Sequence record: OR296290.1 | Reading direction: 5' to 3' (one strand) | Length of the DNA: 64,000 bases | Source: Escherichia phage SDYTW1-F1-2-2_3 | Shown here: piece after piece, positions 1 to 64,000 of the stretch | Numbering within the stretch: the first letter of the stretch is position 1 | Layout: each line of letters starts with the position of its first letter | The notes under the pieces: model-generated | The model's input: the letters and a program-made list of their open reading frames with translations, nothing else | The model's database searches: none | Told to the model about the DNA's origin: nothing | Translations under genes and position numbers: made by a program

Positions 1-1981
1 TAGAACCAAGCGTACAACTTTCAGCATCGCGCCACGGAATCTGCTTAAAACACTCTGAGCAGTAGCCGAGGGTTGACCACATGGCTTTGGTGAAGTCAGT
101 GCTTCGGTTTCCGTCGAAGCTGACAACAGTTTTGCGGAGAGCTGTTCGTGATTCAGGAAACACACCTGCTTTCTCAGCAGGTTCCTCCTTTTTTGGCTTA
201 GTTGAGATTGCAAAAATACTGTTGCTACGTTTCTCAACATAAGCATCAACAACATCCTCCAGAGTGATGCCTGTCTGTTTCGCTGAGGAAGGTAATACAG
301 TCATACGACCGATCATATCTTCAGTTACACGTAAAGCAAACTCAGGACGACGGGCGTTTGTTGTATCTGTTGCTTTAATCCAGACATAACCATCTTTGAT
401 CGTAGCATTAGATACCTTCTTCTTTACATCTACAGCGCAGACTTTACAGATATCTTCACCACGAAGACGACTAAGTTCTTCATCGAACTCATTCTCCGTT
501 TTAACTTCACCGCAGATTTCACAAACACCAATAGGAGTTTCCTCCTCTTCTTCATCTTTAGGTTTAGTCAAACCTTCCAGACATTCAGGGTGCCAGTAGC
601 ATTGATATGCGAAGACTGCTTTAGGTGCATCCTTCCAATCAATGTGTTTGTCACAACCACCGCAATCACCATGAGAGTGTGCTTCCCAGAATTTACGAGT
701 GATAGTAACGCCATTCTTGTTGACGAAACTATCATTCATATCAAAAGGGATATCATCATCGAAGTCAGCAGTAGTAGACTCAGGCTCCTTTTTCTCCAGA
801 GATGGGTCAACAAAACGACCTGCTGTGATTACTAAACGAACCATAGCATTAACTTCGGAGATGCAGGATACTGTCCCACGGTAAACGATTTTAGGGTCTT
901 TCAGGGCATCCTGATAAGCCTTAATGTCTACGTTATGAACATCGCCTTCAATATACTCTTGAGACTTCTCATCGTAGATATAACCAATCATCTTACCACG
1001 AGAAGGAACAGCACCAGCTGTTGCATAAGGAACAAACTCATGTGGTGTGATTTCCACAGTCATGTCGCGGCGAATGTCAATGTTTCGATCGCTTGCGATT
1101 TTGTTTTGACTTACCACTGCGTTTCTTCGACGAACGTCTGCCGCTGTCACTCCCGGCTTCGTGTCGTAAGGATTGCTTGTACTGCTTTTTGAGGAACTTT
1201 GATAATTGCTTTGGCTGTAGTTGTTCGAGTAGTAATTGCCCCAACGATTGATTACCGTAAAAACCGGAAGCTCGTGGGCGACCTCTTCAACTAGAGTCAT
1301 ACTGTTGTTTGACATATCAAAGATATATTCTGTACCAACTTTACATTCAAAGTGCTCATCAATTCGGTTTTTGTGAGACTTAGAACGCTTCAGAATCCAC
1401 ATCAACATGTCTTCTTCAGAAGCACCAAACCAATCTCTGTTACAACGTGCGAGATGGAAAGGACGCTCTTCATTACGGATGATATGAAGGCGGTTATCAG
1501 AAGCATCATGCCAGATTAAGGTGAAAGCACCATCCAGCTTTTGAATAGTCTCTGCTGCACCAATAGTGTTAATAGAGTGGCAGATGTTCTCACTGTCTAC
1601 CTCGAAGTTTTTGCTGTCAGGTAACAGATCTTGGTCCATCAAGGTTCCGTTATGAACCAGAGTGATGTTACCATGTTGGAAAGGATGGGCGTTCTTGGCG
1701 TTAACTGCACCTTTCGTTGCATGACGGCTGTGACCAACAATCCATGAAGGCGCTACAGTGTAAGCTGTTTCACCAGTGGTGTGTTTCTTGTACTCATCTT
1801 GAAGGATGAATGCGAAAGAAGGAAGTGCCTCTTTATAAGTGAAGACTTCCTTAGTGCTCTTACGCTGACCAAAGATACCAGAGGAATGTTGCCCTCGGAA
1901 TACCCCAGCATAAAAGAGTTGGTTAAATACGTCTAAATCAGTGCTTGACAGATTACCGCCAGCTAATACGATGCCACAAAT
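1..1981 (-). CDS. class-II (Ntn-type) glutamine amidotransferase domain protein, asparagine-synthetase-like; 3' end beyond window; predicted AUU start
   Basis: Minus-strand frame open from window edge to 1981; N-terminus reads (M)CGIVLAGG... with downstream GH-R..T.G and HNG motifs typical of Gn-AT class II; AGGTGG SD-like 8 nt upstream of ATT; in-frame TAG two codons upstream leaves no ATG/GTG/TTG. Confidence 0.55.
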   Translation of the reverse strand, partial: MCGIVLAGGNLSSTDLDVFNQLFYAGVFRGQHSSGIFGQRKSTKEVFTYKEALPSFAFILQDEYKKHTTGETAYTVAPSWIVGHSRHATKGAVNAKNAHPFQHGNITLVHNGTLMDQDLLPDSKNFEVDSENICHSINTIGAAETIQKLDGAFTLIWHDASDNRLHIIRNEERPFHLARCNRDWFGASEEDMLMWILKRSKSHKNRIDEHFECKVGTEYIFDMSNNSMTLVEEVAHELPVFTVINRWGNYYSNNYSQSNYQSSSKSSTSNPYDTKPGVTAADVRRRNAVVSQNKIASDRNIDIRRDMTVEITPHEFVPYATAGAVPSRGKMIGYIYDEKSQEYIEGDVHNVDIKAYQDALKDPKIVYRGTVSCISEVNAMVRLVITAGRFVDPSLEKKEPESTTADFDDDIPFDMNDSFVNKNGVTITRKFWEAHSHGDCGGCDKHIDWKDAPKAVFAYQCYWHPECLEGLTKPKDEEEEETPIGVCEICGEVKTENEFDEELSRLRGEDICKVCAVDVKKKVSNATIKDGYVWIKATDTTNARRPEFALRVTEDMIGRMTVLPSSAKQTGITLEDVVDAYVEKRSNSIFAISTKPKKEEPAEKAGVFPESRTALRKTVVSFDGNRSTDFTKAMWSTLGYCSECFKQIPWRDAESCTLGS

Positions 1982-2060
1982 TTTCTAATCCACCTGAAGG
2001 GTAAACCCTTTCATCTAATTAACCTTTAAATTGTGCCCCTTTGCCAGAGGCACCCATTGA

Positions 2061-3164
2061 TTACAGCGCTTGCTCTAACTGATTTTCCAGATGATCTGGA
2101 ATGTACCCTGTGATGTTGTTATCACTGTGTCCTGACTCACGTAGCAAGTCAAAAATAGCACGGATACGTTGCTCTGGTGCAGATCGTACAGTAGATAGAT
2201 CGGTAGTACGAAGCATAACCAGAATCTCTTGGTACAAGTTGTTAGCGTTCCCTCGGACATATCCAAGGAATCCGTAGAAGTCTGAGATATGACGTAGGTC
2301 AACAAGAACTTCTCCGTTGGAGTTGGTTCGACGTAAACGAATACGACCAGACTGTTCTACTTCATGAGAACGACAATACAAAACATCACGGGCCATACAA
2401 TACCCTGAATGCAAGTCCGACTCGTCCAGATTGTAATCCAGAGGAAGGTAAGGAAGCATTGGGGCAAATCGTACAGTATTTAAATGCTCGATAAACTGAT
2501 CATTGCTCATCTCTGCGTTATCTAAAGCCAGCTTCTTCAACATCAAGAAGCGGTTAACCAGATTGAGAAGTTGACCACGTTTCCACTTAGGCTCACTGAT
2601 ACGGAACTCAATCGAACCATATTGGGCAAGTGGCAGAAGGTTCAGAGATGTATATTTATCCCATGAACGAACCAGACGGTTGAAGAACTCTTCATCGTCG
2701 TAGTTAAATGCGTCAGAGGCATTCATTACCTGTGCTTGTACCACTGCGAAAGCAGGGCAGAAGTTGCTACGGTAACGATGGTAGCCTGAACACTTGAACA
2801 ACATCTTTTCATAGAAGGTCCAAGCGAGAATGGTTTTCTTGAGGATATTACTATCAGCATCCCTCATATCCATATGAACGTGAGTAGAGCAACGCCAAGT
2901 CCCCTCGGCGTGCGATTCAGCTACAGCTTCACTCAGGTTGTTGATAGCGTCTAACAACTCCTGTCCGTTGTAAGGTCGTGAACATACCATTTCACAACCA
3001 TTACGCAGGGAACCATCCTCTGTACAATCCCACATATCTGCTTCGATATGATCGGAACCTTCGAGTTCAAGTTCAATACCGACACCGCACTGAAGTGCAA
3101 TTGAACTATGCGCCTCAGTTAAATGACCTTCTCGATATCCAAAAGTTTGCGCTACAGTTGTCAT
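2061..3164 (-). CDS. glutamine-synthetase-like amidoligase family protein (putative)
   Basis: 367-aa track ORF; GVGIELELEG and STHVHMDM motifs resemble the E-x-E and H-V-H signatures of amidoligase/GS-like ligases; adjacent to the amidotransferase gene. Confidence 0.45.
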   Translation of the reverse strand: MTTVAQTFGYREGHLTEAHSSIALQCGVGIELELEGSDHIEADMWDCTEDGSLRNGCEMVCSRPYNGQELLDAINNLSEAVAESHAEGTWRCSTHVHMDMRDADSNILKKTILAWTFYEKMLFKCSGYHRYRSNFCPAFAVVQAQVMNASDAFNYDDEEFFNRLVRSWDKYTSLNLLPLAQYGSIEFRISEPKWKRGQLLNLVNRFLMLKKLALDNAEMSNDQFIEHLNTVRFAPMLPYLPLDYNLDESDLHSGYCMARDVLYCRSHEVEQSGRIRLRRTNSNGEVLVDLRHISDFYGFLGYVRGNANNLYQEILVMLRTTDLSTVRSAPEQRIRAIFDLLRESGHSDNNITGYIPDHLENQLEQAL

Positions 3165-3778
3165 AATGAATCCACCAACGTAATATTGTAATTGCTAAGG
3201 TTTTCAGAAATGTGATGAAAGTGTTCCAGAAGTCGCATCGGTTGCTGACCGTAAGAGTCACGAGGCGCTTCCAGATCTACTTGTCCTACCAGTGCACCTT
3301 TATAATGCACCTTACCATCAGTAGGGTTGATGTAAATATAACGAGTGACCAATCCTTCGAATTCAGGATTGAACAGACTGTAAACCATCTCCCCGGAGAT
3401 AGCACGACCAACACCCGGAGCATTTCGAATCTTGTTACCCATCAAACCCTTTGCTCTCTGACGAACAGGGTTAATATGAGTCCAGCTTACAGTGTTACCG
3501 TTATGGAACAGATAACCAACATCAGGTGATTCAAGAATCAAGGTTGGGTCGAACACTGGAATATTCATCGTAGTATTTCGAAGATTCCCTTGCTCGTTCT
3601 TGTACCACTGCTCTACAACAAAGTACAGAGCCTGTTCTGCTTCGTGAGAGAAGTCATCACTGCGGAAGTTACCGCTCTGCTCAACACCAATCACAAAACA
3701 CGGAAGGTTGATATTACCTGCTCGTTTAGCAATCCATGTACCATTATAGTAATGAGAAAAATCAGCTACTAAGCTCAC
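3161..3778 (-). CDS. hypothetical protein in amidoligase cluster
   Basis: 205-aa ORF; 4-nt overlap with downstream gene; no motif recognised. Confidence 0.5.
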   Translation of the reverse strand: MSLVADFSHYYNGTWIAKRAGNINLPCFVIGVEQSGNFRSDDFSHEAEQALYFVVEQWYKNEQGNLRNTTMNIPVFDPTLILESPDVGYLFHNGNTVSWTHINPVRQRAKGLMGNKIRNAPGVGRAISGEMVYSLFNPEFEGLVTRYIYINPTDGKVHYKGALVGQVDLEAPRDSYGQQPMRLLEHFHHISENLSNYNITLVDSL

Positions 3779-3787
3779 GATAACCTC

Positions 3788-4597
3788 TTATGCTACCTGA
3801 AGGAGTTTGATCTGCTGGTCAGCTTCTTTAACGTTGTTGCCGTTAATGATTTCATGAAGCTTCTCAATCGGAAGGCGAGAGTGCAATGCCATCAGAGTGG
3901 ACATATCACACTGCTGAACAACCTTGTCAACCTGATCGTAAACAAACTTACGATTTTCACGATCACTAATCCAGAAATTAGACAGTGAACGATATTCAAT
4001 ACCGTAGTCTTTATAACGGATTGCAGACGCTTTACCGTAGAGTTCTTTACGGCGAGTATCTTTATCCATAATAACTGCTGGAAGAGATAGGAAGTAATCA
4101 CACAACACACCCAGCATCATCTGAGTTTGCAGAGTGATATCCAAAGCACCAACTACGCCGAGATGTACGTGACCACCGGCAGTACGAAGTCCCTTATTCT
4201 GAGAAGTCGGGGATGGGTTCTTCTGACCAGTGAAAGCGTTGAAATCAGGAGTGCATCCGAAGATGAACGCTGATTCATTGAAAGTCTTCATCTCTTCTTC
4301 AGTGAAGATGTGAGAGCTAACACCCGGAGCTGTTTCCATGTCCAGTTTGTTCAGGACATTGTTGGTGAGATCGATACCACGTTGCATGTTATCGTTAAAC
4401 GCTTCAAAGCCGCTCTGTGGGTCAATATCAAACTCAGCCAGTACGTTGTCCTCTTGAAGACGAACATCCTTAGCCAGAGTGATCTTATCGTCCTTAGAAC
4501 AACCTAACAGACCAGCTACAGAGGTGATAATACCATTGCTGGTACGAACGAACATTTCCGGGTCGCTTCCTATTAAGAATTTACGTTTAGTAGTCAT
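3788..4597 (-). CDS. COOH-NH2 ligase-like (GS/GCS-like) protein (putative)
   Basis: 269-aa ORF; FLIGSDPEMF and GGHVHLGV motifs resemble carboxylate-amine ligases; same operon as amidoligase. Confidence 0.4.
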   Translation of the reverse strand: MTTKRKFLIGSDPEMFVRTSNGIITSVAGLLGCSKDDKITLAKDVRLQEDNVLAEFDIDPQSGFEAFNDNMQRGIDLTNNVLNKLDMETAPGVSSHIFTEEEMKTFNESAFIFGCTPDFNAFTGQKNPSPTSQNKGLRTAGGHVHLGVVGALDITLQTQMMLGVLCDYFLSLPAVIMDKDTRRKELYGKASAIRYKDYGIEYRSLSNFWISDRENRKFVYDQVDKVVQQCDMSTLMALHSRLPIEKLHEIINGNNVKEADQQIKLLQVA

Positions 4598-5064
4598 GCT
4601 TTAGTCCAACCTTTATGAGATAGATAGTTTTTAAATCTGCCACTGTGCACAGCGCCCATGTGGCCTTGATGTAAGTCGTTGCTTCTACAGAAGTCTCTAA
4701 GATTGTATATTGTTACAACCTCGCCATCTGGAGATCTAAACTTCCAAAATCTAGCATTCCCTTTCACAGCGTTTTCTTCACTGGTCAGAAGTTGGAAATT
4801 ACTTGGGTGGTTATTAAGTTTATCACCATCGATGTGATCAACAGTCATACCATCCGGAATAGGTCCAATAAACAATTCATACATAAGTCTATGTAATAAA
4901 AAGTTCCTTGTTATCTTTTCAGGGGCTTGCACTGTTGTAAACTTTAGATAACCATCCTTATCAGGAAACAGTTTCCTCTGTTTCCCTGTTCTTGAATGGA
5001 ATATACTACCATCTTCGAACACTAAGAAGGTAGCAACTCCGACTACTAACTCCCTAAATTCCAT
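4594..5064 (-). CDS. HNH homing endonuclease
   Basis: 156 aa; VDHIDGDKLNNHPSNFQLLTSEEN matches the HNH His-Asn-His motif; free-standing between ligase-cluster genes. Confidence 0.65.
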   Translation of the reverse strand: MEFRELVVGVATFLVFEDGSIFHSRTGKQRKLFPDKDGYLKFTTVQAPEKITRNFLLHRLMYELFIGPIPDGMTVDHIDGDKLNNHPSNFQLLTSEENAVKGNARFWKFRSPDGEVVTIYNLRDFCRSNDLHQGHMGAVHSGRFKNYLSHKGWTKA

Positions 5065-5091
5065 AGGAAGGAGCCAATAAGGAAAGCGCGC

Positions 5092-6063
5092 TTAGTCATT
5101 GTAATACTCCACTAATTCAGAAAAGAGAGATGAGATTGTGTTACCAACTTCTTCAAGAGTAAGACCGGAATCTGCTCCAGTTCTTTGAATCAGTCGGGCT
5201 GTAAAGTTTTGTACTGTAATGTTTCCCAACTTGTCGTCTATTGCTTCACGTTTGTGACCATAACAGTTGGACCAGAGTCTTAACCACTCTGACATTGTTT
5301 CATACTCGTCCGGGTCTTGATCTTTAGCACGAGCAAATCTTCGTAAGGCATCTTGGTTATGGTTACGAACATAACCATTCTCGTTGTCGCCAACACCGAA
5401 GGGGTTTTGAACCCATACTTGCTTCGTGTATTCATCAGAGTCTACAACCAAAGGAAGGAATGCTGCTGCTGACATATTGTTATTAACAACAATAGAGGTG
5501 CTCTCGCTACTCCCATTGGCTCTTCCTCGTTGAGACCACCCACCGAAGAAGTCACGACCCAACCCAGCTAACACTAGAGCGATGCCGATGCGTTTACGCT
5601 TCAGCCACTCTTCCCTGTCTTCAATTCCTTCTGCTAGGAAATCCATTCCACGATACTGCCCTTCCAGAATACTACGGAAAAGCATAAGTCCTGTGAAGAT
5701 CTGATCTGCTGGATGCTCACGGAGGTTGACAGCAACACTATTCGCTGAAGTGATTGTAAATACGTCACGATAGCAAGACATAGAGTTCATAATGTCTGCT
5801 GTTTCAACCAAGTTCTTTTCAATATCAGATGCAACATGACCGTGAAAAGAGTGAGTCCAGTAATTCAACATCTCCAATTGCAAGTTGATATCACGGTTGA
5901 AGCGTCTATAATGCCTCTCTCCCATGATAACTTCACCATTAACATCAGTTACGCACTGGCCTTGCATGTAGTTGTGGATACCGAAGCATCCACGACCTAA
6001 GAACTTCTGTTCCCCTAAATCTTGTTGAAGACTCAGAGGTACGATCGTTGTGGAGATTGACAT
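5092..6063 (-). CDS. hypothetical protein in amidoligase cluster
   Basis: 323-aa ORF co-directional with cluster; family not recognised. Confidence 0.5.
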   Translation of the reverse strand: MSISTTIVPLSLQQDLGEQKFLGRGCFGIHNYMQGQCVTDVNGEVIMGERHYRRFNRDINLQLEMLNYWTHSFHGHVASDIEKNLVETADIMNSMSCYRDVFTITSANSVAVNLREHPADQIFTGLMLFRSILEGQYRGMDFLAEGIEDREEWLKRKRIGIALVLAGLGRDFFGGWSQRGRANGSSESTSIVVNNNMSAAAFLPLVVDSDEYTKQVWVQNPFGVGDNENGYVRNHNQDALRRFARAKDQDPDEYETMSEWLRLWSNCYGHKREAIDDKLGNITVQNFTARLIQRTGADSGLTLEEVGNTISSLFSELVEYYND

Positions 6064-6073
6064 AACTAACCTT

Positions 6074-7270
6074 TTATTTTCCTAAAAATAATCCGCTCAT
6101 AACACCATCCCACTCAGAGGACGGAATCACTGAATACTCCGAACTTTGGTCCAGAGTTCCACTACTAAATCGCTGAACAATGTTATAGATGTTGAACATA
6201 TCTTTAGTCTCAGCGCGATAAGCGTAGACTAGTCTGTCAGCCGTTCTTTCATCTTTAGATACTCGACGAGCAAAGGTAACCAGAAGGTTATCACCTTTCA
6301 GTATTTCTGACTCATCTTTTACTAAATCAGGATGCATAACTGGCAAGAACATCGAGTTATTAACTCTCAATTCTGCTGTTTCGTCATTATCATAATGAAT
6401 CCACTTAAAGTCTTCATCACGGAAGTGACCGCATCCATCTCTGTATGACTGTTGACGCCAAGGTACTTGGAATGCTTCAGCATACTTATCAGCCATGCCT
6501 ACTGTAAACAGCGACGCTGGGAAGATACAAGCATCCCAATCATTACCAACCAGAGTTGCTTTCGTTTCACCCAAGAGGTTAGTGTAAGTGCTAACCATTC
6601 GGGAATAAACGTAAGCCTGAAGGATTGTCCAACCTTCAACCAACCATTTATGAAGGAAGGTTTCAACTTGACTCTCTTCATCTTCACAATAGAAGGTTCG
6701 ATCTAACATCAAATAGAACAGACAACGATCAGCAGGAACATTCTCAGTTGCTACACCCATAAAACCTTTATCGTGCCAGCGTAAACAGGAGGGACGATCT
6801 TTGTCCACAAATGCTTCCATAGCTTCCAGTACAGCACGAGGTGTGGTTTGATGTTCAGGGTTTTTACTGTTCCAACGATCAATGTTATTCTTAGGAGGTG
6901 TGTCTTCATCTTCATACGAACACCAACTTAAAGCTTCAGCTACGTGCTTTCCATCACGCCAGCGTCTAAAACCTAACATCTTCATGTGAGTTCCGGAGTT
7001 CCAGATATGCTTGATTTTACACATATCCATTTCTCGACTTAACAGGAACTCTTCCCCATCAGCACTACGAACGTTAGCTTCTTCATGCCACACTCGAACG
7101 TGCATATTCCACCCATGAGTTGCCTCATACATGTTAGGGTCGAAGTATTCATCTTCGTCATCATCTTCATCAACGCCACCATTATAGTTGCGAAGCTGAA
7201 GGAACCCATAACAAGGAGGGTGGACCGTTAAAACATTACCTTCAGTATCTTCTAATGTTACTGGAAACAT
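6074..7270 (-). CDS. hypothetical protein with acidic tract, in amidoligase cluster
   Basis: 398-aa ORF; DEDDDEDEY acidic run near N-terminus; family not recognised. Confidence 0.5.
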   Translation of the reverse strand: MFPVTLEDTEGNVLTVHPPCYGFLQLRNYNGGVDEDDDEDEYFDPNMYEATHGWNMHVRVWHEEANVRSADGEEFLLSREMDMCKIKHIWNSGTHMKMLGFRRWRDGKHVAEALSWCSYEDEDTPPKNNIDRWNSKNPEHQTTPRAVLEAMEAFVDKDRPSCLRWHDKGFMGVATENVPADRCLFYLMLDRTFYCEDEESQVETFLHKWLVEGWTILQAYVYSRMVSTYTNLLGETKATLVGNDWDACIFPASLFTVGMADKYAEAFQVPWRQQSYRDGCGHFRDEDFKWIHYDNDETAELRVNNSMFLPVMHPDLVKDESEILKGDNLLVTFARRVSKDERTADRLVYAYRAETKDMFNIYNIVQRFSSGTLDQSSEYSVIPSSEWDGVMSGLFLGK

Positions 7271-7281
7271 TATACCAACCT

Positions 7282-7644
7282 CTATTGGTTTTTAATCAAC
7301 TCAATCGACTTACGGATATAAAGAATATCTCGGAAGTTTCGATAGTTGTTCATAAATTGGTGCTTCTGGAAAGTAGCTTCTTCCAGAGCTTTCTTTGCTT
7401 CTGTGTAGTTTTTACGGGCAAGATGTACAACCCGCTCTGGTAACACATTTGCATGACGGATGACATACTTGTGAGCTTTCATGTTGCTTTGCTCACGAGT
7501 AATCTTACCTTTAGCAACTTTGATACCATTTGCAATCCAAGCAAGTTCTTGCTCAAGCTCATCGTTGGACATTCCACCGAGATTTGATGCAACCTTGTTC
7601 AGAGTTTCAATATTAACGTTGCCCTTAATGGGACGTGTATTCAT
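7282..7644 (-). CDS. hypothetical protein
   Basis: 120-aa ORF, tight spacing with neighbours. Confidence 0.45.
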   Translation of the reverse strand: MNTRPIKGNVNIETLNKVASNLGGMSNDELEQELAWIANGIKVAKGKITREQSNMKAHKYVIRHANVLPERVVHLARKNYTEAKKALEEATFQKHQFMNNYRNFRDILYIRKSIELIKNQ

Positions 7645-7646
7645 AC

Positions 7647-7799
7647 TTACTCCTGTTGTTTACACTCGTCAATAACCCACTGATAAGTGGATTGCCCAGA
7701 AAAGAAACACTGAATAAATCCAGATGTTCTCTGCGTTACCAGTGCTAGTGCACAAATCACTACCGCTGCTGCTAGCAGTTTTAAATCTAATTTAGACAT
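7647..7799 (-). CDS. small membrane protein (putative)
   Basis: Start moved to internal ATG (7797-7799) preceded by GAGAGGAAA SD; hydrophobic LLAAAVVICALALV segment. Confidence 0.35.
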   Translation of the reverse strand: MSKLDLKLLAAAVVICALALVTQRTSGFIQCFFSGQSTYQWVIDECKQQE

Positions 7800-7995
7800 A
7801 TTTCCTCTCGTTGAATTTAAAAAAGGACTCTCCGAAAAGAGCCAAGCTTTAAATCCAAAAAAGATATCACCCAATATCTGTGGATAACCTGCTCTTAAAA
7901 TATCTATCCGACGGATGTTTGAGGATTATTCCTCGCCCTAGCATCGGCCCCATACGGGAAATATATTAAGATTAGGTTAGTTGAGTTAGAATAAC

Positions 7996-8031
7996 TCACA
8001 TAGCCCTCCGAAGAAGGCTATAGGCGTTACT
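7996..8031 (-). promoter_or_regulatory. conserved stem-loop element at gene 3' end (copy 1)
   Basis: CTCACATAGCCC...GGCTATAGG...GTTACT overlapping the stop codon; second copy at 12331-12377. Confidence 0.4.
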
Positions 8032-8260
8032 CGCCTTTCTTAGCACGATCTTTGGCAGTTTTGCCAGTGCGGATACGATGGGAAACGTTAACCAGAGTGC
8101 CACCATCAACTACGGTAACGCTCTTGTTTTTAGCCAGATCAAACACAGTCTTCTCTGTGCCACCCAAGCGAATTTGCTTAGGCTCGCTGAAGGTTTGGGT
8201 TGATTTGGATTGGAACTGGAACGGTTGACGAATTGCATCGATTGCGCTTACTTTAGACAT
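8027..8260 (-). CDS. hypothetical protein
   Basis: Track ORF 8027-8338 trimmed to internal ATG at 8258-8260 (MSKVSAID...); longer form would run across a palindrome. Confidence 0.4.
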   Translation of the reverse strand: MSKVSAIDAIRQPFQFQSKSTQTFSEPKQIRLGGTEKTVFDLAKNKSVTVVDGGTLVNVSHRIRTGKTAKDRAKKGE

Positions 8261-8287
8261 AGGGAAATTCCTTAAAAAGTCATGGCT

Positions 8288-8309
8288 GCGTAGAGGGAAT
8301 TCCCTACGC
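8288..8309. promoter_or_regulatory. 22-bp near-perfect palindrome centred on GAATTC
   Basis: GCGTAGAGGGAATTCCCTACGC about 30 nt upstream of ATG 8260. Confidence 0.35.
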
Positions 8310-8331
8310 AAATTGGGCCGCCCACAGAGAG

Positions 8332-8349
8332 GCGTCATAGTACTAAAAG
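8332..8349 (-). promoter_or_regulatory. conserved 18-nt intergenic motif GCGTCATAGTACTAAAAG (copy 1)
   Basis: Identical 18-mer with palindromic core TAGTACTA, flanked by similar purine-rich sequence; just downstream of a minus-strand stop. Confidence 0.4.
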
Positions 8350-8365
8350 GAGGAGAGAAGAGGGA

Positions 8366-8482
8366 TTATTTAGCTACCTTTTTCTGTCCGTTTACGAACC
8401 AGATAATTGAACCGTCAGGCTGTCGTTGACCGAAGCCTTTCTGATTAATCATATCGTCATAAGAATACGCTTTACGTCTCAT
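8366..8482 (-). CDS. small basic protein (38 aa)
   Basis: ATG overlaps upstream TGA stop (ATGA) suggesting translational coupling; below track length cutoff. Confidence 0.3.
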   Translation of the reverse strand: MRRKAYSYDDMINQKGFGQRQPDGSIIWFVNGQKKVAK

Positions 8483-8739
8483 TTGTTTTCCTGTGGAGTT
8501 AAGATAATTTCAACCTTACTAAACTTCTCACCAACAACCATATCACCAGAGATGACACGTAGTTCTCCCGTGCCTAAATTAACAGCTCCAGCAGGTTGAC
8601 AACCTCTGCTCTTGGCTGTCATCATGTAAATCTTTTGATTCTGGCACTCTTGGAGTGTGAACACATCAGACATGTTTAGATCTTTAACACGAAGAACTGT
8701 CTTTTCTATGAAATCAACCTTGATACTGATAGTGCTCAT
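8479..8739 (-). CDS. small protein, GDVF-family paralog (putative)
   Basis: 86 aa; shares hydrophobic-x-x-(G/S)DVF ... C ... NLGTG pattern with neighbouring small proteins. Confidence 0.45.
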   Translation of the reverse strand: MSTISIKVDFIEKTVLRVKDLNMSDVFTLQECQNQKIYMMTAKSRGCQPAGAVNLGTGELRVISGDMVVGEKFSKVEIILTPQENK

Positions 8740-8744
8740 TGGTG

Positions 8745-8990
8745 TTATTCCTGAACCACTGACATACGAATCACTTCAACTGGGGCATCACTTTTCATAA
8801 CACCTAGTACACCAGTAAGAAGATTAACTGTAGTAATCCAACCTTCTTCGACAGAGATTTTGTTGGATACATTACTAACACGGATGTAGTACTGAGGAGT
8901 TGCTGTTCCTCGCTGAACTACGAAAGGGTTTCCGGGAATAATTGTAGCCAGTGAAACAGTGTTATCTTTAATCTTTGGGATGATCTTCAT
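8745..8990 (-). CDS. hypothetical small protein
   Basis: Track ORF trimmed to ATG at 8988-8990 immediately after upstream stop (8992-8994). Confidence 0.4.
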   Translation of the reverse strand: MKIIPKIKDNTVSLATIIPGNPFVVQRGTATPQYYIRVSNVSNKISVEEGWITTVNLLTGVLGVMKSDAPVEVIRMSVVQE

Positions 8991-8991
8991 A

Positions 8992-9222
8992 TTATTTACC
9001 CTGAATAATGAGTTTCGATTCGAACAGCTCAACAGTATTGGAATGAGGGACTGGAAAGAAAATATCTTTAGAATTCCGAACACCCATTGCAGAGTGGTCC
9101 CCTGTTTTTATCCAGAATTTAGGGACTACATCGTCACCAATAAAACGGAAAACATCTCCATTCTCCAAGTCAGAGAAAGTCTTGGAGGGTTCTTTACTTT
9201 TTGGTACTTGTTCAAAGTTCAT
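8992..9222 (-). CDS. small protein, GDVF-family paralog
   Basis: 76 aa; LENGDVFRF...KFWIKTGD motif. Confidence 0.5.
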   Translation of the reverse strand: MNFEQVPKSKEPSKTFSDLENGDVFRFIGDDVVPKFWIKTGDHSAMGVRNSKDIFFPVPHSNTVELFESKLIIQGK

Positions 9223-9230
9223 CTTGATTC

Positions 9231-9542
9231 CTATTTAAGTTTGAGGCTAATGTTAAGGTGCATACATGCCCTGTTCTGTACAGCAGCATAACTTCTACCG
9301 AGCATGTCAGCCATTCTCTGAATAGACATGAACCCAGCATTACGGATAAGGAACTGGTCTTCTTCTTTAGACCACTTGACTCGGATTACAGCTCTAGAAA
9401 TACCGAACTTAGTGCAAGCTGTATTAACTGCATTCTCCGTTACATTCATAATCTGAGCAACTTCTTGAACCGAGTACTCTTTGATTAGTCTCCGAAGATT
9501 TTCAATCTGCATCGGAGTCCATATAGTTCTTCGAGCTTTCAT
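9231..9542 (-). CDS. DNA-binding protein with two helix-turn-helix (Myb/SANT-like) repeats (putative)
   Basis: W..EEDQFL and VQEVAQIMNVTENAV segments; start set to ATG at 9540-9542 with GGTGG SD. Confidence 0.45.
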   Translation of the reverse strand: MKARRTIWTPMQIENLRRLIKEYSVQEVAQIMNVTENAVNTACTKFGISRAVIRVKWSKEEDQFLIRNAGFMSIQRMADMLGRSYAAVQNRACMHLNISLKLK

Positions 9543-9543
9543 T

Positions 9544-9765
9544 TTACCACCCATGTCGACTTTTAACTAACACACCATCAATTATCAGATAATGCGAATG
9601 CCTTATCATGTCTGAAGACAGATCTCCATGAGCGCTATTCCACTGAAGGAAGTTCATATCCTTCCAATCAGTGTAGTGCTTTTTGGCTTCTTCCTCTATC
9701 TGACTAAGAGTTACCCTTCTGAAAGGATACGGACTATGTTTGATAAGTGTTTCACATTTTGTCAT
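9544..9765 (-). CDS. hypothetical protein
   Basis: 73-aa track ORF. Confidence 0.4.
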   Translation of the reverse strand: MTKCETLIKHSPYPFRRVTLSQIEEEAKKHYTDWKDMNFLQWNSAHGDLSSDMIRHSHYLIIDGVLVKSRHGW

Positions 9766-10060
9766 ATACCCTCCGATTAAATGTTTATATAAGACTTGCT
9801 TAGATAAAGATTCAATAAAATAGGGGGAGGGGACGAATCCTCCCTTATCCTATTAATTACTATTGCATGTAAGATCTAACAATCGGTTGCCTTTTTAGGA
9901 GTAAGCGTTATGCTCATCCAGCACTAAACTCCCGCCCCCTTAGTGGGCTGGGTTATTAAAGGGTAACGCCCTTATGGGCTAGTTACGTGAATGTTAGTTT
10001 GATAGGAGATCTGAAGTCCTATCTCAAAGGACTCTCGTAAGAATCCTTCACGATAAGCTC

Positions 10061-10234
10061 TTAACACGATTGGTCACACGGCTGATCACCGCATGTTTTA
10101 CAGATCACTGGTGAGTAAATACAGGCAGGATATACTGACACACCGTCAAATGTCTCACACCCACAATCAGGGCATGTACCGTTGGATTCCATGTCATAAT
10201 CATCATCCACTTCACCACCACCAAAACAGCTCAT
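10061..10234 (-). CDS. Cys-rich mini-protein (57 aa, zinc-ribbon-like)
   Basis: MSCFGGGEVDDDYDMESNGTCPDCGCETFDGVSVYPACIYSPVICKTCGDQPCDQSC; abuts stop of upstream gene; below track cutoff. Confidence 0.4.
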   Translation of the reverse strand: MSCFGGGEVDDDYDMESNGTCPDCGCETFDGVSVYPACIYSPVICKTCGDQPCDQSC

Positions 10235-10243
10235 ATGAACTCC

Positions 10244-10465
10244 TCAGTAAACTAAACCTATAGCCTTTGCATCAGGCTGAGGGACTACTTTTGCACTAGG
10301 GCGATAGCCATCCACGGAGCCATTCCAAAGATTGACACAGGTGATATACCCATCGTTCAAGTAGTCTGTTTTAATCCAGAAGTGTTTATCATGACCAAAA
10401 ATACTTCCGTTTGGCAGTGTGGACAGTTCAACAGTTTTAAGGGATTGTTTAGAATCTAATTTCAT
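10244..10465 (-). CDS. small protein, GDVF-family paralog
   Basis: 73 aa; LPNGSIFGHDKHFWIKTD...CVNLWNGSV. Confidence 0.5.
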   Translation of the reverse strand: MKLDSKQSLKTVELSTLPNGSIFGHDKHFWIKTDYLNDGYITCVNLWNGSVDGYRPSAKVVPQPDAKAIGLVY

Positions 10466-10474
10466 ATAAGTTCC

Positions 10475-10672
10475 TTAACATACCAAACCGTGTAAAAGAA
10501 ACATCCTCTTTGTAAGCTCTGCTTTAGCTCTGTAATAAGCCTTAGAACCTAATAGGCGGCTCTTAACAAAGAACTTGATGTCATTGCTAACATCTTGTAT
10601 TAAACGCTCCTGTACAGCTTCTGAGGAGCTATTAATCGAATCAATTAACACCTTTGTAGACGTGTAATTCAT
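10475..10672 (-). CDS. hypothetical small protein
   Basis: Track ORF trimmed to ATG at 10670-10672 directly after upstream stop. Confidence 0.35.
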   Translation of the reverse strand: MNYTSTKVLIDSINSSSEAVQERLIQDVSNDIKFFVKSRLLGSKAYYRAKAELTKRMFLLHGLVC

Positions 10673-10673
10673 A

Positions 10674-10973
10674 TCACCATTCCTTACCGGTTGTAGTCGT
10701 AGAGCCACCACACCACAACGCTGTATCAATCACAACATTGTCTGGCGTAGACTTCTCTTCATTAATAGAAGGGTTAGCATTAGAGCAGGTTGCTCCGTTC
10801 CAGCGCATATCAATCTCACCAGAAGGAACCTTCTCACCTTTATGCCAGCGAGATACACAAATACCATCCACTGCTACTGCACACCATCCATCAGGACGGC
10901 TCTGTACGCAGCCTGTAAGGGCCACACAGACAAGGAAGATACAGATTAAGGATATTACACCACCCCAACTCAT
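10674..10973 (-). CDS. lipoprotein (putative)
   Basis: N-terminal MSWGGVISLICIFLVCVALTGC has signal-peptide h-region and LTGC lipobox; Cys-rich mature part. Confidence 0.5.
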   Translation of the reverse strand: MSWGGVISLICIFLVCVALTGCVQSRPDGWCAVAVDGICVSRWHKGEKVPSGEIDMRWNGATCSNANPSINEEKSTPDNVVIDTALWCGGSTTTTGKEW

Positions 10974-11077
10974 AACTGCCTCCTATTTGATTTGGCGCAC
11001 CGTGTAGGACTCCAACCTACAACCCATTTCTTAGAAGGAAATTGCTCTCTGCAATTGAGCTAACGGCGCAGAATTAT

Positions 11078-11242
11078 TTAGATCATATCTCGCTTGGTGA
11101 TATGACCACATGTCTTACATTGAAGTATATAACGGGTTCCAGTATCTTCTATTTTACCGAACTCATCATACACATTTAAACGAATCTCTTTGACTGTCTC
11201 CCACTCGTGAAGATGGAAGAGATATTTAAACCACTTGAACAT
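11078..11242 (-). CDS. small protein (54 aa) with CxxC..H motif
   Basis: MFKWFKYLFHLHEWETVKEIRLNVYDEFGKIEDTGTRYILQCKTCGHITKRDMI; SD AGAGGGA; packed against neighbours. Confidence 0.35.
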   Translation of the reverse strand: MFKWFKYLFHLHEWETVKEIRLNVYDEFGKIEDTGTRYILQCKTCGHITKRDMI

Positions 11243-11243
11243 A

Positions 11244-11417
11244 TCAATCCCTCTTTTTACGGAACTCTGTCAGATTGAAGATCTTAGCGTCACTTACAGA
11301 AACCCCTTGATTTCTATGGGCGCGGTCTCTGGCTCGTCGTATCTGTTGCTTGCTTAAGAAAAGAACGAGTGAGTATTCTTCTCCATCTTCGAAAAATTTA
11401 ACCTCTTTTCTTTTCAC
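11244..11417 (-). CDS. small basic protein (GTG start, putative)
   Basis: GTG at 11415-11417 preceded by GAGG SD 5 nt upstream; avoids overlap with 11425-11676. Confidence 0.3.
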   Translation of the reverse strand: MKRKEVKFFEDGEEYSLVLFLSKQQIRRARDRAHRNQGVSVSDAKIFNLTEFRKKRD

Positions 11418-11424
11418 ATTAACC

Positions 11425-11676
11425 TCAAGCACAAGCAGGGAGAGTGATGATTTTATATCGACCCTCAAACTCTCCAAATAAACCCAAGAATGTAGGACTG
11501 TAAGTACCAGTACAAACAAACTCATCAAACAGTGCGTTATAGCTAGGCTTAATCTTCCAAGCCCATACATAACCCATCTTGTCAATTGCAATGTAACGAG
11601 TGTTCAGAGGAACAGTCATCATTACACCGTCAACTTCGATCACTTTAGTGATTGGTGCAGCTTGAAAGTTTTTCAT
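11425..11676 (-). CDS. hypothetical protein
   Basis: 83-aa track ORF; ATG overlaps stop of upstream mini-gene (ATGA). Confidence 0.45.
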   Translation of the reverse strand: MKNFQAAPITKVIEVDGVMMTVPLNTRYIAIDKMGYVWAWKIKPSYNALFDEFVCTGTYSPTFLGLFGEFEGRYKIITLPACA

Positions 11677-11849
11677 ACTTTACCTTTAATAAAGATATCA
11701 TTACCACAGACACAGCATGAACGAACAACAGTAGCGCCACGCTGAACGATACGAACCTCTTCCTTAACCAGATTAACACGAGCACCACAGCAAGGAGAGT
11801 TAACATAAGAGTAACCAGCTTGTGTATTCTTGATTGTTTGCTTAGACAT
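11673..11849 (-). CDS. Cys-rich mini-protein (58 aa, zinc-ribbon-like)
   Basis: MSKQTIKNTQAGYSYVNSPCCGARVNLVKEEVRIVQRGATVVRSCCVCGNDIFIKGKV; AAGAGGAAG SD; verified codon by codon. Confidence 0.4.
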   Translation of the reverse strand: MSKQTIKNTQAGYSYVNSPCCGARVNLVKEEVRIVQRGATVVRSCCVCGNDIFIKGKV

Positions 11850-11890
11850 TTTAGCTTCCTCTTGTTAGTTTAAGTAAGAGTTGTCCCTTA

Positions 11891-11924
11891 ATTAAAACAA
11901 CAAAGGCCACCCGATTGGGCAGCC
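11891..11924 (-). terminator. rho-independent terminator (minus strand)
   Basis: On minus strand GGCUGCCC-AAUC-GGGUGGCC (two G-U pairs) then UUUGUUGUUUU. Confidence 0.5.
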
Positions 11925-11934
11925 TTTTTATCTA

Positions 11935-12075
11935 TTAACTATTATATGTCCAACTACCTTGCTTGTTACGAATAGCTGACATTGCATGAATCCAGAAGCC
12001 TTCCAGTTTCAGAGCACCGTTAGCTACTGCATCCATACGTTCAGGGCGGTTCATACGTTTGGTTGATACTTTCAT
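11935..12075 (-). CDS. small protein (46 aa)
   Basis: MKVSTKRMNRPERMDAVANGALKLEGFWIHAMSAIRNKQGSWTYNS; followed by a minus-strand terminator. Confidence 0.3.
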   Translation of the reverse strand: MKVSTKRMNRPERMDAVANGALKLEGFWIHAMSAIRNKQGSWTYNS

Positions 12076-12330
12076 ACCTATCTCTCTTTGTTAGTGGAGG
12101 CATTATTGCCAGTTAATATAAAGGGAAGCCCTACACGTTAAGGCTTCCGCTTGTACAAACTGTCGAGAACTCTCTACCCCTAGATTGTTCTCTATCCCAA
12201 ACCGATACGTACCCCTACATATCAGAAAGTCTTTCGAAAATTAACAGGTTTTAGTCTAACACCGGATGTTCGAGCAAGCTCTCCCTAGCGGTGTGGCATA
12301 TGCCTGATTAATAAGTTAATGAGGAACACC

Positions 12331-12377
12331 CTCACATAGCCCTCTGATAAACACAAGGGCTATAGGTCGGTGTTACT
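12331..12377 (-). promoter_or_regulatory. conserved stem-loop element at gene 3' end (copy 2)
   Basis: Same arms ATAGCCC/GGGCTAT with different loop; overlaps stop codon of 12373-12591. Confidence 0.4.
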
Positions 12378-12591
12378 TTTGAGATAAACACAGATCAGGA
12401 CGTGGCATAACAGTGGTTGATAGGCCGAAGACTTCAACAGAACCACTGTTCAAGTCAGCAGCTTTACACAAACCGTCAGGAGTTTTATCTTCTAGCATCA
12501 GCCAGAAACGTCTGTCGTAAGAGAAAACATCACCACCCTTAACATCTTCTGCATTTGCATATTTAGGATAATCAACTACTTTAATGTCCAT
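12373..12591 (-). CDS. small protein, GDVF-family paralog
   Basis: VKGGDVFSYDRRFWLMLED...C..DLNSGSV. Confidence 0.5.
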   Translation of the reverse strand: MDIKVVDYPKYANAEDVKGGDVFSYDRRFWLMLEDKTPDGLCKAADLNSGSVEVFGLSTTVMPRPDLCLSQK

Positions 12592-12601
12592 CTAATTGCC
12601 C

Positions 12602-12820
12602 TTATTGATAGATAGAAAGGTGGATAAGTTTATTCACATGAGCGAAGTTAGGAAGGATTTGCATCTCATTGTTGAAGATATTAAAACAACGAACCCCGCC
12701 CTCTACAGCATAAGCAGATTTCTGAAACAAACTCCCTCCCCACACAAACACATCATGTGTTTCAAGAGATCGTAACTGAACAGCCTCGTCAACAACCTTC
12801 TTTTCAATGTTCATATTCAC
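12602..12820 (-). CDS. small protein, GDVF-family paralog
   Basis: LETHDVFVWGG...GGVRCFNIFN. Confidence 0.45.
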   Translation of the reverse strand: MNMNIEKKVVDEAVQLRSLETHDVFVWGGSLFQKSAYAVEGGVRCFNIFNNEMQILPNFAHVNKLIHLSIYQ

Positions 12821-13068
12821 TTCCGATTGGTAATTACTGCATCATGGATAACTGAAACAGGTAAGTTTGAATCCAACTTCATTACTTGATTGGTGCTTAA
12901 ACTAAGCACTACACAACCATTCCGAAGATCAGTCTCTGACACATGTGGTGTATATAACTGAACGATCATGTAATAATCAATACATGTTGCCTTAACTTGG
13001 AACACATCACCAAGTTTCAAATCACCCACACGCAATTCTTTAGCTTTAAGGTTCAGATCAATCTTCAT
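12817..13068 (-). CDS. small protein, GDVF-family paralog
   Basis: LKLGDVFQVKATC...DLRNGCVV. Confidence 0.5.
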   Translation of the reverse strand: MKIDLNLKAKELRVGDLKLGDVFQVKATCIDYYMIVQLYTPHVSETDLRNGCVVLSLSTNQVMKLDSNLPVSVIHDAVITNRK

Positions 13069-13294
13069 CTTTAGCCTCTATGTTGGTTATGTGGAGATCA
13101 CTACGCACTTGGCAGACCTCATCCCGTTTAAAAGGCATGAGCTTTCCAGTTACTACATCAACACAGTTGACATAATTGTCTGCGTACAATGTGTCGGTTC
13201 TGATGTAAAGGGACTCTTTACGCTCAAACAGAACTCCCGGCTTCATATTATTTAAGCGAAGCATTGTACGATCGGATTTAATATTAACTTTCAC
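13058..13294 (-). CDS. small protein, GDVF-family-like (GTG start predicted)
   Basis: GTG at 13292-13294 with AGGAG SD 7 nt upstream; MKPGVLFERKESLYIRTD...CVDVVTG pattern; ATG at 13264 is an alternative start. Confidence 0.35.
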   Translation of the reverse strand: MKVNIKSDRTMLRLNNMKPGVLFERKESLYIRTDTLYADNYVNCVDVVTGKLMPFKRDEVCQVRSDLHITNIEAKDED

Positions 13295-13580
13295 TGTTAA
13301 TCTCCTGCTGCTTAGCAATAGCCACTCGCAAGTCTTCATTAGCACGGGCAAGGCGCAACACTTCATGATTGAGGTTCTGAAGACGTTTATTTCTGTCTTC
13401 AACTTGCATAATAAGATCGTTGAGTGTTGCTTTAACTTTCTCATTATACATCTCATCCACTCGAACTAAAGATCTATACATTCTCTCCCAGCTTGCTGCT
13501 TTGTTTCTGAGAACAATAAACCCTATAACGCTGATAGTTAAACAGAGTACAAAAAGGAATTTATATACTTCTAAAGTCAT
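13284..13580 (-). CDS. membrane-anchored coiled-coil protein
   Basis: N-terminal hydrophobic FLFVLCLTISVIGFIVL then charged helical region. Confidence 0.5.
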   Translation of the reverse strand: MTLEVYKFLFVLCLTISVIGFIVLRNKAASWERMYRSLVRVDEMYNEKVKATLNDLIMQVEDRNKRLQNLNHEVLRLARANEDLRVAIAKQQEINSES

Positions 13581-13779
13581 ATTATTTACCCTTTATCAGA
13601 GATTAAAAGTAATATTATTTAAGTAAGTTATATTTAGTAAACTTATTTTCTAAGAAATTTTCAAAGGGTCTATATACAGAGCATTATCCATAGTCCCAGA
13701 ATACTACCATCTTTTTCAATAAATTTACTAAGTGGTTGGTTTATAAAGGAATTTAGTTTGTCAAATCTGGCACTAGTGA

Positions 13780-14169
13780 TTATTCCCTAGAGCTATTATC
13801 GAACACTAAATCACCACAATACATAGGATTGGCATACCATTTTGGCACCCCTTCGCTCTTACTCTGAAAGTAAGTCCCACTATACAGCGGAACATAATTC
13901 TTCTTAAGGGCACGTTTAGCAAGTCGCTCGCTTTCTCCAATGGCTTGCTTAGTCATCGGATTTTTATCACGAATCAGCTTTACATAACGTTTATAAGGTT
14001 TCTCCTGTTTTAATAGTACCGGAATCCACTCAAACTGGTTCTTTTGTCTTATCACCTGTTCAGCGGTCAGTTTTCGTTGAGCCATTCTATTTATTACGGT
14101 ATCCGCAACTAAAGCCTTACATGCGGTTGGCTGGTTCCCTGCCTCATAATAAATAGTCAATGTCAACAT
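13780..14169 (-). CDS. cell-wall hydrolase, SleB-like (putative)
   Basis: 129 aa; YYEAGNQ...ALVADTVINR and C-terminal PKWYANP..YCGDLVF resemble SleB-type hydrolase motifs. Confidence 0.45.
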   Translation of the reverse strand: MLTLTIYYEAGNQPTACKALVADTVINRMAQRKLTAEQVIRQKNQFEWIPVLLKQEKPYKRYVKLIRDKNPMTKQAIGESERLAKRALKKNYVPLYSGTYFQSKSEGVPKWYANPMYCGDLVFDNSSRE

Positions 14170-14217
14170 TAGCTGGGCCGTTGTTATCAGAACTTGCTAC
14201 CTCCTGTTTTACGGGCA

Positions 14218-14244
14218 TAAAAAAGCCCCAGCCGTAGCCGGGGC
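14218..14244 (-). terminator. rho-independent terminator (minus strand)
   Basis: GCCCCAGCC-GTA-GCCGGGGC (one mismatch) followed on minus strand by TTTTTT. Confidence 0.5.
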
Positions 14245-14304
14245 AAACCTGAAAGCAACACATGACCGTTGCTATAAATACACTCGCAAATGTACTTACA
14301 GCAA

Positions 14305-14330
14305 CGCAAAAAGCCGCTCAAAGGCGGCTA
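14305..14330 (-). terminator. rho-independent terminator (minus strand)
   Basis: AGCCGC-TCAAAG-GCGGCT hairpin followed on minus strand by TTTTTG. Confidence 0.5.
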
Positions 14331-14374
14331 TATGGAAGCTTCAAATGGGGAGAGGGCACGACGCGACAGAAAGA

Positions 14375-14392
14375 GCGTCATAGTACTAAAAG
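14375..14392 (-). promoter_or_regulatory. conserved 18-nt intergenic motif GCGTCATAGTACTAAAAG (copy 2)
   Basis: Identical 18-mer downstream of stop of 14410-14853 and upstream of two terminator hairpins. Confidence 0.4.
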
Positions 14393-14409
14393 AGGAGGCT
14401 GTATTCCTA

Positions 14410-14853
14410 CTACTTAACCCTTGCCTCTTTGATGGGGTCAATGTATTTCTCAACGCCCCATTTATGTTTACTGTCTGCGTAGAAAACATCAGGCGCACAC
14501 TGGCTTGTCTTAGGAAAAGCCTGAGGGTCTTTCGTGCTACCTTTAAACTTCTGTTTACCACGGGTGCGACCATTACAGAAGATTTCTAACTTCTTCTCCT
14601 CTTCTGTTTTAGCTCCCCCGCTCTTTAACAAAGAACGTTTATGATCAGCTAACAATAACGCATCAGCACGATGAACGCGATGGCCTACACGCTTTGCCAC
14701 ACTAGAAGGAATATGGGATTCAGCTTCAGCCTTTGCAGCACGACGTTTTAAACTGCGCTTACTAACGTGATTAGTTGCCTTTGGCTTCTCTTTTTCTAGT
14801 TCAGAGATAGAGAAACAGCGACCGCCCTTCATGCTGATTTTAGATTTAGCCAT
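14410..14853 (-). CDS. basic protein, hypothetical
   Basis: 147 aa, Lys/Arg-rich; ATG with AAGGAA SD. Confidence 0.5.
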   Translation of the reverse strand: MAKSKISMKGGRCFSISELEKEKPKATNHVSKRSLKRRAAKAEAESHIPSSVAKRVGHRVHRADALLLADHKRSLLKSGGAKTEEEKKLEIFCNGRTRGKQKFKGSTKDPQAFPKTSQCAPDVFYADSKHKWGVEKYIDPIKEARVK

Positions 14854-14921
14854 TGTCTTATTCCTTTAGTGATAAGTTATATCGGGCAAGCCCATCAAGG
14901 TGACAGGCTTGAACAAATAAC

Positions 14922-15131
14922 TCAATCAAGTAAACCGAATGACTTCCAACTGCGTAGCAGGATCGTACCGTCATCCATAGCCACACATAATTTTAGCAGT
15001 GTTTTGTTGGTACTACTCACCGTCGTAATTCGCCCAGTTGTACATTTACCTTTGTTGCTATAAAGATATACAACACGACGGCCTAACAAACGAGATGGCG
15101 CTTTCTTAAACTCTGAAATATTAGTGATCAT
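14922..15131 (-). CDS. hypothetical protein
   Basis: 69-aa track ORF. Confidence 0.4.
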   Translation of the reverse strand: MITNISEFKKAPSRLLGRRVVYLYSNKGKCTTGRITTVSSTNKTLLKLCVAMDDGTILLRSWKSFGLLD

Positions 15132-15349
15132 TATCCGTAAAACTCCAAATGATTAGCACGTTTATCTTTAAAGTAGGAGCATTCAATACCCCTTGCTTTT
15201 ATCTCTTCTTTACGCTGGTTAGTGTGTACAGTATCCCAGTGATTATCATCACGTTGGCGCTGTAATATCTTACTACATTTGCGATGATTTCCCGTGCTGC
15301 GATGTTTCTCACAAATAGGACACTTGCCAAAGTTATTACTGAATATCAT
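15131..15349 (-). CDS. hypothetical protein with Cys/His cluster
   Basis: GKCPICEKHRSTGNHRKC suggests zinc binding. Confidence 0.4.
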   Translation of the reverse strand: MIFSNNFGKCPICEKHRSTGNHRKCSKILQRQRDDNHWDTVHTNQRKEEIKARGIECSYFKDKRANHLEFYG

Positions 15350-15573
15350 TTTCTCAATCCCAGCTTTCTTAAGATACGGCCTAACGTTGTTTCTTGCGTG
15401 ATAATATAGCTGATCGCTTCACGTTCCAACGTTTCAATTTTCATTGGTGACGGATACCATTCACCAGTAAGCACGCATTTACATTCAACGCCATACTTTT
15501 TAGATAGGCGGTAATGTTGACCGTTGACAAGATTCCGATAAATCGTGGTATGCGTAATTAACATGATCGTCAC
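15346..15573 (-). CDS. hypothetical protein
   Basis: 75-aa track ORF overlapping downstream start by 4 nt. Confidence 0.4.
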   Translation of the reverse strand: MTIMLITHTTIYRNLVNGQHYRLSKKYGVECKCVLTGEWYPSPMKIETLEREAISYIITQETTLGRILRKLGLRK

Positions 15574-15675
15574 CTTTGATTAGATTCTTTGATTAATGCA
15601 CTAAATCAATGCACTGATAAAAGAAAAGGCGCTACCCGTTAAGATAGCGCCTTATGCTTATTTGAATTATCTTAC

Positions 15676-16575
15676 TTATGCTGCCTGACGTGCCGCCATA
15701 ATCTCAGCTGCCTTGCGCAATACTTCTTCTTCTTCTGCTTTCGCAGCTTGTTCGGTACGGGTAGCAACCGTTGAAGAGATACGACCGCGCAGACTTTCTA
15801 ACTTCTCCTGCATAGCTGCAACAACCTTTTCCATTTCATCAGCGTATGAATCAAGTGATTCTAATTCCTTGCTTGATGCGTTCATCAGATAATCGTCAGA
15901 GATCGCTACCGTTGAAGCCGTGACTTTCTTGATGAGTGAATCAAAGGACTTTTTAACTTTCCCCACTTCTTCACTCAAGGCAATAGTATTATCACTGGTA
16001 GCGCCATTACGCTCATCAGCCAACAATTTGGCTTCGATACGGATTGCATTCAAGCGTTCAACTAAAGCGTAAATATCTTGGTTAAAATCTTCCTTGTTTT
16101 TCGCCGGGATTTGCAGATGGGCAGCCACGTTGTCATTGCAACCTTTGTAAAAATTAGGGTTATCGACTTCAATTTCACGGCCTAAAGCAAAGTTTTCGAA
16201 AGCATTTGACCAGCGAGCGCGGTTTTGTTCCATTTTGGCCTTAATTTGCGCTTCTTTCGCATCTTCTTTCGCTTTCGCTTCACCTTCCAGATTAATCCAC
16301 TTCTTACGACCATTCGCCGCATCAGTGTTAAACTTGATAGGAGTTAAGAAAGTGATTGCAGTGGCGATCACATCCATATCGCGGAAACGTTCGGTTAACA
16401 GGAAATCAACCGCCGACTGCAATACATCTAACTTCTTGCCGTTGCTACGGAAGTGCTGCAAGTGCCCTAACAGAAAATTAGAAACATCTTGTTTGATCGC
16501 CGCGTTATTACTACGAATGTTGTTAGCCAGTGCGTTAAAACCAGATTCTTTTACCAGATTAAAAATTTTAGCCAT
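15676..16575 (-). CDS. hypothetical coiled-coil protein
   Basis: Track ORF begins at GTG (16584); ATG at 16573-16575 with AAAGGTG SD preferred; Ala/Glu/Lys-rich C-terminus. Confidence 0.5.
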   Translation of the reverse strand: MAKIFNLVKESGFNALANNIRSNNAAIKQDVSNFLLGHLQHFRSNGKKLDVLQSAVDFLLTERFRDMDVIATAITFLTPIKFNTDAANGRKKWINLEGEAKAKEDAKEAQIKAKMEQNRARWSNAFENFALGREIEVDNPNFYKGCNDNVAAHLQIPAKNKEDFNQDIYALVERLNAIRIEAKLLADERNGATSDNTIALSEEVGKVKKSFDSLIKKVTASTVAISDDYLMNASSKELESLDSYADEMEKVVAAMQEKLESLRGRISSTVATRTEQAAKAEEEEVLRKAAEIMAARQAA

Positions 16576-17396
16576 GATATTCACCTTTCAATTGTAAGGG
16601 CACTATGCCCCGCTCTCTATGAGCTTTTTAAGTCGCCATTGACTTATCGATAATCACTCATTGTTAAGTAATTATTGATAAGCGGGGCGGTCTTGTCAGG
16701 AGTTAACCTTGCCGCCCCCTTATCCGTGATGTTTCATCTGGTATCTTTAATTAGTCGCTATAAACGAAGCCGACCTGATAGCGATGATCAATCATCACAA
16801 TAAGGCTATGCGTCCGACTCTATTTAATTACATTACTGTAACCGTCGGCAATATCGTTTACTTTGCTTTCGCTCCCGCCTATCCTTTTATATCAGCTCTC
16901 TTTCGCTAGTCATCGCCCACTATGGGATACTATTGCGAAAGAGTCACTAACCGCCTACTATTCCGGCGTTTTATATCTTTCAGCAGGTTTACTACATAAA
17001 CCGGCTATGTACTTTCATCGTAAGACGAATCTCAAGCCGTTCACATCGTAAACGTTCGCACTAAACCTTATTGTTAAATAGCAATTTGCCATTCTTTAAC
17101 CATCCCCCACCGCCCTCAATTGGGCGTTAATTCGTCGGACTCGTCTGCCCTGATAAACTTCTTCACTGTAGCACCTTGTTAGCGATGGCTGCCGCTACCC
17201 TTAACCGTGGGCGATTAGCTTAAGCCGTTGCGTGTACTCAATGTATCCGCTTATCAGTGGCGACTTTTCCAGTTAAGGGATTGTAAAGCTGTTTACCCTG
17301 ATATTTTAGGGAGCCTTACACCGTTTTATCTGGTATGTTTTCCGATGGTTATTATCATCAAACATATGCAACCGATATATGGGAACGTTTAAATTA

Positions 17397-18155
17397 TTAA
17401 AGAGCGGTAAATCTGTCAGTGTGCTTTCTCACACTACGCAACTGTAAGCCGTTGTTTCGCTTTTCACTGAAGCGGTGATTTGCCTAGTGAGTACGCTCAT
17501 TATGGACCATGATGTTTTCGCTGTCAACCGCTTTTTTAATCTTTTTCGTCGTTCCCGCTATTGGGAGGATATATCAACCAGCTTTATTTGATTGAAGATT
17601 AAGCGGTGAGGCTTAACTCATGATTCACATTGTTAAAGAGCGTTTAGCCTTTTATAGTGTCTGCTAATCACTGCATCATTAAAGGCTTACTTATTCATTA
17701 ACGGGGCGCCTAAGCCCGAACTAATCGCCGCACTGTGTGCCACCTTTCCCGCGATACGTTGATTTGGGAACTAGTTAACGTTGTTTTGTTAACTTGTGGT
17801 TAGTATGAACTACCTTAACCACGTTTGCAACCTCTTTTTTATCATCTTCTTTTATTCTTTTCCCTTATCTCGCGTGAGTCTATGCGAAAGGGCAAGATGA
17901 TAAGTTTTTAAAGAGCGGGATGCTTTAAGTCATCGCTGACTATGCTCACTATATATCAGGCTATTTTCGGTGTCAATACTCTTTTTAAGAATATTTTCAC
18001 TTTCTAGCCTGATTTTTAAAGAGCGGGGCAATTTCTTGCCTTGTATGTTTTTCATCGTACCCGATGAATTGAAGTATACGCCAACCAGTGAGTAATGCAA
18101 TAGGGTAGGGCAAATTATTTTAAACTTTTTCACTATAGGAAGATAAAAGAGCGGG
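17397..18155 (+). repeat. five dispersed direct repeats of TTAAAGAGCGG(G) in a non-coding region
   Basis: Copies at about 17397, 17633, 17905, 18013 and 18144; inverted copy CCCGCTCTC at about 16608. Confidence 0.6.
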
Positions 18156-18254
18156 CGCACGTGATACATCAAAGGAAACGGCTTGTAAAGCGATATTTAG
18201 CGGCCTAAAACGCACTGTAGCGAGCTAAAAGGGAGTAAGGTATACAATCACCTT

Positions 18255-18284
18255 AGAAAAGAAAAAAGCCTCATAGTGAGGCTT
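18255..18284 (-). terminator. rho-independent terminator (minus strand)
   Basis: AGCCTCA-TAG-TGAGGCT hairpin; on minus strand followed by TTTTTTCTTTT. Confidence 0.6.
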
Positions 18285-18360
18285 ATAGGAAGGATTTAAA
18301 GCATCAGATAGATTATGACCATAGGCATGACCACGGCACAATAAAGGAGAAAGATTAAGC

Positions 18361-18726
18361 CTATGGATTTATACACTGACCGTTACCGGATTCCATTTCA
18401 TTCATAGACTCATCAAAGAGCGTCAACGATGAGCGCATCAAGTGATCAACCGTAATTTGTTTGCCAGTGGTTTCATTTACCAGTTGAATAGTTTTATCAT
18501 ATGATTGTACATGTTCGAAATCATTTACATGTAAAATAATAACCTTCGGTGACTTTTTACCAGTATCATAGTTTTCTACAATATAGGTGCACTGTAAACC
18601 GTCAACCGTAGCAGGGGAAAACGTTGCAGCCTTAACGCTACCCATAGCCGACAGCAGGACACCTAACAGGAGAACAACCAGAAAGAAGCCTACAAATACT
18701 TTCACTACGAATTTAATAATACCCAT
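18361..18726 (-). CDS. membrane/secreted protein (signal-anchor)
   Basis: Track start is TTG; ATG at 18724-18726 with AAAGGT SD; hydrophobic FVVKVFVGFFLVVLLLGVLL N-terminus. Confidence 0.45.
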   Translation of the reverse strand: MGIIKFVVKVFVGFFLVVLLLGVLLSAMGSVKAATFSPATVDGLQCTYIVENYDTGKKSPKVIILHVNDFEHVQSYDKTIQLVNETTGKQITVDHLMRSSLTLFDESMNEMESGNGQCINP

Positions 18727-18828
18727 GATAATCAACCTTTAGTTAGAGAACGTAAGAATAAAGCATATCAGCGACGAATAACGCCACTGTAACAACGAAT
18801 AAGCACCGCCAAAAACAATCATGAATCA

Positions 18829-19095
18829 TTAGTTGCCTTTACCTTTAAATAACGCTACTCTAAGCAGTTCGATCTCTTCCAGTGAAAGAAGAATCCGACG
18901 TTGCGCCAAATACTGACCAGCTAGAAGTGAATCCATGATGAGAGCAACAGCGGGAAAACTCACCGTTTTAATATTATCGCCGACAATAAACAAGATTAAA
19001 CACTTGTCAGAGTCATCCGTATATGAGAAATCGATCTCACCGTAATTGTGGGTTGGGATAGTAAAGCTGTATTCTTTATTCATTTTTGTCACCAC
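18829..19095 (-). CDS. hypothetical protein
   Basis: 88-aa track ORF. Confidence 0.4.
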   Translation of the reverse strand: MVTKMNKEYSFTIPTHNYGEIDFSYTDDSDKCLILFIVGDNIKTVSFPAVALIMDSLLAGQYLAQRRILLSLEEIELLRVALFKGKGN

Positions 19096-19340
19096 TTAGG
19101 CAAATCACAATCAAGAAGACCAGCAAGCGACAAATCACCGTCAATGTAGATCGACTTGAAATCATCACGGGTAATTTCAAAATTAGCAAAGGCTAACCAA
19201 TCCTTAAGAGGCTGAAATTCCATCCTGCAAAAAGTGATAACAGGCAAGATTATCTGACCGTCAAGTGTATTAAACATGATAGAGCTTCCACCAACAAAAC
19301 AAGAAAAACCGTTAGATAATTTAACTTCTTTAATAGCCAT
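19089..19340 (-). CDS. hypothetical protein
   Basis: 83-aa track ORF. Confidence 0.4.
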   Translation of the reverse strand: MAIKEVKLSNGFSCFVGGSSIMFNTLDGQIILPVITFCRMEFQPLKDWLAFANFEITRDDFKSIYIDGDLSLAGLLDCDLPKW

Positions 19341-19366
19341 TTTTTACACTCCCAAAAATAGATTAT

Positions 19367-19858
19367 TTACTTACTGGCCTTGATGCAGTTGGCTAGATTA
19401 ACGTGAACTGTATAAACAGCATTATCAGTGTTATTGTAAACCGTGGTGGCAAGTATTGATTCATTCATCGGGCCATAACTGACCAGATTCGTGACAGCTT
19501 TCGCATGGCTGTAACGTTGTACAGTGCCATACGTCACCATATCCGCATCATTATCAGTGCGCTTAAGTACCAGATCATTGTTAGGCTGATTGTCCAGTGT
19601 TTTGGTACTAACGACCAGACCATTACGAGAAACGTTACTAAATTTAACTTTTAAAACTACTTGATTAGTGTCACTATCCGCACCATTGCAAATCATCCAA
19701 CCCTTACTAACAGAATTAGCGAAGACACTAGCGGCATCAGTTGCAGGGGCAGGACTAGCAACAGCCTTATCAGAAAGAGATGTGACCAGTGCACTAACAC
19801 CGATAGCTGCAACCAGTGCATAGCTTGCCAGATTTACTACCTGCATTACCTTAGCCAT
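19367..19858 (-). CDS. secreted protein with Sec-type signal peptide (first gene of leftward block)
   Basis: MAKVMQVVNLASYALVAAIGVSALVTSLSDKAVA then mature domain; GAGGGT SD. Confidence 0.5.
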   Translation of the reverse strand: MAKVMQVVNLASYALVAAIGVSALVTSLSDKAVASPAPATDAASVFANSVSKGWMICNGADSDTNQVVLKVKFSNVSRNGLVVSTKTLDNQPNNDLVLKRTDNDADMVTYGTVQRYSHAKAVTNLVSYGPMNESILATTVYNNTDNAVYTVHVNLANCIKASK

Positions 19859-20163
19859 TTGTTAACCCTCGTTAATATGTATTTAGTTTTTATGTTTCAC
19901 AAGATAGCACATATTTCTACTTCATACGTAGGGTCATTGCTCAGTTGACCACTTCACTGACTCGATAGTGTCCCAGCTTTCACCAGTCAATCGCAGAGTC
20001 CTTATCTTTAAACATTCTCCACTACTTAGGACGATTATCCTTCATGGAGCTTACTACCATCTAGCTACTTTGCATCACTGCTTCGCTTCGATGAATACAA
20101 TTTACTACTTCTTAATAAAGAAAGCAAGTCCTACGGGTAAAATATTTCTACTATCTCTATAGG

Positions 20164-20570
20164 ACGGGGAACATACAACCGCAGAACAGACCACGGGGAA
20201 ACATAGCAAGATAGTGCGGTAATAATATACCACTTAAATAATTGTATAACTCAAACATCAAAGACCATTCGCTACGCTCATGCACGCTGAAAAAGAAAGT
20301 AATAAAAGAAATAATAACATACATCAATCATTATCCACTTAATTAATACATACATCATTATTGCACTCATAATCATCACTATTGAAACTATTTACATTCA
20401 AACTATGGGGAACGTGGGCTATTACTTATGGGTATTATATCGCCTTAAACTATTGGTACAGTGAGGGACTAGCCTTTCTCTCACTCAGTAAAGGGGAACT
20501 AAATAAACGGGTAGGTAATGAATAGGATGGTATACACGGGGAAAGAATAACGGGGAGTAGGCACGGGGAA
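20164..20570 (+). repeat. ACGGGGAA-type G-rich repeats flanking an AT-rich core with a DnaA-box-like TTATCCACT
   Basis: Copies at about 20164, 20193, 20406, 20492, 20536, 20550 and 20563; TTATCCACT at about 20331. Confidence 0.55.
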
Positions 20571-20765
20571 AGGTTGGAACGTTGATAGGGATGTAAAGGC
20601 ATTGCCAATAACCATTTTTTATTTGAGGACTCCCCCTTTTTAACAATTCGCCGCGGGGTGCCTAGCCCCACTCGGTCAAATCAGAATTTTAAACAGATAT
20701 ATACATCTTTATTTTTTATAAATCTGTATTTTAAACTCTTATATATAAGGTTAAGAGAGAACTTA

Positions 20766-20927
20766 ATGAATCTAATTAAAGTATTTAGACGGATGAAGTG
20801 TAAGCACAATTACTATCTTCTTCGTAAAGCTTACGGGGATGAAAGAATACATGGTCTCTACCTATCAACATGGAAGTGTAAGGAATGTGGTAAGTTGAGA
20901 TTCAGTACATGGGTGGATAGGCCTTAA
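20766..20927 (+). CDS. small zinc-ribbon-like protein
   Basis: Track ORF trimmed to ATG 20766; MKCKH...WKCKECGK Cys pairs. Confidence 0.35.
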   Translation: MNLIKVFRRMKCKHNYYLLRKAYGDERIHGLYLSTWKCKECGKLRFSTWVDRP

Positions 20928-20936
20928 CGTGACATG

Positions 20937-21020
20937 GCCTTTATGACATGAGGGTGCCTTTATGAAGTCCCCTTTACATCAGAGATTATGGGTAGGCCTT
21001 TAGATGATAGTGCCTTTATG
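20937..21020 (+). repeat. four direct repeats of GCCTTTATG upstream of the structural genes
   Basis: Copies at about 20937, 20956, 20996 (variant GCCTTTAGATG) and 21012. Confidence 0.5.
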
Positions 21021-21055
21021 GGTAAAACCCCTCCCTTTTCAGAGGAGATATAAAA

Positions 21056-21328
21056 ATGATTCTAGACTTTTTATCAGAGTTGATTCCTTACTTCCGCACT
21101 GAAAAATGTGCATTTAAAGTTGAAGAAGTTGGGGGCACTGAAGTAATAACTTGTTTGGGTAGATTAGTAGACCTAGACGATGATGAAGATTTTGATGTTA
21201 CAATAGACCTGAGTTCATTGGGCTGGTTGTACATGAGATGCTTTGTAACCTACAAGGCTGAGACTTATAAAGACTATCGTTATAGTGATAACACTGACAC
21301 TGACACTGAAGGAGAGAATGATGAATAA
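21056..21328 (+). CDS. acidic hypothetical protein
   Basis: 90 aa, Asp/Glu-rich C-terminus; ATG with GGAG SD. Confidence 0.45.
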   Translation: MILDFLSELIPYFRTEKCAFKVEEVGGTEVITCLGRLVDLDDDEDFDVTIDLSSLGWLYMRCFVTYKAETYKDYRYSDNTDTDTEGENDE

Positions 21329-21977
21329 CAATATGACAGGAACTAATACACTGAATGCAATCTATGAGAACATGGGATGTAAAGGCGAGGTTGTTTTCAA
21401 TGGTGGTCCTCTCCGTCCTTTATCAGAGGACATTCTCTATCTGAACCGTGTTCATGAAACTACTGGAGGTAAGTCCCAAGTTGAGATGGTAAAACAACTG
21501 GCTCATGGTTCTGTGTATGGTTATGCTCCTCCAACCCGTGAAATATGGGAAGGTTTGATTCCTCGTACAGAAGCTAAAGATGTGAAAGACTATTTCACTG
21601 TAGCAAAGGAAGTTAAACGTAAGTGTCCTTCCAATCTAGAAGTTGTTCCGTATGTATCTACTAAACATGATCATCTCCCTGACTATGCTCGTGCAATGAT
21701 TGAGATGATTGAAGAAGCTGAATATGAAATGCTCCATGATTACATTACCTCCAAAGACGAATGGCATCGTGATGTTCGAATCGAAGAGGATGGTACGGAA
21801 ACAATTACGTGGATTCACAAGAGTGAGTTAGTAGACGACGCACTGCGAGACTACGAAAAATTTTTGGTCGACGGCTCTATTCTTTTAGAGGAAGAGAAGG
21901 GTGTAGAACTTCCGTGGGAGGGTGAGATAGTTACTTTAGGTAAGATGTTTAACCTGTCCGTTGGTGATTGTAAGTAA
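21318..21977 (+). CDS. hypothetical protein
   Basis: Start at tandem ATGs 21318/21321 overlapping upstream stop. Confidence 0.45.
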   Translation: MMNNNMTGTNTLNAIYENMGCKGEVVFNGGPLRPLSEDILYLNRVHETTGGKSQVEMVKQLAHGSVYGYAPPTREIWEGLIPRTEAKDVKDYFTVAKEVKRKCPSNLEVVPYVSTKHDHLPDYARAMIEMIEEAEYEMLHDYITSKDEWHRDVRIEEDGTETITWIHKSELVDDALRDYEKFLVDGSILLEEEKGVELPWEGEIVTLGKMFNLSVGDCK

Positions 21978-22033
21978 TGTTTGCCTCCCTTGGGAGGCTT
22001 TTTGTGTTGTTGATAATGTAGAAGGAGTATAAA

Positions 22034-22507
22034 ATGTTTGGAGAAAACGGAGAACTCACACCTGCACAGGTAGCTGAGATTACAGGAAGATTACCCGGAG
22101 TAACGGAAGAACTTGAAGGCCGTGGTATGAACCCAAGCAATGGGAAGTTTCAAAAGGGAAATAAATTCGGACGACCCAGAGGTAGTAGAGGTAAACTGAC
22201 ACAATTAATGTTGGACCGTGTTGCTGCAAGTCATTTGTCTCCTGATGAAGTGTTAATTCAAATTTACGAAGATCCTAATATTCCACCTGATCTTAGATTC
22301 AAGGCTGCATCAAAAGTTGCAGATCTGGTATATCCTAAGGCGGCCTCTGTTGAAGTTAAGATTGAGGAAGAGAATGTAATTAACGAAGAATCATTGAATG
22401 CACAAATCAAGGACTTCTTGACTGGAGCACTTGGTATCGATGTTATGCCTCCAGAAGAAGACAACTCTGAGGACGCTGAAAAGGGGGAGGAAGCGGACGA
22501 GAGTTAA
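22034..22507 (+). CDS. terminase small subunit (putative)
   Basis: 157 aa directly upstream of large terminase; basic GNKFGRPRGSRG DNA-binding-like segment; acidic C-terminus. Confidence 0.4.
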   Translation: MFGENGELTPAQVAEITGRLPGVTEELEGRGMNPSNGKFQKGNKFGRPRGSRGKLTQLMLDRVAASHLSPDEVLIQIYEDPNIPPDLRFKAASKVADLVYPKAASVEVKIEEENVINEESLNAQIKDFLTGALGIDVMPPEEDNSEDAEKGEEADES

Positions 22508-22629
22508 TTAAAGGAAACAGGGAGCTGTCGAAGATCATCTGATTAACAATCTAAGGGTTGTTATAGTTTTATTGCCACGATGTTCTTTTACAGTGTACCC
22601 TTGTAGTGGAGAGGGGAGGTTCTTTGACG

Positions 22630-22654
22630 AAGGGACTTTCCCTTTTCTATTTTT
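22630..22654 (+). terminator. hairpin plus U-tract upstream of large terminase (possible attenuator)
   Basis: AAGGGA-CTT-TCCCTT followed by TTCTATTTTT, 15 nt before TerL ATG. Confidence 0.3.
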
Positions 22655-22668
22655 AAACTGGAGGAAGT

Positions 22669-24210
22669 ATGTCATTAGATAAACAAATTTATGAAGCTCT
22701 AACTGGTAACAATCTTAGTGTAGAGGAAAAGAAAGCACTATTGAATATGTTGAAAGAGCGTGACCAATGGAGGAAGTATAATAGGATTTTGTCTTTCAAG
22801 GCGTATGACTTCCAAAAGAAATTTTATGCAGCAGGATTGAAGCATCGCTTTAGATTCTTGTGTGCAGCGAACCGTGTTGGTAAATCTTATAGCGAGGCAT
22901 ACGAGTTTGCTTGTCATGTCACAGGTCGCTACCCAACTTGGTGGACAGGATATAAATTTAAAAGACCTATCTTAGCATGGGCAGTTGGTATTACAGGGGA
23001 TTCCACAAGGAAAGTATTGCAAAAGGAATTGTTTGGTACACCTATCGGAAAGGATACAAACTTATTAGGGACAGGTGTCATTCCTCGTGATGCTATCGTC
23101 ATTGATACGATAGAACGAGATGGTAACAAACTTCAAATCGTACAAATCAAACATCAAAATGAGAGAGGAGAGTTTGACGGTTTAAGTACATTAGAATTCC
23201 GTTCAACCCAACAGGGTGAACACACATTGATGGGTGCAACAGTTGACTACATTTGGTTAGACGAAGAAGACCCATACGAGTCTATGGCTATATTCGCACA
23301 GTGCGTCACACGTACACTCACAACTAAAGGTCTAGTTACAATTACAGCTACACCAGAGAACGGTTTAACTGAACTGGTAGATAAATTTATGAAAGGTGAA
23401 GGGGATGAGAACACAGGTTCTCTATATTTCCAGAATGCTTCTTGGTGGGATGCTCATGCAGACCTAGGTGGACACATCACTGACCAAGATATAAAAGATA
23501 TGACTGAAGGTATTCCAGCGTGGCAGTTAGAGATGCGTTCAAAAGGTATGCCATTGTTAGGAAGTGGTTTGATTTATGATGTATCGGATGACACAATTAA
23601 ATGTGAACCATTCGAAATTCCTGATACGTGGAAACGTGTCTGTGCAATTGATATTGGTATTGATCACCCAACTGCTGCTGTTTGGACAGCTTACGACGCA
23701 AACACGGATACTATCTATGTTTACGACTCATATAAAGAAGGTGGCTTTACTCCAGTGTATCATGCTCCAGCTATTAATGGTCGTGGTCAGTGGATTCCTG
23801 TCATCCTACCGCATGATGCGGACAATACTGAGAAAGGTAGTGGCTCATCTGTTGCTCAATTCTATAAGAATGCAGGAGTTAACGTACAGAGTGAGACCTT
23901 CTACAACAAAATTGGAATGGATGGTAAAAAGAACTTCTTTGTAGAACCGGGAATCACAGATATCCGAGAAAGAATGATGAGTGGACGCTTTAAAGTCTTT
24001 AACACAGCCGCTAACGCTAAGCTATTCGAAGAGAAAGCTAGATATCACCGTAAGGTTGGTAAGATTATTAAAGAACATGATGACTTAATGGATGCAATGC
24101 GCTATTCAGCTTGCTCTGTTACACATCGTGGTCGCTCTAAGCATGATGTTAGCTACGGAAGCGCTTCTTTGTATGAGGCAAACGTAAGCAGATGGAATCA
24201 GAGCTACTAA
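22669..24210 (+). CDS. terminase large subunit
   Basis: 513 aa; Walker-A-like AANRVGKSY; size and position before portal; strong GGAGGAAG SD. Confidence 0.8.
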   Translation: MSLDKQIYEALTGNNLSVEEKKALLNMLKERDQWRKYNRILSFKAYDFQKKFYAAGLKHRFRFLCAANRVGKSYSEAYEFACHVTGRYPTWWTGYKFKRPILAWAVGITGDSTRKVLQKELFGTPIGKDTNLLGTGVIPRDAIVIDTIERDGNKLQIVQIKHQNERGEFDGLSTLEFRSTQQGEHTLMGATVDYIWLDEEDPYESMAIFAQCVTRTLTTKGLVTITATPENGLTELVDKFMKGEGDENTGSLYFQNASWWDAHADLGGHITDQDIKDMTEGIPAWQLEMRSKGMPLLGSGLIYDVSDDTIKCEPFEIPDTWKRVCAIDIGIDHPTAAVWTAYDANTDTIYVYDSYKEGGFTPVYHAPAINGRGQWIPVILPHDADNTEKGSGSSVAQFYKNAGVNVQSETFYNKIGMDGKKNFFVEPGITDIRERMMSGRFKVFNTAANAKLFEEKARYHRKVGKIIKEHDDLMDAMRYSACSVTHRGRSKHDVSYGSASLYEANVSRWNQSY

Positions 24211-24270
24211 AGTAAGGGGAGGTTTGTCCTCCCTTCTTTTATTTAAGCTATCAACCGAGGGAGAGAATAG

Positions 24271-26514
24271 ATGGCTAAGCAAAAATATAGTGAAGAGGTG
24301 TTGGACGAGTTACGTGTTGACCTTCAACGTCGTTTTAATTACGCTCAAGGCTACGTAGACACAGCTGTTAAGGGCTATGCTCGTGAAGCTTGGGAATATT
24401 TCTATGGTAACTTACCTGCACCAGTAACTGCTGGCAGCTCTAGTTGGGTAGATCGTACTGTTTGGGAATCTGTTAATGGTACACTGCAAGATATTATTAA
24501 CGTATTCTGTTCTGGTGATGAAGCAGTTACTTTCGTAGCTGATAACCAACAGGATTCTGATGCTGCTGATGTAGCAACTAAGTTAGTTAACCAAATTCTT
24601 CTGCGTGATAATCCGGGATATAACATTATCTCTTCTGCTGCACAAGAATGTCTGGTTACTCGTAACTCTTTTATCAAATATTATTGGGATGAGCACACTT
24701 CTACTCAAACTGAAGAAGCTGAAGGTGTACCACCGGAAGCATTGGCTGCATATGTTCAGGGATTAGAAGCTGGTGGACTTAAGAATCTGGAAATCTTCAC
24801 TGAAGAAAATGAAGATGGTACAGTAGATGTTAAAGTTACTTACGAACAAACTGTTAAACGTGTGAAAGTTGAATATGTTCCTTCAGAGCAAATCTTTGTT
24901 GATGAACATGCTACCTCTTTTGCAGATGCACAATACTTTTGTCATCGTGTACGTCGCTCTAAAGAAGATCTGGTTGCTATGGGCTTCCCTAAAGATGAGA
25001 TTGAAGCATTCAACGACTGGACAGACACGATGGACACCACTCAATCTACAGTTGCTTGGTCTCGTACTGACTGGCGTCAGGACATTGATGCTGACATTGG
25101 TACAGATACTGAAGATATCGCTACTATGGTTTGGGTTTATGAGCACTATATTCGTACTGGTGTTCTAGATAAGAATAAAGAGTCTAAACTCTATCAGGTT
25201 ATTCAAGCTGGTGAGCATATCCTTCACACTGAAGAAGTAACTCACATTCCATTTGTAACCTTCTGTCCGTATCCGATTCCGGGTTCCTTCTATGGTCAAT
25301 CAGTCTATGACATTACGAAAGATATTCAGGATTTACGTACCGCGCTAGTTCGTGGTTATATTGATAACGTCAACAATGCTAACTATGGTCGATACAAAGC
25401 TCTTGTTGGTGCATACGATCGTCGCTCTCTGCTTGATAACCGTCCCGGTGGAGTGGTTGAAATGGAACGTCAGGACGCTATTGACCTGTTCCCATACCAT
25501 AACCTACCTCAAGGTATTGACGGCCTCCTAGGTATGTCTGAGGAGCTTAAAGAGACACGTACCGGTGTAACTAAACTTGGTATGGGTATCAACCCTGATG
25601 TGTTTAAGAATGATAACGCTTATGCAACCGTAGGCTTGATGATGAATGCTGCACAGAACCGTCTCCGTATGGTATGTCGTAACATTGCTCACAACGGTAT
25701 GGTTGAATTGATGCGTGGTATTTACAGCCTTATCAGAGAAAACGGTGAAGTTCCTATTGAGGTACAAACCCCTCGTGGTATGGTTCAGGTTAATCCGAAA
25801 CAATTACCAGCTCGTCATAATCTTCAAGTTGTTGTAGCTATCTCTCCTAATGAGAAAGCAGAACGTGCACAGAAACTGATTAGCTTGAAACAGCTGATTG
25901 CAGCAGATGCACAATTAGCACCTCTCTTTGGTTTGGAGCAAGACCGCTACATGACTGCACAGATCTTTGAGTTGATGGGTATTAAGGACACTCATAAATA
26001 CTTACTGCCTCTGGAACAGTATCAGCCTCCTGAGCCGTCTCCGATGGAAATCCTCCAGCTCGAGATGACTAAAGCACAGGTTGAGAACGTACAGGCTTCT
26101 TCTCAGAAGATGATTGCTGATGCATTCGACCAGCGTGAACGTACTACATTCGAACAGCAGAAAGCTGCGGATGAATTAAGTCTGCGTCAGGAAGAGTTGC
26201 AGTTCAAGCAAGAAAATGCAGCAGATGCTATGACTCTGGAAAACCGTAAAGAAGATAACAATGCAACTCTGGAACAAGCTAAGCACAAGTTAGCTCTTAT
26301 GCAACAGCAGGTCCGTCAGTATGAGTCTGTACTGAAAGAATTGCAGATGGTTATGGAACATCAGGTTGACCAAGAGAAGATTGTTCAGCAAACTCGTGTT
26401 CAGGATAAAACTTTGGAACTCCAGAAGAAAGAAGCAAATGTAACTAAGAAAGAGCAACAAGCTTCTCTCAAAGATTCACGGATTCCAGGCAAACGTCTTG
26501 GAAGTAAAAAGTAA
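24271..26514 (+). CDS. portal protein
   Basis: 747 aa immediately after terminase; long C-terminal coiled-coil. Confidence 0.75.
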   Translation: MAKQKYSEEVLDELRVDLQRRFNYAQGYVDTAVKGYAREAWEYFYGNLPAPVTAGSSSWVDRTVWESVNGTLQDIINVFCSGDEAVTFVADNQQDSDAADVATKLVNQILLRDNPGYNIISSAAQECLVTRNSFIKYYWDEHTSTQTEEAEGVPPEALAAYVQGLEAGGLKNLEIFTEENEDGTVDVKVTYEQTVKRVKVEYVPSEQIFVDEHATSFADAQYFCHRVRRSKEDLVAMGFPKDEIEAFNDWTDTMDTTQSTVAWSRTDWRQDIDADIGTDTEDIATMVWVYEHYIRTGVLDKNKESKLYQVIQAGEHILHTEEVTHIPFVTFCPYPIPGSFYGQSVYDITKDIQDLRTALVRGYIDNVNNANYGRYKALVGAYDRRSLLDNRPGGVVEMERQDAIDLFPYHNLPQGIDGLLGMSEELKETRTGVTKLGMGINPDVFKNDNAYATVGLMMNAAQNRLRMVCRNIAHNGMVELMRGIYSLIRENGEVPIEVQTPRGMVQVNPKQLPARHNLQVVVAISPNEKAERAQKLISLKQLIAADAQLAPLFGLEQDRYMTAQIFELMGIKDTHKYLLPLEQYQPPEPSPMEILQLEMTKAQVENVQASSQKMIADAFDQRERTTFEQQKAADELSLRQEELQFKQENAADAMTLENRKEDNNATLEQAKHKLALMQQQVRQYESVLKELQMVMEHQVDQEKIVQQTRVQDKTLELQKKEANVTKKEQQASLKDSRIPGKRLGSKK

Positions 26515-26523
26515 GGACGTCGA

Positions 26524-26760
26524 ATGAACATTAGGCATCAATTCAATAAAGAGCACGCCGCCGCTTTGGCGGCTCTCAATCTTAACGGCAGTCTTGACGC
26601 AGCATTAGAGGCATTGAAAGAAAGACTCATGACAGAGATAGTTCAAACTGAACCTCATGAGAATAAGAAACGCGAAGATTGTTATCAAAAGTATAAAATG
26701 GTGGGTAGCTTAAAAGAGGTCATAAAAGCTGCTATCAATAGTGCAGGAGATGTTTCATAA
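26524..26760 (+). CDS. hypothetical protein
   Basis: 78-aa ORF between portal and scaffold. Confidence 0.4.
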   Translation: MNIRHQFNKEHAAALAALNLNGSLDAALEALKERLMTEIVQTEPHENKKREDCYQKYKMVGSLKEVIKAAINSAGDVS

Positions 26761-27845
26761 TGCCACAAGATAATTATATTGACCCGAACGATTTTAAATC
26801 TTTCCTCCAACTGGATGACCTGAAAGGTTCTTTTAAAGAAGAGCTTGGTCGATTAGAATCTGAACAAGAACCAGAAGTGGACATTGACGACGAGTTCCCG
26901 GAAGATACCGGTGACAACTTCGACTTTGATACCGACCTTCTCGGTGAAAGCGATGAGCTTAAGTTCGAAGATGAAGATGGTTGGGAAGATCATGATGAGG
27001 AAGGCGAAGTCGAAGAAGATGAGGATGACTCTGATGAAGGTGATGAAAACACTGAAGTAGAAGAGGAAGACTCAAGCGATGCAGGATATGAAGATGATTC
27101 CGCTGACGGTGATGGTGAGGTCTTTGATGTAGACTACGAAACCGTTATCACCCTTCCTGATGGACGTGAGATGACTATTGAAGAACTCTCCAATGGCTAT
27201 CTTACTGGTGCTGACATGACTGAACGAGAGTCAACTCTTCAGCGTCACATGGAAGCATTTGAGGAACGTGTAGTAGGTTTGAAGGATGTATTAGAATTAG
27301 CGTCTTTAGAAGCAGACCGAGTAATTGAAGATTACAATGGTTTTGATTGGGACAAGCTTGCAGTAGAAGATCCTCAAGCATATGTTGAAAACAAACGTTT
27401 CCTAGAGAAGTACACAGCTCGTCGTAACCAGCTTGAGCAGGCTCAGATGCGTGTTAAGCAGGAAGCAGCAGCTAAAGAACAGGAAGCTTTCCAAGCCAAG
27501 AGTGTTGAGTGCGTTAATATTCTGAAACGTGAGATTCCAAATTGGGATGAAAACTTATATCAAAACTTAATGCAATATGCAATTGACTTAGGTGCTACTG
27601 AAGAAGAAGTATTGAAGGAAAACCGTCCGTCTATTTTCCTAGCTCTCCATAAAGCATACCAATTTGATAAAGGTAAGCAGCAGGTGATGGCTAAGATTAA
27701 ACGTCCCGGTGCTCCACGCAAGGTTGTGAAGTCTGATGCTGCAAAGTCTCGTACTTCCAATAAGCCAGACAACGCTAAGGTTGCCAAGGCATTCGCAGAG
27801 GGTCGCGTTAGTCACGAAGACGCATTCAAATTCCTCGTAGATTAA
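26760..27845 (+). CDS. scaffolding protein (putative)
   Basis: 361 aa, extremely acidic N-half, helical C-half; immediately upstream of capsid gene. Confidence 0.55.
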   Translation: MPQDNYIDPNDFKSFLQLDDLKGSFKEELGRLESEQEPEVDIDDEFPEDTGDNFDFDTDLLGESDELKFEDEDGWEDHDEEGEVEEDEDDSDEGDENTEVEEEDSSDAGYEDDSADGDGEVFDVDYETVITLPDGREMTIEELSNGYLTGADMTERESTLQRHMEAFEERVVGLKDVLELASLEADRVIEDYNGFDWDKLAVEDPQAYVENKRFLEKYTARRNQLEQAQMRVKQEAAAKEQEAFQAKSVECVNILKREIPNWDENLYQNLMQYAIDLGATEEEVLKENRPSIFLALHKAYQFDKGKQQVMAKIKRPGAPRKVVKSDAAKSRTSNKPDNAKVAKAFAEGRVSHEDAFKFLVD

Positions 27846-27886
27846 TCGACAAATTAATTATTTAATAGTATAGGAGCTAACATAAC

Positions 27887-28948
27887 ATGGCTAATCCAAC
27901 TTTATTTGTATCGTATGACCAGAATGGTAAAAAACTTTCTTTTGCTAACTGGATTTCTGTTCTGTCCCCTCAGGATACTCCGTTCGTATCTATGACCGGT
28001 AAAGAGTCTATCAACCAGACTATCTTTAGCTGGCAGACCGATGCACTGGCAAGCGTTGATGGTAATAACGCACACGTCGAAGGCTCTCGTGCTGAAGACG
28101 GCGAAATGAAACCGACTGTTATCAAGTCTAACGTTACTCAGATTCTGCGTAAGGTTGTTCGTGTTTCTGACACTGCTAACACCACCGCTAACTACGGTCG
28201 TGGTCGTGAACTGATGTATCAGCTGGAGAAGAAAGGTAAAGAGATCAAGCGTGACCTCGAGAAAATCCTTCTGTCCGGTCAGGCTCGTACCGACGTTTTG
28301 GCTGACCAGTATCTGACTAACTCCGCAGCCGATCCGACTCAGATTGGTAAGAACGACACCCATGCAGCTCGTAAGACTGGTGCATTCCAGTTCCTGTGTG
28401 CTCACGGCGGTCTGACTGGTGGCGTTGTTGACAAAACCAAGAATGGTCCTGCTGACCCAGATACCGGTGCTGTAACTGTTAAAGTTGCACAGAACGCTTC
28501 TAACCCGGCTACTAACATCGGCTTCGATGAAGCAGATATCTTTGATATGACTCTGCAACTGTACACCGCTGGTTCTGAAGCAGATATCATCATGATTAAC
28601 CCGGCTCATGCTAAGATCTTCGCTGGCCTGCAAGAAAATACTCAGGGTTCACGTAAGCGTATCTTTGAGAACACCAAGCAGTTCATCTACGAAGTTAACA
28701 GCATCACTGACCCGCTGGGCCAGAGCTACAAAATCATCGTTAACCGTTGGATGCCTACTGATGCAGTTTACTTCTTCCGTAGCGCTGACTGGACCCAGAT
28801 GGTTCTGCGTGCTCCGAAACGTACTGAACTGGCAAAAGATGGTTCTTACGAGAAGTGGATGATTGAGATGGAAGTTGGTCTGCGTCACCGCAACCCGTAT
28901 GCTTCCGGTGTTCTGTTCACTGCTGCGGGAAAGGCAGTAGCGGCGTAA
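27887..28948 (+). CDS. major capsid protein
   Basis: 353 aa after scaffold; followed by strong terminator; carries frameshift site at its 3' end. Confidence 0.7.
   Translation: MANPTLFVSYDQNGKKLSFANWISVLSPQDTPFVSMTGKESINQTIFSWQTDALASVDGNNAHVEGSRAEDGEMKPTVIKSNVTQILRKVVRVSDTANTTANYGRGRELMYQLEKKGKEIKRDLEKILLSGQARTDVLADQYLTNSAADPTQIGKNDTHAARKTGAFQFLCAHGGLTGGVVDKTKNGPADPDTGAVTVKVAQNASNPATNIGFDEADIFDMTLQLYTAGSEADIIMINPAHAKIFAGLQENTQGSRKRIFENTKQFIYEVNSITDPLGQSYKIIVNRWMPTDAVYFFRSADWTQMVLRAPKRTELAKDGSYEKWMIEMEVGLRHRNPYASGVLFTAAGKAVAA
28927..28933 (+). other. programmed -1 ribosomal frameshift slippery heptamer G_GGA_AAG
   Basis: Canonical X_XXY_YYZ heptamer in zero frame four codons before capsid stop; -1 frame open from 28867 to 29475. 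Confidence 0.55.
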
Positions 28949-29475
28949 CAGTAGATACCATAACTGTTAGTCCTTCGTCGGTTGCAAGCCTTCCGACGGG
29001 GGCTACTCAGCAGTTTACAGCTACAGCACAAATGAGTGATAGCTCCACATCAACAACTGGATTTGTTTGGTCCGTTGAGGGTGGTGGGGCTATTTCTGTT
29101 TCTGGACTGTACACTGCACCGAGTGCGTCGCAAGAAACCCCGATTACAGTGAAAGCTACTAAAGGTGGTAAATCCGGTACATCTACGATCTCAGCTATTG
29201 CTGACCCTGAACCTACCCTTGTTAGCCGAGGTCCGATTTCAGGGAAGGTGGGTGGATCAACAACCGCATTCTCTACTATGTTTACAGCAACAAACTCTAC
29301 CGGAAGTGACTATACTTTTGAGGTAACTCCTCCGGAAGCGGGAACTGTTAGTGCAGCTGGTCTTTTGACTCTTGCTGATACTGCTATGGGTGCAGTCTCT
29401 GTTGCAGCTACACACGAGACTAAACCTCTTGTAACAGCCACTTGTGAATTCACAGGTGTAACACCTGCTGCTTAA
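28927..29475 (+). CDS. Ig-like (Big_2-type) C-terminal extension of major capsid protein made by -1 frameshift
   Basis: -1 frame reads GKGSSGVTVDTITVSPSSVASLPTGATQQFTATAQ..., a Big_2-like beta-strand pattern that starts upstream of the only in-frame ATG (29032), which lacks an SD. Confidence 0.55.
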   Translation, partial: GKGSSGVTVDTITVSPSSVASLPTGATQQFTATAQMSDSSTSTTGFVWSVEGGGAISVSGLYTAPSASQETPITVKATKGGKSGTSTISAIADPEPTLVSRGPISGKVGGSTTAFSTMFTATNSTGSDYTFEVTPPEAGTVSAAGLLTLADTAMGAVSVAATHETKPLVTATCEFTGVTPAA

Positions 29476-29482
29476 AATTAGA

Positions 29483-29507
29483 CCCTGCCTTCGGGCGGGG
29501 TTTTTTT
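29483..29507 (+). terminator. rho-independent terminator after capsid/Ig-extension gene
   Basis: CCCTGCC-TTCG-GGCGGGG stem with UUCG tetraloop followed by seven T. Confidence 0.7.
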
Positions 29508-29535
29508 CGTTTTAAGACCTATACAAGCTAGTGTG

Positions 29536-29544
29536 TAATGTATA
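29536..29544 (+). promoter_or_regulatory. TAATGTATA promoter-like motif (candidate phage-sigma-dependent late promoter)
   Basis: Exact TAATGTATA 33 nt upstream of ATG 29578, just after capsid terminator. Confidence 0.4.
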
Positions 29545-29577
29545 TTCTTTGTCTACATATAACAAGGAGGACAACCT

Positions 29578-30330
29578 ATGGCGATGCCTGAAGTGCAAAA
29601 CCCGACTAACACGTATGGCTGGCTTAAGAAAGCTGTTGCCTTGTGGGCCGATCGAGACGATGATGAATTTGTTAATCAAATTCCAAACTTTATTAACTTT
29701 GCAGAGAAAGAGATTTATCGTAACTTACGTATCCCTCCTCTGGAAAAAGAAGTGTATTTAGATATTAAAGATGGAGTAGCTTATATTCCTCCTGATTACT
29801 TAGAAGCTCAATGGATGATGAGAGCCAAAGACGGAACAATCTTCCAAGTAACATCTCCTGAGGAGATTAGCTATCGTAGACAGCATGGAACAATTAACCC
29901 ATCTCACTGGAACAACCAACCTGTTAACTTTGCTCGTTTCGGTAGTCGTTTCATTTTCTACCCTAGAATCGAAGCAGACACTCCTGTTTACCCTGATGAT
30001 GGAAGTCCTTTGATTCCAGCAGAAAACTCAGTAATTCTTAGCTATTATGCAGATCCACCGGAATTTCATGAAGATGAAGATACTAGTGCAATCCTCACTA
30101 TCGCACCAGAGCTTCTTCTGTATTTTACTCTACGTCATGCTTGCTTGTTTGTTCAAGATGATAACGGAGTTCAGAAATGGTCAGCATTAGGAAAAGCTAT
30201 CCTTGATGAAATGGTAGAGCAGAATAAGAAGCAAGAGTACTCAGGTTCACCTATCGCAATTCCGAATAACATGACTCGACTTCAGAGCAGCTTGCCTGAT
30301 ATTTATGGTATTCGTACTTCTCGTGTATAA
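29578..30330 (+). CDS. virion structural protein (possible head-tail adaptor)
   Basis: 250 aa; first gene after capsid terminator; AAGGAGG SD. Confidence 0.35.
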   Translation: MAMPEVQNPTNTYGWLKKAVALWADRDDDEFVNQIPNFINFAEKEIYRNLRIPPLEKEVYLDIKDGVAYIPPDYLEAQWMMRAKDGTIFQVTSPEEISYRRQHGTINPSHWNNQPVNFARFGSRFIFYPRIEADTPVYPDDGSPLIPAENSVILSYYADPPEFHEDEDTSAILTIAPELLLYFTLRHACLFVQDDNGVQKWSALGKAILDEMVEQNKKQEYSGSPIAIPNNMTRLQSSLPDIYGIRTSRV

Positions 30331-30339
30331 GGAGATAAT

Positions 30340-33300
30340 ATGATCGTTTATAATAACCAAGCACCTGATGCAGTGAATAACGTTGGGCAGTTTGGTGCTA
30401 CAGAAGGCTCTATCGGAGCTTACAAGCAAGCAGCAGAATATGCAGCTGATTCTAAGTATTGGGCATTACTGGCTGAGTCTAAGTTTGGCACAATCGATGA
30501 TCTGATTGCTGAAGTAGAACGTCTATATCAACAGGGTGTTCTGATGCAGCAAGACATTGAGGCTTTGAAGCAGGATTTTAGAGACCAAGATGCTCATTTA
30601 ATGCAACTTATCGCTCAGACTAACGCAGCTGTTTCTGATGCACAGAACGCTCTGGCTCTTATGGACCAGAAGCTGATTGAAGTTCAGGAACGACTGGATA
30701 TTCTGTTAGGTATGTCTGTTGACGTCACTACACTTCCTCCGGGAAATGAAGCTTCTGGGCATTTTGACCCTAACACTGGTGTTATCTCTTTGGGTATCCC
30801 TCAAGGTGTTCCGGGTAAAGATGGTACAGTAACAGATTTGAATAACGCACCAACCGGTGTTCCTGTTCTTGGTGATGTAGGTTTCTATGTTGATAAAGAT
30901 GACAACACTGTTCACAAAACGTCTTTAGAGAATATTGCAAACCTTATCCCATCTGTTCGTTCTATCTCTGTAAACGGCGGTCCTGCTGAGAGTGGTGAAG
31001 TTGCTCTAACTCTTGACAAAAGTACTGTTGGGTTAAGTAATGTAGAGAACGTGGCTTCTTATAGTAAAGAGGTTGTTGATAACAAAGTTGATGGTTTTAT
31101 TAAAACATACAGCTCTAAAGCTGAAGCGGATGCAGATGCTGTTAATCGTGAGGCTGGAGAAACTGTTTTAGTGTGGGAAAACACTCAGTATGTTTTCTAC
31201 AAAGTGGCTGCTGATAAGATTCTAGATTTAAGTAAAACAGAACCTCGGGTTATTACTGTCAACTCTCGTATTCCTGACTCTAGCGGTAACATTGATATTA
31301 CAATCCCTACAGGGAACCCATCCTTGTATCTAGGTGAATTATTGATGTTCCCTTATGACCCATCTCGCCCTATTTCTTATCCTGGGATTTTACCTGCTGA
31401 CGGTCGTTTGGTGTCCAAGGATTTGGCTAGCGATTTAGGTGCTTCTTTAGTTAGTGGTCAGCTTCCGGTTGTGTCTGAGACAGAATGGCAAGCAGGTGCT
31501 AAGCAGTATTATTCTTGGGGTAAACTGGCTGATGGGCTGACTGATGCAGACTCTACCAACTACATCAACATCCGTCTTCCTGATTGGACTGGTGGTGAAG
31601 CTATTAGATCTCCTAACCTAACTGGCGATGCTTCTTATGACGGTAAGCCATTAGATCAGAAACCTTACATCGTTACTGTTAACGGAATTGCTCCTAACGA
31701 TATCACAGGAAACGTCAACATAACAGCTGCAAATATAGGCGCTTTGGCTAAGTCTGGTGGTATCATGGACGGAAACTTAGTCCTTAACAAAGCTGTATCT
31801 TTACGCAGAATAAAGGATAATGACACTCAAGTTAACATGGTATCGAGAAGTGACTCTGATGCTTCTGTACTTGGTGACCACTTAGCTAAGACTGTAATAG
31901 CTTCTTCCGAGACACCAATCTTCTCTAAACCGGAAGGGGATTATAAGTTTTATACAGAGGATAACAAACCTACGAACGTTGATGTTGGTGCTGCTGGTAT
32001 TGATGTTAATGGTGTAAACTCTGACATAAAAACTTTCACTCAAAAGGTTACGTTCCAGCAACCTGTTACTGTGGCAGATGCTGTTGGAGACTATGATGCT
32101 GTTACCTTACGTCAACTAAGAAACCAAGGTGGTGGAGGTGGCGGTTCTACGATGAATGGTATCTCCAACTTCAATATTGGTGATTTCCGACTAGTAGATA
32201 GTCGAGCTTTTATCCAAGCAAATGATGTTGTGTCTGATGGTCAACTTTTGAACAGGGCCGAGTATCCTGAGCTTTGGGCGTATGCTCAGATGCTCACCCC
32301 TATAGAGGATTCTGAGTGGATTTCAACCCCTTCCAAGAGATCTCAATATTCACTAGGAGATGGCTCTACTACATTCCGTGTCCCTGATAGGAATGGTGTT
32401 CAGAGTGGCTCTGTTAAGGCTTTATATGGAAGAGGTGACGGTGGAGGTTCTTACGGAGGTATTTATGATAGTGGGATTCCTGACATAACTGGTCAGTTCA
32501 GAGCTTATGGATACAATGCAGGTGAACCTACAGGTGCATTTGGTTCCTATAATAGTGGTAGCGCTGAGTTTGAATTAAAATCTACATCTGCTAATTTTAC
32601 TAGGTACAACACATTCACCATAAGTGCCGGAAGGGTTAACTCTGTTTATGGAAGAGCAGACGAGGTCAGGCCTAGATCTTTCGTCGGTGTATGGGTGATT
32701 CGTGCTAAAGGGGCTTTCATCGCTGCCAATACAACATGGTCAGTAATTAATAGTGACACCTCTCGTCCTTCTGACGGAACCACTGTGACTGGTGGTAATG
32801 TAATATCTGAATATAAAGTAGGGGCAGAATCTGAAGGTTCAGCCGAGTTCCGAATGGTTGGAACGATTGGAAGCTCTTATTCTGCTAGAATTGGTGTTTA
32901 CAACAAAACATCAAGTAAAGGAACTACTTTTGATTTTACTGAGGCCGGTAATATAGAGACTCCCAAAGGTCGTGTTTTGGTGAAAGGGGATTACGGTGTT
33001 GGTGCTCAGGGAAGTGTTGTATTACCTGAAACTAACTATAACCAGCTCATAACAGATTCAGATGGTGCCTCATCGTGGGCAGCTGCTAATGGAGGGGGTA
33101 TACAAACTTCCTATGCCGTAAATAGAATCTGTCAATTTTGGGTAAGTCTGAGTGGTTCGGCTTATATCAGATCTAATACACTGAACAACAACCCAAAAGA
33201 ACTCAAATCCAATCTTCCGTGGACAACTCTCCAGAATGCTGGAACCTCTGACGCAAATGTCAAGGATATTGGAGATGATTTAGATTTAAATGTCGCTCTA

Positions 33301-33540
33301 AGTAATATTAAATCTCTTGAATTTAAAAACTTTACTTACAAGAACGATGAGAAGAAATCACCACGTAGAGGGGTAATTGCGCAACAAGCAGAACAGGTGG
33401 ACCCTCAGTATGTCCATAGTGCAGAAAAAAGTGGAGTCATGACTCTTGACACTAACCCGCTTTTATTAGATGCCCTTGCTGCTATCAAGCTTTTGTCTGC
33501 TAAAGTAGAAGAGTTGGAAAAGCAGTTAGCTGCTAAATGA
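30340..33540 (+). CDS. tail fibre/tail spike protein with C-terminal intramolecular-chaperone-like domain
   Basis: 1066 aa; Gly-rich linker, collar-like module (LLNRAEYPELWAYAQ...FRVPDRNG) and C-terminal ...GVIAQQAEQVDPQYV... segment typical of auto-cleaving fibre chaperone domains. Confidence 0.65.
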   Translation: MIVYNNQAPDAVNNVGQFGATEGSIGAYKQAAEYAADSKYWALLAESKFGTIDDLIAEVERLYQQGVLMQQDIEALKQDFRDQDAHLMQLIAQTNAAVSDAQNALALMDQKLIEVQERLDILLGMSVDVTTLPPGNEASGHFDPNTGVISLGIPQGVPGKDGTVTDLNNAPTGVPVLGDVGFYVDKDDNTVHKTSLENIANLIPSVRSISVNGGPAESGEVALTLDKSTVGLSNVENVASYSKEVVDNKVDGFIKTYSSKAEADADAVNREAGETVLVWENTQYVFYKVAADKILDLSKTEPRVITVNSRIPDSSGNIDITIPTGNPSLYLGELLMFPYDPSRPISYPGILPADGRLVSKDLASDLGASLVSGQLPVVSETEWQAGAKQYYSWGKLADGLTDADSTNYINIRLPDWTGGEAIRSPNLTGDASYDGKPLDQKPYIVTVNGIAPNDITGNVNITAANIGALAKSGGIMDGNLVLNKAVSLRRIKDNDTQVNMVSRSDSDASVLGDHLAKTVIASSETPIFSKPEGDYKFYTEDNKPTNVDVGAAGIDVNGVNSDIKTFTQKVTFQQPVTVADAVGDYDAVTLRQLRNQGGGGGGSTMNGISNFNIGDFRLVDSRAFIQANDVVSDGQLLNRAEYPELWAYAQMLTPIEDSEWISTPSKRSQYSLGDGSTTFRVPDRNGVQSGSVKALYGRGDGGGSYGGIYDSGIPDITGQFRAYGYNAGEPTGAFGSYNSGSAEFELKSTSANFTRYNTFTISAGRVNSVYGRADEVRPRSFVGVWVIRAKGAFIAANTTWSVINSDTSRPSDGTTVTGGNVISEYKVGAESEGSAEFRMVGTIGSSYSARIGVYNKTSSKGTTFDFTEAGNIETPKGRVLVKGDYGVGAQGSVVLPETNYNQLITDSDGASSWAAANGGGIQTSYAVNRICQFWVSLSGSAYIRSNTLNNNPKELKSNLPWTTLQNAGTSDANVKDIGDDLDLNVALSNIKSLEFKNFTYKNDEKKSPRRGVIAQQAEQVDPQYVHSAEKSGVMTLDTNPLLLDALAAIKLLSAKVEELEKQLAAK

Positions 33541-33548
33541 TTAACAAC

Positions 33549-33568
33549 GCTCCCTTCGGGGAGCTTTT
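33549..33568 (+). terminator. terminator/attenuator hairpin between tail fibre genes
   Basis: GCTCCC-TTCG-GGGAGC plus TTTT; sits just before SD of next gene. Confidence 0.45.
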
Positions 33569-33579
33569 AGGAGGATTTA

Positions 33580-35733
33580 ATGTCTAGAGAATTAATGCCC
33601 AAATCCGGTATAATGATGCCTCATGTAGTAATCAACAGAGATGCTGCGGTAGTTGGTGTCTCTACTGTAGATGGAGTTGCTGGTGCAGTTGATCTTACTG
33701 GTAAGTACCTACAGAAAACAGATGCGGCAGATACCTATCAAACAAAAACTGAAGGTGCTTCTAAGACTTATGTTTTAGATTCTATTCAACCTATCATGGA
33801 AGGTGCTTTGTTTAAAGCTGACCCTTTCGTAGATAACAATATCCCTTTCCGTTCTGCTGGTGCTAATGGTGTAGAATCCATAGATATGATTAAGGTCACT
33901 CCAGAGAACTCTATTAAACTTGGAAGTTACGAGTCTTCTGTTCAAGGAGTAGAGATTCACTCTGCTGGTCGTGTTGTGGTTGTTGATAAGAACGACTCTG
34001 GTGTGGAAACCAAGTATCCTGTTTACTCCAAACGCTTCCGTCCTGAGATTGAAGATTTACCATTTGCAGCCATAGGCTCTTATGTTAAAGACTCCAAAGG
34101 CCGCACGATCGGTGTGAACCGTACAGGTATTAACTCTGATATTAAACAGTTTACTCAGAAAGTCACCTTCCAGCAGCCTGTAACAATCGCAGATGGTGTG
34201 GGTGATTATGATGCTGTAACAATGAGGCAGTTACGTAACAGTGGTGGTGGTTCTGGTGGTCCTACAATGAGCGGTATCTCTAACTTCGGTATTGGTGATT
34301 TCCACTTACGAGATAGTCGCGCTTTTATTCCAGCTTTTGAGGTTACATCAGATGGGCAGCTTCTTAATCGTGCTGACTATCCTGATTTATGGGCTTATGC
34401 TCAATTATTGACTCCTATTCCTGACTCTCAATGGCTAGGAGATGTTAGGGAACGTGGTAAATATTCAGTGGGTGATGGTTCTACTACTTTCCGAGTTCCT
34501 GACCGAAATGGTGTCCAAGCTGACTCTATTAAAGCATTATTTGCTAGAGGTGATGCTGGTGTTTCATCTATAAATGGAACAATACAACAAGCTCACGTAC
34601 CTAATATTTCTGCCAAAATGGACCTCCATGCAGGTGGTTCAGCCAACATAATAAGTGGGGCCATTGGAGCTTTTGTAGGCGGTGGTGGCTCAACAACGAC
34701 TTATAGAACCCCTGGTACGTTAACAGTAAACTCCGGTGCAAGCTCTTTTGGCACAATGACTTTAGATGCTAGTAAATCTAGCTCTGTGTATGGTTCTATT
34801 CCTTCCAACACGGATGAAGTCTTACCTCGTAACTTTACAGGTGTCTGGACTATTCGTGCCCATGGTGGGTTTGTAGCTGCTAATACCTCTTGGGCTGTTA
34901 TTAATAGTGATGCGTCTGCCACACCCGGCGCTTATGTATCTGGCGGGCAGGTTATATCTAAATATCAGGTTAACGGTGTAGACCGCGCCATTGCCCGCAT
35001 GAGCGCTGATTGGCGGGTTGGGGATGCCTACCAATCAACAATCCATTTTTATAATAACTCAACCAATAGCGGCGGAACTGCGATCACTGATTCTCACTAC
35101 TATTTGAGTGGACCATCTGGACAGATTCTAACTGATTCAAAAACAGGGATAGGTGATGCGGGGGGCATGTTTGCGACACCGAATGCAAACGACTTTACTA
35201 CTAACGGTATTTATGCAGGTGCTGGGGCTAATGGGGTTAACTGGGGGGACGCGTATTCGGCACTGCTGCACATGTCTCGCTATAATGCCTCCTCGCAGCG
35301 CGCTCAGCTTCAGATCAGTCCCACAGGTTTGTTGAAGGTTCGTGGTGCCTCCCCTACAACTTGGTCCGACTGGTTCACAATGCAGGCGCAGGGAACTTCT
35401 GGACGTGACTTTAAGCGCGACATAACCCCAGCAGACCCGAAAGAAGCATTTGACCGGATTGCTTCACAAGATCTTGTCACGTTTATCTATAAGGATGACG
35501 AACAGGAGCGCGTTCGTTTCGGTATTATCGCGGAGGATGCGGAGAAGATTGCGCCGCAATACATCAAGCACGGCGAGGAGACGGTAGAGGTTGATGGTGA
35601 GGTGATCACTCGTGATCATCCGAGAGTCGACGTTAACCCTATTGTCATGGATTTAATTGGCGCTGTTCACTATCTCCGTGATGAAGTTGATCAGCTAAAA
35701 GCAGAACTGGCTGAGTTGAAAGATAGTAAATAA
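33580..35733 (+). CDS. second tail fibre protein with C-terminal intramolecular-chaperone-like domain
   Basis: 717 aa; shares ~150-aa collar-like module and C-terminal chaperone-like domain with 30340-33540. Confidence 0.65.
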   Translation: MSRELMPKSGIMMPHVVINRDAAVVGVSTVDGVAGAVDLTGKYLQKTDAADTYQTKTEGASKTYVLDSIQPIMEGALFKADPFVDNNIPFRSAGANGVESIDMIKVTPENSIKLGSYESSVQGVEIHSAGRVVVVDKNDSGVETKYPVYSKRFRPEIEDLPFAAIGSYVKDSKGRTIGVNRTGINSDIKQFTQKVTFQQPVTIADGVGDYDAVTMRQLRNSGGGSGGPTMSGISNFGIGDFHLRDSRAFIPAFEVTSDGQLLNRADYPDLWAYAQLLTPIPDSQWLGDVRERGKYSVGDGSTTFRVPDRNGVQADSIKALFARGDAGVSSINGTIQQAHVPNISAKMDLHAGGSANIISGAIGAFVGGGGSTTTYRTPGTLTVNSGASSFGTMTLDASKSSSVYGSIPSNTDEVLPRNFTGVWTIRAHGGFVAANTSWAVINSDASATPGAYVSGGQVISKYQVNGVDRAIARMSADWRVGDAYQSTIHFYNNSTNSGGTAITDSHYYLSGPSGQILTDSKTGIGDAGGMFATPNANDFTTNGIYAGAGANGVNWGDAYSALLHMSRYNASSQRAQLQISPTGLLKVRGASPTTWSDWFTMQAQGTSGRDFKRDITPADPKEAFDRIASQDLVTFIYKDDEQERVRFGIIAEDAEKIAPQYIKHGEETVEVDGEVITRDHPRVDVNPIVMDLIGAVHYLRDEVDQLKAELAELKDSK

Positions 35734-35739
35734 TCTATT

Positions 35740-35757
35740 GCCCCTTCGGGGGCTTTA
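35740..35757 (+). terminator. terminator-like hairpin after second tail fibre gene
   Basis: GCCCC-TTCG-GGGGC followed by TTTAG; weak U-tract. Confidence 0.4.
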
Positions 35758-35826
35758 GTAGTAACTAGAGCTAGTAGGTAATGAAACTAATATATCCCAA
35801 GAGGTTAATACATAGGAGATACGTAA

Positions 35827-36045
35827 ATGAAAATGATGAAACAAGCTGTTTACGGTTTAGTCTGTTTAGGTGCAGGGGTTGTGGTTTCTACAGCAGTTCC
35901 TGTTAACGCAGTACATCCATTAGTCACAGCACCAGCTCCTGTTGAGAAACTTAGTTCTCAATGCAAGCAGCGAACTATTCAAAATAACTTGGTTGTTATT
36001 TGTCCTGATGCTGAATCTAACGCCCTGAGAAAGATACTACCTTAA
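35827..36045 (+). CDS. small secreted/membrane protein upstream of endolysin (possible holin-like role)
   Basis: 72 aa; N-terminal MKMMKQAVYGLVCLGAGVVVSTAVPVNA looks like a signal peptide or single TM. Confidence 0.35.
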   Translation: MKMMKQAVYGLVCLGAGVVVSTAVPVNAVHPLVTAPAPVEKLSSQCKQRTIQNNLVVICPDAESNALRKILP

Positions 36046-36074
36046 TTTAAAGGGATCACAAAAGGAGGTTAGAA

Positions 36075-36566
36075 ATGGATAACGTCGCATTGCCACCTGT
36101 ACAGTTAAACTTAAGCCCAGCTGGAATGGAATTCATCATGAAGCATGAGGGTATGAGAACCAAGGCTTATAAAGATTCCGCAGGTATCTGGACAATATGT
36201 GTAGGGGCTACGCGCGATATGAATGGTTATCCGGTTAGGCAAGGATTAACATATTCTATAGAGGATTGTCTAGCTCTGCTAGATAGAGACACACAAGACT
36301 CTGTTCGTGCTACTCAGAAAAACATAAAGGTTCCTTTGCTCGTTCATGAGTTCGATGCACTCACCTCTTTCAACTTCAACGTTGGTAGTGGGGCACTGAG
36401 CACATCTAAGTTAAGGAAGGTTATCAATGGAGATGTCAAAGGTGATGTATACTCAGAGTTTCTTCGTTGGGATAAAATTACGGTGAAGGGAGAGAAGCAG
36501 AGGAGTCAGGGTCTTCATAACAGAAGGGTTGCAGAAGCTGATCTTTATACCGAAGGTAAATATTAA
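36075..36566 (+). CDS. endolysin, lysozyme-type (phage lysozyme family)
   Basis: 163 aa; HEGMRTKAYKDSAGIWTICVGAT matches the catalytic Glu/Asp-Thr region of T4/lambda-type lysozymes. Confidence 0.65.
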   Translation: MDNVALPPVQLNLSPAGMEFIMKHEGMRTKAYKDSAGIWTICVGATRDMNGYPVRQGLTYSIEDCLALLDRDTQDSVRATQKNIKVPLLVHEFDALTSFNFNVGSGALSTSKLRKVINGDVKGDVYSEFLRWDKITVKGEKQRSQGLHNRRVAEADLYTEGKY

Positions 36567-36578
36567 TGGAGGTGCCTT

Positions 36579-37382
36579 TTGGCTATCGAAAATAATGCGG
36601 TAGTAGTTACCGACTTGAATCCACTCTATCCTCGTGATAGGGATTATATCTACGAAGGGGCGGCTCAAATCCGCCTCATCAAACAAACACTACAAAACAC
36701 ATTCCCCAATATCACTGAACCAGTTAATGTTGATTCTGATACTTTTAAGATTATATCAGAGAAGCTCAAGTTTACTGGTGATTCAATGGATGTTGGTGGG
36801 CTTATGATTAAGAACGCTACTCCGGGAACTGGTGATAAAGATGTTGTCACTAAGGGTCAGATGGAAGCATTCATGAAGAATTGGATGGAGAATAAACTTT
36901 ATCGTATTGGTTCTTATTACATCACTGAGGAAGATATTAATCCGGGTGATTCTATCTCTCTTGGGTTTGGTTCTTGGGCTAAGGTTACTGGTGTTATCAT
37001 GGGTACTGGTGTAGTTAACCCTGATGGTTCGGTTCCTAATGCTCAGCGTGTTGAATTCCAAGCAGGTGGTACAGGTGGTCGTGTATTTAATACCATTCGC
37101 ACTGAGAACGTACCTCTTATGACGATTGACGGTTCTAGTTTTAAAGTTTCAAGTAACACCCACTCACATAACATGGTCTTTGGTCGTGGAGATGCAAGTG
37201 GACACAACAGCTCTCCAAACTGGTATAACCCAGGAACTGGATACAGTAAGAGAACTGAAGCAGACACTCACACTCACACCATTTCTGGTTCTGTTAGTTT
37301 TGGTCGTGATGACATCTCACGTCAACCTATTAACACTTTGCCACCATTCAGAGCGGCTCACATTTGGAGACGTATTAGCTAA
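36579..37382 (+). CDS. tail fibre-like/receptor-binding protein (putative); TTG start
   Basis: 267 aa; first in-frame start after upstream stop is TTG with GGAGGTG SD; Gly/Thr/Ser-rich beta-type sequence. Confidence 0.4.
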   Translation: MAIENNAVVVTDLNPLYPRDRDYIYEGAAQIRLIKQTLQNTFPNITEPVNVDSDTFKIISEKLKFTGDSMDVGGLMIKNATPGTGDKDVVTKGQMEAFMKNWMENKLYRIGSYYITEEDINPGDSISLGFGSWAKVTGVIMGTGVVNPDGSVPNAQRVEFQAGGTGGRVFNTIRTENVPLMTIDGSSFKVSSNTHSHNMVFGRGDASGHNSSPNWYNPGTGYSKRTEADTHTHTISGSVSFGRDDISRQPINTLPPFRAAHIWRRIS

Positions 37383-37391
37383 GGAGGAATT

Positions 37392-40391
37392 ATGGCGCTG
37401 TATCCAATCAAGTCTTTAGGTGCTATAGGCGTAATTGCTGATCAGGCTCCAACGGACTTAGCTCCTAATGCTTTCACTAATGCTATAAACGCTCGCTTTG
37501 TTGAGCAGAGGGTTTTTAAGACGGGGGGCAATGCCCCTCTTTCTTACGTAGATGAAGATAAAGATTTAACACCTCTGTCTTTTGTATCTATGCCTTTTGA
37601 CTACTATAGCGCAGGCAATAGCTTTCTTGTTGTGGGAACCGATAAGAAGTTATATAAGCTGACAGATGAAAGCTTGACTGATATAAGCCGTAAGGTTGCT
37701 ACAGTCACTAAGAGGGCTTCTGCCTCTATTAAGATTTATCCAGTTGTTTCTAGAATTATTCCTAAAGAGACTGCAATCTCTATGAACTTTAACCAGACTA
37801 AAGCTCTCGAAGTTTCTGTTCTTCCAGAGGATGCTAACAATGCTGAACTGGTCTGGAGTTTAAGTAATTCTTCTTATGGTCAGATAACAGTAGACCCGAC
37901 AGATTCTAAGAAAGCTTCTCTAAAATCTCTGAGTAAGGAAGGTAATCTAGTTGTTACCGTGAAGACTAAAGATGAGACAGTATCTGCTCAGATTGCTGTT
38001 AATATCATTGATGGTGATTCAGGTATCTTCTTAAGCCAAGACACGGTGACTGTCCGTAAAGGAAGCAATACTACGATTACAGCTGTTACTGGAAAAACTC
38101 CTGTGAGCTGGTCTACTAACAACGGAGCTATTGTATCAGTTGTTCCTAACACAAATACCCTAACTGCTGTTATCACAGCTAACGGCACAGGAACTGCAAC
38201 CATTACAGCAGACAATGGAACGAAGACTGCTACTTGTACTGTTAACGCAATACCTCAGATTGATAGTGTTTCTTTAAGTCAGACTGATGTTACTGTTAAC
38301 AGAGGTACTCAGTATATTCTCACAGCTACAGTATCTCCAGCTAATGCTCCTAATAAGAACATTACTTGGACCTCCTCTAATCCAAACATTGCTACAGTAT
38401 CTGGCACAGGAACAGAAGCTACCATCACTGCAATTACAGCTGGGTTTACAGAGATTACTGCTACTACTCAAGAAGGTAATAGAACTGCTGTTTGTACTGT
38501 CCGTGTTGAGCTTGCTGGTAGAATGTTAAGATCTTCCTTTATGGCAACAGCAGAACCAGAACCAGTTTCTGAAGAAGTTGTAGTTCCTGAATCAGAGGAT
38601 GTTGTTTATTTTGCAGCACCTACATCTGGAATAGACACAACAGGGATGGCTGAAGGTAATAGCTTCTACGACTACTCTAACGTAAACGATATGGAAGGTT
38701 TTGCAAGAGCTTCTCTCTTTGCCACTCCTCTTGATTCTGTAACATTAGATGTTGTCAGTGCTTCTCTTGATGTTGGAGAAGAGATTGTTATTACAGCTAC
38801 TGCTTCCCCTGAAGGAGAGTATTCATACCTTTGGTCTGTAGATAAAACTGGTTATGTTTCTACAACATCTGTAACAGGGAAAACACTTAAACTTACCGCT
38901 CTTCGTAAAGGTGAGATTAATGTAACTTGTACAGTAAGCCAGATGACTCAGAGAGACTATGATGCATTTGATGATTATCCTTGGTATCATGCAGTAATCT
39001 CCAACTGTGCAGTAGCAACCACTCATTATGAAACACCTCAGGTTAAAGAGTTTGAATCTGAATATTTTGTAGATCTTCCGGGATGGGGTGAACAGACAGT
39101 AGTGGATAATGATGGGAACCCTTCGGTTAAGAAATTCAACTGGAAGTGTGAGAGAGTAAGATCTTTCAACAACAGATTGTTTGCTCTGAATATGAGGGAG
39201 TCTAATGCATCTGGTGTTACCACTAACTACCCGCTTCGTCTTCGTTGGTCTAACTTTGCCAATGAGAACAAAGCTCCTACGTTATGGGATGACTTCGCTT
39301 ATGATCGAGTTGTGTCTTCGGACCTAGCTTCTAATATCGTAGGTCAGACTCAGGCGCTAGAGAATGGCTACGCTGGTTACATAGACTTGGCTGACTCTAA
39401 CGGTAGCTTGATTGATATTCTTCCTCTTAAAGATTACTTGTTCGTTTATACAGAGTTTGAAACGTACATTGGTTCTCCAACTAATAACACGTACCAGCCT
39501 CTTATGTTCAAGAAACTCTTTAACGATTCCGGTATCCTTGCCCCTGAGTGTGTAGTAGAAGTTGAAGGTAGTCATTTCGTAGTCACTCAGAACGACGTGA
39601 TCTTACACAATGGTGCAACTAAGAAGTCAATCGCTTCTAACCGTGTTAAGAATATGCTGATTAATGAGATATGTCTGGTTAACCCTTTAGCAACTCGGGT
39701 GCATTTGCATCAGGACAAGAAAGAAGTTTGGGTTCTCTATGTAGGTCCGGGAGAGCCGAAAGAAAGCTTCGCTTGTACTAAAGCTGCTGTATGGAACTAC
39801 GAGTTTGATACTTGGTCTTTCCGTACTATCCCATATGCTCAATGTATTGGTCTGGTTGATCCTCCTGTTCTTGAGAGAGGTCCAATCTGGGCTGACTTCC
39901 AAGAGATCACCTGGGATGACCCTTCAATCAAAGAGCTTGTTTGGAGAAAAGATGCAACTAACTTCCGTCAGAGGGTTACTATAGTAGGTTCGTTCTTACG
40001 AGGTTTCTATCAAGTGGATGTTGGTGCTTTGGATTACTTCTATGATAGGCTTAATGATAAGGTTATAGAAAAACCACTGGAGATGAGGTTAGAGAGAACT
40101 GGTATGGATTTTGATAACATCACTAACGAATGGAATCAGAAACATATCAACAGGTTCAGACCTCAGACGACAGGTTCCGGTACGTATACTTTTGAAGCAG
40201 GTGGTAGTCAATTCTCTAACGAGTATGGTCATCCACACACATCTAAGACGTATACGATTGGTGTTGATAGGCATGTCTCGGTGAGACTGAACCATCCATA
40301 CCTTTTCTATAATGTTATAGATAATGATGTTAACAGTAATGCTGCTATCAATGGGTTAACGATAGAGTTTGCTGTTGGCGGGCGGAGATAA
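37392..40391 (+). CDS. large virion protein with multiple Ig-like (Big_2-type) domains
   Basis: 999 aa; at least three segments with ...VTV..G....ITA.V.P..A.N..V.W.S.N..IATV... pattern. Confidence 0.55.
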   Translation: MALYPIKSLGAIGVIADQAPTDLAPNAFTNAINARFVEQRVFKTGGNAPLSYVDEDKDLTPLSFVSMPFDYYSAGNSFLVVGTDKKLYKLTDESLTDISRKVATVTKRASASIKIYPVVSRIIPKETAISMNFNQTKALEVSVLPEDANNAELVWSLSNSSYGQITVDPTDSKKASLKSLSKEGNLVVTVKTKDETVSAQIAVNIIDGDSGIFLSQDTVTVRKGSNTTITAVTGKTPVSWSTNNGAIVSVVPNTNTLTAVITANGTGTATITADNGTKTATCTVNAIPQIDSVSLSQTDVTVNRGTQYILTATVSPANAPNKNITWTSSNPNIATVSGTGTEATITAITAGFTEITATTQEGNRTAVCTVRVELAGRMLRSSFMATAEPEPVSEEVVVPESEDVVYFAAPTSGIDTTGMAEGNSFYDYSNVNDMEGFARASLFATPLDSVTLDVVSASLDVGEEIVITATASPEGEYSYLWSVDKTGYVSTTSVTGKTLKLTALRKGEINVTCTVSQMTQRDYDAFDDYPWYHAVISNCAVATTHYETPQVKEFESEYFVDLPGWGEQTVVDNDGNPSVKKFNWKCERVRSFNNRLFALNMRESNASGVTTNYPLRLRWSNFANENKAPTLWDDFAYDRVVSSDLASNIVGQTQALENGYAGYIDLADSNGSLIDILPLKDYLFVYTEFETYIGSPTNNTYQPLMFKKLFNDSGILAPECVVEVEGSHFVVTQNDVILHNGATKKSIASNRVKNMLINEICLVNPLATRVHLHQDKKEVWVLYVGPGEPKESFACTKAAVWNYEFDTWSFRTIPYAQCIGLVDPPVLERGPIWADFQEITWDDPSIKELVWRKDATNFRQRVTIVGSFLRGFYQVDVGALDYFYDRLNDKVIEKPLEMRLERTGMDFDNITNEWNQKHINRFRPQTTGSGTYTFEAGGSQFSNEYGHPHTSKTYTIGVDRHVSVRLNHPYLFYNVIDNDVNSNAAINGLTIEFAVGGRR

Positions 40392-40397
40392 CAACAA

Positions 40398-40424
40398 GGG
40401 GCTTCGTGCCCCTTTTATTGTTTT
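40398..40424 (+). terminator. rho-independent terminator after 999-aa gene
   Basis: GGGGC-TTCGT-GCCCC followed by TTTTATTGTTTT. Confidence 0.55.
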
Positions 40425-40434
40425 GGAGGAACTT

Positions 40435-41448
40435 ATGGGTGCAGGTGGTTTTCGTAAGAACACTGGTCGCAATAACACCACACTCCCGTACAACGTTGGG
40501 TTTCTCAATAATGTACAGGACACAGAAACTTATAACGTAGCCGTGTATGATGAACTACAGAAAGTCAGCACAGCTACTAACCAAATGTTCCAAGCTATTG
40601 ATGAGATTCACGATGAGATTGATGTTCGTATCAAAGCTCTTAATGCGATGAACTTACAATTTGATGAGCTTGAGAACAGGATTACTACAGAGATTGAAAC
40701 AGCTATTGCAGACATCATCACACAGATGGGCAACTTATCCACTGATGACATTTGGGATAACTCAGTACAGCCTCCGGTTAAACTGGAAAGCTCTATCTCT
40801 GGTATTAAAACAAGTATCGAAGGCAATGATTTAAAGATTCAAACTGTGCAAGGGATTGTTAATGACCAAGGTGAAGAGATTGCTTTGGTTCAAACAGAAT
40901 TAACCTCTCAAGGTCAACAAATCTCTGACGTAGACGGCAGAGTTACCACTGTTCAAAACTCTCTATCCCAGTACATGAAGCTTACCTCATACGAAGCAAC
41001 TTGGGGTGTTAACTCTTCTGTTAACGGTCAGTACGCTGGAGTTAAGCTAACTAACAATGGAACAAACAGTCAATTCCAAGTAACAGCTAACAAGTTCATC
41101 GTTGGTAATGGCACGACAGGGAATACTCCTTTTGTGTTTGAGAACGGAAGAGCTAGGATGGAGTTCGCTGATATAAAGAACGTCAACATTACAACTGCTA
41201 TGATTGCTAATGCTAGGATTCAGTGGGCACAGATTGATAATGTTAGTATAACAAATGCACAAATAACGAGTTTATCTGCTAATAAAATAACAGCGGGAGC
41301 TATGAGTGGTTCAAACTGGAGACTCACTGTTGGTGGTGATTTTCAATTAGGTGCTGGTTCTGGTAGTAACCGGTTGTGGATGAATGGTAGCCGTATCGAC
41401 TTCTATGATGCAAGCGGTACGCTCCGTATTAGAATAGGGACTTGGTAA
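40435..41448 (+). CDS. tail-associated structural protein (putative)
   Basis: Track ORF trimmed to ATG 40435 with GGAGGAA SD; helical N-half, beta-rich C-half. Confidence 0.45.
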   Translation: MGAGGFRKNTGRNNTTLPYNVGFLNNVQDTETYNVAVYDELQKVSTATNQMFQAIDEIHDEIDVRIKALNAMNLQFDELENRITTEIETAIADIITQMGNLSTDDIWDNSVQPPVKLESSISGIKTSIEGNDLKIQTVQGIVNDQGEEIALVQTELTSQGQQISDVDGRVTTVQNSLSQYMKLTSYEATWGVNSSVNGQYAGVKLTNNGTNSQFQVTANKFIVGNGTTGNTPFVFENGRARMEFADIKNVNITTAMIANARIQWAQIDNVSITNAQITSLSANKITAGAMSGSNWRLTVGGDFQLGAGSGSNRLWMNGSRIDFYDASGTLRIRIGTW

Positions 41449-41449
41449 T

Positions 41450-42484
41450 ATGGCATATGGAATATGGACAACACCAGCCGGGCCGGGACCAGCTTCTCCG
41501 GCTGAGCTTTTTATCGACAGTGGTACTACTTTCCCTCAATTAAGAAACAGGGTCAGTGGTAATTTCACCTTTAATGGCAAAACATGTGATCTACCTATCA
41601 GTGGGTGGGATGGTAGTGGTCAGATAGTTATAGTACCTACAGGTTCTGTGGTTTGGGAACGATACATACCTCCTAACGTAACATCAGACGTCTACTGGCT
41701 AACTAATATATCTGTTATTAACAGGTCTACTTTCAGAGTTACTATGGATTACAATGTTAATGGTTGGATATTTGATATGGCTTTTAATGTTTATCAAATC
41801 TGGCCTAGGGCGAATAGAAACTACGGCATAACCTTTTCCAACTCAGCAGATTACTTCTCTATCTCTGATGCAGGTGTTGTTGGTCAGTGTATCTGGGCTT
41901 GGGAGGGAAATATAAATAGTTCTATGCAAATCCCAGCTATTAGCGGTTTTGATATGAATAGAGCGTCTGTTTTTGCTAACTGGAACAACGGGAGTGCTGG
42001 ACTGCTGTATAACCCTTCTAACAGGACTGTGTATGTTTATCAAAACAGATCTCATAATAACGGGAACACAAACCAAACAGGCTCTATTAGCGGCGTTAGA
42101 ATCGCAGTATTCTGTGATGGTGCGGGAGTTCCTACTCACAACGGTGGACTAAACATATATTCCCCTAATGGTTCTCAATGTGTATTTTCCACATACAGAA
42201 CACCTTTCATGGTTGATAGGTTTATGCCTATGAGTGGGGGCAATACCACATTGTCATACCCTATGATTCCTCTTTCTTATGGAGCTGGAGCCATAAGAGG
42301 AAGCGCTAGTGGATGGTATTTCCAACATGCAAGATCTCACACAATGAGTGGTTCTTCCTTTGGTACAGGTTATGGTAGGATGATCTATTCTTGGTCCAAC
42401 CAATATGACTTAGGTGGAGGTGGGGCTATTGGTTTAAACATCCCAGTCCTAGATGCTAGGAAGATTTTTAGAAGCATACAATAA
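41450..42484 (+). CDS. virion structural protein
   Basis: 344 aa; start overlaps upstream stop (TAATATG). Confidence 0.45.
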   Translation: MAYGIWTTPAGPGPASPAELFIDSGTTFPQLRNRVSGNFTFNGKTCDLPISGWDGSGQIVIVPTGSVVWERYIPPNVTSDVYWLTNISVINRSTFRVTMDYNVNGWIFDMAFNVYQIWPRANRNYGITFSNSADYFSISDAGVVGQCIWAWEGNINSSMQIPAISGFDMNRASVFANWNNGSAGLLYNPSNRTVYVYQNRSHNNGNTNQTGSISGVRIAVFCDGAGVPTHNGGLNIYSPNGSQCVFSTYRTPFMVDRFMPMSGGNTTLSYPMIPLSYGAGAIRGSASGWYFQHARSHTMSGSSFGTGYGRMIYSWSNQYDLGGGGAIGLNIPVLDARKIFRSIQ

Positions 42485-42493
42485 GGAGAGCTT

Positions 42494-43276
42494 ATGGCAA
42501 TTAGAATGGGTATAGAAGAACTAGACCCGATGGTTCAACAGGCTTCAAAGAAGTATGGAATACCAGCTGCTTTGATTCATGCTGTAATTCAAAGGGAGTC
42601 TAGTGGTCGTCCTAAAGTGGCTTCCGGAACTGGTCCTGTTGGTTTAATGCAGATCAGTAAAGGGTTAGCCAAAGACTATGGTTACAAACTAGAAGACAGA
42701 CTTGACCCAGCAAAGAATATCGATATGGGTGCTCGTTATATAAGAGATAACCTGAAAGCTTTCAACGGTGATGTTAAGAAAGCAATGGTTGGTTACTCAG
42801 AAGGAACTGGTGGTGCTAAGCAGATGTTCGCTGGTAAGAAAGGATTTACTCCTCAAGCTCTTGACTCAATGAACAACAAACACTTCCTCCCGTTTTATGG
42901 TGATGCAGCTTCTCAGATTGCTAACCCAATTGGAGCTTTGCAAGCTGTTCAACCAGTCAATCAGTTTAATCCTGACTTGTTAGACAGAGAGAAGGCTGCA
43001 CAAGCTCCCACTCAGGCAGAGATTGCTGCTTCTAAGACAGGTGCTTTAGGTGGTAATCCGGTAGAGTTTTACTCTGATGAAGTCCAAGAAGGAGAAGACC
43101 AGAAGCCTCAACAGAACTTTGGTAATGCAGTATTAGGAGTAGCTGCTATGCTTGCTGGTAAACCTCCTACATCTCAAACAGTTCAGAGAGCGAGTGCACC
43201 ACATGCGGCAGGTTCTCAGTACAGCCCACAAACACAAGCAGTGCTTAGACGTTTGGCTAGCATTGGTGTTAAGTAA
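42494..43276 (+). CDS. virion-associated lytic transglycosylase (SLT domain)
   Basis: 260 aa; QRESSGRP...GPVGLMQI matches the SLT catalytic-Glu motif. Confidence 0.65.
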   Translation: MAIRMGIEELDPMVQQASKKYGIPAALIHAVIQRESSGRPKVASGTGPVGLMQISKGLAKDYGYKLEDRLDPAKNIDMGARYIRDNLKAFNGDVKKAMVGYSEGTGGAKQMFAGKKGFTPQALDSMNNKHFLPFYGDAASQIANPIGALQAVQPVNQFNPDLLDREKAAQAPTQAEIAASKTGALGGNPVEFYSDEVQEGEDQKPQQNFGNAVLGVAAMLAGKPPTSQTVQRASAPHAAGSQYSPQTQAVLRRLASIGVK

Positions 43277-43295
43277 TAATCGTTAAGGAGGACTT

Positions 43296-44348
43296 ATGTC
43301 TTTATTTGGAAAATCAGCTTCTAGCAAAACCACAGTGGCTCCTTCCTCTCAGGTTGATGCCCTGCTGAAGCAGATTGTTGCTAATGCTCAGAATATGCAG
43401 AACAACGATCAGGGATTTATTTCCCAACAGCTGGCTGGGTTTAATGGCAACCAACAAGGTGCTCTGAATAACTTAGCAGCTTCTACAACTCAAAAGCAAT
43501 TGGCTGATATGTACACACCTCGTACACAGCAAGGTTTGGACCAACTGAACTCTCTTGCCAAACAGTATCAGAATATTGTTAATGGTGGCGGTTTAACTGC
43601 TGATGGTGTTAACAACTTTAGTAAAGGATTAAATAGCTCAGCTCTTGCTCAGGCTACTAGCAAAGCAGCTTCTAATGTTTCTCTTGGCAATGGCTCTGAT
43701 TCAGGCTCTCTCCGTAGGGCTGCGGCTCAAGGGGCGGCTTTGAATGGTGCTAATACAAATCTATCTCGTACCATCAATGGTAAGAACATGGGAATCAGTG
43801 CTCTTCAACAAGACCAGAACTTCCAGAGAGGTTTGCTTGGTGCTCAGTCTGGTTTAGCTGGACAGAATCTCAATCTTGGTGCTCAAGGTGTTCAGTCAAC
43901 TCAGCAAGCTATCCAGAATCAACTTATGGCTGGTAATCTACAACAGCAACAAGCTCAAGCTCAAGCAGATATCAATTGGCAAAACGCTATTGGTTCTCAG
44001 CAGTATGGATGGAATCAGCTTAACAACCAGCTTAATGTATTAAACAGTGTAAGCCCAATGGCTGGATACACAATTAAGAATGCTGCTCCGGGGGTTAATA
44101 CTGGACAACAGCTCCTAGGTGCTGGTATCACTGGTTTAGGTATTGCAGGTCGTATGGGAGCTTTCTCTCCTAACCAACAGACTCAGAATGCTTGGAGTTC
44201 CTATAACAACTCAGGTGGGCAGTCTGGTATGGCTGGTCCTATGATTGGAGGTTCTAATCTTTCTCAACAGAAAGGTCAGTCTAACTGGTTATCCACAACG
44301 GGTAATAATATCTTAGGCGGTGTCTTAGGGGCATTCGGAGCAAACTAA
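43296..44348 (+). CDS. Q/N/G-rich internal virion protein
   Basis: 350 aa, low-complexity Gln/Asn/Gly/Ala; paralogous to next gene. Confidence 0.5.
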   Translation: MSLFGKSASSKTTVAPSSQVDALLKQIVANAQNMQNNDQGFISQQLAGFNGNQQGALNNLAASTTQKQLADMYTPRTQQGLDQLNSLAKQYQNIVNGGGLTADGVNNFSKGLNSSALAQATSKAASNVSLGNGSDSGSLRRAAAQGAALNGANTNLSRTINGKNMGISALQQDQNFQRGLLGAQSGLAGQNLNLGAQGVQSTQQAIQNQLMAGNLQQQQAQAQADINWQNAIGSQQYGWNQLNNQLNVLNSVSPMAGYTIKNAAPGVNTGQQLLGAGITGLGIAGRMGAFSPNQQTQNAWSSYNNSGGQSGMAGPMIGGSNLSQQKGQSNWLSTTGNNILGGVLGAFGAN

Positions 44349-44360
44349 AGGAGATTTGAT

Positions 44361-45329
44361 ATGGCTTTATTTGGAGGAGGGAATAGTAAAACTACTTCCC
44401 AAATGATTCGCCCTGAATACATTCAACAGTATATTGACCAGCTTAACCAACAGATTGGTAATACTAGTTCAGGGGATTATGTTTATCGTGACAATGTAGG
44501 ATTTAATAACAACCAGACAGAAGCTCTTAACAACTTGGCACAATCTGGCGCTCTAGGGACTCTCTCGCAGCAATATATGGATGCAGCAGGTCAAGGGTTA
44601 GGTTATCTGGATAATGCCTATAAAGGCTACCAGAGCCTCTCTGGACAAGGTGGGATTACTGGAGAACAGATTGGTGCTCTTGCTGGTCAACTGTATGATG
44701 ACGATGCTGTGCAAGCAGCTATTACAGCTAATAATGAACAAGTTCAACAGAACCTAGCACGTAATGCTCTTCCTCAGCTAGCTCAACAGTATGCTGGTCA
44801 GCAGGGTTCAGGTGCTCGTATGGCTAAGTCTTTTGCTCAAGGTGATGCTCTGAATCAGATGCAAAGCCAAGCAACAGATATTACTAACAGTGCTTATAAC
44901 TCGGCTATCAACCAAGCTGAAAGCATTCTCTCTGGTAATAGACAGAATCAGGCAGCTGCTCTCTCAGGTCTTTCTACTATTGGTTCTAACCTTTCCAATT
45001 TAGGTCAACAAGGTGCTGATCTATCTCAACAACAAATATTAAACCAATGGAAGGCTGGGTTGCAGCAACAACAGCAACAACAGAATGAATATGATAATGC
45101 CTACCAGAATGCTCAGAACGCAGCTAATTGGGGATGGCAAGATATCAACAACCAACTCGGTGCAGCAGGTGTACTTAACGGCGCTCTCGGACAAACTACA
45201 ACTACTAAAACATCTGGTGGGGGTGGTGGCTTCTTAGGTGGAGCTATGAGTGGTGCAGCAGCTGGCTCTTCTTTTGGTCCTTGGGGTGCCTTGGCTGGAG
45301 GGGTGATTGGCGGGATGGCTAGTTCTTAA
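44361..45329 (+). CDS. Q/N/G-rich internal virion protein (paralog)
   Basis: 322 aa; shares FN.NQ..ALNNLA... segment with 43296-44348. Confidence 0.5.
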   Translation: MALFGGGNSKTTSQMIRPEYIQQYIDQLNQQIGNTSSGDYVYRDNVGFNNNQTEALNNLAQSGALGTLSQQYMDAAGQGLGYLDNAYKGYQSLSGQGGITGEQIGALAGQLYDDDAVQAAITANNEQVQQNLARNALPQLAQQYAGQQGSGARMAKSFAQGDALNQMQSQATDITNSAYNSAINQAESILSGNRQNQAAALSGLSTIGSNLSNLGQQGADLSQQQILNQWKAGLQQQQQQQNEYDNAYQNAQNAANWGWQDINNQLGAAGVLNGALGQTTTTKTSGGGGGFLGGAMSGAAAGSSFGPWGALAGGVIGGMASS

Positions 45330-45342
45330 TTAGGAGATAAAT

Positions 45343-47022
45343 ATGCAACAGACAACTTACGCTCAGGTCAGAAGTCGTGACCCGAGAAATACTTTCTATG
45401 GTGTTAATCCGGGAGCGGCTTCGGCCTCTCCTTATATGGCTAGACCTACTCAGACAGCGGATGTTTCTATGTACCAGCGTCCTGCTGTACCTTCATCTCT
45501 CGCAGGTCTTGTCTCTCAGGCAGAAGAAGATCAGAATGCTATGGTGAATCCGGGATTCCAGCAACGTCTTATGGAACAACAGAATCAAGGAACCCCAACA
45601 AGTCTTCAGGGTATTGACATTGGAGCACCAGCCCCTGTAGCAGCTAATCCTAATTTATCTACTGATCAAGGTTTGCAGGATGCTGGACTTATGCCTAGTG
45701 ACCCTCTTCCGGTGACACCTCCTGCCAAGCCACTAGAAACTGGTCCTATGGAGTTTACTCCTTCTCAGGTTGAACAAGCACAAGGTGTTGTTAATACTCT
45801 TGCTCAAGGACAAGACACCGGTGACGGAATGGCTGCTGCTACTCGTACTAAAGATCAAGAGCGTGTTAACAATGATATCTTGCAAGTTGCAAAAGCTAAA
45901 GATCCTTCAGAAGCTTGGAAGAAGTTACAGAAAGAACCTTTCTATCAGAACTCTAGTTTCTATACAGGTTTAATGGGTGTAGGTCTTTCTATCATGTCAG
46001 GTAAATCTCCTATCGAAGCATTCCAGATTGGTCAGGGGATGGCTAATCAAGATGAGACTAAAAAGCAACTGGAAGCTAACCGTGATGCTCTGATTGAACA
46101 AGGTTTCTCTCAAGACTCAATTGCAGCTGCTATAGCTCAGGGTGATCCTTCTCTTCTGAAGATGAAAGCTAAAGACCCTCTTCAACAGGAAGCTCTGTAT
46201 GCTGCTCGTGAAGAACGTCAGAATGCTGAGTGGGATAGACGTCAAGCTATCAATGAAGAATCTGCTGAGAGAAACCGTAAGGCTACTTTGGAAAATCAGT
46301 TAGCTCTGGCGGAAGCGCGTGGTGAGATTACTCGCGACAACCTTTTGTTCAAGAAGGATCACAATGTTCGTAGAACATCTCCCAAGTGGGAAAAAACAGA
46401 GGAGCTTGGTGGTATTACTCCTAACTTGCGAGATAAATTACAGCAATCTTATCGTCCTGTTATTAATGTCCTAGCTTCTCGAAACAAGTGGATGGCTCCT
46501 ACAGAGGCTGCTATTTCTAAACTAGGAACTGGTGCAAATTCTCAAGAGAACTCAGCTCAGCAACGTGCTGCTATTGAGAACTTGACTAAACTTATTCAGG
46601 GTGGTTTAGCTTCTATTAACGGAGAAGTTATGAATGAGCTTACAGGTGATCCAGATTGGGTTAACAACAAGTTGAATAAGATTCAGATGATGGCAGGTCA
46701 AGGTCCGACCGAAGCAAATATCAAGTGGCTTAAAGCACTCGGTACAGAGATTCAAGAGATTGATAAAGAGGCAACTAAGTACCAAGTAGCCCCTCTAGTG
46801 GAATCTTTGATTCTTGATAGTGGTTTGGCTCCTGAAAATGCTATCAGAGCTGCTAACTCTATTTTTGCTCCTGGCTCTGTTCGACTCACTACTGAGGAGT
46901 TTAAAGAATGGTCTCGTGGACATAGTAAAGTTCACGATAAAACATTCCCTGATGACAAGCCTTCTAAATTGAAGGGTGGTGCTTTATCTGGTTCTTCAGA
47001 TACTAGCTGGTTCACTCAATAA
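45343..47022 (+). CDS. virion structural/internal protein
   Basis: 559-aa ORF in structural block. Confidence 0.45.
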   Translation: MQQTTYAQVRSRDPRNTFYGVNPGAASASPYMARPTQTADVSMYQRPAVPSSLAGLVSQAEEDQNAMVNPGFQQRLMEQQNQGTPTSLQGIDIGAPAPVAANPNLSTDQGLQDAGLMPSDPLPVTPPAKPLETGPMEFTPSQVEQAQGVVNTLAQGQDTGDGMAAATRTKDQERVNNDILQVAKAKDPSEAWKKLQKEPFYQNSSFYTGLMGVGLSIMSGKSPIEAFQIGQGMANQDETKKQLEANRDALIEQGFSQDSIAAAIAQGDPSLLKMKAKDPLQQEALYAAREERQNAEWDRRQAINEESAERNRKATLENQLALAEARGEITRDNLLFKKDHNVRRTSPKWEKTEELGGITPNLRDKLQQSYRPVINVLASRNKWMAPTEAAISKLGTGANSQENSAQQRAAIENLTKLIQGGLASINGEVMNELTGDPDWVNNKLNKIQMMAGQGPTEANIKWLKALGTEIQEIDKEATKYQVAPLVESLILDSGLAPENAIRAANSIFAPGSVRLTTEEFKEWSRGHSKVHDKTFPDDKPSKLKGGALSGSSDTSWFTQ

Positions 47023-47042
47023 GACCTAAGTCCTGCCTTCTA

Positions 47043-47051
47043 TAATGTATA
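47043..47051 (+). promoter_or_regulatory. TAATGTATA promoter-like motif
   Basis: Exact TAATGTATATA 38 nt upstream of ATG 47090. Confidence 0.4.
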
Positions 47052-47089
47052 TAGGGGGTAGGACATTTTTATTTATAAAAGGAGACGTT

Positions 47090-50000
47090 ATGGCTAACAT
47101 TAAACCGTGGGAAGAAGCTTCCAAAGCTCCTGCGTATCTGAATGCCTCTCCGGAGCGTCAAGCTCAAATGAGAGAACAATATAAGGCAGCAGGTGGCTCT
47201 ATTCCTGAGGAACGACCAGTGGCACAACCACAACAAGAAGAACGTGGTGTTATTGGTGAGTTTGCTCAAGGTGTGTCAAATGCTCTTCAATCTGGTGGTG
47301 CAAACATCGCAGCTAGTACTGCTAGAGGTGTTGGTGGTTTGGTTGAGCTTGGTGAAAACCTAGCTGGAGCACAAACTAGTTATGGTAAGCGTATCCAAGA
47401 GAATGCTCAAAACCTCTTGAAAGAACGTATGGATAAGATTGAGGATGGGATTGGTAAAACTGCCGGTCAGTACGCTGGAGTGGCTGCCGATATCGGTTTG
47501 ACAGTTGCTAGCCCATTAACTGCCGCTGCTGTCATCGCAGGTCGTGAGACAGGTCGTGCATATGCAGACCAAACCCCTGAAGAGGGAGAAGATAAGTCTG
47601 TTCTGGATGCAGCTCTAGTCGGTGGTGCTAACTATGCAGCTATGAGAATCCTTCCGGGTGCTGTTGGTACAGCTGAGTCCACACTTGGACGTATTGGTCA
47701 GAACGTTGCTTCTAACGCAGTGGCTGGTGCTAAAGGTGGTGCTCTTATTGGTGCTGCTGAAGCTCAGAACAAATATGGTGATGACAATGATCTAGCTAAG
47801 ACACTAGAAGGTGTTATCACAGAAGGGGCTATGGGTGCTGCATTTGGTGGTGCAGTTGGTGGGGTTCATGGTTTGATTAGTCGTCCGGATTCTGCTGTCT
47901 TTAGGAACACTCCAGAGTATGCGAAGACTGATATTGCTGCTGATGATGAGTTGATTCGTAGTGCTAAGAATATTGATGAACTGAAAGAAGCCTACTCTAA
48001 AGCTGAAACTGCTAATGCTGCTTCTGCCCTTAATCTTCTGGATGAGAATGGATTCCGTATCACAGATGCTGTTGCTGTAGATTCTCCTGCTGCTCAGCGT
48101 ATTCTTAATACAGACCAAGCTCGTGCTGAGAAAGCTGCTTCTGCTCAGAAAGACCACTCTAACATCCCGGGCCTTAATCCTTTGGCTGCCCCTGCTAAGA
48201 CTCGTGGTAAAGCTTTCGCTGATAATGAGCACAACCAGAAACAGGCTGTTGCTATGAAAGATGCAATGGCTGATTACACCAAGGATAACACTAAAACTCT
48301 TACAGATGTTCTAGATAATCTAGATCGTGAATTAACCTCTCTCCGAGCTTCTGGTGACTTTACTGGCAGCCCGATTGATATTAAGAATCGCACACAAGCT
48401 GACCGTGATTTCATTGATGCTTACAAGACTTTCTATAATGAAGCAAACCGATTCAAAGCTCGTGATGGTGAAGACTTTAACAACTTTGTAGAGAAAGCTA
48501 CTGAGCTACAGAAGATGGCTGATAACGTTTCTCCAGAGATGAAGAAAGCTATTGGTGGGTTGAAAAAACTGAAGGGTATGCCTGAAGGTTTTAATCCTAT
48601 CCAAGACGCTTACACTCTGAACAACACAGCTAAGTTTATGAGCAACCAAGATCGTGGTTGGACTTCCCTAACTGACGACGGCTTCCGTGAGGCTTCTTCT
48701 CCTAGTCTGGTTATGAACACCCTTGGTGCTGCTAAGTATGCTCTGAATCGCTTCTCTTCTCAGCGTGCTCGCTCTCAACGTGTTAAACAACAAGAATCTA
48801 ACAGTGAAGCTATCCGCTCTCTGGCTCGTGGTGATTTGGAAGTTGCTCGTGCTAAATCTACTGCTGATGAAGCTCGTGCTAAAATGGAAGAAGAACCAGT
48901 TGTTGATGACATTAATTTTAAGACGCAAAATGACGTAGAAACCGAACCGGTTCGGGAGCCTTCTTCTAGTACTGTGACGGAAGAAAATCTTCCTTCTTCT
49001 GCTCTTCAAGATTCCCCTCTTACAGCTCGTGATTTAGTTGCGCAAAGACGTGCTATCCGTCAGGCTGAACAGCGTCGTGCTGAAGAAGAGGCGGCGGCAG
49101 CTCGAGAAGCTCCGGTTGAACAGGCTCCACAGGCTGAACCTCTCCCTGCTCGTAATCCTTTAGAGGAGCGTCGTGCAATAGAGCAGCAACGTGCTCAAGA
49201 AGAGGGCCAAAAGGCTTCATCAGAGGATGCATCTTCTGTTACTAAAGAATCCCTCTCTCACTATGCTGAAGATGGGATACTTTCTCAAGACTTAAATGGC
49301 AACATTGCTCTTCGCCTAAACCAGTTCACCCCAGCTGAGCAACAGTTTTTGCGTAACCATAATTTGGTTGACTCAAACGATATGGTCAAAGCTAGTTCTC
49401 TAAGACAAGCTGATCCATTACCTGCTCGTGCTCCTAAAGCTCCTAAGGAAGCTGTACAGGACGTTAAACCGGCAAGTGGTGTAGAACGCTTAGCTGCTAT
49501 GTCTAGTGCTGCTCGTCAGGCTACTAAAGATCGTGCAGAACGTTTTGCTCGTTCTCTGTATTCTAAGGCTGCTAAGGCTAAAGCTACTGCTGAAAACTTC
49601 TTGGCTTACAAGGGTGATCCTAAGGAATTGATGCGTCGTATTCGTCAGGAAGATAATGCTATCAACACTGAACGTCATGAAGAGATGGCTCGTAATCAGC
49701 TAGCTTCTCAGCAAGGTATTGCTACTGCTAAGAACAACACTGTACGAACTAACTTTGCTGAATGGGTTAAGGAACGTGGTCTGCCAGAAGACATTGCTAC
49801 TAAGGCATTACGTGCTGAAGAGAAAGGTTTAGGTGGGAACGTAACTAACTTGGATAGTCTTAAACGTCGTGCTGAAAGGTTGTATCAGAAGCAGCGTGAG
49901 GATGAGTTTGATAGACTGTATCAACAAGCTCTAGAAGAGAATAAAGCTTTCGACAAGAAAGATGCTCCTAAACTGGTTGACCAGAAGAAAGAGCTTCAAT

Positions 50001-51670
50001 CTGAGATTGATACTTTGGTTGATTCAGAACCTTTACGTCCTGCTCAGAAAGATGCTATGCGTAAGCTGATGAATGATTATGTAGATGGGAAGTTTAAATC
50101 TTCAGAGAAAGCTGGTAGGGAAGAGGCTTTGGAAGTTGGTCAGATGAAGGATGTTTGGGATGGGTTTATTAACACCTATAACAGAGAAGTGAATGCCTTC
50201 AACAAAGCTAACAAGAACTCTCAATATGAAGCTGCTGCTAAACACTTGCAGGCTCGTGAAGAACGTCTTGCTACTCTGAAAAATAAGGCACAGGCTCGTT
50301 CAGATGCTAAAGCTGCTGTTGAGAATGAACGTAAGACTCTAGAGGCTATTGCAGCTCAGAAGAGTGAGATTGAGAAGATGATGGAAGGTTTACCTAAGCC
50401 TGTTCGTGAAGCTCAGGAATCTCGTACATTGAAACAGTTGGCTGCTCACCATGATAAGAACTCTCCAGTTCCTCCAGAGAAGTTCCGTAGTTACATTGAA
50501 CGTATCCATAACGCCGAGTCAGATTACCTTGACCGTCAGCGTCGTTTAACTGATGCAGAGGAAGATGCTCGTCAGGATAAGTGGAACAAGATGTATGAGC
50601 AAGCGGAAGAGATGGACCGTAAGTTTGATATAGACAAAAGAGTTAAGCGCAGTGAAGAGCTTAAAGCTGCTCAGAAGCGTGAGAATGACCTTATGGCAGT
50701 ACAACGTCAACGTGATGACATTCATCGCCGCCTGATGCATACTATGGAAGATAAGGGCATATCTAGAGAGGATGCTGAAGCATTTGCTGGTTCCTACATG
50801 GATAACCGTTATGCACTTCTTGAGAAGCCTATGACTCCTACTGAACATCAGAATGCTCGTTCTCGTATCGAGGCTGATGTTGAGAAGTTTGCTAAGAAGT
50901 ACGAATCAATGACCCCTATCGAGAAAGAGATTGTTAAGATTACTGGAGATACTGAAGGTAAGCTTGATAACTTGGATGCGGATACTAGGAAGGCTGTTGA
51001 GGAGGCTCAGAAGGTTGACTCTGATATTAAGAAACTGCAAGAGGAAGAGTTGGAGATGGAGAAGATTCGTTCTGCTCTGCCTGACGATGAAAAATCTCAA
51101 GCAAATTCTGATATCTTGGAAAGTATTAAGCAGCAGGAAGAAGTCTTTGCTGATAAAGTAGAGAAAGCTTTCTTGAGTGGGAAGAGCTTGGATGAGTTAG
51201 CTAGTGTGGCTGAAGTTTTAGACAGGGTTCATGGTGCAGACAAGGCTGGTAACAACCGTCGCTTTGTACGTGCATTGCAGACTGCTGCTGAAAACAAGAA
51301 GAAGTATGGTGATAATCCGGTAGCTTGGTTTAGTGCTGATGATTATTCTGCTATTGCTAAACTTGGTGCTTCTTCCGCAGGTGGTAACAAATCTAGAGCA
51401 CTGGAGAAGATCTTTGGTTCTACAGCTGAACAAGCTAAGAGTAAGTTGCTTGGCAGGGATGATGTAGCTAAGATGAGACGTGTGATTGAAGAGAACCCTG
51501 ATGTTAAGATTCCTTCTTACAAGACAACGAATCGTACTGAGTACTTGCAGTTCTTGGAGAAGTTTAATGACGAAGGGAAGCCGAAGATTAAACGTGGCTC
51601 ATTGTCAGAGAAGCTTGAACGCAGTAAGCGTCAATCGAGACTCCGTGTAAGAGTTCGACCTAAGGAGTGA
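47090..51670 (+). CDS. giant internal virion (ejection/core) protein
   Basis: Track ORF trimmed to ATG 47090 with AAAGGAGA SD; ~1526 aa; Gly/Ala-rich N-part then very long charged coiled-coil-like region. Confidence 0.55.
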   Translation: MANIKPWEEASKAPAYLNASPERQAQMREQYKAAGGSIPEERPVAQPQQEERGVIGEFAQGVSNALQSGGANIAASTARGVGGLVELGENLAGAQTSYGKRIQENAQNLLKERMDKIEDGIGKTAGQYAGVAADIGLTVASPLTAAAVIAGRETGRAYADQTPEEGEDKSVLDAALVGGANYAAMRILPGAVGTAESTLGRIGQNVASNAVAGAKGGALIGAAEAQNKYGDDNDLAKTLEGVITEGAMGAAFGGAVGGVHGLISRPDSAVFRNTPEYAKTDIAADDELIRSAKNIDELKEAYSKAETANAASALNLLDENGFRITDAVAVDSPAAQRILNTDQARAEKAASAQKDHSNIPGLNPLAAPAKTRGKAFADNEHNQKQAVAMKDAMADYTKDNTKTLTDVLDNLDRELTSLRASGDFTGSPIDIKNRTQADRDFIDAYKTFYNEANRFKARDGEDFNNFVEKATELQKMADNVSPEMKKAIGGLKKLKGMPEGFNPIQDAYTLNNTAKFMSNQDRGWTSLTDDGFREASSPSLVMNTLGAAKYALNRFSSQRARSQRVKQQESNSEAIRSLARGDLEVARAKSTADEARAKMEEEPVVDDINFKTQNDVETEPVREPSSSTVTEENLPSSALQDSPLTARDLVAQRRAIRQAEQRRAEEEAAAAREAPVEQAPQAEPLPARNPLEERRAIEQQRAQEEGQKASSEDASSVTKESLSHYAEDGILSQDLNGNIALRLNQFTPAEQQFLRNHNLVDSNDMVKASSLRQADPLPARAPKAPKEAVQDVKPASGVERLAAMSSAARQATKDRAERFARSLYSKAAKAKATAENFLAYKGDPKELMRRIRQEDNAINTERHEEMARNQLASQQGIATAKNNTVRTNFAEWVKERGLPEDIATKALRAEEKGLGGNVTNLDSLKRRAERLYQKQREDEFDRLYQQALEENKAFDKKDAPKLVDQKKELQSEIDTLVDSEPLRPAQKDAMRKLMNDYVDGKFKSSEKAGREEALEVGQMKDVWDGFINTYNREVNAFNKANKNSQYEAAAKHLQAREERLATLKNKAQARSDAKAAVENERKTLEAIAAQKSEIEKMMEGLPKPVREAQESRTLKQLAAHHDKNSPVPPEKFRSYIERIHNAESDYLDRQRRLTDAEEDARQDKWNKMYEQAEEMDRKFDIDKRVKRSEELKAAQKRENDLMAVQRQRDDIHRRLMHTMEDKGISREDAEAFAGSYMDNRYALLEKPMTPTEHQNARSRIEADVEKFAKKYESMTPIEKEIVKITGDTEGKLDNLDADTRKAVEEAQKVDSDIKKLQEEELEMEKIRSALPDDEKSQANSDILESIKQQEEVFADKVEKAFLSGKSLDELASVAEVLDRVHGADKAGNNRRFVRALQTAAENKKKYGDNPVAWFSADDYSAIAKLGASSAGGNKSRALEKIFGSTAEQAKSKLLGRDDVAKMRRVIEENPDVKIPSYKTTNRTEYLQFLEKFNDEGKPKIKRGSLSEKLERSKRQSRLRVRVRPKE

Positions 51671-51679
51671 TAAAAGAAA

Positions 51680-51717
51680 AGCCCTCAAGGAGAAATCCAA
51701 GAGGGCTTTATTTGTTT
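51680..51717. terminator. bidirectional terminator at convergence of late and replication blocks
   Basis: AGCCCTC...GAGGGCT stem with inner GGA-GAAA-TCC tetraloop hairpin; A-run 5' and T-run 3'. Confidence 0.6.
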
Positions 51718-51956
51718 CTAGATTTTCTTGTAAGTGATAGTTCCTTCTTTAACAGCTTTATCATAAGCCGCTTTGAACTTTTTCATCATATTAATTTTGC
51801 TCTGTTTTATCTTTTCAAAATCCATCAAATTCATCCTCATACATCCCAATTCTCTTCAGAAATCTGGATGTTCATCTTCAAAGCATCCTGAGATGCCTCC
51901 GTAGAACCAATCTGATTTACTGCCAAGAATAACAACCTCTTCATTCATATACCCTC

Positions 51957-52118
51957 CTAGATTGTGTTTATAAAATCAGCAAGTTTCTCTTCACTCTCAT
52001 CAAAAGCTTTTCCAGCTGCTTCCATCTCCCAAGTCTCGGCATTGTCAATAAAGCTCTGAGCTTCTAGTAGATCGTGGATTAAGTCGAAGAGTTTATTTTT
52101 ATCTGCTTGTGTGATCAT
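51957..52118 (-). CDS. small acidic protein (53 aa)
   Basis: AGGAA SD; open 53 codons verified; begins right after stop of 52127-52384. Confidence 0.3.
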   Translation of the reverse strand: MITQADKNKLFDLIHDLLEAQSFIDNAETWEMEAAGKAFDESEEKLADFINTI

Positions 52119-52126
52119 GTCAGTTC

Positions 52127-52384
52127 CTAGATTAAATCGTAATACTGAATAATGTCAGAGAGTTTGAACTCTCGAATCTCATCTTTCTCTACATCTATCG
52201 CTGTCATAATCCAACAAGGTTTGCCACCGTTATGAAAACGGGAGCTAGCAACGGAGGTTCGGAGTGGAATAACGGACCGGTCAGCAACCTCGCCTCTCCA
52301 ATTGCGATAGCGAAAGCGAAGAACTTGTTGCGTAGATTTTTGATCATCACTCGTTTCCTTTTTTGAATTGTTTTCTTGCATCAT
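52127..52384 (-). CDS. hypothetical protein
   Basis: 85-aa track ORF. Confidence 0.45.
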   Translation of the reverse strand: MMQENNSKKETSDDQKSTQQVLRFRYRNWRGEVADRSVIPLRTSVASSRFHNGGKPCWIMTAIDVEKDEIREFKLSDIIQYYDLI

Positions 52385-52748
52385 TTTCCATCTTAGTTTT
52401 TAGTTTATGACAAGGGTCTTTACACAGAACCTGAAAACCTTCTTTCTCGCACAGAGCACGAGAGATGATTTCATCCCAAGTTGCTTCGTGGTCAAGAGGA
52501 ACTATAGGCTCTATGTGGTCAATAGCCATATCCTTTACAGGGTGGTCAGAACCACACATGGCACACTTAAAGTGCATTGCCAGTCTTCCTGTCTTTGGAT
52601 TAATTTTCTGCTCTGTCTTGGCGTCTGCTAGTGCATCGAACATAGGCTTCCACTTTCTAGTCAGAGAACGAATCCCTGACTTGATGAAAGAATTGTAACG
52701 AGCTTCAGTCCACATTCCAGAGCATCTGGTCTTCTCAGCCTTCGCCAT
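52347..52748 (-). CDS. HNH endonuclease
   Basis: 133 aa; CAMCG...HIDHIEP...CHKLK Cys/His arrangement typical of HNH nucleases. Confidence 0.5.
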   Translation of the reverse strand: MAKAEKTRCSGMWTEARYNSFIKSGIRSLTRKWKPMFDALADAKTEQKINPKTGRLAMHFKCAMCGSDHPVKDMAIDHIEPIVPLDHEATWDEIISRALCEKEGFQVLCKDPCHKLKTKMENDARKQFKKGNE

Positions 52749-52926
52749 AACCTACACTCATATCATCTTCTTCCCATACACGTTTATCCACTCGATGTGA
52801 TACTTTTTCACGCTTTTCTTTAATATAGCGATTGCCTAATTCATGACTATATTTAATACGCTGCTCTTTTCGAGATTCGCGATTGGAGGAGTTTTCATCA
52901 TATGAACGATAGTCAAATTTACCCAT
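52735..52926 (-). CDS. hypothetical small basic protein
   Basis: Track ORF trimmed to internal ATG downstream of exonuclease stop. Confidence 0.35.
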   Translation of the reverse strand: MGKFDYRSYDENSSNRESRKEQRIKYSHELGNRYIKEKREKVSHRVDKRVWEEDDMSVGYGEG

Positions 52927-52936
52927 TATAATATCC

Positions 52937-53744
52937 TTATTCCCAAGTTTTTTCGAGCCACGACCAATCAAATAGGTCTTCCGGAGTCTGACCAACAAAG
53001 AGCAGCTGAGCATTCTCAAGCATCTTCTCTTCATCTTCAGTATCGAACTTCTTATAATATTCCATTCGTACTATATGATACATGGTCCACTTGTCTGTAA
53101 CACCAGCCAATAACTTAGCTGCTGCTTTCTTCCCTATTCCTTGACGTCGAAGCTGAAGCTTACCGCCCCACATAACTTCTTTACGTTCTCCACATCCGGG
53201 GATATTATCTGTACCATCTCCAACCAACATCTGATAGAAGAAGTTTTGCCATGAAACTAAATCAGATACATAGTGAGGAGGAACCTCTTTCTGTCTTTCT
53301 CCACAAGCCCAACGGTAGTGCCATCCGGGAGTTATCAACAAATCTTTGTCTCTAGTACAAATGATAGTGTTCTTGTCCCTACGCTGCCTTTCAGCTAGTG
53401 CATCATCAGCCTCTCTCCCAAATACATCTATGTATTCATATTTACCTTTAATATAATCACCAACATTTTGCCAGTGAAAAGGTCTCTCTCCGGGAGGTCT
53501 ATTTGCTTTGTAGTCTTGCTGCTTAGCAACATCAAAGCGGAAGTTACCACCTTCGCTGAAGTAGAACACAACCTTACTACAACCAGAGCGAGCTATGATT
53601 GTATCAATCTTATACTGAAGTCGTTCAATCATGAAATTGTAATCAACTGGAACACGTCCTGTGTCAAGAAAGGGATGCTCCTGAGTAAGAGCACCCACTT
53701 CATATCGAAGAACGTCAGCATCCACTATAGCCACTTCAGGGAGC

Positions 53745-53767
<23 letters not shown>
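52937..53767 (-). CDS. 5'-3' exonuclease / flap endonuclease
   Basis: 276 aa; FGREADDALA matches the G-x-EADD motif of the 5'-nuclease family. Confidence 0.6.
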
Positions 53768-55281
<1,514 letters not shown>

Positions 55282-55583
55282 AATGCATCTCTTTATAAAT
55301 AGTTTCCGTGTTCTTCTTCCAGTTAGATAAACTGGTAAGAACTCTCTGAGCAACTTCATCAGCTGCCTTACTTCTTTCAATCTCTAACTCTTGTTGATGC
55401 TTTTCTTTATCCAGATTGTTACTATCTGTTCTGTACTCATTAAACTTCATACCACCAAAGAACACAAGAGCTGAGAAAACGATAAACCCTAAGTTATCAC
55501 TTAACGTGTTTTGCATAATGACTCTCCTATTAAAGTATGTAAGAAGAGTTCATTATATAACCTACTTTGTGACTGTCTCCAAT

Positions 55584-55605
55584 GAAAAAAGCCACCCGAA
55601 GGTGG
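55584..55605 (-). terminator. rho-independent terminator after SSB-like gene (minus strand)
   Basis: On minus strand GCCACC-UUCG-GGUGGC then UUUUUU. Confidence 0.65.
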
Positions 55606-55628
55606 CTAAGCTATAACAAGGAGAGTTA

Positions 55629-56375
55629 TTAGAATGGGCTATCGTTGTCGTCTTCGTAAGTAGAAGCAGGCTCTTTATCAATCGTAGGGATTGAAGGAGT
55701 AGCTTCTTTCTGTTCTGTTTCAGAAGCACGAGTAATTTCACGACCAGCCAGAGGCATGTTCTTAGCGTCATTAGCTTGGGTAAGCAGATTGCGCTGGAAC
55801 GGGAACATCAGTTGATAGGATGCTACGTTCTCGTCGGTTTCCGCATACGGTTCGAAGAATACCAGAGGACTACGAGCTTCACCAACTGCTGCACGATATT
55901 TGGTTGGGATTGGAGAAATTGTCTTGATGGAGTTTTTAACTTCACCAGCTTTGTTAGTGTAAGAGTTAACCAGAATGTTAACAGGCTGACCTAACAGTAC
56001 ACCCTTAAACCAAGACAGATCACCTTTCAGTGCTTGAATGCTTGGGTCAATCATCTTGCAGAGATCAAGAATACCAGAGTTCTTAGCTCGTGGGTTTACA
56101 TCATAGCTCTTGAACTGGCAAGCCGGACGTGGTTCTAATGCCTTACCATCGGAATCTTTACCAGTAGCATCAACACCAATCAGCTCAAAAGCCAAATCCA
56201 TACGGAAAGCTGGATTCTTAGGAGTTACTGCTTTGGTCTTCGGGTCAACCCAAGGGTCACGATTGTGAACACCCAAACCTACTACACGAACAATACGTGC
56301 TTCATACTCACCATCAGGGATTACGTCGTAGTTGGATTTACGGGAAGAAGTTGCGATAGTTGGAATCATGCTCAT
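55629..56375 (-). CDS. single-stranded DNA-binding protein (putative)
   Basis: 248 aa; acidic C-terminal tail ...YEDDNDSPF resembles the SSB acidic tip ending in Phe. Confidence 0.45.
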   Translation of the reverse strand: MSMIPTIATSSRKSNYDVIPDGEYEARIVRVVGLGVHNRDPWVDPKTKAVTPKNPAFRMDLAFELIGVDATGKDSDGKALEPRPACQFKSYDVNPRAKNSGILDLCKMIDPSIQALKGDLSWFKGVLLGQPVNILVNSYTNKAGEVKNSIKTISPIPTKYRAAVGEARSPLVFFEPYAETDENVASYQLMFPFQRNLLTQANDAKNMPLAGREITRASETEQKEATPSIPTIDKEPASTYEDDNDSPF

Positions 56376-56433
56376 TATTAATTTCCTTATTTAATTTGAA
56401 AGATTGTTGCTCTCTTTGAGCGGTTATGTATAG

Positions 56434-56442
56434 TATACATTA
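56434..56442 (-). promoter_or_regulatory. TAATGTATA promoter-like motif (minus strand) upstream of SSB-like gene
   Basis: Plus strand TATACATTA = minus-strand TAATGTATA about 58 nt upstream of ATG 56375. Confidence 0.35.
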
Positions 56443-56625
56443 CAGATGTATTGTAGGAACTACCGAAGGGTGGTAGGTTTTGTCCAAACAAAAGTCTCTT
56501 TAGAGTTGTTTGTTGGGGATTGTCTCTTATAAACCCGAGACTGCCTAGCAGTTACATAAGCTCTAGCTTTTTCTGTAGCTGCATACTTATGATTAAATTT
56601 CATGGTAGTATATCTCTAAGGGCTA

Positions 56626-56634
56626 TAATGTATA
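56626..56634 (+). promoter_or_regulatory. orphan TAATGTATA promoter-like motif facing a gene-free plus-strand region
   Basis: Exact TAATGTATATA on plus strand; no plus-strand ORF in the next ~300 nt. Confidence 0.3.
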
Positions 56635-56936
56635 TAAGTTATAGCTGATAAAGTTATTGCACGGGACTGACGACGATAAGGCGCAGACGACAATCTCTCA
56701 TAAGTTTGTAAGAAATTGAGAGACTACCGGAAGGGCAGGAGCCACCTGCGAGATAAAAATAGAGAATTAAGGAATCCTTGATTTAGGTTGTAGGGACTCC
56801 TAGGGACTTTGATTCTCTATTTAAAAGAATATTAATTACTTACTACCTAAATAATTAACTAACTTACTTAAACCAAATTCAAGAATAATAGATAAAAAGA
56901 TTATTCCTAAGAAAGCTAAGAAGTAAAGGATATAAG

Positions 56937-57101
56937 TTACCATTCAAGTAAACTTTTAAAGTTAGTTTGTTCTACTATTCGCTGATAAAGAAGATTAGAA
57001 TCAGCTTGTTTCTTTAACATCTCATTATATTTATCTCTGATAGAGTCTTTATAAACTACAGGTTCTTTAAATAACGAGATCTTGTTCTTTTCTTCTTTCA
57101 T
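56937..57101 (-). CDS. hypothetical small protein
   Basis: Track ORF trimmed to ATG 57099-57101 with AGGAAGG SD. Confidence 0.3.
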   Translation of the reverse strand: MKEEKNKISLFKEPVVYKDSIRDKYNEMLKKQADSNLLYQRIVEQTNFKSLLEW

Positions 57102-57570
57102 CGAAAACCTTCCTAATCTCTTGCAGAGAAACAGCTTTATAATCAATTTGCTCCATTGATGTACAGAAGTATCTCCAATCATCAATCACATGGTTATGAG
57201 TATGAGCATAAATATTAAACTTCCCTCTCATTTCATCAGTGTGAATAGGAATATGAGTTACCCAAAACTCTTTATATTTAAAATCACCAGAGATTCTACG
57301 AAAGATTTTCATCATATCAGGGAGAAGTTCTAACCTATCATGATTCCCCAAGACCAGATGCTTCTCTCCTTTTACTTCAGCGATAATATCAAGGGCATAC
57401 TTTTCAAATACCCAATCACCGGTAAAGAAGACTTTATCACGTTTGGTTACATGATCAAAAGCAGCCAGAATTGCTTTGTCATGTTCTTCGATGTTTTTAA
57501 ATTGCTTACGAAAACTACAGATGTTGCGATGGCCTAAGTGACCATCTCCTGCAAAATAAACTTCAGCCAT
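57067..57570 (-). CDS. metallophosphoesterase (calcineurin-like)
   Basis: 167 aa; AGDGHLGH, FTGDWV and LVLGNHD motifs. Confidence 0.6.
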   Translation of the reverse strand: MAEVYFAGDGHLGHRNICSFRKQFKNIEEHDKAILAAFDHVTKRDKVFFTGDWVFEKYALDIIAEVKGEKHLVLGNHDRLELLPDMMKIFRRISGDFKYKEFWVTHIPIHTDEMRGKFNIYAHTHNHVIDDWRYFCTSMEQIDYKAVSLQEIRKVFDERRKEQDLVI

Positions 57571-57579
57571 AAAGACCTC

Positions 57580-57795
57580 TTAAATCAGACATCCATCACA
57601 GGTTAAGTCACCTAGAAGGGACAGGGAAAGTAGTCTGGATTGTTCGTCACTGTATAATTGATCAATCTCTTCTTTAAGCTTTGCCAATTCCATAAAGTTA
57701 ATAAGCTGTCCATGTTCTAGACAGTCAGTTTTTAGTATGAACAAAACTTCAGCGTCGGTTGAGTCTTCACTTGAATATTTATCAATGTATTCCAT
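57580..57795 (-). CDS. hypothetical acidic protein
   Basis: 71-aa track ORF. Confidence 0.4.
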   Translation of the reverse strand: MEYIDKYSSEDSTDAEVLFILKTDCLEHGQLINFMELAKLKEEIDQLYSDEQSRLLSLSLLGDLTCDGCLI

Positions 57796-57810
57796 TTTTA
57801 CCCCTATTAA

Positions 57811-57954
57811 TTATGACCAAGATTTAGCTTTTACTTCAACATATGTTTTAACTTCACCTTTCAAGACTTCCTGAGAAGCAATTACACTTTCCTCAGAGTG
57901 GTGTACAACGGTGATCTCTTTCTTTCCAATTCTGTAAGTGTGAATCCAAATCAT
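57811..57954 (-). CDS. small protein (47 aa)
   Basis: ATG overlaps upstream TGA (ATGA); open frame verified. Confidence 0.3.
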   Translation of the reverse strand: MIWIHTYRIGKKEITVVHHSEESVIASQEVLKGEVKTYVEVKAKSWS

Positions 57955-58118
57955 ACTTCTTCCTTATATTCCCAATTTCTTTCATAATATCCAGAGTTGT
58001 AGTTTAGGGCGCATTTCTCAGCCTCTTCTACGTCATCAGTGTTTAGGATATTAACCCATCCACCAACTTCATCAAAACCCTCTTCCTCTTCGTTAAACCA
58101 TACGCTATATTTTTTCAT
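57951..58118 (-). CDS. small acidic protein (55 aa)
   Basis: ATG overlaps stop of 58115-58513 (ATGA); open frame verified. Confidence 0.3.
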   Translation of the reverse strand: MKKYSVWFNEEEEGFDEVGGWVNILNTDDVEEAEKCALNYNSGYYERNWEYKEEV

Positions 58119-58507
58119 CGAATCACCAGAGGCTCTTCAGAGTACACAGGAGCGGCTATTTCTACAGGAGGTGCTGCCCTAAGGTCATTAAGTCTTACAC
58201 CCTTCAGCATCCCATCTAGGTGGTCTTTCTTAGGGATTCCAACAGGGAAGTCGTCAATCCAGATATCTACAAAGAAACCTAACTGGCGACATACGTCATC
58301 TTTCTGAACACCATTGCAAAAGATGATAGGAATCTGCAAACACTCTGCATCAATCTTAATGTCGTGATTATCATATCCATTAGGCTCTGCAAAGCGGTAA
58401 GTTACAAAACGTACGTCATAACCTTCGGCTTGCATTAATGCCACCACAGAGCGCCACAGCTTCTTATTTGAGGTGTAAGTATCATCGTAATCTAAACCAA
58501 TATTCAT
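58115..58507 (-). CDS. HAD-superfamily phosphatase (putative nucleotidase)
   Basis: Track start is TTG; ATG at 58505-58507 preferred; N-terminal IGLDYDDTYT matches HAD motif I. Confidence 0.5.
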   Translation of the reverse strand: MNIGLDYDDTYTSNKKLWRSVVALMQAEGYDVRFVTYRFAEPNGYDNHDIKIDAECLQIPIIFCNGVQKDDVCRQLGFFVDIWIDDFPVGIPKKDHLDGMLKGVRLNDLRAAPPVEIAAPVYSEEPLVIR

Positions 58508-58524
58508 ATCCAAATCCTTTAGAC

Positions 58525-58547
58525 AAGAAAAGCCGCCCTAAGGCAGC
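58525..58547 (-). terminator. terminator/attenuator hairpin (minus strand)
   Basis: On minus strand GCUGCC-UUAG-GGCGGC then UUUUCUU. Confidence 0.45.
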
Positions 58548-58554
58548 TCTTTAT

Positions 58555-58731
58555 TTAGTCGGTCACTTTAGCTTCAAGTGCTTCATTTTCGATACTCAAG
58601 TCAATCACTACACCAGTAAGCTCAACAACTGCTTGGCGAAGGGCATCTTTACCCATAGAGTGTACTTGAGTTAGGAAGAAAGCTTTACCTTCTTCGGTGG
58701 ACAGGGTTTCTTTTAATTCAGAAGCAGTCAT
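58555..58731 (-). CDS. small protein (58 aa)
   Basis: AAGGAA SD; followed by a terminator hairpin. Confidence 0.3.
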   Translation of the reverse strand: MTASELKETLSTEEGKAFFLTQVHSMGKDALRQAVVELTGVVIDLSIENEALEAKVTD

Positions 58732-58740
58732 TGATATTCC

Positions 58741-58908
58741 TTATGTTATGTTATAAATTCGCATGATTGTACCGCCATTGGCTTCAATAGCAGCAACCAT
58801 TTGGTTTCGTTCTTCATCCGTGTAAACTAACACACTTCTAAACTCACCAGTTGCATCAGTGTAAAGGATGTTATACTTCGGAGGTGGCTTACGGTAGATA
58901 CCTTCCAT
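58741..58908 (-). CDS. small protein
   Basis: Track ORF starts at GTG; ATG at 58908 with GAGGAG SD preferred. Confidence 0.35.
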   Translation of the reverse strand: MEGIYRKPPPKYNILYTDATGEFRSVLVYTDEERNQMVAAIEANGGTIMRIYNIT

Positions 58909-59105
58909 CACTCTTTCTCCTCTCGTTCTTTCCACAGTTCAGCAAGTTCTAAATAAAACTCAGCTTCATCAGGACGTCCTTGTTCATTGCAGATGGCGCT
59001 CTGACGATAACACCAATCCGATGGCATCTCTTCCACTTCAATCTCCTTATTATGAACTAATCAATAAGACTAGTTCATTTGTATTTCAATCTTTCAGTTC
59101 TGGAT

Positions 59106-60950
59106 TTAGTGGGTTTGCATCCAATTCAATCCGATTTTGCAATCAGAGGCTAGCTCGCAGTGCATATTTAGGTATTCTCCAGCCTTCTTAACACATTCCT
59201 CAGCGATGGTCTTCATTTTATGAACATCATTACGGTTAACAGACCACTGAGCTTCATCATGGTAGTCAATTACTTTGTTACCTCTGATATTCTGTTGATC
59301 TACCCACTTGTTTGTGAAGAGGATAGAATACTTCATGACAATAGCACCCGCACTCTGAAGTAAAGTATTTAGTGCTTTATGAACCATAACTTTACCAGTG
59401 GCATCCCGTCTCATGGTCAACTTACGACCGTCCACACCTTCAAGAGTGCCTGTTTCTGCACGGGCTTGTACTCTCTCCAAGACAATTGGGATACAAGGGC
59501 ATTCTGCTAAGAAACGTTCTCTGAGAATTTCACCCTCTTGAGCGCCTCCTCCAACAATCTCTCCAATCTTAGCTGCGCCTGCCCCATATAGAAATCCATA
59601 GATAAAAGTTTTTGCATTATCTCTAGTTGGTAGGCCAGCTAGTTTCTGGTTGTGGGAATGGATATCACCTGAGAGAAGAATCTCTCGATAAGTATAAGCA
59701 GCCTCTAAGCCTTTCTCAGCCCTCAGATACTTAATTTTATCATTCTCTGCTTTGGCTTCTTCCATCATGTCAAGGCACTCTTTCACAAGATAGTGCACTA
59801 ACATACGCAACTCTAATCCAGAACCATCATACCCTAAGAATACTTCTTTACCAGCGGGTATGTAATATTTGTAAGCACCTACAGGTTTATCTTTCTTCCC
59901 CGGCTTACCTTTCTCATAAATTACGTTAGTACCTTTTCGTATATAACAACCATCAGGAACAACGTTAGTAATAACGAAAGGACGAGAGTGATCATCATCT
60001 GAGTTATAGTCAGACTCAAACAAACTGCGACACTCGTGACCAAACAAACCACGGGAGGGAATATTAACCACGATACGATGTTTGAATCGAAAAGTCGGCG
60101 TAGCGCAGCTGTTAGCTTCTGCCGAAAGTTTACCATCTTCGCGTTCCTTTGCTATGAGTCCACTGATAAGACCTAGCCTGTGAGCCGCTACAACGCGTCT
60201 CTTAAGCAAACTCCCGACACTCCCTAGCTCACCCCCTAACCCTTCTTCAAGAGTCTCCTCGAGGTTTGTAGGAGCTGTAGGCCACTTGTTTGAGGTAGCT
60301 AGTGCTATCTTAATCTCATCAAAAGTGATAGGTCTACGTCGGTTAGGGTTTAAACCTAAACCAAATACATAAGCCTTCATATAGTTCTTAGTCTTAAACC
60401 TAAAATGCTTCTCTAAGAACTTCCTAATATCAGCGTCAACCATCTCGGCTGTCTGCTTCTGTTTAGCATTACCTCGCATCCAAGCTGAATACCATGCTTG
60501 GTATGTTCCATACTTTCGCATATCTTTCTTGATTTCAAAAGTATTCCAAGGCTTCTTAGATACGTTAAACTCTGGAGGAAGAAAGCCCTCATCCATAAGG
60601 GCTTCTTTAACTCGTGCATCTTTCGATGGGTCAAAGTCCACGTATTCAACACAGGTGAATGCTCCACCAATGTCTTCTCTCTTAAGACCAACTCTATCAC
60701 AATAGGCTTGAGGCCACTTCTGTAAAGCTCCAGACTTCTTAAATGGCTTCATATAAGTAGAGCCATCTAATCTCATCTTAGGTAAGAGAGGAATCAATTC
60801 TTTGTCAATATTAACAATAATCTCTTTAAGGAGGTGAACATACCACCGAGCATTTCTTCGGTTGAAACTCACTCCGTGCTTCGCTTGCTTAGAGATTATA
60901 TCAGCGACAGTCATCTCTGTCAAAAATGGGAGAGCGTCCGGGTTGCTCAC
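59106..60950 (-). CDS. DNA polymerase, family A (polymerase domain only); GTG start
   Basis: 614 aa; motif A (DGSGLELRM), motif B (RDNAKTFIYGFLYGAG) and motif C (VIDYHDEAQ); GTG start with AAAGGAG SD; no 3'-5' exonuclease motifs seen. Confidence 0.75.
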   Translation of the reverse strand: MSNPDALPFLTEMTVADIISKQAKHGVSFNRRNARWYVHLLKEIIVNIDKELIPLLPKMRLDGSTYMKPFKKSGALQKWPQAYCDRVGLKREDIGGAFTCVEYVDFDPSKDARVKEALMDEGFLPPEFNVSKKPWNTFEIKKDMRKYGTYQAWYSAWMRGNAKQKQTAEMVDADIRKFLEKHFRFKTKNYMKAYVFGLGLNPNRRRPITFDEIKIALATSNKWPTAPTNLEETLEEGLGGELGSVGSLLKRRVVAAHRLGLISGLIAKEREDGKLSAEANSCATPTFRFKHRIVVNIPSRGLFGHECRSLFESDYNSDDDHSRPFVITNVVPDGCYIRKGTNVIYEKGKPGKKDKPVGAYKYYIPAGKEVFLGYDGSGLELRMLVHYLVKECLDMMEEAKAENDKIKYLRAEKGLEAAYTYREILLSGDIHSHNQKLAGLPTRDNAKTFIYGFLYGAGAAKIGEIVGGGAQEGEILRERFLAECPCIPIVLERVQARAETGTLEGVDGRKLTMRRDATGKVMVHKALNTLLQSAGAIVMKYSILFTNKWVDQQNIRGNKVIDYHDEAQWSVNRNDVHKMKTIAEECVKKAGEYLNMHCELASDCKIGLNWMQTH

Positions 60951-60966
60951 TTTATACTCCTTTGAA

Positions 60967-61389
60967 TTATTGGTAAATCAAATCCGTAAATGCTTGATTG
61001 TCTTCTATCACATCTAACACGGTAGCTTCATAACTGTAAGCCCTAACCGCCCCGTTAACAACTATCCGAGGAGTAGGTGGAGGTGGTTCATGGTTAGCCC
61101 TAGCTTCACGAGGTTGCTCTCGTACTAGATGAGCCACAACCCTTTGGTTGGCGACCTCTTCTCTTTCTCGGATAGCTCTCTGGATGTAAGCCAACTTCAT
61201 GCCCCAAGCTTCTTCGAACTCTTGAGGGTGCTTATCGCTGATAACTACATACTGACGATCAGGGATACCAGAGCGAATCTCTGATAATAGCTCATGGAAC
61301 AAATCCAGTTCATGTTCAGTGAGATTCATTTCGATATCATCCCACTTGAGAACTAGGAATCTGTTTTGGTGTCTAGTTGGTAGTGGCAT
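60967..61389 (-). CDS. hypothetical protein
   Basis: 140-aa track ORF upstream of polymerase. Confidence 0.45.
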   Translation of the reverse strand: MPLPTRHQNRFLVLKWDDIEMNLTEHELDLFHELLSEIRSGIPDRQYVVISDKHPQEFEEAWGMKLAYIQRAIREREEVANQRVVAHLVREQPREARANHEPPPPTPRIVVNGAVRAYSYEATVLDVIEDNQAFTDLIYQ

Positions 61390-61392
61390 AGC

Positions 61393-61668
61393 TTAACCTT
61401 TTGGGAATGGTGTTAAAGATTCCATAGCAGCTTTGATTTCACTATTGATTCGAGCATCACGATAAGAGATAAACTTACCTTTGCTGTCACGTAACATCAC
61501 ATGGGTTCTGGCTGTTTTGTGAGGGAGCAATGTGATACTGGTTGGGATAGTGTCAACCCCTGCAAGATATGTGTCAATAGTCTTGCTTTCAGTCAACAGA
61601 TAAGACCAAGTCTTATCTGGATGGTTAGGATATGTGTCTCGAATCTGAACCATAGCTAACTTATTCAT
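61393..61668 (-). CDS. small protein, paralog pair member A
   Basis: Shares KTART.V.LR...GKFISY......E...A.E.L.PFPKG with 61670-61921. Confidence 0.45.
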   Translation of the reverse strand: MNKLAMVQIRDTYPNHPDKTWSYLLTESKTIDTYLAGVDTIPTSITLLPHKTARTHVMLRDSKGKFISYRDARINSEIKAAMESLTPFPKG

Positions 61669-61669
61669 A

Positions 61670-61921
61670 TTAAACTCCTTTAGGGAATGGGATAAGGTTT
61701 TCTACTGCAACACGGAATTCTTTCTCTACATCTTTATTCTTATAAGAAATGAACTTCCCGTCAGCTCCACGTAGGATTACATTAGTACGAGCTGTTTTTG
61801 GGTTATGACTAATCTGGTTTGCAATAATATTAGCAATGCCGTGGTTATTGGTAAATTTCCATTTAACCATACGATTGTTAGACATTACATCAATGATATT
61901 TACAGATTTTACAATAGACAT
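61670..61921 (-). CDS. small protein, paralog pair member B
   Basis: Tandem paralog of 61393-61668. Confidence 0.45.
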   Translation of the reverse strand: MSIVKSVNIIDVMSNNRMVKWKFTNNHGIANIIANQISHNPKTARTNVILRGADGKFISYKNKDVEKEFRVAVENLIPFPKGV

Positions 61922-61989
61922 ATTTATTACCTAAGAAGTTTAATTTGGTTTATATAAAAGAAAAGGCCACCCATTTGGGTAGCCTCATG

Positions 61990-62313
61990 TTACGTTGAGC
62001 TTAAAGCTCCTTTTCGCTTAGCAGCACCAGCTGCCTTCCCAGCTCGATCTCCACTTTTGCCGCCAGCTGAACGATTTCCGCTGACTGTTTCAACACGTAA
62101 GTTGCTTGACGCATTAGAGCCTCCTGACTTGATGGCTCGCTTGTGTCCAACGTCTTTACCTCTGACAGCAGCTTTTCCATCGCGCTTTTCAACGATGCGA
62201 CGTGCACGGTGGCGCTGAGCATCTCCGCTCTTGCTCCCAATGCCTGTCTCACCACGGGCAATTGCGGTACGTCTTTCTTGTGCATAATCTCTCTTTCCTA
62301 CATGGTCTGCCAT
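61990..62313 (-). CDS. basic Gly/Lys/Arg-rich protein
   Basis: 107 aa; strong AAGGAG SD; preferred over overlapping alternative-frame ORF. Confidence 0.45.
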   Translation of the reverse strand: MADHVGKRDYAQERRTAIARGETGIGSKSGDAQRHRARRIVEKRDGKAAVRGKDVGHKRAIKSGGSNASSNLRVETVSGNRSAGGKSGDRAGKAAGAAKRKGALSST

Positions 62314-62369
62314 TTAGAGCTCCTTAACATATCAGTGTACACTAAGGAGTATACATTATAAGTTACTGT

Positions 62370-63107
62370 TTAAGCTTTCTTTTCCATTGCTTTAACAATC
62401 GCCTTACAGAAACCAGAACGAACAATGTCATCTGATTCACCATCTACAATCTCAGCGAACTCATACAGATCATGTTCATCAATAAAGTTAGTAGCCCAAG
62501 TAAGACCACTCTCACGACCACGCATATCATGCTGGTTAGTATCACCCATGCAGAACAGCTGAGAGGTTTCTCCTAATCGAGTCATGATTGAGAAGGCTTC
62601 ATCTTTAGTTGTGTTCTGGAACTCATCAACAATAACAATAGCATCATTGAAAGAACGACCACGGAGATATTCCAGAGGTACAAACTCAATGTTACTATTA
62701 CCGAGTTGGCATTCATAGAACCCTTTACCATATCGCTGAGTAATAACATCAATGATAGGCATCAAATATGGTTCAAACTTCTCACGCATCCCTCCCGGAA
62801 GTAACCCAAGTGAGTTACCCATTCCAACAGAAGGACGACTCAGAATGATCTTCTGAATCTTACCACTCTTCAGTGCATCAATAACTGTGGAAGTGATTAC
62901 AAAGGTCTTACCACAGCCCGCAGGAGCGTCTGTGAACACAACTTGCTTAGTCTTGATAGCATTGAGTAGCTCAGACTGAAACTGGTTCTGAGGGACTACA
63001 GGCTTTGCTAAAACCACCTCTTCAAACTCGCGCTTACCTTTACGAGTGACAAGTGCTTCCCGACGAAGGTCTTTCCGTGACTCTTTCCGTGATTGACGAC
63101 GACTCAT
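62370..63107 (-). CDS. PhoH-like ATPase
   Basis: 245 aa; Walker-A DAPAGCGKT and overall PhoH-like pattern. Confidence 0.6.
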   Translation of the reverse strand: MSRRQSRKESRKDLRREALVTRKGKREFEEVVLAKPVVPQNQFQSELLNAIKTKQVVFTDAPAGCGKTFVITSTVIDALKSGKIQKIILSRPSVGMGNSLGLLPGGMREKFEPYLMPIIDVITQRYGKGFYECQLGNSNIEFVPLEYLRGRSFNDAIVIVDEFQNTTKDEAFSIMTRLGETSQLFCMGDTNQHDMRGRESGLTWATNFIDEHDLYEFAEIVDGESDDIVRSGFCKAIVKAMEKKA

Positions 63108-63301
63108 TTACGCTCTCCAATTTCTTCGTAATGACACTCAGTAGTTAAACAATCTTTACAGATTGCTGTGTAAACCCTGACGTTAGTAAATCGTTTGTTC
63201 TTCCCTTTGGTTGGAGAGCCTTTGGCAAGCTCTCTGATAACCTTGTTACTTAAATGAAGGTTTGTTCCTTCACATCTAGAGCACTTCACCACAATGTCCA
63301 T
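63104..63301 (-). CDS. small zinc-ribbon-like protein
   Basis: CSRCEG...CKDC...C Cys pairs; 65 aa. Confidence 0.4.
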   Translation of the reverse strand: MDIVVKCSRCEGTNLHLSNKVIRELAKGSPTKGKNKRFTNVRVYTAICKDCLTTECHYEEIGERK

Positions 63302-63486
63302 TCAGTAAGAGACCACAGAGAGTCACCTATGTTGGCATTGTCATTCCTGATGAGGTCTTTGATTTTATCAACATCAGTTAAGTGAGTCACATTCAAAATA
63401 TCCTCAACATCCGGGGTATATTTAAATATGGCAACAATACTGTTGTGATCTTCAGCATATCTTTCTAGAACATAAACTACGCTCAT
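63286..63486 (-). CDS. hypothetical protein
   Basis: 66-aa track ORF. Confidence 0.4.
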   Translation of the reverse strand: MSVVYVLERYAEDHNSIVAIFKYTPDVEDILNVTHLTDVDKIKDLIRNDNANIGDSLWSLTEWTLW

Positions 63487-63806
63487 GCGACGTTAACCTC
63501 TTTATGAAGTCTGTAAACGGCTGTCGCCATACAAGCAACAGCCTCATTGTATGGGAGATGCATACCTGTAGAACCATCCCAATCTTTAAACTCGTTGTCA
63601 AAGACTCCAGTAGGCTCTGGATACAAGGCTTGCAACTCAACCAAATCGTTAGCAACTTGTTGCCATTTATCATCAGACCAGATAGGGTCATCCAACCAGT
63701 AATACAAATAGGAATGGATGATCAATTGCCTTCTGTGCCGATTAATTACTTCAGCGGGACTTATCTCACTTCCATTTGAAGTCCTAAATGTATTACTGTC
63801 AATCAT
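63483..63806 (-). CDS. hypothetical protein resembling the N-terminal Ia domain of NAD-dependent DNA ligase
   Basis: RHRRQLIIHSYLYYWLDDPIWSDDKWQQVANDLVELQALYPEP resembles the LigA domain Ia signature; no adenylation KxDG motif. Confidence 0.35.
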   Translation of the reverse strand: MIDSNTFRTSNGSEISPAEVINRHRRQLIIHSYLYYWLDDPIWSDDKWQQVANDLVELQALYPEPTGVFDNEFKDWDGSTGMHLPYNEAVACMATAVYRLHKEVNVA

Positions 63807-64000
63807 TATGAAAACTTCCGTTCTGTTAAAAAGTATTGAACTTCTTTATCTGGAGACCAAACCTTTTCTCCATCTACCAACTTCTTAGCATCTTCGTATG
63901 AAGCACAATCCAAAGCAGGGTTATCAGGCGTTGGTTTCCCTAGAAAGTATTTCCAAGTCCAACGCTCTCCGTCATCATCTTGACAGTCAAGAGTCCATAA
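63807..64000 (-). CDS. hypothetical protein, 5' end beyond window
   Basis: Open minus-strand frame running off the window end, stop at 63807-63809 just before next ATG. Confidence 0.35.

Follow-up and report, generated by a model that had tools for sequence, protein, structure and literature searches.

The window analysed here is a stretch of 64,000 nucleotides from Escherichia phage SDYTW1-F1-2-2_3 (sequence record OR296290.1), which, judged by its sequence, is derived from a LAMP-like Kuravirus, a podophage of the Gordonclarkvirinae with E. coli as its host. The DNA is 90% identical to that of phage LAMP as far as position 32444, and a Pfam search revealed SU10-type capsid and adaptor genes upstream of two neighbouring genes, which according to the ORF listing encode proteins of 1066 aa (ORF A) and 717 aa (ORF B) (Table 1). 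The gene order (adaptor, ORF A, ORF B, holin, endolysin, short fibre and nozzle) is the one found in the Gordonclarkvirinae SU10, phiEco32 and EP335. Moreover, the hairpin between ORF A and ORF B is unchanged in LAMP, SU10 and one ENA contig, regardless of the type of ORF A C-terminus. Both proteins were analysed with respect to homology, domain order, catalytic dyad and breakpoints. A first-pass annotation of the locus had described the two genes as coding for tail-fibre receptor-binding proteins, which was borne out by matches to SU10 gp12/gp13 and to LtfA/LtfB of the T5-like phage DT57C.

Table 1 Features of the long-tail-fibre locus and its surroundings
Feature	Position	Strand	Remarks
Adaptor gene	29578-30330		PF24175; directly upstream of ORF A
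ORF A	30340-33540	+	Proximal long-tail-fibre protein of the SU10 gp12 / phiEco32 gp14 / LAMP gp14 type; C-terminal half DT57C-LtfA-like
ORF A aa 1-90	30340-30609	+	N-terminal segment; binding to the tail adaptor complex predicted by homology
ORF A aa 213-477	30976-31770	+	Block kept in DT57C LtfA and in every Gordonclarkvirinae proximal fibre; ORF B is proposed to dock here
ORF A aa ~340-430	31357-31629	+	Degenerate first collar-like domain inside aa 213-477
ORF A aa 556-697	32005-32450	+	Shared module, A copy; shaft end, poly-Gly linker, first half of collar-like domain
ORF A aa 698-770	32431-32649	+	Variable insert; 'RBD1' head of T4-gp12-like domain, named after the literature
ORF A aa 771-812	32650-32775	+	Second conserved block DEVRPRSFVGVWVIRAKGAFIAANTTWSVINSD; closes the collar-like domain
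ORF A aa 813-970	32776-33249	+	Distal tip; 'RBD2', T5-pb1-like according to the literature; ends at predicted cleavage serine S970
ORF A aa 971-1066	33250-33540	+	Intramolecular chaperone (Peptidase_S74); predicted release, 96 aa, 10.6 kDa
Hairpin GCTCCC-TTCG-GGGAGC	33549-33564	+	Intergenic; next come TTTT and the ORF B ribosome-binding site AGGAGG
ORF B	33580-35733	+	Distal (branch) long-tail-fibre protein of the SU10 gp13 / phiEco32 gp15 / EP335 gp13 / DT57C LtfB type
ORF B aa 1-45	33580-33714	+	N-terminal peptide, conserved; ORF A is its proposed docking partner
ORF B aa 181-322	34120-34565	+	Shared module, B copy
ORF B aa 323-405	34546-34794	+	Variable insert ('RBD1' head)
ORF B aa 406-450	34795-34929	+	Conserved closure block DEVLPRNFTGVWTIRAHGGFVAANTSWAVINSD
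ORF B aa 451-607	34930-35400	+	Hypervariable distal tip ('RBD2'); ends at predicted cleavage serine S607
ORF B aa 608-717	35401-35733	+	Intramolecular chaperone (Peptidase_S74); predicted release, 110 aa, 12.6 kDa
Short tail fibre	36579-37382		SU10 gp16 counterpart; separate fibre set

ORF A matches two different fibre proteins. Residues 1-474 match SU10 gp12 (PDB 7z47_D, E 7e-241), with 78% identity over residues 1-477, and the first 90 residues are near-identical to those of SU10 gp12, which are the only part of that protein built in the cryo-EM map, where they contact the adaptor gp11 (PMC9509320). Residues 209-1064 match residues 196-1070 of DT57C LtfA (PDB 8hqz_d, E 3e-151). The overlap of both matches lies in a block that is 45% identical between ORF A (205-480) and LtfA (190-475) and 43% identical between SU10 gp12 (239-516) and LtfA (223-479). 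Over its full length, ORF A shares 87% identity with LAMP gp14, and the match to phrog_10305 covers residues 1-991. In the copy of the shared module, FTQKVTFQQPVT..DYDAVTLRQLRN marks the end of the shaft and SDGQLLNRAEYPELWAYAQ..GDGSTTFRVPDRNGVQ the initial half of a collar-like domain. In the adjoining variable part, nucleotide similarity to LAMP is absent from 32445 to 32662, and phages PAS59, EK010 and E20-1 match ORF A only from residue ~755 on. The distal tip is 78-80% identical to that of the latter three phages and 71% identical to that of LAMP.

ORF B can be aligned along its full length with SU10 gp13 (53% identity) and DT57C LtfB (42%), the match to phrog_6921 covers residues 1-716, and the best public relative is 78% identical. 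Its first 45 residues are conserved: 34 of the 45 (76%) are identical to the N-terminus of LtfB, beyond which the sequences diverge, and the mean identity over 41 orthologues is 92%. Conservation along ORF B drops in two segments, with a conserved block between them and the chaperone after them. Identity to orthologues drops to 0.24-0.42 in the variable insert, which has no nucleotide similarity to LAMP, and to 0.13-0.28 in the distal tip. Residues 421-440 are 92% conserved among orthologues, and positions 34825-34922 form the sole LAMP-similar island within the variable region. A search with residues 323-606 for phage relatives gave none above ~40% identity.

The chaperone-like C-termini noticed in the first-pass annotation were found in both proteins by profile search. 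PF13884 matches ORF A at residues 970-1025 (40.3 bits) and ORF B at residues 608-661 (38.0 bits), with a cut-off of 22. Of the two domain types that had been named for such a search, only this one exceeded its threshold, as the Pfam Collar matches (A, residues 669-685; B, residues 294-311; 17.6 and 17.9 bits), which are the sole basis of the collar label, fell short of the cut-off of 24. Like the chaperones of endosialidases, T5 pb1, GA-1 gp12 and MyRF ICA, those of ORF A and ORF B occupy the C-terminus, end in a long helix and carry a Ser-x4-Lys dyad at the start of the domain, which is intact in both (S970/K975 and S607/K612). In ORF A, S970 is position 1 of the profile and lies in the context AGTS|DANVK; in ORF B, S607 and K612 are invariant in an orthologue alignment of 42 sequences. 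The AF2 model of the ORF B chaperone (pLDDT 77-92) has the fold of MyRF ICA (Foldseek, 7dc3, E 3.5e-6) and of the endoNF chaperone (3gw6, E 3e-4), and profile matches include 7dc3, 8jov, 6f45 and 3gud. Apart from the chaperone, the monomer AF2 models have low confidence (pLDDT 51 and 56). However, identity to solved Peptidase_S74 chaperones is low (13-26%) and cleavage of ORF A and ORF B is predicted, whereas for EP335 gp13, an orthologue of ORF B that binds O157 and O26 cells, cleavage after Ser621, the equivalent of S607, was demonstrated by mass spectrometry (PMC8217332). Each chaperone would thus assist trimer folding and then cut itself off after S970 or S607.

The first-pass annotation had also pointed out a module of ~150 aa shared by the two genes (32010-32460 and 34130-34560, 70-75% nucleotide identity). 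Formal blastn comparison aligned 32011-32450 with 34126-34565 (70.3% over 444 nt, two gap openings, E 1.3e-55), and thus the coordinates and the estimated identity were accurate; the window contains no further blastn copies of the module. At the protein level, identity between the copies is ~76%. The statement that the distal regions differ completely was overstated, because BLASTP aligned A 523-1064 with B 144-711 up to the C-termini (41% over 584 aa, E 6e-124), a second block is conserved (32686-32756 and 34840-34910, 71.8% over 71 nt, E 1e-5; A 768-812 and B 402-450, about 65-70% aa identity; 0.57-0.70 for A 771-812), and even the tips show weak but collinear similarity of 20-30%. Both proteins follow the same order of a shaft-linker-collar module (~145 aa), a variable insert, a closing block, a hypervariable tip and Peptidase_S74. 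By sequence comparison, ORF A and ORF B are therefore paralogous across their entire C-terminal parts, beyond the module. Furthermore, ORF B 249-373 also matches LtfA 340-461 (E 2.7e-5 and 1.3e-8). No similarity in common was found when SU10 gp12 and gp13 were compared, and among the phages of the collection only LAMP, EK010, E20-1 and PAS59 have an ORF A with a complete second unit. Thus, it appears that in this phage, as in a minority of related ones, the C-terminal half of ORF A is a paralogue of ORF B.

Two direct copies that lie ~2.1 kb apart with 70% nucleotide identity could stem from recent duplication or from ongoing gene conversion within this genome, and in DT57C, the copies are 92% identical and laboratory deletions between them occur. 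For the phage studied here, this origin is most improbable because third-codon identity between the modules is only about 0.37-0.67 and because orthologous modules (89% identity of the A copy to LAMP gp14, 83-86% of the B copy to LAMP gp15 and SU10 gp13) are closer than A-type and B-type modules, which are 76% identical within and between genomes alike. The latter pattern indicates old, separate lineages. Hence, the sequence data suggest that the module is old and held by purifying selection, that A-type and B-type modules are separate orthologous groups, and that a recent exchange between the two fibre genes is to be argued against.

Exchange with other phages is a different matter. Nucleotide similarity to LAMP breaks at 32444/32663 in ORF A and at 34553/35476 in ORF B, and similarity to SU10 ends at 31608 and 34560, respectively. 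The breaks at the 3' end of the module support an exchange of receptor-binding parts as cassettes, the exchangeable part probably being the region downstream of the module. Accordingly, the modular recombination proposed in the first-pass annotation is supported with respect to other phages, but not as a recent event between ORF A and ORF B. The nearest relative of ORF B (78%) is paired with another ORF A type, a SU10-type proximal fibre of 926 aa. In DT57C and DT571/2, recombination within the module yields functional chimeras; for instance, a DT571/2 deletion fusing LtfA 1-663 to LtfB 288-767 gave a functional fibre with LtfB specificity (PMC4728585), and its junction falls inside the homologous module. 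Variable receptor-binding cassettes would swap between phages across homology arms, for which the conserved module could serve on one side and the chaperone and intergenic sequences, likewise conserved, on the other.

[quoted passage not shown] 2016, PMC4728585; Ayala et al. 2023, PMC10713586; PDB 8hqz). There, too, the genes are adjacent, the first product is the virion anchor, and the pair is paralogous (49% over 689 aa) from the shared module through the S74 chaperone, with the same layout as ORF A and ORF B; the likeness of ORF B to LtfB includes the first 45 residues. However, DT57C differs in its anchor, where the LtfC collar holds an N-terminus like that of T5 pb1, whereas here an N-terminus like that of SU10 gp12 sits on a podovirus adaptor, in the tandem repeats of 19 aa that follow its docking region, in the module copies (92% versus 76% identity) and in the receptor-binding segments, which share only about 30-57% identity with those of ORF A and ORF B. 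The comparison with other Gordonclarkvirinae fibres (PMC9509320, PMC8217332) places the cleavage site of ORF B at Ser621 of EP335 gp13, but SU10-type proximal proteins end in Phage_tail_C_2 (PF25670) without a chaperone and without similarity to the distal protein, whereas in ORF A the B-type receptor-binding unit is present once more in full.

Taken together, we consider it probable that ORF A and ORF B are subunits of one branched long tail fibre, each with its own receptor-binding arm and S74 chaperone. If published work on homologues is followed as regards trimer formation, autocleavage, glycan binding and the attachment of B to A, ORF A trimers would be anchored to the tail adaptor via their N-termini and ORF B trimers would join them, most likely by binding of the first ~45 residues of ORF B to residues ~213-477 of ORF A. 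The latter region corresponds to the LtfB contact on LtfA as placed by Golomidova 2016 (PMC4728585), who also cited the cryo-EM of phiEco32 gp14/gp15 as branched. Beyond this N-terminus and mid-region, T5-like and Kuravirus tails have no attachment parts in common. By analogy with LtfA/LtfB, the fibre may therefore be branched and expose two independent, non-enzymatic receptor-binding arms, which probably target the O-antigen, the receptor class suggested by the homologues, or other surface glycans. Two such arms, if true, would widen or set the host range.

A fibre of the serial type, in which ORF B continues end-to-end from the C-terminus of ORF A, only ORF B touches the receptor and the C-terminal half of ORF A is a joint, is unlikely but has precedents. 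For SU10, gp12 was named proximal and gp13 distal, and the two were described as making up a single fibre with one elbow rather than a branch, with segments of 300 A and 400 A in a total of 700 A (PMC9509320). Moreover, GFP-gp12 of EP335, which is a SU10-type orthologue of ORF A, bound no cells (PMC8217332), and thus a receptor role of the A arm in this group is only proposed. However, the C-terminus of ORF A is PF25670 without S74 in SU10 and an S74 chaperone here, yet the N-terminus of ORF B is ~90% conserved. A joint at the C-terminus of ORF A would need to co-vary with ORF B; as the N-terminus of ORF B is conserved whatever the C-terminus of ORF A, docking should occur within the conserved part of ORF A. 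Furthermore, the tip of ORF A is made by a chaperone, whose removal leaves a free receptor-binding end in T5 pb1, DT57C LtfA and EP335 gp13, the B-type N-terminal peptide and the A-type mid-region co-occur in DT57C, and DT57C genetics revealed that the two arms bind different O-antigens (PMC4728585).

That ORF A and ORF B attach to the virion separately and act as independent fibre sets, as assumed in the first-pass annotation, is very improbable, even though receptor-binding ends and chaperones are complete in both genes. The SU10 adaptor shows only gp12 N-termini, the other fibre set being the short tail fibre gp16 (PMC9509320); the N-terminus of ORF B is unlike any virion-binding domain and has LtfB as its sole cross-family homologue; and LtfB depends on LtfA for function (PMC4728585). 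Hence, two separate fibres are unlikely and ORF A and ORF B most likely belong to a single long tail fibre, as the counterparts of SU10 gp12+gp13 and phiEco32 gp14+gp15. The suggested use of two receptors agrees with the published function of the homologous LtfA/LtfB pair (PMC4728585), though by subunits of one fibre rather than by two fibres. The earlier observation is thus confirmed and its interpretation partly supported; the arrangement is already known from related phages, and the receptor-binding alleles are new.

Within each arm of the proposed branched fibre, the published 'T-shaped' architecture with two receptor-binding domains (a Gp12-like RBD1, a T5-like RBD2 and the IMC), described for Bas87 Gp10, Bas32 Gp24 and Bas99 Gp114 of the BASEL collection (Humolli et al., 10.1101/2024.09.12.612763) and for SU10 gp13-type fibres, may apply to ORF A and ORF B both. 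ORF B is an orthologue of the Bas87 Gp10-type proteins, and its two variable segments lie on either side of a conserved block, ahead of the chaperone. In the case of Humolli et al., one T-shaped protein per fibre sits on a plain proximal fibre, whereas the layout is found in both proteins here; the branch geometry suggested for this phage is drawn from its homologues. The collar/head domain of the T4 short tail fibre gp12 (Collar, PF07484) also counts among the closest systems, albeit with sub-threshold matches in ORF A and ORF B.

At the DNA level, the window is most similar to Escherichia phage LAMP (Kuravirus, Gordonclarkvirinae, host E. coli 4s); PAS59, E20-1, EK010 and other kuraviruses come next. 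Judged by these matches, the window represents the greater part of the genome of a LAMP-like podophage of the C3 morphotype, whose structural genes align with those of LAMP at about 90% identity. Residues 1-474 of ORF A match the 'long tail fiber proximal protein' gp12 of phage SU10 (PDB 7z47_D; E 7e-241), with 78% identity over 477 aa, and residues 209-1064 match LtfA of the T5-like phage DT57C end to end (8hqz_d; E 3e-151). By its N-terminal homology and its gene position directly after the adaptor gene, ORF A (A) is identified as the Gordonclarkvirinae proximal long-tail-fibre protein (SU10 gp12/phiEco32 gp14). ORF B (B) is 53% identical to the SU10 distal protein gp13 over 99% of its length and 42% identical to DT57C LtfB over the full length, and phrog_6921 covers its residues 1-716. 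Full-length homology and the location of the gene between the proximal-fibre and holin genes identify B as the distal long-tail-fibre protein (SU10 gp13/EP335 gp13). The pair corresponds to the long tail fibre already known from the Gordonclarkvirinae, which is built from two proteins, in its less common LAMP/DT57C-like form, in which both subunits possess a complete receptor-binding unit and a chaperone. The S74 domain was found in all four proteins, A, B, LtfA and LtfB. In the phage collection, the complete ORF A architecture occurs only in LAMP, EK010, E20-1 and PAS59, and in the remaining kuraviruses the matches to ORF A are split over two genes.

Gene neighbourhood, domain map of the two fibre proteins (derived by comparing the proteins in pairs and from a 42-sequence alignment of B orthologues) and nucleotide similarity to phage LAMP
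Feature	Window (nt)	ORF A (aa)	ORF B (aa)	Remark
SU10-type major capsid gene	27887-28948			upstream of ORF A
SU10-type adaptor gene (PF24175)	29578-30330			ends 10 nt upstream of ORF A
ORF A	30340-33540			+ strand, 1066 aa
ORF B	33580-35733			+ strand, 717 aa
Holin gene (phrog_11161, 72 aa)	starts 35827			downstream of ORF B
Gp10_C-type short tail fibre	36579-37382			downstream of ORF B
Putative adaptor-binding N-terminus		1-90		
Block found in LtfA and in every proximal fibre		213-477		
N-terminal peptide			1-45	
Conserved shaft			46-180	
Shared module		556-697	181-322	
Variable insert		698-770	323-405	
Conserved closing block		771-812	406-450	
Distal tip		813-970	451-607	hypervariable in B
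Chaperone		971-1066	608-717	
Similarity to LAMP	25340-32444			90%
Similarity to LAMP	32445-32662			none
Similarity to LAMP	32663-34553			83%
Similarity to LAMP	34554-35475			none, closing block excepted
Similarity to LAMP	35476 onwards			83%

The first-pass annotation had described an internal module shared by the two genes; the feature is real, and its outline was right. Formal alignment by blastn places the module at 32011-32450 and 34126-34565 with 70.3% identity over 444 nt (E 1.3e-55), in good agreement with the positions and the identity estimated by eye. A second short match links 32686-32756 to 34840-34910 (71.8% identity), and no further copy of the module was found elsewhere in the window by blastn. 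At the protein level, the two modules are about 76% identical. The proposal that the distal regions differ completely is not accurate, because BLASTP aligns A 523-1064 to B 144-711 with 41% identity over 584 aa (E 6e-124). A codon-aware profile revealed a second conserved block (A 768-812/B 402-450) and a collinear identity of 20-30% in the tips up to the chaperones. LtfA and LtfB of DT57C are likewise paralogues over the whole stretch between module and chaperone (49% over 689 aa), whereas gp12 and gp13 of SU10 are dissimilar, and gp12 lacks a chaperone and has Phage_tail_C_2 as its terminal domain. Among the B orthologues, residues 321-420 and 441-600 are variable and residues 421-440 are conserved.

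A recent duplication was weighed as an explanation, as was gene conversion between the two genes, and both were rejected. The third-codon identity of the two modules is about 0.37-0.67, and in the module identity matrix, A-type modules (A and LAMP gp14: 89%) and B-type modules (B, LAMP gp15 and SU10 gp13: 81-91%) form separate groups, the A-B value being 76% within genomes as well as between genomes. In DT57C (locus L003; ltfA 12189-15419 and ltfB 9784-12150, minus strand), by contrast, the module copies are 92% identical, compared to 76% in the window and 77% in LAMP. This value fits with the copies having been homogenised more recently in DT57C, and with the deletions fusing ltfA to ltfB that have been reported for this phage in the laboratory.

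The tail-collar profile suggested for the module (Collar, PF07484) scored below its gathering threshold of 24 in both proteins (A, 17.6 bits; B, 17.9 bits) and matched at profile positions 38-54 only, while LtfA of DT57C reaches 25.0 bits via its first collar-like copy (aa 385-400). The alignment of 42 B sequences gave no significant hhalign match to T4 gp12, and a profile search of the PDB sequences with this alignment found DT57C LtfA and chaperones, T4 gp12 and T5 pb1 being absent from the matches. A monomer model of the full ORF B (AF2, 42-sequence alignment) had a mean pLDDT of 50.9 and was usable only for the chaperone and for parts of the collar and the tip. With this model, Foldseek retrieved from the PDB only chaperone structures, and the folds of the receptor-binding domains RBD1 (variable insert) and RBD2 (distal tip) as well as the T shape were not recovered in monomer models. 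That the module is collar-like or T4-gp12-like is suggested by the sub-threshold Pfam matches and published analyses of orthologues. B-type proteins have been described as 'T-shaped' fibres consisting of a Gp12-like RBD1, a T5-like RBD2 and a chaperone (Humolli et al., 10.1101/2024.09.12.612763). The two variable segments of B fit this scheme of the T-shaped dual-RBD fibres of the BASEL phages, and by analogy B may adopt the T shape too. The fibre genes of PAS59 are annotated as 'tailspike', but an enzymatic tailspike was rejected since neither Pfam nor PHROGs revealed a depolymerase or beta-helix family.

The S74-type chaperones predicted for both C-termini were recovered above the Pfam gathering threshold of 22 for Peptidase_S74 (PF13884), with 40.3 bits in A (aa 970-1025) and 38.0 bits in B (aa 608-661). 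Both proteins contain the Ser-Lys dyad, in which the serine marks the cleavage site and the lysine follows five residues on (A, S970/K975, AGTS|DANVK; B, S607/K612, QGTS|GRDFK), and S607 and K612 are invariant across all 42 sequences of the B orthologue alignment. In the AF2 model, B 610-717 has pLDDT values of 77-92 and a terminal helix (685-716). Foldseek matched the B model to the intramolecular chaperone of MyRF (ICA; 7dc3, E 3.5e-6, TM-target 0.63-0.67) and to the endosialidase chaperone (3gw6, E 3e-4). Moreover, the profile search with the B alignment matched 7dc3, 8jov, 6f45 and 3gud, including the chaperones of S16 gp37 and GA-1. For B, the protein examined in this way, the model indicates that the C-terminal end has the chaperone fold. 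The B orthologue EP335 gp13, which binds O157 and O26 cells, is cleaved after Ser621, the counterpart of S607, as determined by ESI-MS (Witte et al., PMC8217332). By analogy, A and B would release their chaperones by autoproteolysis after the trimer has folded, with predicted products of 103.3 and 10.6 kDa for A and of 64.0 and 12.6 kDa for B.

The N-terminus of SU10 gp12 binds the adaptor, and the SU10 long fibre is the first part to touch the cell and primes both the nozzle and the short fibres (PMC9509320). The N-terminus of A may anchor the fibre on the adaptor in the same manner. In DT57C, LtfB requires LtfA and the two proteins bind different O-antigens, which has been shown genetically (Golomidova et al., PMC4728585). 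The same study noted that LtfA 223-471 resembles phiEco32 gp14, that the first 45 aa of LtfB resemble gp15 and that gp14 and gp15 form a branched fibre, for which it cites cryo-EM of phiEco32 as a personal communication (PMC4728585). Both similarities can be recognised in the window: 117 of 260 residues are identical between A 205-480 and LtfA 190-475, and 34 of the 45 N-terminal residues are shared by B and LtfB, which diverge immediately beyond. Furthermore, the N-terminus of B is about 90% conserved irrespective of whether the partner has an SU10-type or a LAMP-type C-terminus. Because it is kept whatever the C-terminus of A, the dock most likely sits within the region of A that is itself conserved, so that a branch is favoured and an end-to-end joint is less likely. 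Thus, the 45-residue N-terminal peptide of B would dock on the conserved part of A, giving a branched fibre. The genetic evidence for side attachment and two receptors comes only from DT57C and DT571/2; for the present phage, branching and receptor binding are proposed by analogy.

A contains an extra, degenerate collar-like domain (aa ~340-430, window 31357-31629, ADGRLVS...EWQAGAKQYYSWGKLADG...IRLPDWTGGEA), which is part of the block that A has in common with SU10 gp12 and DT57C LtfA and is distantly related to the shared module. ORF B 249-373 matches LtfA 340-461, the counterpart of this domain, with E values of 2.7e-5 and 1.3e-8. The domain could serve as the socket of ORF B, and such a socket would be reminiscent of T4, in which gp10 holds gp12. 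As a tentative picture that may well prove wrong, each of the six long fibres of LAMP-type kuraviruses could be a branch of two complete T-shaped units with up to four distinct glycan sites (RBD1 and RBD2 in each), the N-terminal peptide of B being held at the branch point by the degenerate collar-like domain of A, re-used for this purpose.

In A as well as in B, the similarity to LAMP and SU10 breaks off where the shared module ends on its 3' side. The nucleotide similarity to SU10 stops at 31608 and again at 34560, and for about 30 listed phages the match stops at query positions 4061-4221, corresponding to the 3' end of the module of B. On the far side of the breaks, the chaperone and an intergenic hairpin (33549-33564) are conserved. 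This hairpin is perfect (GCTCCC-TTCG-GGGAGC, with a UUCG-type loop); TTTT comes next, and then AGGAGG, the ribosome-binding site (RBS) of B. The hairpin, the following three T's and the RBS core are invariant in LAMP, SU10 and an ENA metagenome contig, though the preceding C-termini of A are unrelated. The hairpin is the 3' homology arm for the exchange of the C-terminal cassette of A and could also be an RNA stability or attenuation element.

The nearest public relative of B in the metagenome protein set (78% identical) is encoded on the ENA contig ERZ17809368 NODE_29 (L004; fibre genes at 3180-5960 and 6001-8151), next to a 926-aa proximal fibre gene of the SU10 type that has Phage_tail_C_2 instead of an S74 chaperone. 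Thus, in related phages the type of A does not go with a fixed type of B. The distal cassette of B has no relative above about 40% identity in the phage genome collection. In DT571/2, a deletion within the module fused LtfA 1-663 to LtfB 288-767, yielding a working fibre with LtfB specificity (PMC4728585), which is direct evidence for specificity being set by everything downstream of the module. The metagenomic relatives of the N-terminus of A (P0121-P0142) have C-termini with PF25670, PF21722, PF13385 (lectin-like), PF03372 and PF13884, which suggests that this end of the proximal fibre, too, is functional and can be swapped. These relatives come from an incomplete search with A aa 1-477 for the frequency of S74 among proximal fibres, which yielded 22 proteins only, missed LAMP and is unusable for frequencies.

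Taken together, the locus provides a concrete view of how the host range of a Kuravirus is encoded, probably by two receptor-binding arms on one fibre, each of which consists of a conserved scaffold and swappable cassettes whose breakpoints are visible in the sequence. Such knowledge is useful for engineering or predicting host range in this group, whose members are frequently isolated with therapy or biocontrol in mind. The current understanding is unchanged, since a branched fibre of two proteins, its chaperone and the exchange of modules have been published for close homologues; the receptor-binding alleles are new.

Downstream of ORF B, a nozzle-like protein bearing Big_2 is also encoded. 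The genes for the holin and a 163-aa endolysin (35827-36566) are located within the structural module, between the long-fibre and short-fibre genes, an order shared with LAMP and SU10. A strong terminator-like hairpin (29480-29503; 10 bp stem, 6 GC pairs, T-run) directly follows the Ig-like ORF 29032-29475 and coincides with the site of the annotated SU10 terminator; a new transcription unit for the adaptor and fibre genes probably begins here. One tRNA-Arg gene (anticodon TCT) is present at 10993-11069 on the minus strand. The GC skew switches from negative to positive at about 20 kb and back to negative at about 52 kb, which fits gene blocks with opposite directions of transcription.

Follow-up and report, generated by a model that had tools for sequence, protein, structure and literature searches.

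The window analysed here, a 64,000-nucleotide stretch of Escherichia phage SDYTW1-F1-2-2_3 (OR296290.1), represents the genome of a Kuravirus (phiEco32-like, Gordonclarkvirinae) podophage of E. coli less about 11 kb. On the map of the related phage 172-1, its first position falls at about 64.2 kb, within the glutamine amidotransferase gene, and from there it crosses the record ends and stops at about 53.1 kb. The gene studied here, which codes for a DNA polymerase chain, is listed in Table 1 together with its motifs, its insertions and a 5′-3′ exonuclease gene of the same replication module. Its nucleotide identity to about 90–95 Kuravirus genomes is 87–95%, and elsewhere in the window the corresponding values are 91–99%; the last 24 kb are 91–94% identical to the best-matching Kuravirus genomes, and for the first 3 kb the identity reaches as much as 99.3%. 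The window polymerase protein found no exact-sequence match in public assemblies, and the 99%-identical protein P0001 was used as a stand-in.

Table 1. Features of the polymerase gene and the separate 5′-3′ exonuclease gene (window coordinates; residue numbers refer to the 614-aa protein)
Feature	Position	Strand	Description
Polymerase subunit CDS	59106..60950	-	614 aa; split T7-like family-A DNA polymerase; thumb, palm and fingers only
Shine-Dalgarno AAAGGAG	60957..60963	-	6-nt spacer (TATAAA) to GTG
Insertion 1 (versus T7 gp5)	60279..60557	-	Residues 132-224, 93 aa; mostly helical; thumb region, after T7 ~359
Insertion 2	59862..60014	-	Residues 313-363, 51 aa; beta-rich (short beta-strands); just before motif A
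Motif A	59793..59843	-	Residues 370-386, VFLGYDGSGLELRMLVH; D375, E380 = T7 D475, E480
Insertion 3	59703..59777	-	Residues 392-416, 25 aa; helical; just after motif A, second half of protein
Motif B / O-helix	59583..59624	-	Residues 443-456, RDNAKTFIYGFLYG; R443/K447/Y451/Y455 = T7 R518/K522/Y526/Y530
Motif C	59247..59267	-	Residues 562-568, DYHDEAQ; H564/D565/E566 = T7 H653/D654/E655
5′-3′ exonuclease	52937..53767	-	FEN-like, 276 aa; same replication module; PHROG 107 'exonuclease', E 3.4e-65

The GTG at 60950–60948 is the earliest possible start downstream of an in-frame stop. An earlier note on this DNA had proposed that translation begins there, behind a strong AAAGGAG site, and the conservation of the region agrees with this proposal: the stretch from the ribosome-binding site to the GTG is unchanged in three relatives (Bas92, VTCCBPA_211 and Logan contig L003), and within the 16 nt preceding the start codon, the sole difference among these relatives is one base just 5′ of AAAGGAG. 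The GTG start, the ribosome-binding site and the length of the polymerase are all the same in the Kuravirus relatives as in the window gene. Upstream lies an ORF of 140 aa (60967–61389), which was said to supply no exonuclease motifs; consistent with this statement, a Pfam scan of this ORF gave no match, and it belongs to a PHROG of unknown function. The assignment of a separate 5′-3′ exonuclease to 52937–53767 is likewise borne out by the PHROG match of its product, together with a Pfam 5_3_exonuc_N hit of 26.4 bits that lies below the cut-off of 34.3, and a PDB sequence search with this protein returned no match.

Polymerase motifs and the exonuclease boundary

As the earlier note had read from the letters, the 614-aa ORF carries polymerase motifs A, B and C, all of which map onto catalytic residues of T7 gp5. 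This mapping relies on a MAFFT alignment of 60 homologues with T7 gp5, where most of the catalytic residues of the three motifs are invariant across the 60 homologues and the C-terminal H614 corresponds to T7 H704. Motifs A, B and C, the tyrosine at the position of Y526 and the C-terminal histidine are thus features that the window polymerase shares with T7 gp5 (PDB 1T7P, 2AJQ, 6N7W). The Pfam family DNA_pol_A (PF00476) matches residues 363–611 with 74.2 bits (cut-off 34.3) and is the only Pfam family found in the ORF at E≤0.1, and PHROG 17, 'DNA polymerase', extends over residues 8–613 (E 1.3e-73). T7 gp5 is the closest solved relative by sequence, by profile and by fold: its chains are the nearest solved matches in phmmer searches (E 4.6e-37), the profile alignment produced by hhalign has an E value of 1e-110 and reaches T7 H704, and the top 27 matches of an AlphaFold2 model in a Foldseek search of the PDB are all T7 DNA polymerase (best E 2.6e-25). 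According to this model, which was built from the 60-sequence polymerase alignment (mean pLDDT 92.5, pTM 0.82), the ORF is predicted to fold as thumb, palm and fingers. Judged by its sequence, it is an active-looking T7-type family-A polymerase of the T7 gp5-like branch.

T7 gp5 is a single chain of 704 aa that holds its exonuclease in cis (residues 1 to about 200), whereas the exonuclease domain is absent from the window ORF. The earlier note had claimed that Exo I, II and III motifs of a 3′-5′ exonuclease are missing from the N-terminal 300 residues or so and had suggested alignment with T7 as a check; the alignments and the HMM search agree with the claim. In the MAFFT alignment, residues 1–206 of T7 gp5 have no counterpart in the window polymerase. 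In the hhalign profile alignment, the window polymerase is gapped opposite T7 residues 1 to about 195, and the protein begins with “SNPDALP-FLTEMTVADIISKQAKHGVSFN” opposite T7 “TTFWSESLEAVDIEHRAAWLLAKQERNGFPFD”. Residue 2 is accordingly aligned to T7 gp5 at about 195–207, just past the end of the exonuclease domain. When the alignments A1 and A2 are compared with hhalign, the exonuclease columns of A1 come from fused homologues, and the row of the window protein consists entirely of gaps there, so that this comparison carries no information on the window protein.

Pfam finds nothing in the N-terminal 360 residues, and the N-terminal part exceeds the polymerase domain of T7 by about 145 residues that T7 lacks, which would leave room for a divergent but intact exonuclease domain concealed in the N-terminal 300 residues or so. 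However, such a domain is extremely improbable. Residues 2–131 and 225–312 align to the T7 thumb and palm segments 207–359 and 360–455, respectively, and the roughly 145 extra residues are discrete insertions rather than a hidden domain, namely two separate segments, one mainly helical and the other composed of short beta-strands. Moreover, the exonuclease-family HMM and the exonuclease domain of T7 match nothing in the polymerase ORF, no exonuclease-family Pfam domain was found in it at E≤0.1, and the invariant columns of the polymerase family contain no DxE...D...YxxxD pattern in the N-terminal region.

Among the matches listed, polymerase homologues down to about 35% identity contain no exonuclease Pfam domain, none of the 42 exonuclease-less homologues that were aligned has an N-terminal extension, and fused exonuclease-polymerase homologues are seen only below about 35% identity. 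A deficient polymerase of the Taq Pol I type, in which the exonuclease fold is kept and the DEDD residues are lost, was considered and rejected: the chain starts past the domain boundary, and the window polymerase has no exonuclease-like segment at all that could represent a vestigial fold.

Insertions and the thioredoxin-binding region

Relative to T7 gp5, the window polymerase gains three insertions (Table 1). Insertion 1, with a length of 49–93 aa, is present in all 42 exonuclease-less homologues aligned, and the same is true of insertion 2, at least as a remnant (9–55 aa), while neither occurs in any of the 18 fused homologues. LUZ24-like homologues of 546–548 aa have shorter forms of both, and insertion 3 is restricted to the closer exonuclease-less homologues. 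Since the split proteins form one clade, the association between insertions and split represents a single evolutionary event, with no independent replication. It is conceivable, if rather doubtful, that the three insertions are docking surfaces that replace the covalent link by binding the exonuclease subunit and/or the phage thioredoxin.

Concerning the latter, the thioredoxin-binding region of T7 gp5 (262–338) has a partial counterpart in the window polymerase, from which 31 residues are missing: residues 57–131 or so align to T7 262–359, and T7 265–283 and 307–318 are absent (MAFFT). The relatives encode a thioredoxin of their own (91 aa; in L003, located in the region that is missing from the window), and the phage thioredoxin of C3-morphotype phages has been hypothesised to pair with the T7-like polymerase (PMC7881722).

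The exonuclease gene of the relatives

All relatives examined contain a stand-alone gene for a T7-type 3′-5′ exonuclease of 184 aa, which lies 7–9 kb upstream of the polymerase gene on the same strand, with about 24 other genes in between. In Bas92, the product of this gene (Bas92_0056) is annotated as 'DNA polymerase exonuclease subunit', a name that GenBank and RefSeq records already use; the gene follows the primase/helicase gene, and some 7 kb separate it from the polymerase gene downstream. In the RefSeq record of phage 172-1, the exonuclease subunit gp093 is encoded at 58910–59464 and the polymerase at 48052–49896, and the exonuclease gene occupies positions 406–960 of L003, an assembly contig of 72 kb that encodes a polymerase 99% identical to that of the window.

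The stand-alone exonuclease of L003 matches PF01612 with 36.6 bits (cut-off 23.6), and the 184-aa protein aligns to T7 gp5 residues 1–196/199. Its Exo I residues D11 and E13, Exo II residue D67 and Exo III residues Y151 and D155 correspond to T7 D5, E7, D65, Y170 and D174. These five catalytic residues are invariant in 31 sequences (T7 included), and this invariance spans an exonuclease clade that has diverged to 30–35% identity. Each of the 50 exonuclease homologues from the database likewise stands alone as a protein of 105–212 aa. The two genes also travel together, in that close copies of the exonuclease occur in about 97 phage records and those of the N-terminal region of the polymerase in 98, and several metagenomic contigs of identical length appear in both match lists. 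The exonuclease gene shares 7 nt with the primase/helicase gene in Kuravirus; in the Bruynoghevirus Ab22, this overlap amounts to 17 nt, and the order primase/helicase, exonuclease and, further on, polymerase is common to both. This overlap suggests that the exonuclease may be co-translated with a component of the replisome.

In the window itself, searches for such a gene were negative. Searched by tblastn with the Bas92 replication proteins, the window gave matches to the ligase-like protein, to PhoH and to the polymerase but to no other, the exonuclease and the primase included. The 979 six-frame ORFs of the window gave only noise in phmmer searches, whether the query was the Kuravirus exonuclease or T7 residues 1–200 (E of at least 0.39); the best E of an HMM built from 31 exonuclease sequences was 0.39, and its positive control reached 2.5e-86. 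No DEDD, DnaQ or RNase T domain emerged when 26 window ORFs were scanned with Pfam. In 172-1, the equivalent of the missing 11 kb or so contains the genes for thymidylate synthase, a DNA-binding protein, dCTP deaminase and a nucleotidyltransferase, and furthermore those for the exonuclease subunit, the primase/helicase and gamma-glutamyl cyclotransferase as well as a RimK-like gene. The exonuclease gene would therefore fall in the part outside the window, where the author of the earlier note could not have seen it. By analogy with these relatives, we infer that the genome from which the window derives also carries the 184-aa exonuclease gene.

Proofreading and its possible sources

As far as the alignments can tell, the exonuclease, which extends to about T7 199, and the polymerase, which begins at about T7 195–207, are collinear with one complete T7 gp5. 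The ORF is thus very probably the polymerase subunit of a two-gene replicase of the T7 gp5 type, as found in Kuravirus, with the proofreading exonuclease encoded separately. According to this reading, an ancestral gene for exonuclease and polymerase would have come apart in the interdomain linker, around T7 199–207. The thumb-palm-fingers part would now be encoded by the window gene, and the DEDD-type 3′-5′ proofreading domain would have become the separate 184-aa protein whose gene shares nucleotides with the 3′ end of the primase/helicase gene. The two proteins may associate non-covalently into a T7-like holoenzyme, in which the exonuclease would edit the primer terminus in trans in the way that the T7 domain does in cis. 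The 5′-3′ exonuclease would be a third separately encoded activity.

The split T7-like polymerase of phiEco32-like and LUZ24-like phages is already known. Polymerase and proofreading 3′-exonuclease were described as separate genes in all LUZ24-group phages in 2012 (PMC3517423), a similar organisation was, according to the citation given there, reported for phiEco32 by Savalia in 2008, and the separation was later found to be common to all Kuravirus-like phages as well as 7-11, Privateer, Vp_R1 and BUCT695 (PMC9965538, 2023). The window gene equals the polymerase genes of the Kuravirus pairs (YF01 gp49 and gp70; 172-1 gp066 and gp093; Bas92_0038 and Bas92_0056) and shows no substantive difference from them, the exonuclease gene being expected outside the window. 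Bruynoghevirus (LUZ24/PaP3/tf-like) has a synteny like that of Kuravirus, with a primase/helicase gene, an overlapping gene for the exonuclease subunit and then the polymerase; there, however, the polymerase has only about 545 aa, is about 38–40% identical to that of the window over the N-terminal part and is encoded about 1.9 kb from the exonuclease gene, and the polymerase gene of LUZ24 contains an intron (PMC3517423). New in the present analysis are the precise mapping of the breakpoint onto T7 gp5 and the observation that the insertions are limited to exonuclease-less homologues.

The earlier note had offered two readings of the missing domain: either the replicase is deficient in proofreading, or this activity is supplied in trans. 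The second fits the evidence, since all relatives encode an intact stand-alone exonuclease; the first, and with it the idea that a replicase lacking an exonuclease would affect the mutation rate, is not supported. A replicase truly without proofreading would require that the stand-alone DEDD exonuclease serves in repair, recombination or the breakdown of host DNA. This alternative, which we consider improbable, fits the lack of an exonuclease domain in the polymerase ORF and the distance of 7–9 kb between the genes, and our literature searches found no experiment demonstrating an association of exonuclease and polymerase, nor any biochemical study of the split enzyme of the phiEco32/LUZ24-like clade. 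Against it, the two halves complement each other relative to T7 gp5 without gap or overlap, and the catalytic residues of the exonuclease have all stayed invariant across its diverged clade. In addition, the gene pair co-occurs in Kuravirus, 7-11-like, Privateer-like, Aeromonas, Vibrio and LUZ24-like phages, and the exonuclease gene is apparently coupled in translation to the primase/helicase gene of the replisome. Complementary halves, invariant catalytic residues, co-occurrence and synteny together make proofreading in trans the supported reading.

It is much less probable still that proofreading comes from another nuclease, either a 167-aa metallophosphoesterase (57067–57570) or the epsilon subunit of the host. 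The former is encoded 1.5 kb downstream of the polymerase gene and belongs, according to Pfam, to the calcineurin-like phosphoesterase superfamily, which includes the 3′-5′ exonucleases Mre11/SbcD and archaeal PolD DP1. However, nothing ties this phosphoesterase to the polymerase, its PHROG (547) is filed under 'other', and a dedicated exonuclease subunit of the T7 type is present in all relatives. We give hardly any credence to a single-chain enzyme whose halves are joined post-translationally or by recoding (split intein, frameshift or mis-called start): although mobile elements do invade the polymerase gene in relatives, as in VTCCBPA_211, where an HNH-type ORF interrupts motif B, no start codon lies between the preceding in-frame stop and the GTG, the ORF upstream of it is unrelated, the meeting of the two halves near T7 195–207 leaves no room for intein halves, and the genes are far apart, with many others between them. 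As a side observation, when the interrupted polymerase gene of VTCCBPA_211 was compared with Rfam, the sole match was to a group I intron and stayed below the threshold.

Returning to a polymerase and an exonuclease that act together as separate proteins, DnaE and DnaQ of E. coli offer a working analogy only. There, polymerase and DEDD exonuclease are also separate and act as a complex, and the separately encoded exonuclease (epsilon) proofreads for the replicase; however, the Pol III alpha subunit is a family-C enzyme unrelated to the window polymerase, and epsilon binds to it via the PHP domain. In the phage, the roughly 24 genes between exonuclease and polymerase mean that the stoichiometry and the timing of the two subunits may differ. 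Given that translation of the exonuclease is apparently coupled to that of primase/helicase and that its gene lies far upstream of the polymerase gene, the ratio of exonuclease to polymerase, and with it fidelity, could vary during infection.

For the annotation of these genomes, the correct label for the gene is “DNA polymerase, polymerase subunit” and not an error-prone replicase, and an elevated mutation rate inferred from the window alone would be wrong. Beyond this, the significance is small, as the missing domain is an ordinary property of this phage group. Nevertheless, the split T7-type enzyme offers a natural way to ask whether proofreading by a family-A polymerase needs the covalent link between exonuclease and polymerase, and the lineage-specific insertions are a concrete place to seek the interface between the two.

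Polymerase insertions and the T7 thioredoxin-binding segment

Relative to T7 gp5, the 614-aa polymerase subunit carries three insertions, whose distribution we followed in an alignment of 60 homologues (A1). The first is present in all 42 exonuclease-less homologues and the second is retained in 42/42, at least as a remnant, while the third is confined to the closer exonuclease-less homologues; none of the three occurs in the 18 fused exo+pol homologues of this alignment. The thioredoxin-binding segment of T7 is kept only in part, with T7 residues 265-283 and 307-318 missing. Relatives encode a thioredoxin of their own, whose gene precedes that of the T7-like polymerase by approximately 5 kb; this locus lies beyond the window as judged by synteny with L003, a contig whose polymerase is 99% identical to the one studied here.

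Features in the window and in relatives (L002, Escherichia phage VTCCBPA_211)
Feature	Location	Strand	Details
Three polymerase insertions vs T7 gp5	within window 59703-60557	-	residues 132-224, 313-363, 392-416
Thioredoxin gene of relatives	L003:4668-4943		91 aa; PF00085, E 2e-13
Insert in polymerase gene	L002:4350-5036		~690 nt; 164-aa HNH-like ORF inside
PD-(D/E)XK endonuclease and T4_Y13H-like genes	L003:11856-12478		140 and 63 aa; immediately 3' of polymerase gene
HNH endonuclease gene	window 4594-5064	-	HNH_3, 62.5 bits
Putative HNH endonuclease gene	window 52347-52748	-	weak HNH_5 match; HNH annotation in the relative Bas92
Short NAD+-ligase-type protein	window 63483-63806	-	107 aa; PF22745, 121 bits
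Calcineurin-like metallophosphoesterase	window 57067-57570	-	167 aa; PF00149, PHROG 547
Amidoligase and COOH-NH2 ligase genes	window 2061-4597	-	PF12224, PF14395
Putative sigma factor	window 54377-55021	-	214 aa; weak sigma-70 region 2 match

Polymerase-gene interruptions and possible mobile elements

Whereas the polymerase gene in the window is uninterrupted, that of VTCCBPA_211 (PP989838.1), a relative at 95% identity, is split within motif B, after approximately residue 449, between KTFI and YGFLYG. Against the Rfam Intron_gpI model, the interrupted gene gave only a sub-threshold match (19.4 bits vs 50, E 0.027); an intron has been noted in the polymerase gene of LUZ24 (PMC3517423). Since N-terminal polymerase fragments of 437-460 aa are numerous in the protein database (P0013, P0015-17 and P0052-67), the interruption seen in VTCCBPA_211 appears to be common. 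Downstream of the gene (window 59080-59106), the window lacks both the PD-(D/E)XK endonuclease gene and the T4_Y13H-like gene of L003, a presence/absence polymorphism that may be the trace of a mobile element. The early and replication genes of the window are interspersed with at least two free-standing HNH endonuclease genes.

Other enzymes and hallmark genes

The metallophosphoesterase gene sits within the replication gene cluster. The 107-aa protein consists of the NAD+-ligase N-terminal Ia domain and nothing else, and is far too short for the label "DNA ligase" used in relatives; it may act on, or together with, host LigA. Counterparts of the 214-aa protein are annotated in relatives as phage RNA polymerase sigma factor, and its gene, together with the amidoligase and COOH-NH2 ligase genes, is a hallmark of the phiEco32 group.

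Follow-up and report, generated by a model that had tools for sequence, protein, structure and literature searches.

The stretch of DNA analysed here (the window, 64,000 nt, about 64 kb) comes from an E. coli podophage of the phiEco32 type (Kuravirus, Gordonclarkvirinae); over the final 3 kb it shares 95% identity with phages XT32 and XT73 and 91% with phage Paul. Within this last part lies a small gene for a stand-alone protein of the Nlig-Ia family (Table 1). The 107-aa open reading frame singled out in the original prediction is real: the ORF list places it at 63483-63806, from ATG to TGA, on the minus strand, which the prediction had not given. The gene is 95-99% identical in many Kuravirus genomes. 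A ribosome-binding site is annotated in phage Paul at the position equivalent to the GGAAG of the window. The gene shares nucleotides with both of its neighbours, its start with the stop codon of the upstream gene (TAATG) and its stop with the start codon of the 66-aa gene downstream (ATGA). It is therefore one link of a tightly packed minus-strand operon, in which it is translationally coupled on both sides. This operon runs from ThyX, an exonuclease and a primase-helicase (a part that lies beyond the window edge and was seen in phage Paul) through a series of small genes including Nlig-Ia to PhoH and a family-A DNA polymerase.

Table 1. Features of the Nlig-Ia locus, with positions counted along the 64,000-nt window; residue numbers are those of the 107-aa protein.
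Feature	Position	Strand	Basis
Downstream 66-aa gene, phrog_30988 (context)	63286..63486	-	ORF list, sequence, PHROG
CDS of the stand-alone Nlig-Ia protein, 107 aa	63483..63806	-	ORF list, Pfam PF22745, PHROG 6466
Same CDS: orthologue of phiEco32 'NAD-dependent DNA ligase', ECBP2_0056, and Paul gp060	63483..63806	-	
Codons F73..P85 (F.DWDGSTGMHLP), ordered family-specific loop before helix 3 (residues 88-106)	63552..63590	-	alignment, AF2
Codons D45-D-K-W48-Q49, start of helix 2; D45/W48/Q49 = LigA D32/Y35/D36	63660..63674	-	alignment, HMMER
Codons H31-S-Y-L-Y35-Y36, helix 1, family-invariant; Y35/Y36 = LigA Y22/H23	63699..63716	-	alignment, HMMER
Upstream 67-aa gene, 3' part (Paul gp061 orthologue; context, no ligase fragment)	63806..64000	-	97% identity, no Pfam family
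Shine-Dalgarno-like GGAAG, 8 nt upstream of the Nlig-Ia ATG	63815..63819	-	read from sequence

By homology, the protein corresponds to domain Ia of NAD+-dependent DNA ligase (LigA), and it stands alone. The sole Pfam family above threshold is PF22745 ('Nlig-Ia; DNA ligase-like, N-terminal NAD+-binding domain'), which is matched with an E-value of 2.7e-35 and 121.3 bits (cut-off 27) over its full length, residues 16-103 aligning to positions 1-91/92 of the model, and which is also matched by all 52 aligned homologues. PHROG 6466 matches at 2.3e-42. Used as a single phmmer query against the PDB, the protein returned weak matches to the N-terminus of LigA (E 0.04-0.14); the profile built from the 52 homologues ranked E. 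coli LigA first (5TT5, 4GLX, 2OWO; E ~4e-4 to 7e-4), and LigA made up all six top matches. An AlphaFold2 model computed on the same alignment (pLDDT 90.2, pTM 0.82) displays helices at residues 17-38, 45-61, and 88-106, and its best PDB fold matches are NAD-dependent ligases, covered over domain Ia only (~47-64 residues). The resemblance to domain Ia that the original prediction had noticed by eye, in a motif corresponding to residues 28-65 (LIIHSYLYYWLDDPIWSDDKWQQVANDLVELQALYPEP), is thus borne out by the Pfam match, by the fold, and by the residue mapping described below. Two of the checks that it had suggested came out in its favour: the profile search gave a significant match, and not the absence of one that had been named as speaking against the claim, and structure prediction gave a confident model with ligases as its closest relatives in fold. 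The fold is that of LigA domain Ia (E. coli LigA residues 1-69; 2OWO, 5TT5, 1TAE, 1DGS).

Stand-alone proteins of this kind are already known, both from Pfam and from the study in which the domain was named Nlig-Ia (Iyer, Burroughs, Anantharaman and Aravind, 2022, Viruses 14:1977; PMC9503650, section 3.5.1). These authors found solo Nlig-Ia proteins with retained ligand-binding residues in 81 phages, 80 of which carry no ligase catalytic module whatsoever, and their named example, ECBP2_0056, is the orthologue of the very gene studied here: it is 74% identical and syntenic, lies between ThyX and PhoH, and has the same solo architecture. Their account makes no mention of clamp-binding peptides at the protein ends, of the location in replication modules, or of the fact that the position equivalent to LigA D36 is variable, all of which we describe below; the solo domain being known, what is new here are the clamp-binding tails and the replication context in several lineages. 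A competing homology, to the immunity protein Imm41, was treated as chance: it appeared in 2 of the 52 members only, at an E-value of 3e-4 and under the gathering score, and the description of Imm41 as alpha+beta also counts against it.

In LigA, domain Ia is a helical hairpin that grips the nicotinamide-mononucleotide (NMN) half of NAD+. Five of its residues in the E. coli enzyme, Y22, H23, D32, Y35, and D36, were reportedly found by Sriskanda and Shuman in 2002 to be essential for the reaction with NAD+, and the same five are said to contact NMN, from the work of Gajiwala and Pinko in 2004 taken together with that of 2002. HMMER alignments map them to Y35, Y36, D45, W48, and Q49 of the window protein, respectively (the E. 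coli LigA N-terminus used for the numbering is identical to residues 1-86 of 2OWO/4GLX). Three of the five are identical or as in natural LigAs (the Thermus filiformis enzyme, T. filiformis LigA, carries a tyrosine at the H23 position), the change from Y to W is conservative, and the change from D to Q drops a charge. All five positions are invariant in the close family, i.e., the alignment of 52 homologues. In the wider family the aspartate and the two aromatic positions stay constant and the D36-equivalent varies (Q > D > S/T/A and others), so that the equivalents of Y22, H23, D32, and Y35 are invariant or conservatively aromatic from 52 to 200 members. A LigA-type Y-D or F-D pair is retained in the members from phages of Arthrobacter, Clostridium, Streptococcus, and Enterococcus, and the W-Q pair is therefore a variant specific to the proteobacterial-phage clade. 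In the ligase, domain Ia orients the NMN leaving group, two tyrosines stacking on the nicotinamide (PMC7470946). We infer with some force from the conserved pocket Y35/Y36/D45/W48/Q49 that the window protein binds NAD+ or NMN. Yet, as the D36-equivalent is a glutamine here and is variable across the family, the ligand could differ from both. Besides the glutamine of its clade, the protein departs from LigA domain Ia in residues 62-87, which form an ordered loop with the nearly invariant motif F.DWDGSTGMHLP (invariant columns F73, W76, G78, T80, G81, H83, L84, and P85), and in the third helix that follows; neither element has a counterpart in LigA.

Unlike domain Ia in LigA, the window protein is not attached to nucleotidyltransferase (NTase), OB, Zn-finger, HhH, or BRCT domains, and for this reason it cannot ligate. 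The label 'DNA ligase' or 'NAD-dependent DNA ligase', which it or its homologues bear in many phage records and in a 2023 Kuravirus genome paper, is thus wrong for the solo protein. The original prediction had rightly noted that no KxDG motif is present: K74-D-W-D-G reads KxxDG. We rejected this stretch as a cryptic ligase motif I, because of the wrong spacing and because K74 is a variable column in the family alignment. The lack of an adenylation domain, also part of the prediction, holds as well, since the protein stops at residue 107 and LigA residues 70-400 match nothing genome-wide. Small size is a property of the family as a whole: homologues measured 69-185 aa among the 120 listed of 139 found in a search of 5.8 billion proteins, and an exhaustive profile search returned 588 clusters (50% identity) at E<=1e-10, nearly all of the 150 listed being 60-190 aa long.

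The names used in GenBank records and papers would still be explained if the gene were one half of a split NAD+-dependent ligase, with the catalytic half located at another place in the phage genome, a possibility raised in the original prediction, which had pointed to the partial ORF upstream as a continuation. This ORF turned out to be something else: it is orthologous to Paul gp061 (97% identity), which is a complete and unrelated protein of 67 aa without any Pfam match. Two further candidates, the equivalents of which belong to the part of the genome outside the window, were discarded on the basis of their Pfam matches: Paul gp076, annotated as 'nucleotidyltransferase', is only weakly PolyA_pol/Pol-beta-like, and Paul gp084, an 'ATP-grasp enzyme', resembles D-Ala-D-Ala ligase and RimK, so that both have other folds. 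We searched with phmmer --max, using authentic E. coli LigA, its residues 70-400, and T7 ligase as queries, the six-frame ORFs of at least 60 aa from the window, from Paul 45-79 kb, and from the complete genome of Arthrobacter phage Crewmate. No catalytic core was found in any of these, residues 70-400 and T7 ligase giving nothing in the complete gene complement; only the solo ORFs were recovered, with matches covering LigA residues 11-53 only. The LigA and T7 ligase queries likewise detected no catalytic core within 10 kb of the gene in 80 related viral loci, Pfam detected no ligase domain in ten further non-structural ORFs of the window, and OB, Zn-finger, HhH, and BRCT domains are absent from the protein and the genome by Pfam and phmmer. 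In line with this, the catalytic module is missing in 80 of 81 carriers (PMC9503650). At the sensitivity of Pfam and phmmer the split ligase is refuted, and we give it practically no chance: the protein is neither a ligase nor half of one, and the phage is devoid of any ligase catalytic module. As a 107-aa protein without a catalytic lysine cannot ligate, these phages are best regarded as relying on the ligase of the host.

The family was found in 276 sequenced phage records, from phages of Escherichia (87), Arthrobacter (60), Clostridium (51), Enterococcus (30), Erwinia (16, jumbo phages), Rhodococcus (10), and Streptococcus (3, including the pneumophages Dp-1 and MS1). A restrictive pattern gave a single match in 185,579 bacterial species genomes, and the family occurs in 6 of 72,556 plasmids. 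One representative (P0219) consists of a tandem repeat of the domain, which is uninformative. Apparent domain fusions in two others (P0182, P0206) were set aside: their C-terminal region matches only phrog_13900 ('minor head protein'), and they may be gene-call run-throughs. Our literature search yielded no source for the temporal class of the gene and none reporting an experiment on it.

In four unrelated phage lineages, the gene is housed in a module for replication and nucleotide metabolism. In Kuravirus, as in the window, it sits between DNA polymerase/PhoH on one side and ThyX, exonuclease, and primase-helicase on the other; in Arthrobacter phage Crewmate it directly follows DNA polymerase I; in Clostridium phage CS06 it is flanked by NrdD and NrdG, with helicase, primase, and dUTPase genes alongside; and in the pneumophages Dp-1 and MS1 it has RecA on one side and the clamp-loader genes on the other, a phage-encoded DnaN being only a few genes away. 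The neighbourhood is uninformative in the large Enterococcus and Erwinia phages, and the adjacency to PhoH is specific to Kuravirus and Suseptimavirus phages. We also clustered all-against-all the 2,106 ORFs of 80 IMG/VR loci, which amount to 32 independent gene-content groups, and found no conserved partner gene, no neighbour family being present in more than 15 of the 80 loci. A Pfam census of 144 neighbouring ORFs left most of them unannotated, with DNA_pol_A as a recurring family. A yeast two-hybrid match between Dp-1 orf16 and RuvB was not retained, as RuvB also pairs with unrelated phage proteins in the same tables and is therefore probably a sticky prey. The start of the Dp-1 gene appears to be mis-annotated, an ATG and an ATT being the alternatives.

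A subset of relatives carries an additional feature, a tail made of a linker, rich in Pro/Ala or in Lys and very variable in length, that ends, exactly at the C-terminus, in a peptide such as QMSLF, QASLF, QLSLF, QGSLF, QMALF, QRSLF, QFTLF, or similar. These peptides correspond to the motif by which bacterial proteins bind the beta-clamp, QL(S/D)LF or QxxL(x)F, which is typically C-terminal, and LigA itself is a documented client of the clamp in E. coli and H. pylori (PMC4976356, PMC4549789). An exact C-terminal Q-x-x-[LM]-F terminates the protein in 11 of the 80 loci, each belonging to a separate gene-content group, and in 9 of 150 representatives (50% identity), about 10 of the 150 having an accessible peptide of the clamp-binding type; about 7-14% of the relatives have a clamp-type tail. 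The same ending occurs in none of 2,026 neighbouring ORFs, nor in any of 321 within the same high-GC loci. In the AlphaFold2 model of one tailed member, the core is well defined (pLDDT 89-97) and the tail is without secondary structure (pLDDT ~56-61). We therefore predict that the tails act as beta-clamp tethers in these relatives. Their build, a folded module followed by a disordered linker and a terminal Q-x-x-L-F, is likewise that of established clamp clients (Pol II, Pol IV, Hda, IS transposases, LigA), with the differences that clamp binding is a prediction for the relatives and that the window protein has no such peptide: it ends in ...RLHKEVNVA, and the extension at its N-terminus, with a pLDDT of 85, is folded and contains no Q-led motif.

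In another clade the same kind of peptide seems to be attached at the opposite end. An ATG that overlaps the recA stop in Dp-1, after a GAAGG, gives an N-terminus MQKSLF followed by a basic, Pro-containing linker; MS1 begins with MAQRTLF and a diverged linker, and one metagenomic representative with MKQRSLF. The N-terminal position was recorded for Dp-1, MS1, and P0245. Tailed copies of the protein were found in a lambdoid prophage and in a Janthinobacterium episome, where the gene lies directly upstream of ParA/ParB/Rep; both elements depend on the Pol III, clamp, and ligase of their hosts. No tailed form was found among the cultured phages of the collection searched. When the presence of a tail was compared with that of an own PolA across gene-content groups (0/10 versus 4/15, p=0.12), the difference had the expected direction, with tails in phages that lack a PolA of their own, and was not significant.

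The reading that we favour, while giving it somewhat less than an even chance, is that the protein is a non-catalytic, NAD+- or NMN-binding accessory in phage replication and depends on the LigA of the host. The protein would be produced together with the genes for replication and nucleotide metabolism, and the phage would have to use the NAD+-dependent LigA of its host for sealing Okazaki nicks. The most likely action of the protein would then be to couple nick sealing to, or assist it according to, the supply of NAD+ or NMN, for example by holding LigA or its cofactor at the fork or by clearing away NMN, which is inhibitory. Where relatives belong to phages and episomes with a beta-clamp-based replication, the domain would be tethered to the clamp through the disordered linker and a peptide of the QL[SD]LF type. 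The Kuravirus of the window has its own family-A polymerase and primase-helicase and lacks the tether, and any contact to a partner would therefore have to be made by the folded domain alone. Several observations weigh against such a role, starting with the missing clamp-binding peptide of the window protein itself. LigA already possesses its own Ia, and it is not evident why another should be needed in trans; the D36-equivalent is a glutamine here and variable elsewhere; and the modularity of phage genomes is often enough to bring small early genes close to those for replication. The uninformative surroundings in the large Enterococcus and Erwinia phages, the lack of any neighbour family in more than 15 of the 80 loci, and the non-significant split between tailed and untailed members with respect to PolA also count on this side.

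The published proposal, a sensor of NAD+ or a shield against NADase effectors (PMC9503650), offers a different explanation, in which a cytosolic protein reports the depletion caused by abortive-infection NADases, or buffers the NAD+ pool against it, with no specific link to ligase or replisome. The conserved NMN-contact residues, the solo architecture, and the almost exclusive occurrence of the family in viruses all agree with this idea, and we regard it as possible, if doubtful. Phages are known to encode sponges and counter-defences, Tad1/Tad2 and the NARP pathways, that bind signalling nucleotides or rebuild NAD+ enzymatically. They too are small phage-encoded proteins or pathways that act on molecules derived from NAD+ during infection, and they provide the functional analogy behind a sensor or shield, but they have no sequence or fold relationship to the window protein, which is a ligase-derived hairpin of the NMN-binding type with no enzyme partner nearby. 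A millimolar metabolite pool is, moreover, beyond the protection of a 1:1 binder, and a sensor needs an output, yet we found neither a fused effector domain nor a conserved neighbour, nor did the Pfam census of 144 neighbouring ORFs show a Sir2, TIR, Macro, Nudix, or NAMPT gene. Sensing or buffering would also fail to account for the clamp-type tails and for the fact that the carriers almost never encode a ligase. Given the replication context, the clamp tethers of relatives, the ligase-less carriers, and the lack of NAD-conflict genes nearby, a role at the fork seems slightly likelier than a free cytosolic sensor or shield. The two are compatible, as an NAD+ sensor bound to the replisome would satisfy both. 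The original prediction had suggested that the protein senses NAD/NMN or modulates host ligase, and these ideas are supported insofar as they agree with the published proposal and with the apparent replication and host-ligase context.

Two other functions appear less likely than either of these. The domain could inhibit or hijack host replication or LigA, by docking on the NTase domain of LigA or, in tailed relatives, by filling the clamp pocket, so that nick sealing or polymerase access is blocked. Domain Ia does pack onto the NTase domain of LigA in the closed state (PMC7470946), clamp-binding peptides contest a single pocket on the clamp (PMC4549789), and small early inhibitors are common in phages. 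Nevertheless we find this quite improbable: the carriers have no ligase of their own, so that a block of LigA would cripple phage replication too; an untethered domain would have to outcompete the covalently linked Ia of LigA; and a pure protein-protein blocker has no need of strictly conserved nucleotide-contact residues. Primase, for its part, can initiate with NAD+, and the NMN half that the domain binds is the part exposed in an NAD cap. The pocket might recognise RNA with an NAD cap, or Okazaki primers begun with NAD+, at the fork and direct how these are processed, and tethering to the clamp would place the relatives at primer termini; no Nudix decapping or RNase H partner was found in the neighbourhood (144 ORFs), however, and such a reader of NAD-capped 5' ends would seem very improbable.

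A more specific version of the replication accessory is conceivable, although we hold it to be unlikely in this precise form: the solo Ia might act in trans as a 'cofactor arm' for the host NAD+-dependent ligase at the forks of phages and episomes. Tethered to the clamp in the relatives, or to the phage replisome here, it would capture NAD+ or NMN and pass it to, or receive it from, LigA, so that phages without a ligase could go on sealing their Okazaki nicks even when NAD+ is scarce or destroyed by host defences. If true, this would constitute a new kind of enzyme complementation between virus and host, and the protein would be a new clamp client. In any case, the clamp tails and the replication context provide a concrete alternative to the published idea of an NAD+ sensor, one that would link NAD+ supply, host LigA, and phage replication and that is relevant to how phages cope with NAD+-depleting immunity. 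The Nlig-Ia protein is small, well folded, and easily assayed for the binding of NAD+ or NMN.

Some solo Nlig-Ia proteins (stand-alone domain Ia of NAD-dependent DNA ligase) carry a disordered Pro/Ala- or Lys-rich linker followed by a peptide of the beta-clamp-binding type placed exactly at the C-terminus, with variants including QMSLF, QLSLF, QASLF, QRSLF and QFTLF, among others. We found such a peptide in 11 of the 80 viral Nlig-Ia loci compared and in 9 of 150 family representatives (the 150 listed of 588 clusters at 50% identity; P0018, P0029, P0035, P0064, P0075, P0155, P0234 and P0244 are among them), and in none of the 2,026 ORFs neighbouring Nlig-Ia. These C-terminal peptides are not mentioned in the family's 2022 description (Iyer et al., 2022; PMC9503650). 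A further tailed copy, ending in …PAAPAQGSLF, is the sole match to Nlig-Ia in a bacterial genome (Janthinobacterium sp. CG3) among 185,579 species searched with a restrictive pattern. It lies directly upstream of genes for ParA-like, ParB-like and putative replication-initiator proteins, and an IS200/IS605 element adjoins it; the locus is apparently an episomal replicon that resembles a phage-plasmid.

In the pneumococcal phages Dp-1 and MS1, what looks like a clamp-binding motif is found at the opposite end of the protein. The annotated start of Dp-1 gp16 is an ATT within recA, and an alternative ATG (L006:3899) overlaps the recA stop codon (TAATG) and is preceded by a GAAGG Shine-Dalgarno sequence. 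Read from this ATG, the protein begins with MQKSLF, followed by a basic/Pro linker, and the N-terminus of MS1 gp13 is MAQRTLF. In both phages, their own DnaN and clamp loader genes lie next to the Nlig-Ia gene. The only experimental datum that we found for any member of the family is a yeast two-hybrid match of Dp-1 orf16 with host RuvB (SP_0259; PMC4840434, Table), the specificity of which is doubtful, as RuvB gave hits in that screen with unrelated phage proteins too.

Longer forms of Nlig-Ia are rare. Two representatives (P0182 and P0206, 290 and 315 aa) have a region of ~150-200 aa C-terminal to the domain, whose only match is phrog_13900 ('minor head protein') and which may be a gene-call run-through; a third (P0219, 321 aa) contains Nlig-Ia repeats in tandem.

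The 105-107-aa protein of the window and its orthologues are widely labelled 'DNA ligase' or 'NAD-dependent DNA ligase' in GenBank (e.g., NC_010324, phiEco32; NC_070992, Paul gp060; MG983840; NC_070988), and a 2023 Kuravirus genome paper counted the solo protein as the phage's ligase (PMC9965538). The catalytic domain is absent from it, and the phages carrying it under this label therefore encode no ligase.

Coordinates of Nlig-Ia genes and of other genes of the window
Feature	Location	Strand	Details
Window Nlig-Ia	63483-63806	-	
Janthinobacterium sp. CG3 Nlig-Ia	L097:5992-6333		NZ_KB467826.1; tailed
Streptococcus phage Dp-1 gp16	L006:3845-4258		Nlig-Ia
Phage MS1 gp13	L096:1405-1776		Nlig-Ia
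Tailed viral loci L017, L018, L021, L026, L027, L029, L036, L041, L057, L063, L090	near position 10000 in each		Nlig-Ia ORF
phrog_6814 pair	61393-61668; 61670-61921	-	91 and 83 aa, adjacent; both E about 1e-35 to 1e-39
phrog_4590 protein	61990-62313	-	107 aa; Gly/Arg/Lys/Ala-rich
phrog_14369 protein	63104-63301	-	65 aa; two CxxC pairs (CSRCEG...CKDC)
Amidoligase/COOH-NH2 ligase, ATP-grasp, glutamine amidotransferase, gamma-glutamyl cyclotransferase cluster	2061-7270; Paul (L002) 54-64 kb	- (window)	phiEco32-type
Split family-A DNA polymerase genes	59106-60950; 52937-53767		Paul gp077

Among the other genes of the window, the phrog_6814 pair is a tandem duplication of a protein with the common core ...KTARTxV(M/I)LR(D/G)xxGKFISY.... 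Some related records name the phrog_4590 protein 'autotransporter adhesin' or 'isoleucyl-tRNA synthetase', neither of which is plausible for a basic protein of low complexity. The phrog_14369 protein is likely a zinc ribbon, and its gene is translationally coupled, between the genes of the Nlig-Ia operon and PhoH. The amidoligase/ATP-grasp cluster at the window's start, whose products are predicted to modify a peptide or a metabolite, has no relation to the Nlig-Ia gene. The 3'-5' and 5'-3' exonuclease domains are encoded separately from the family-A DNA polymerase, a split known in Kuravirus (PMC9965538).
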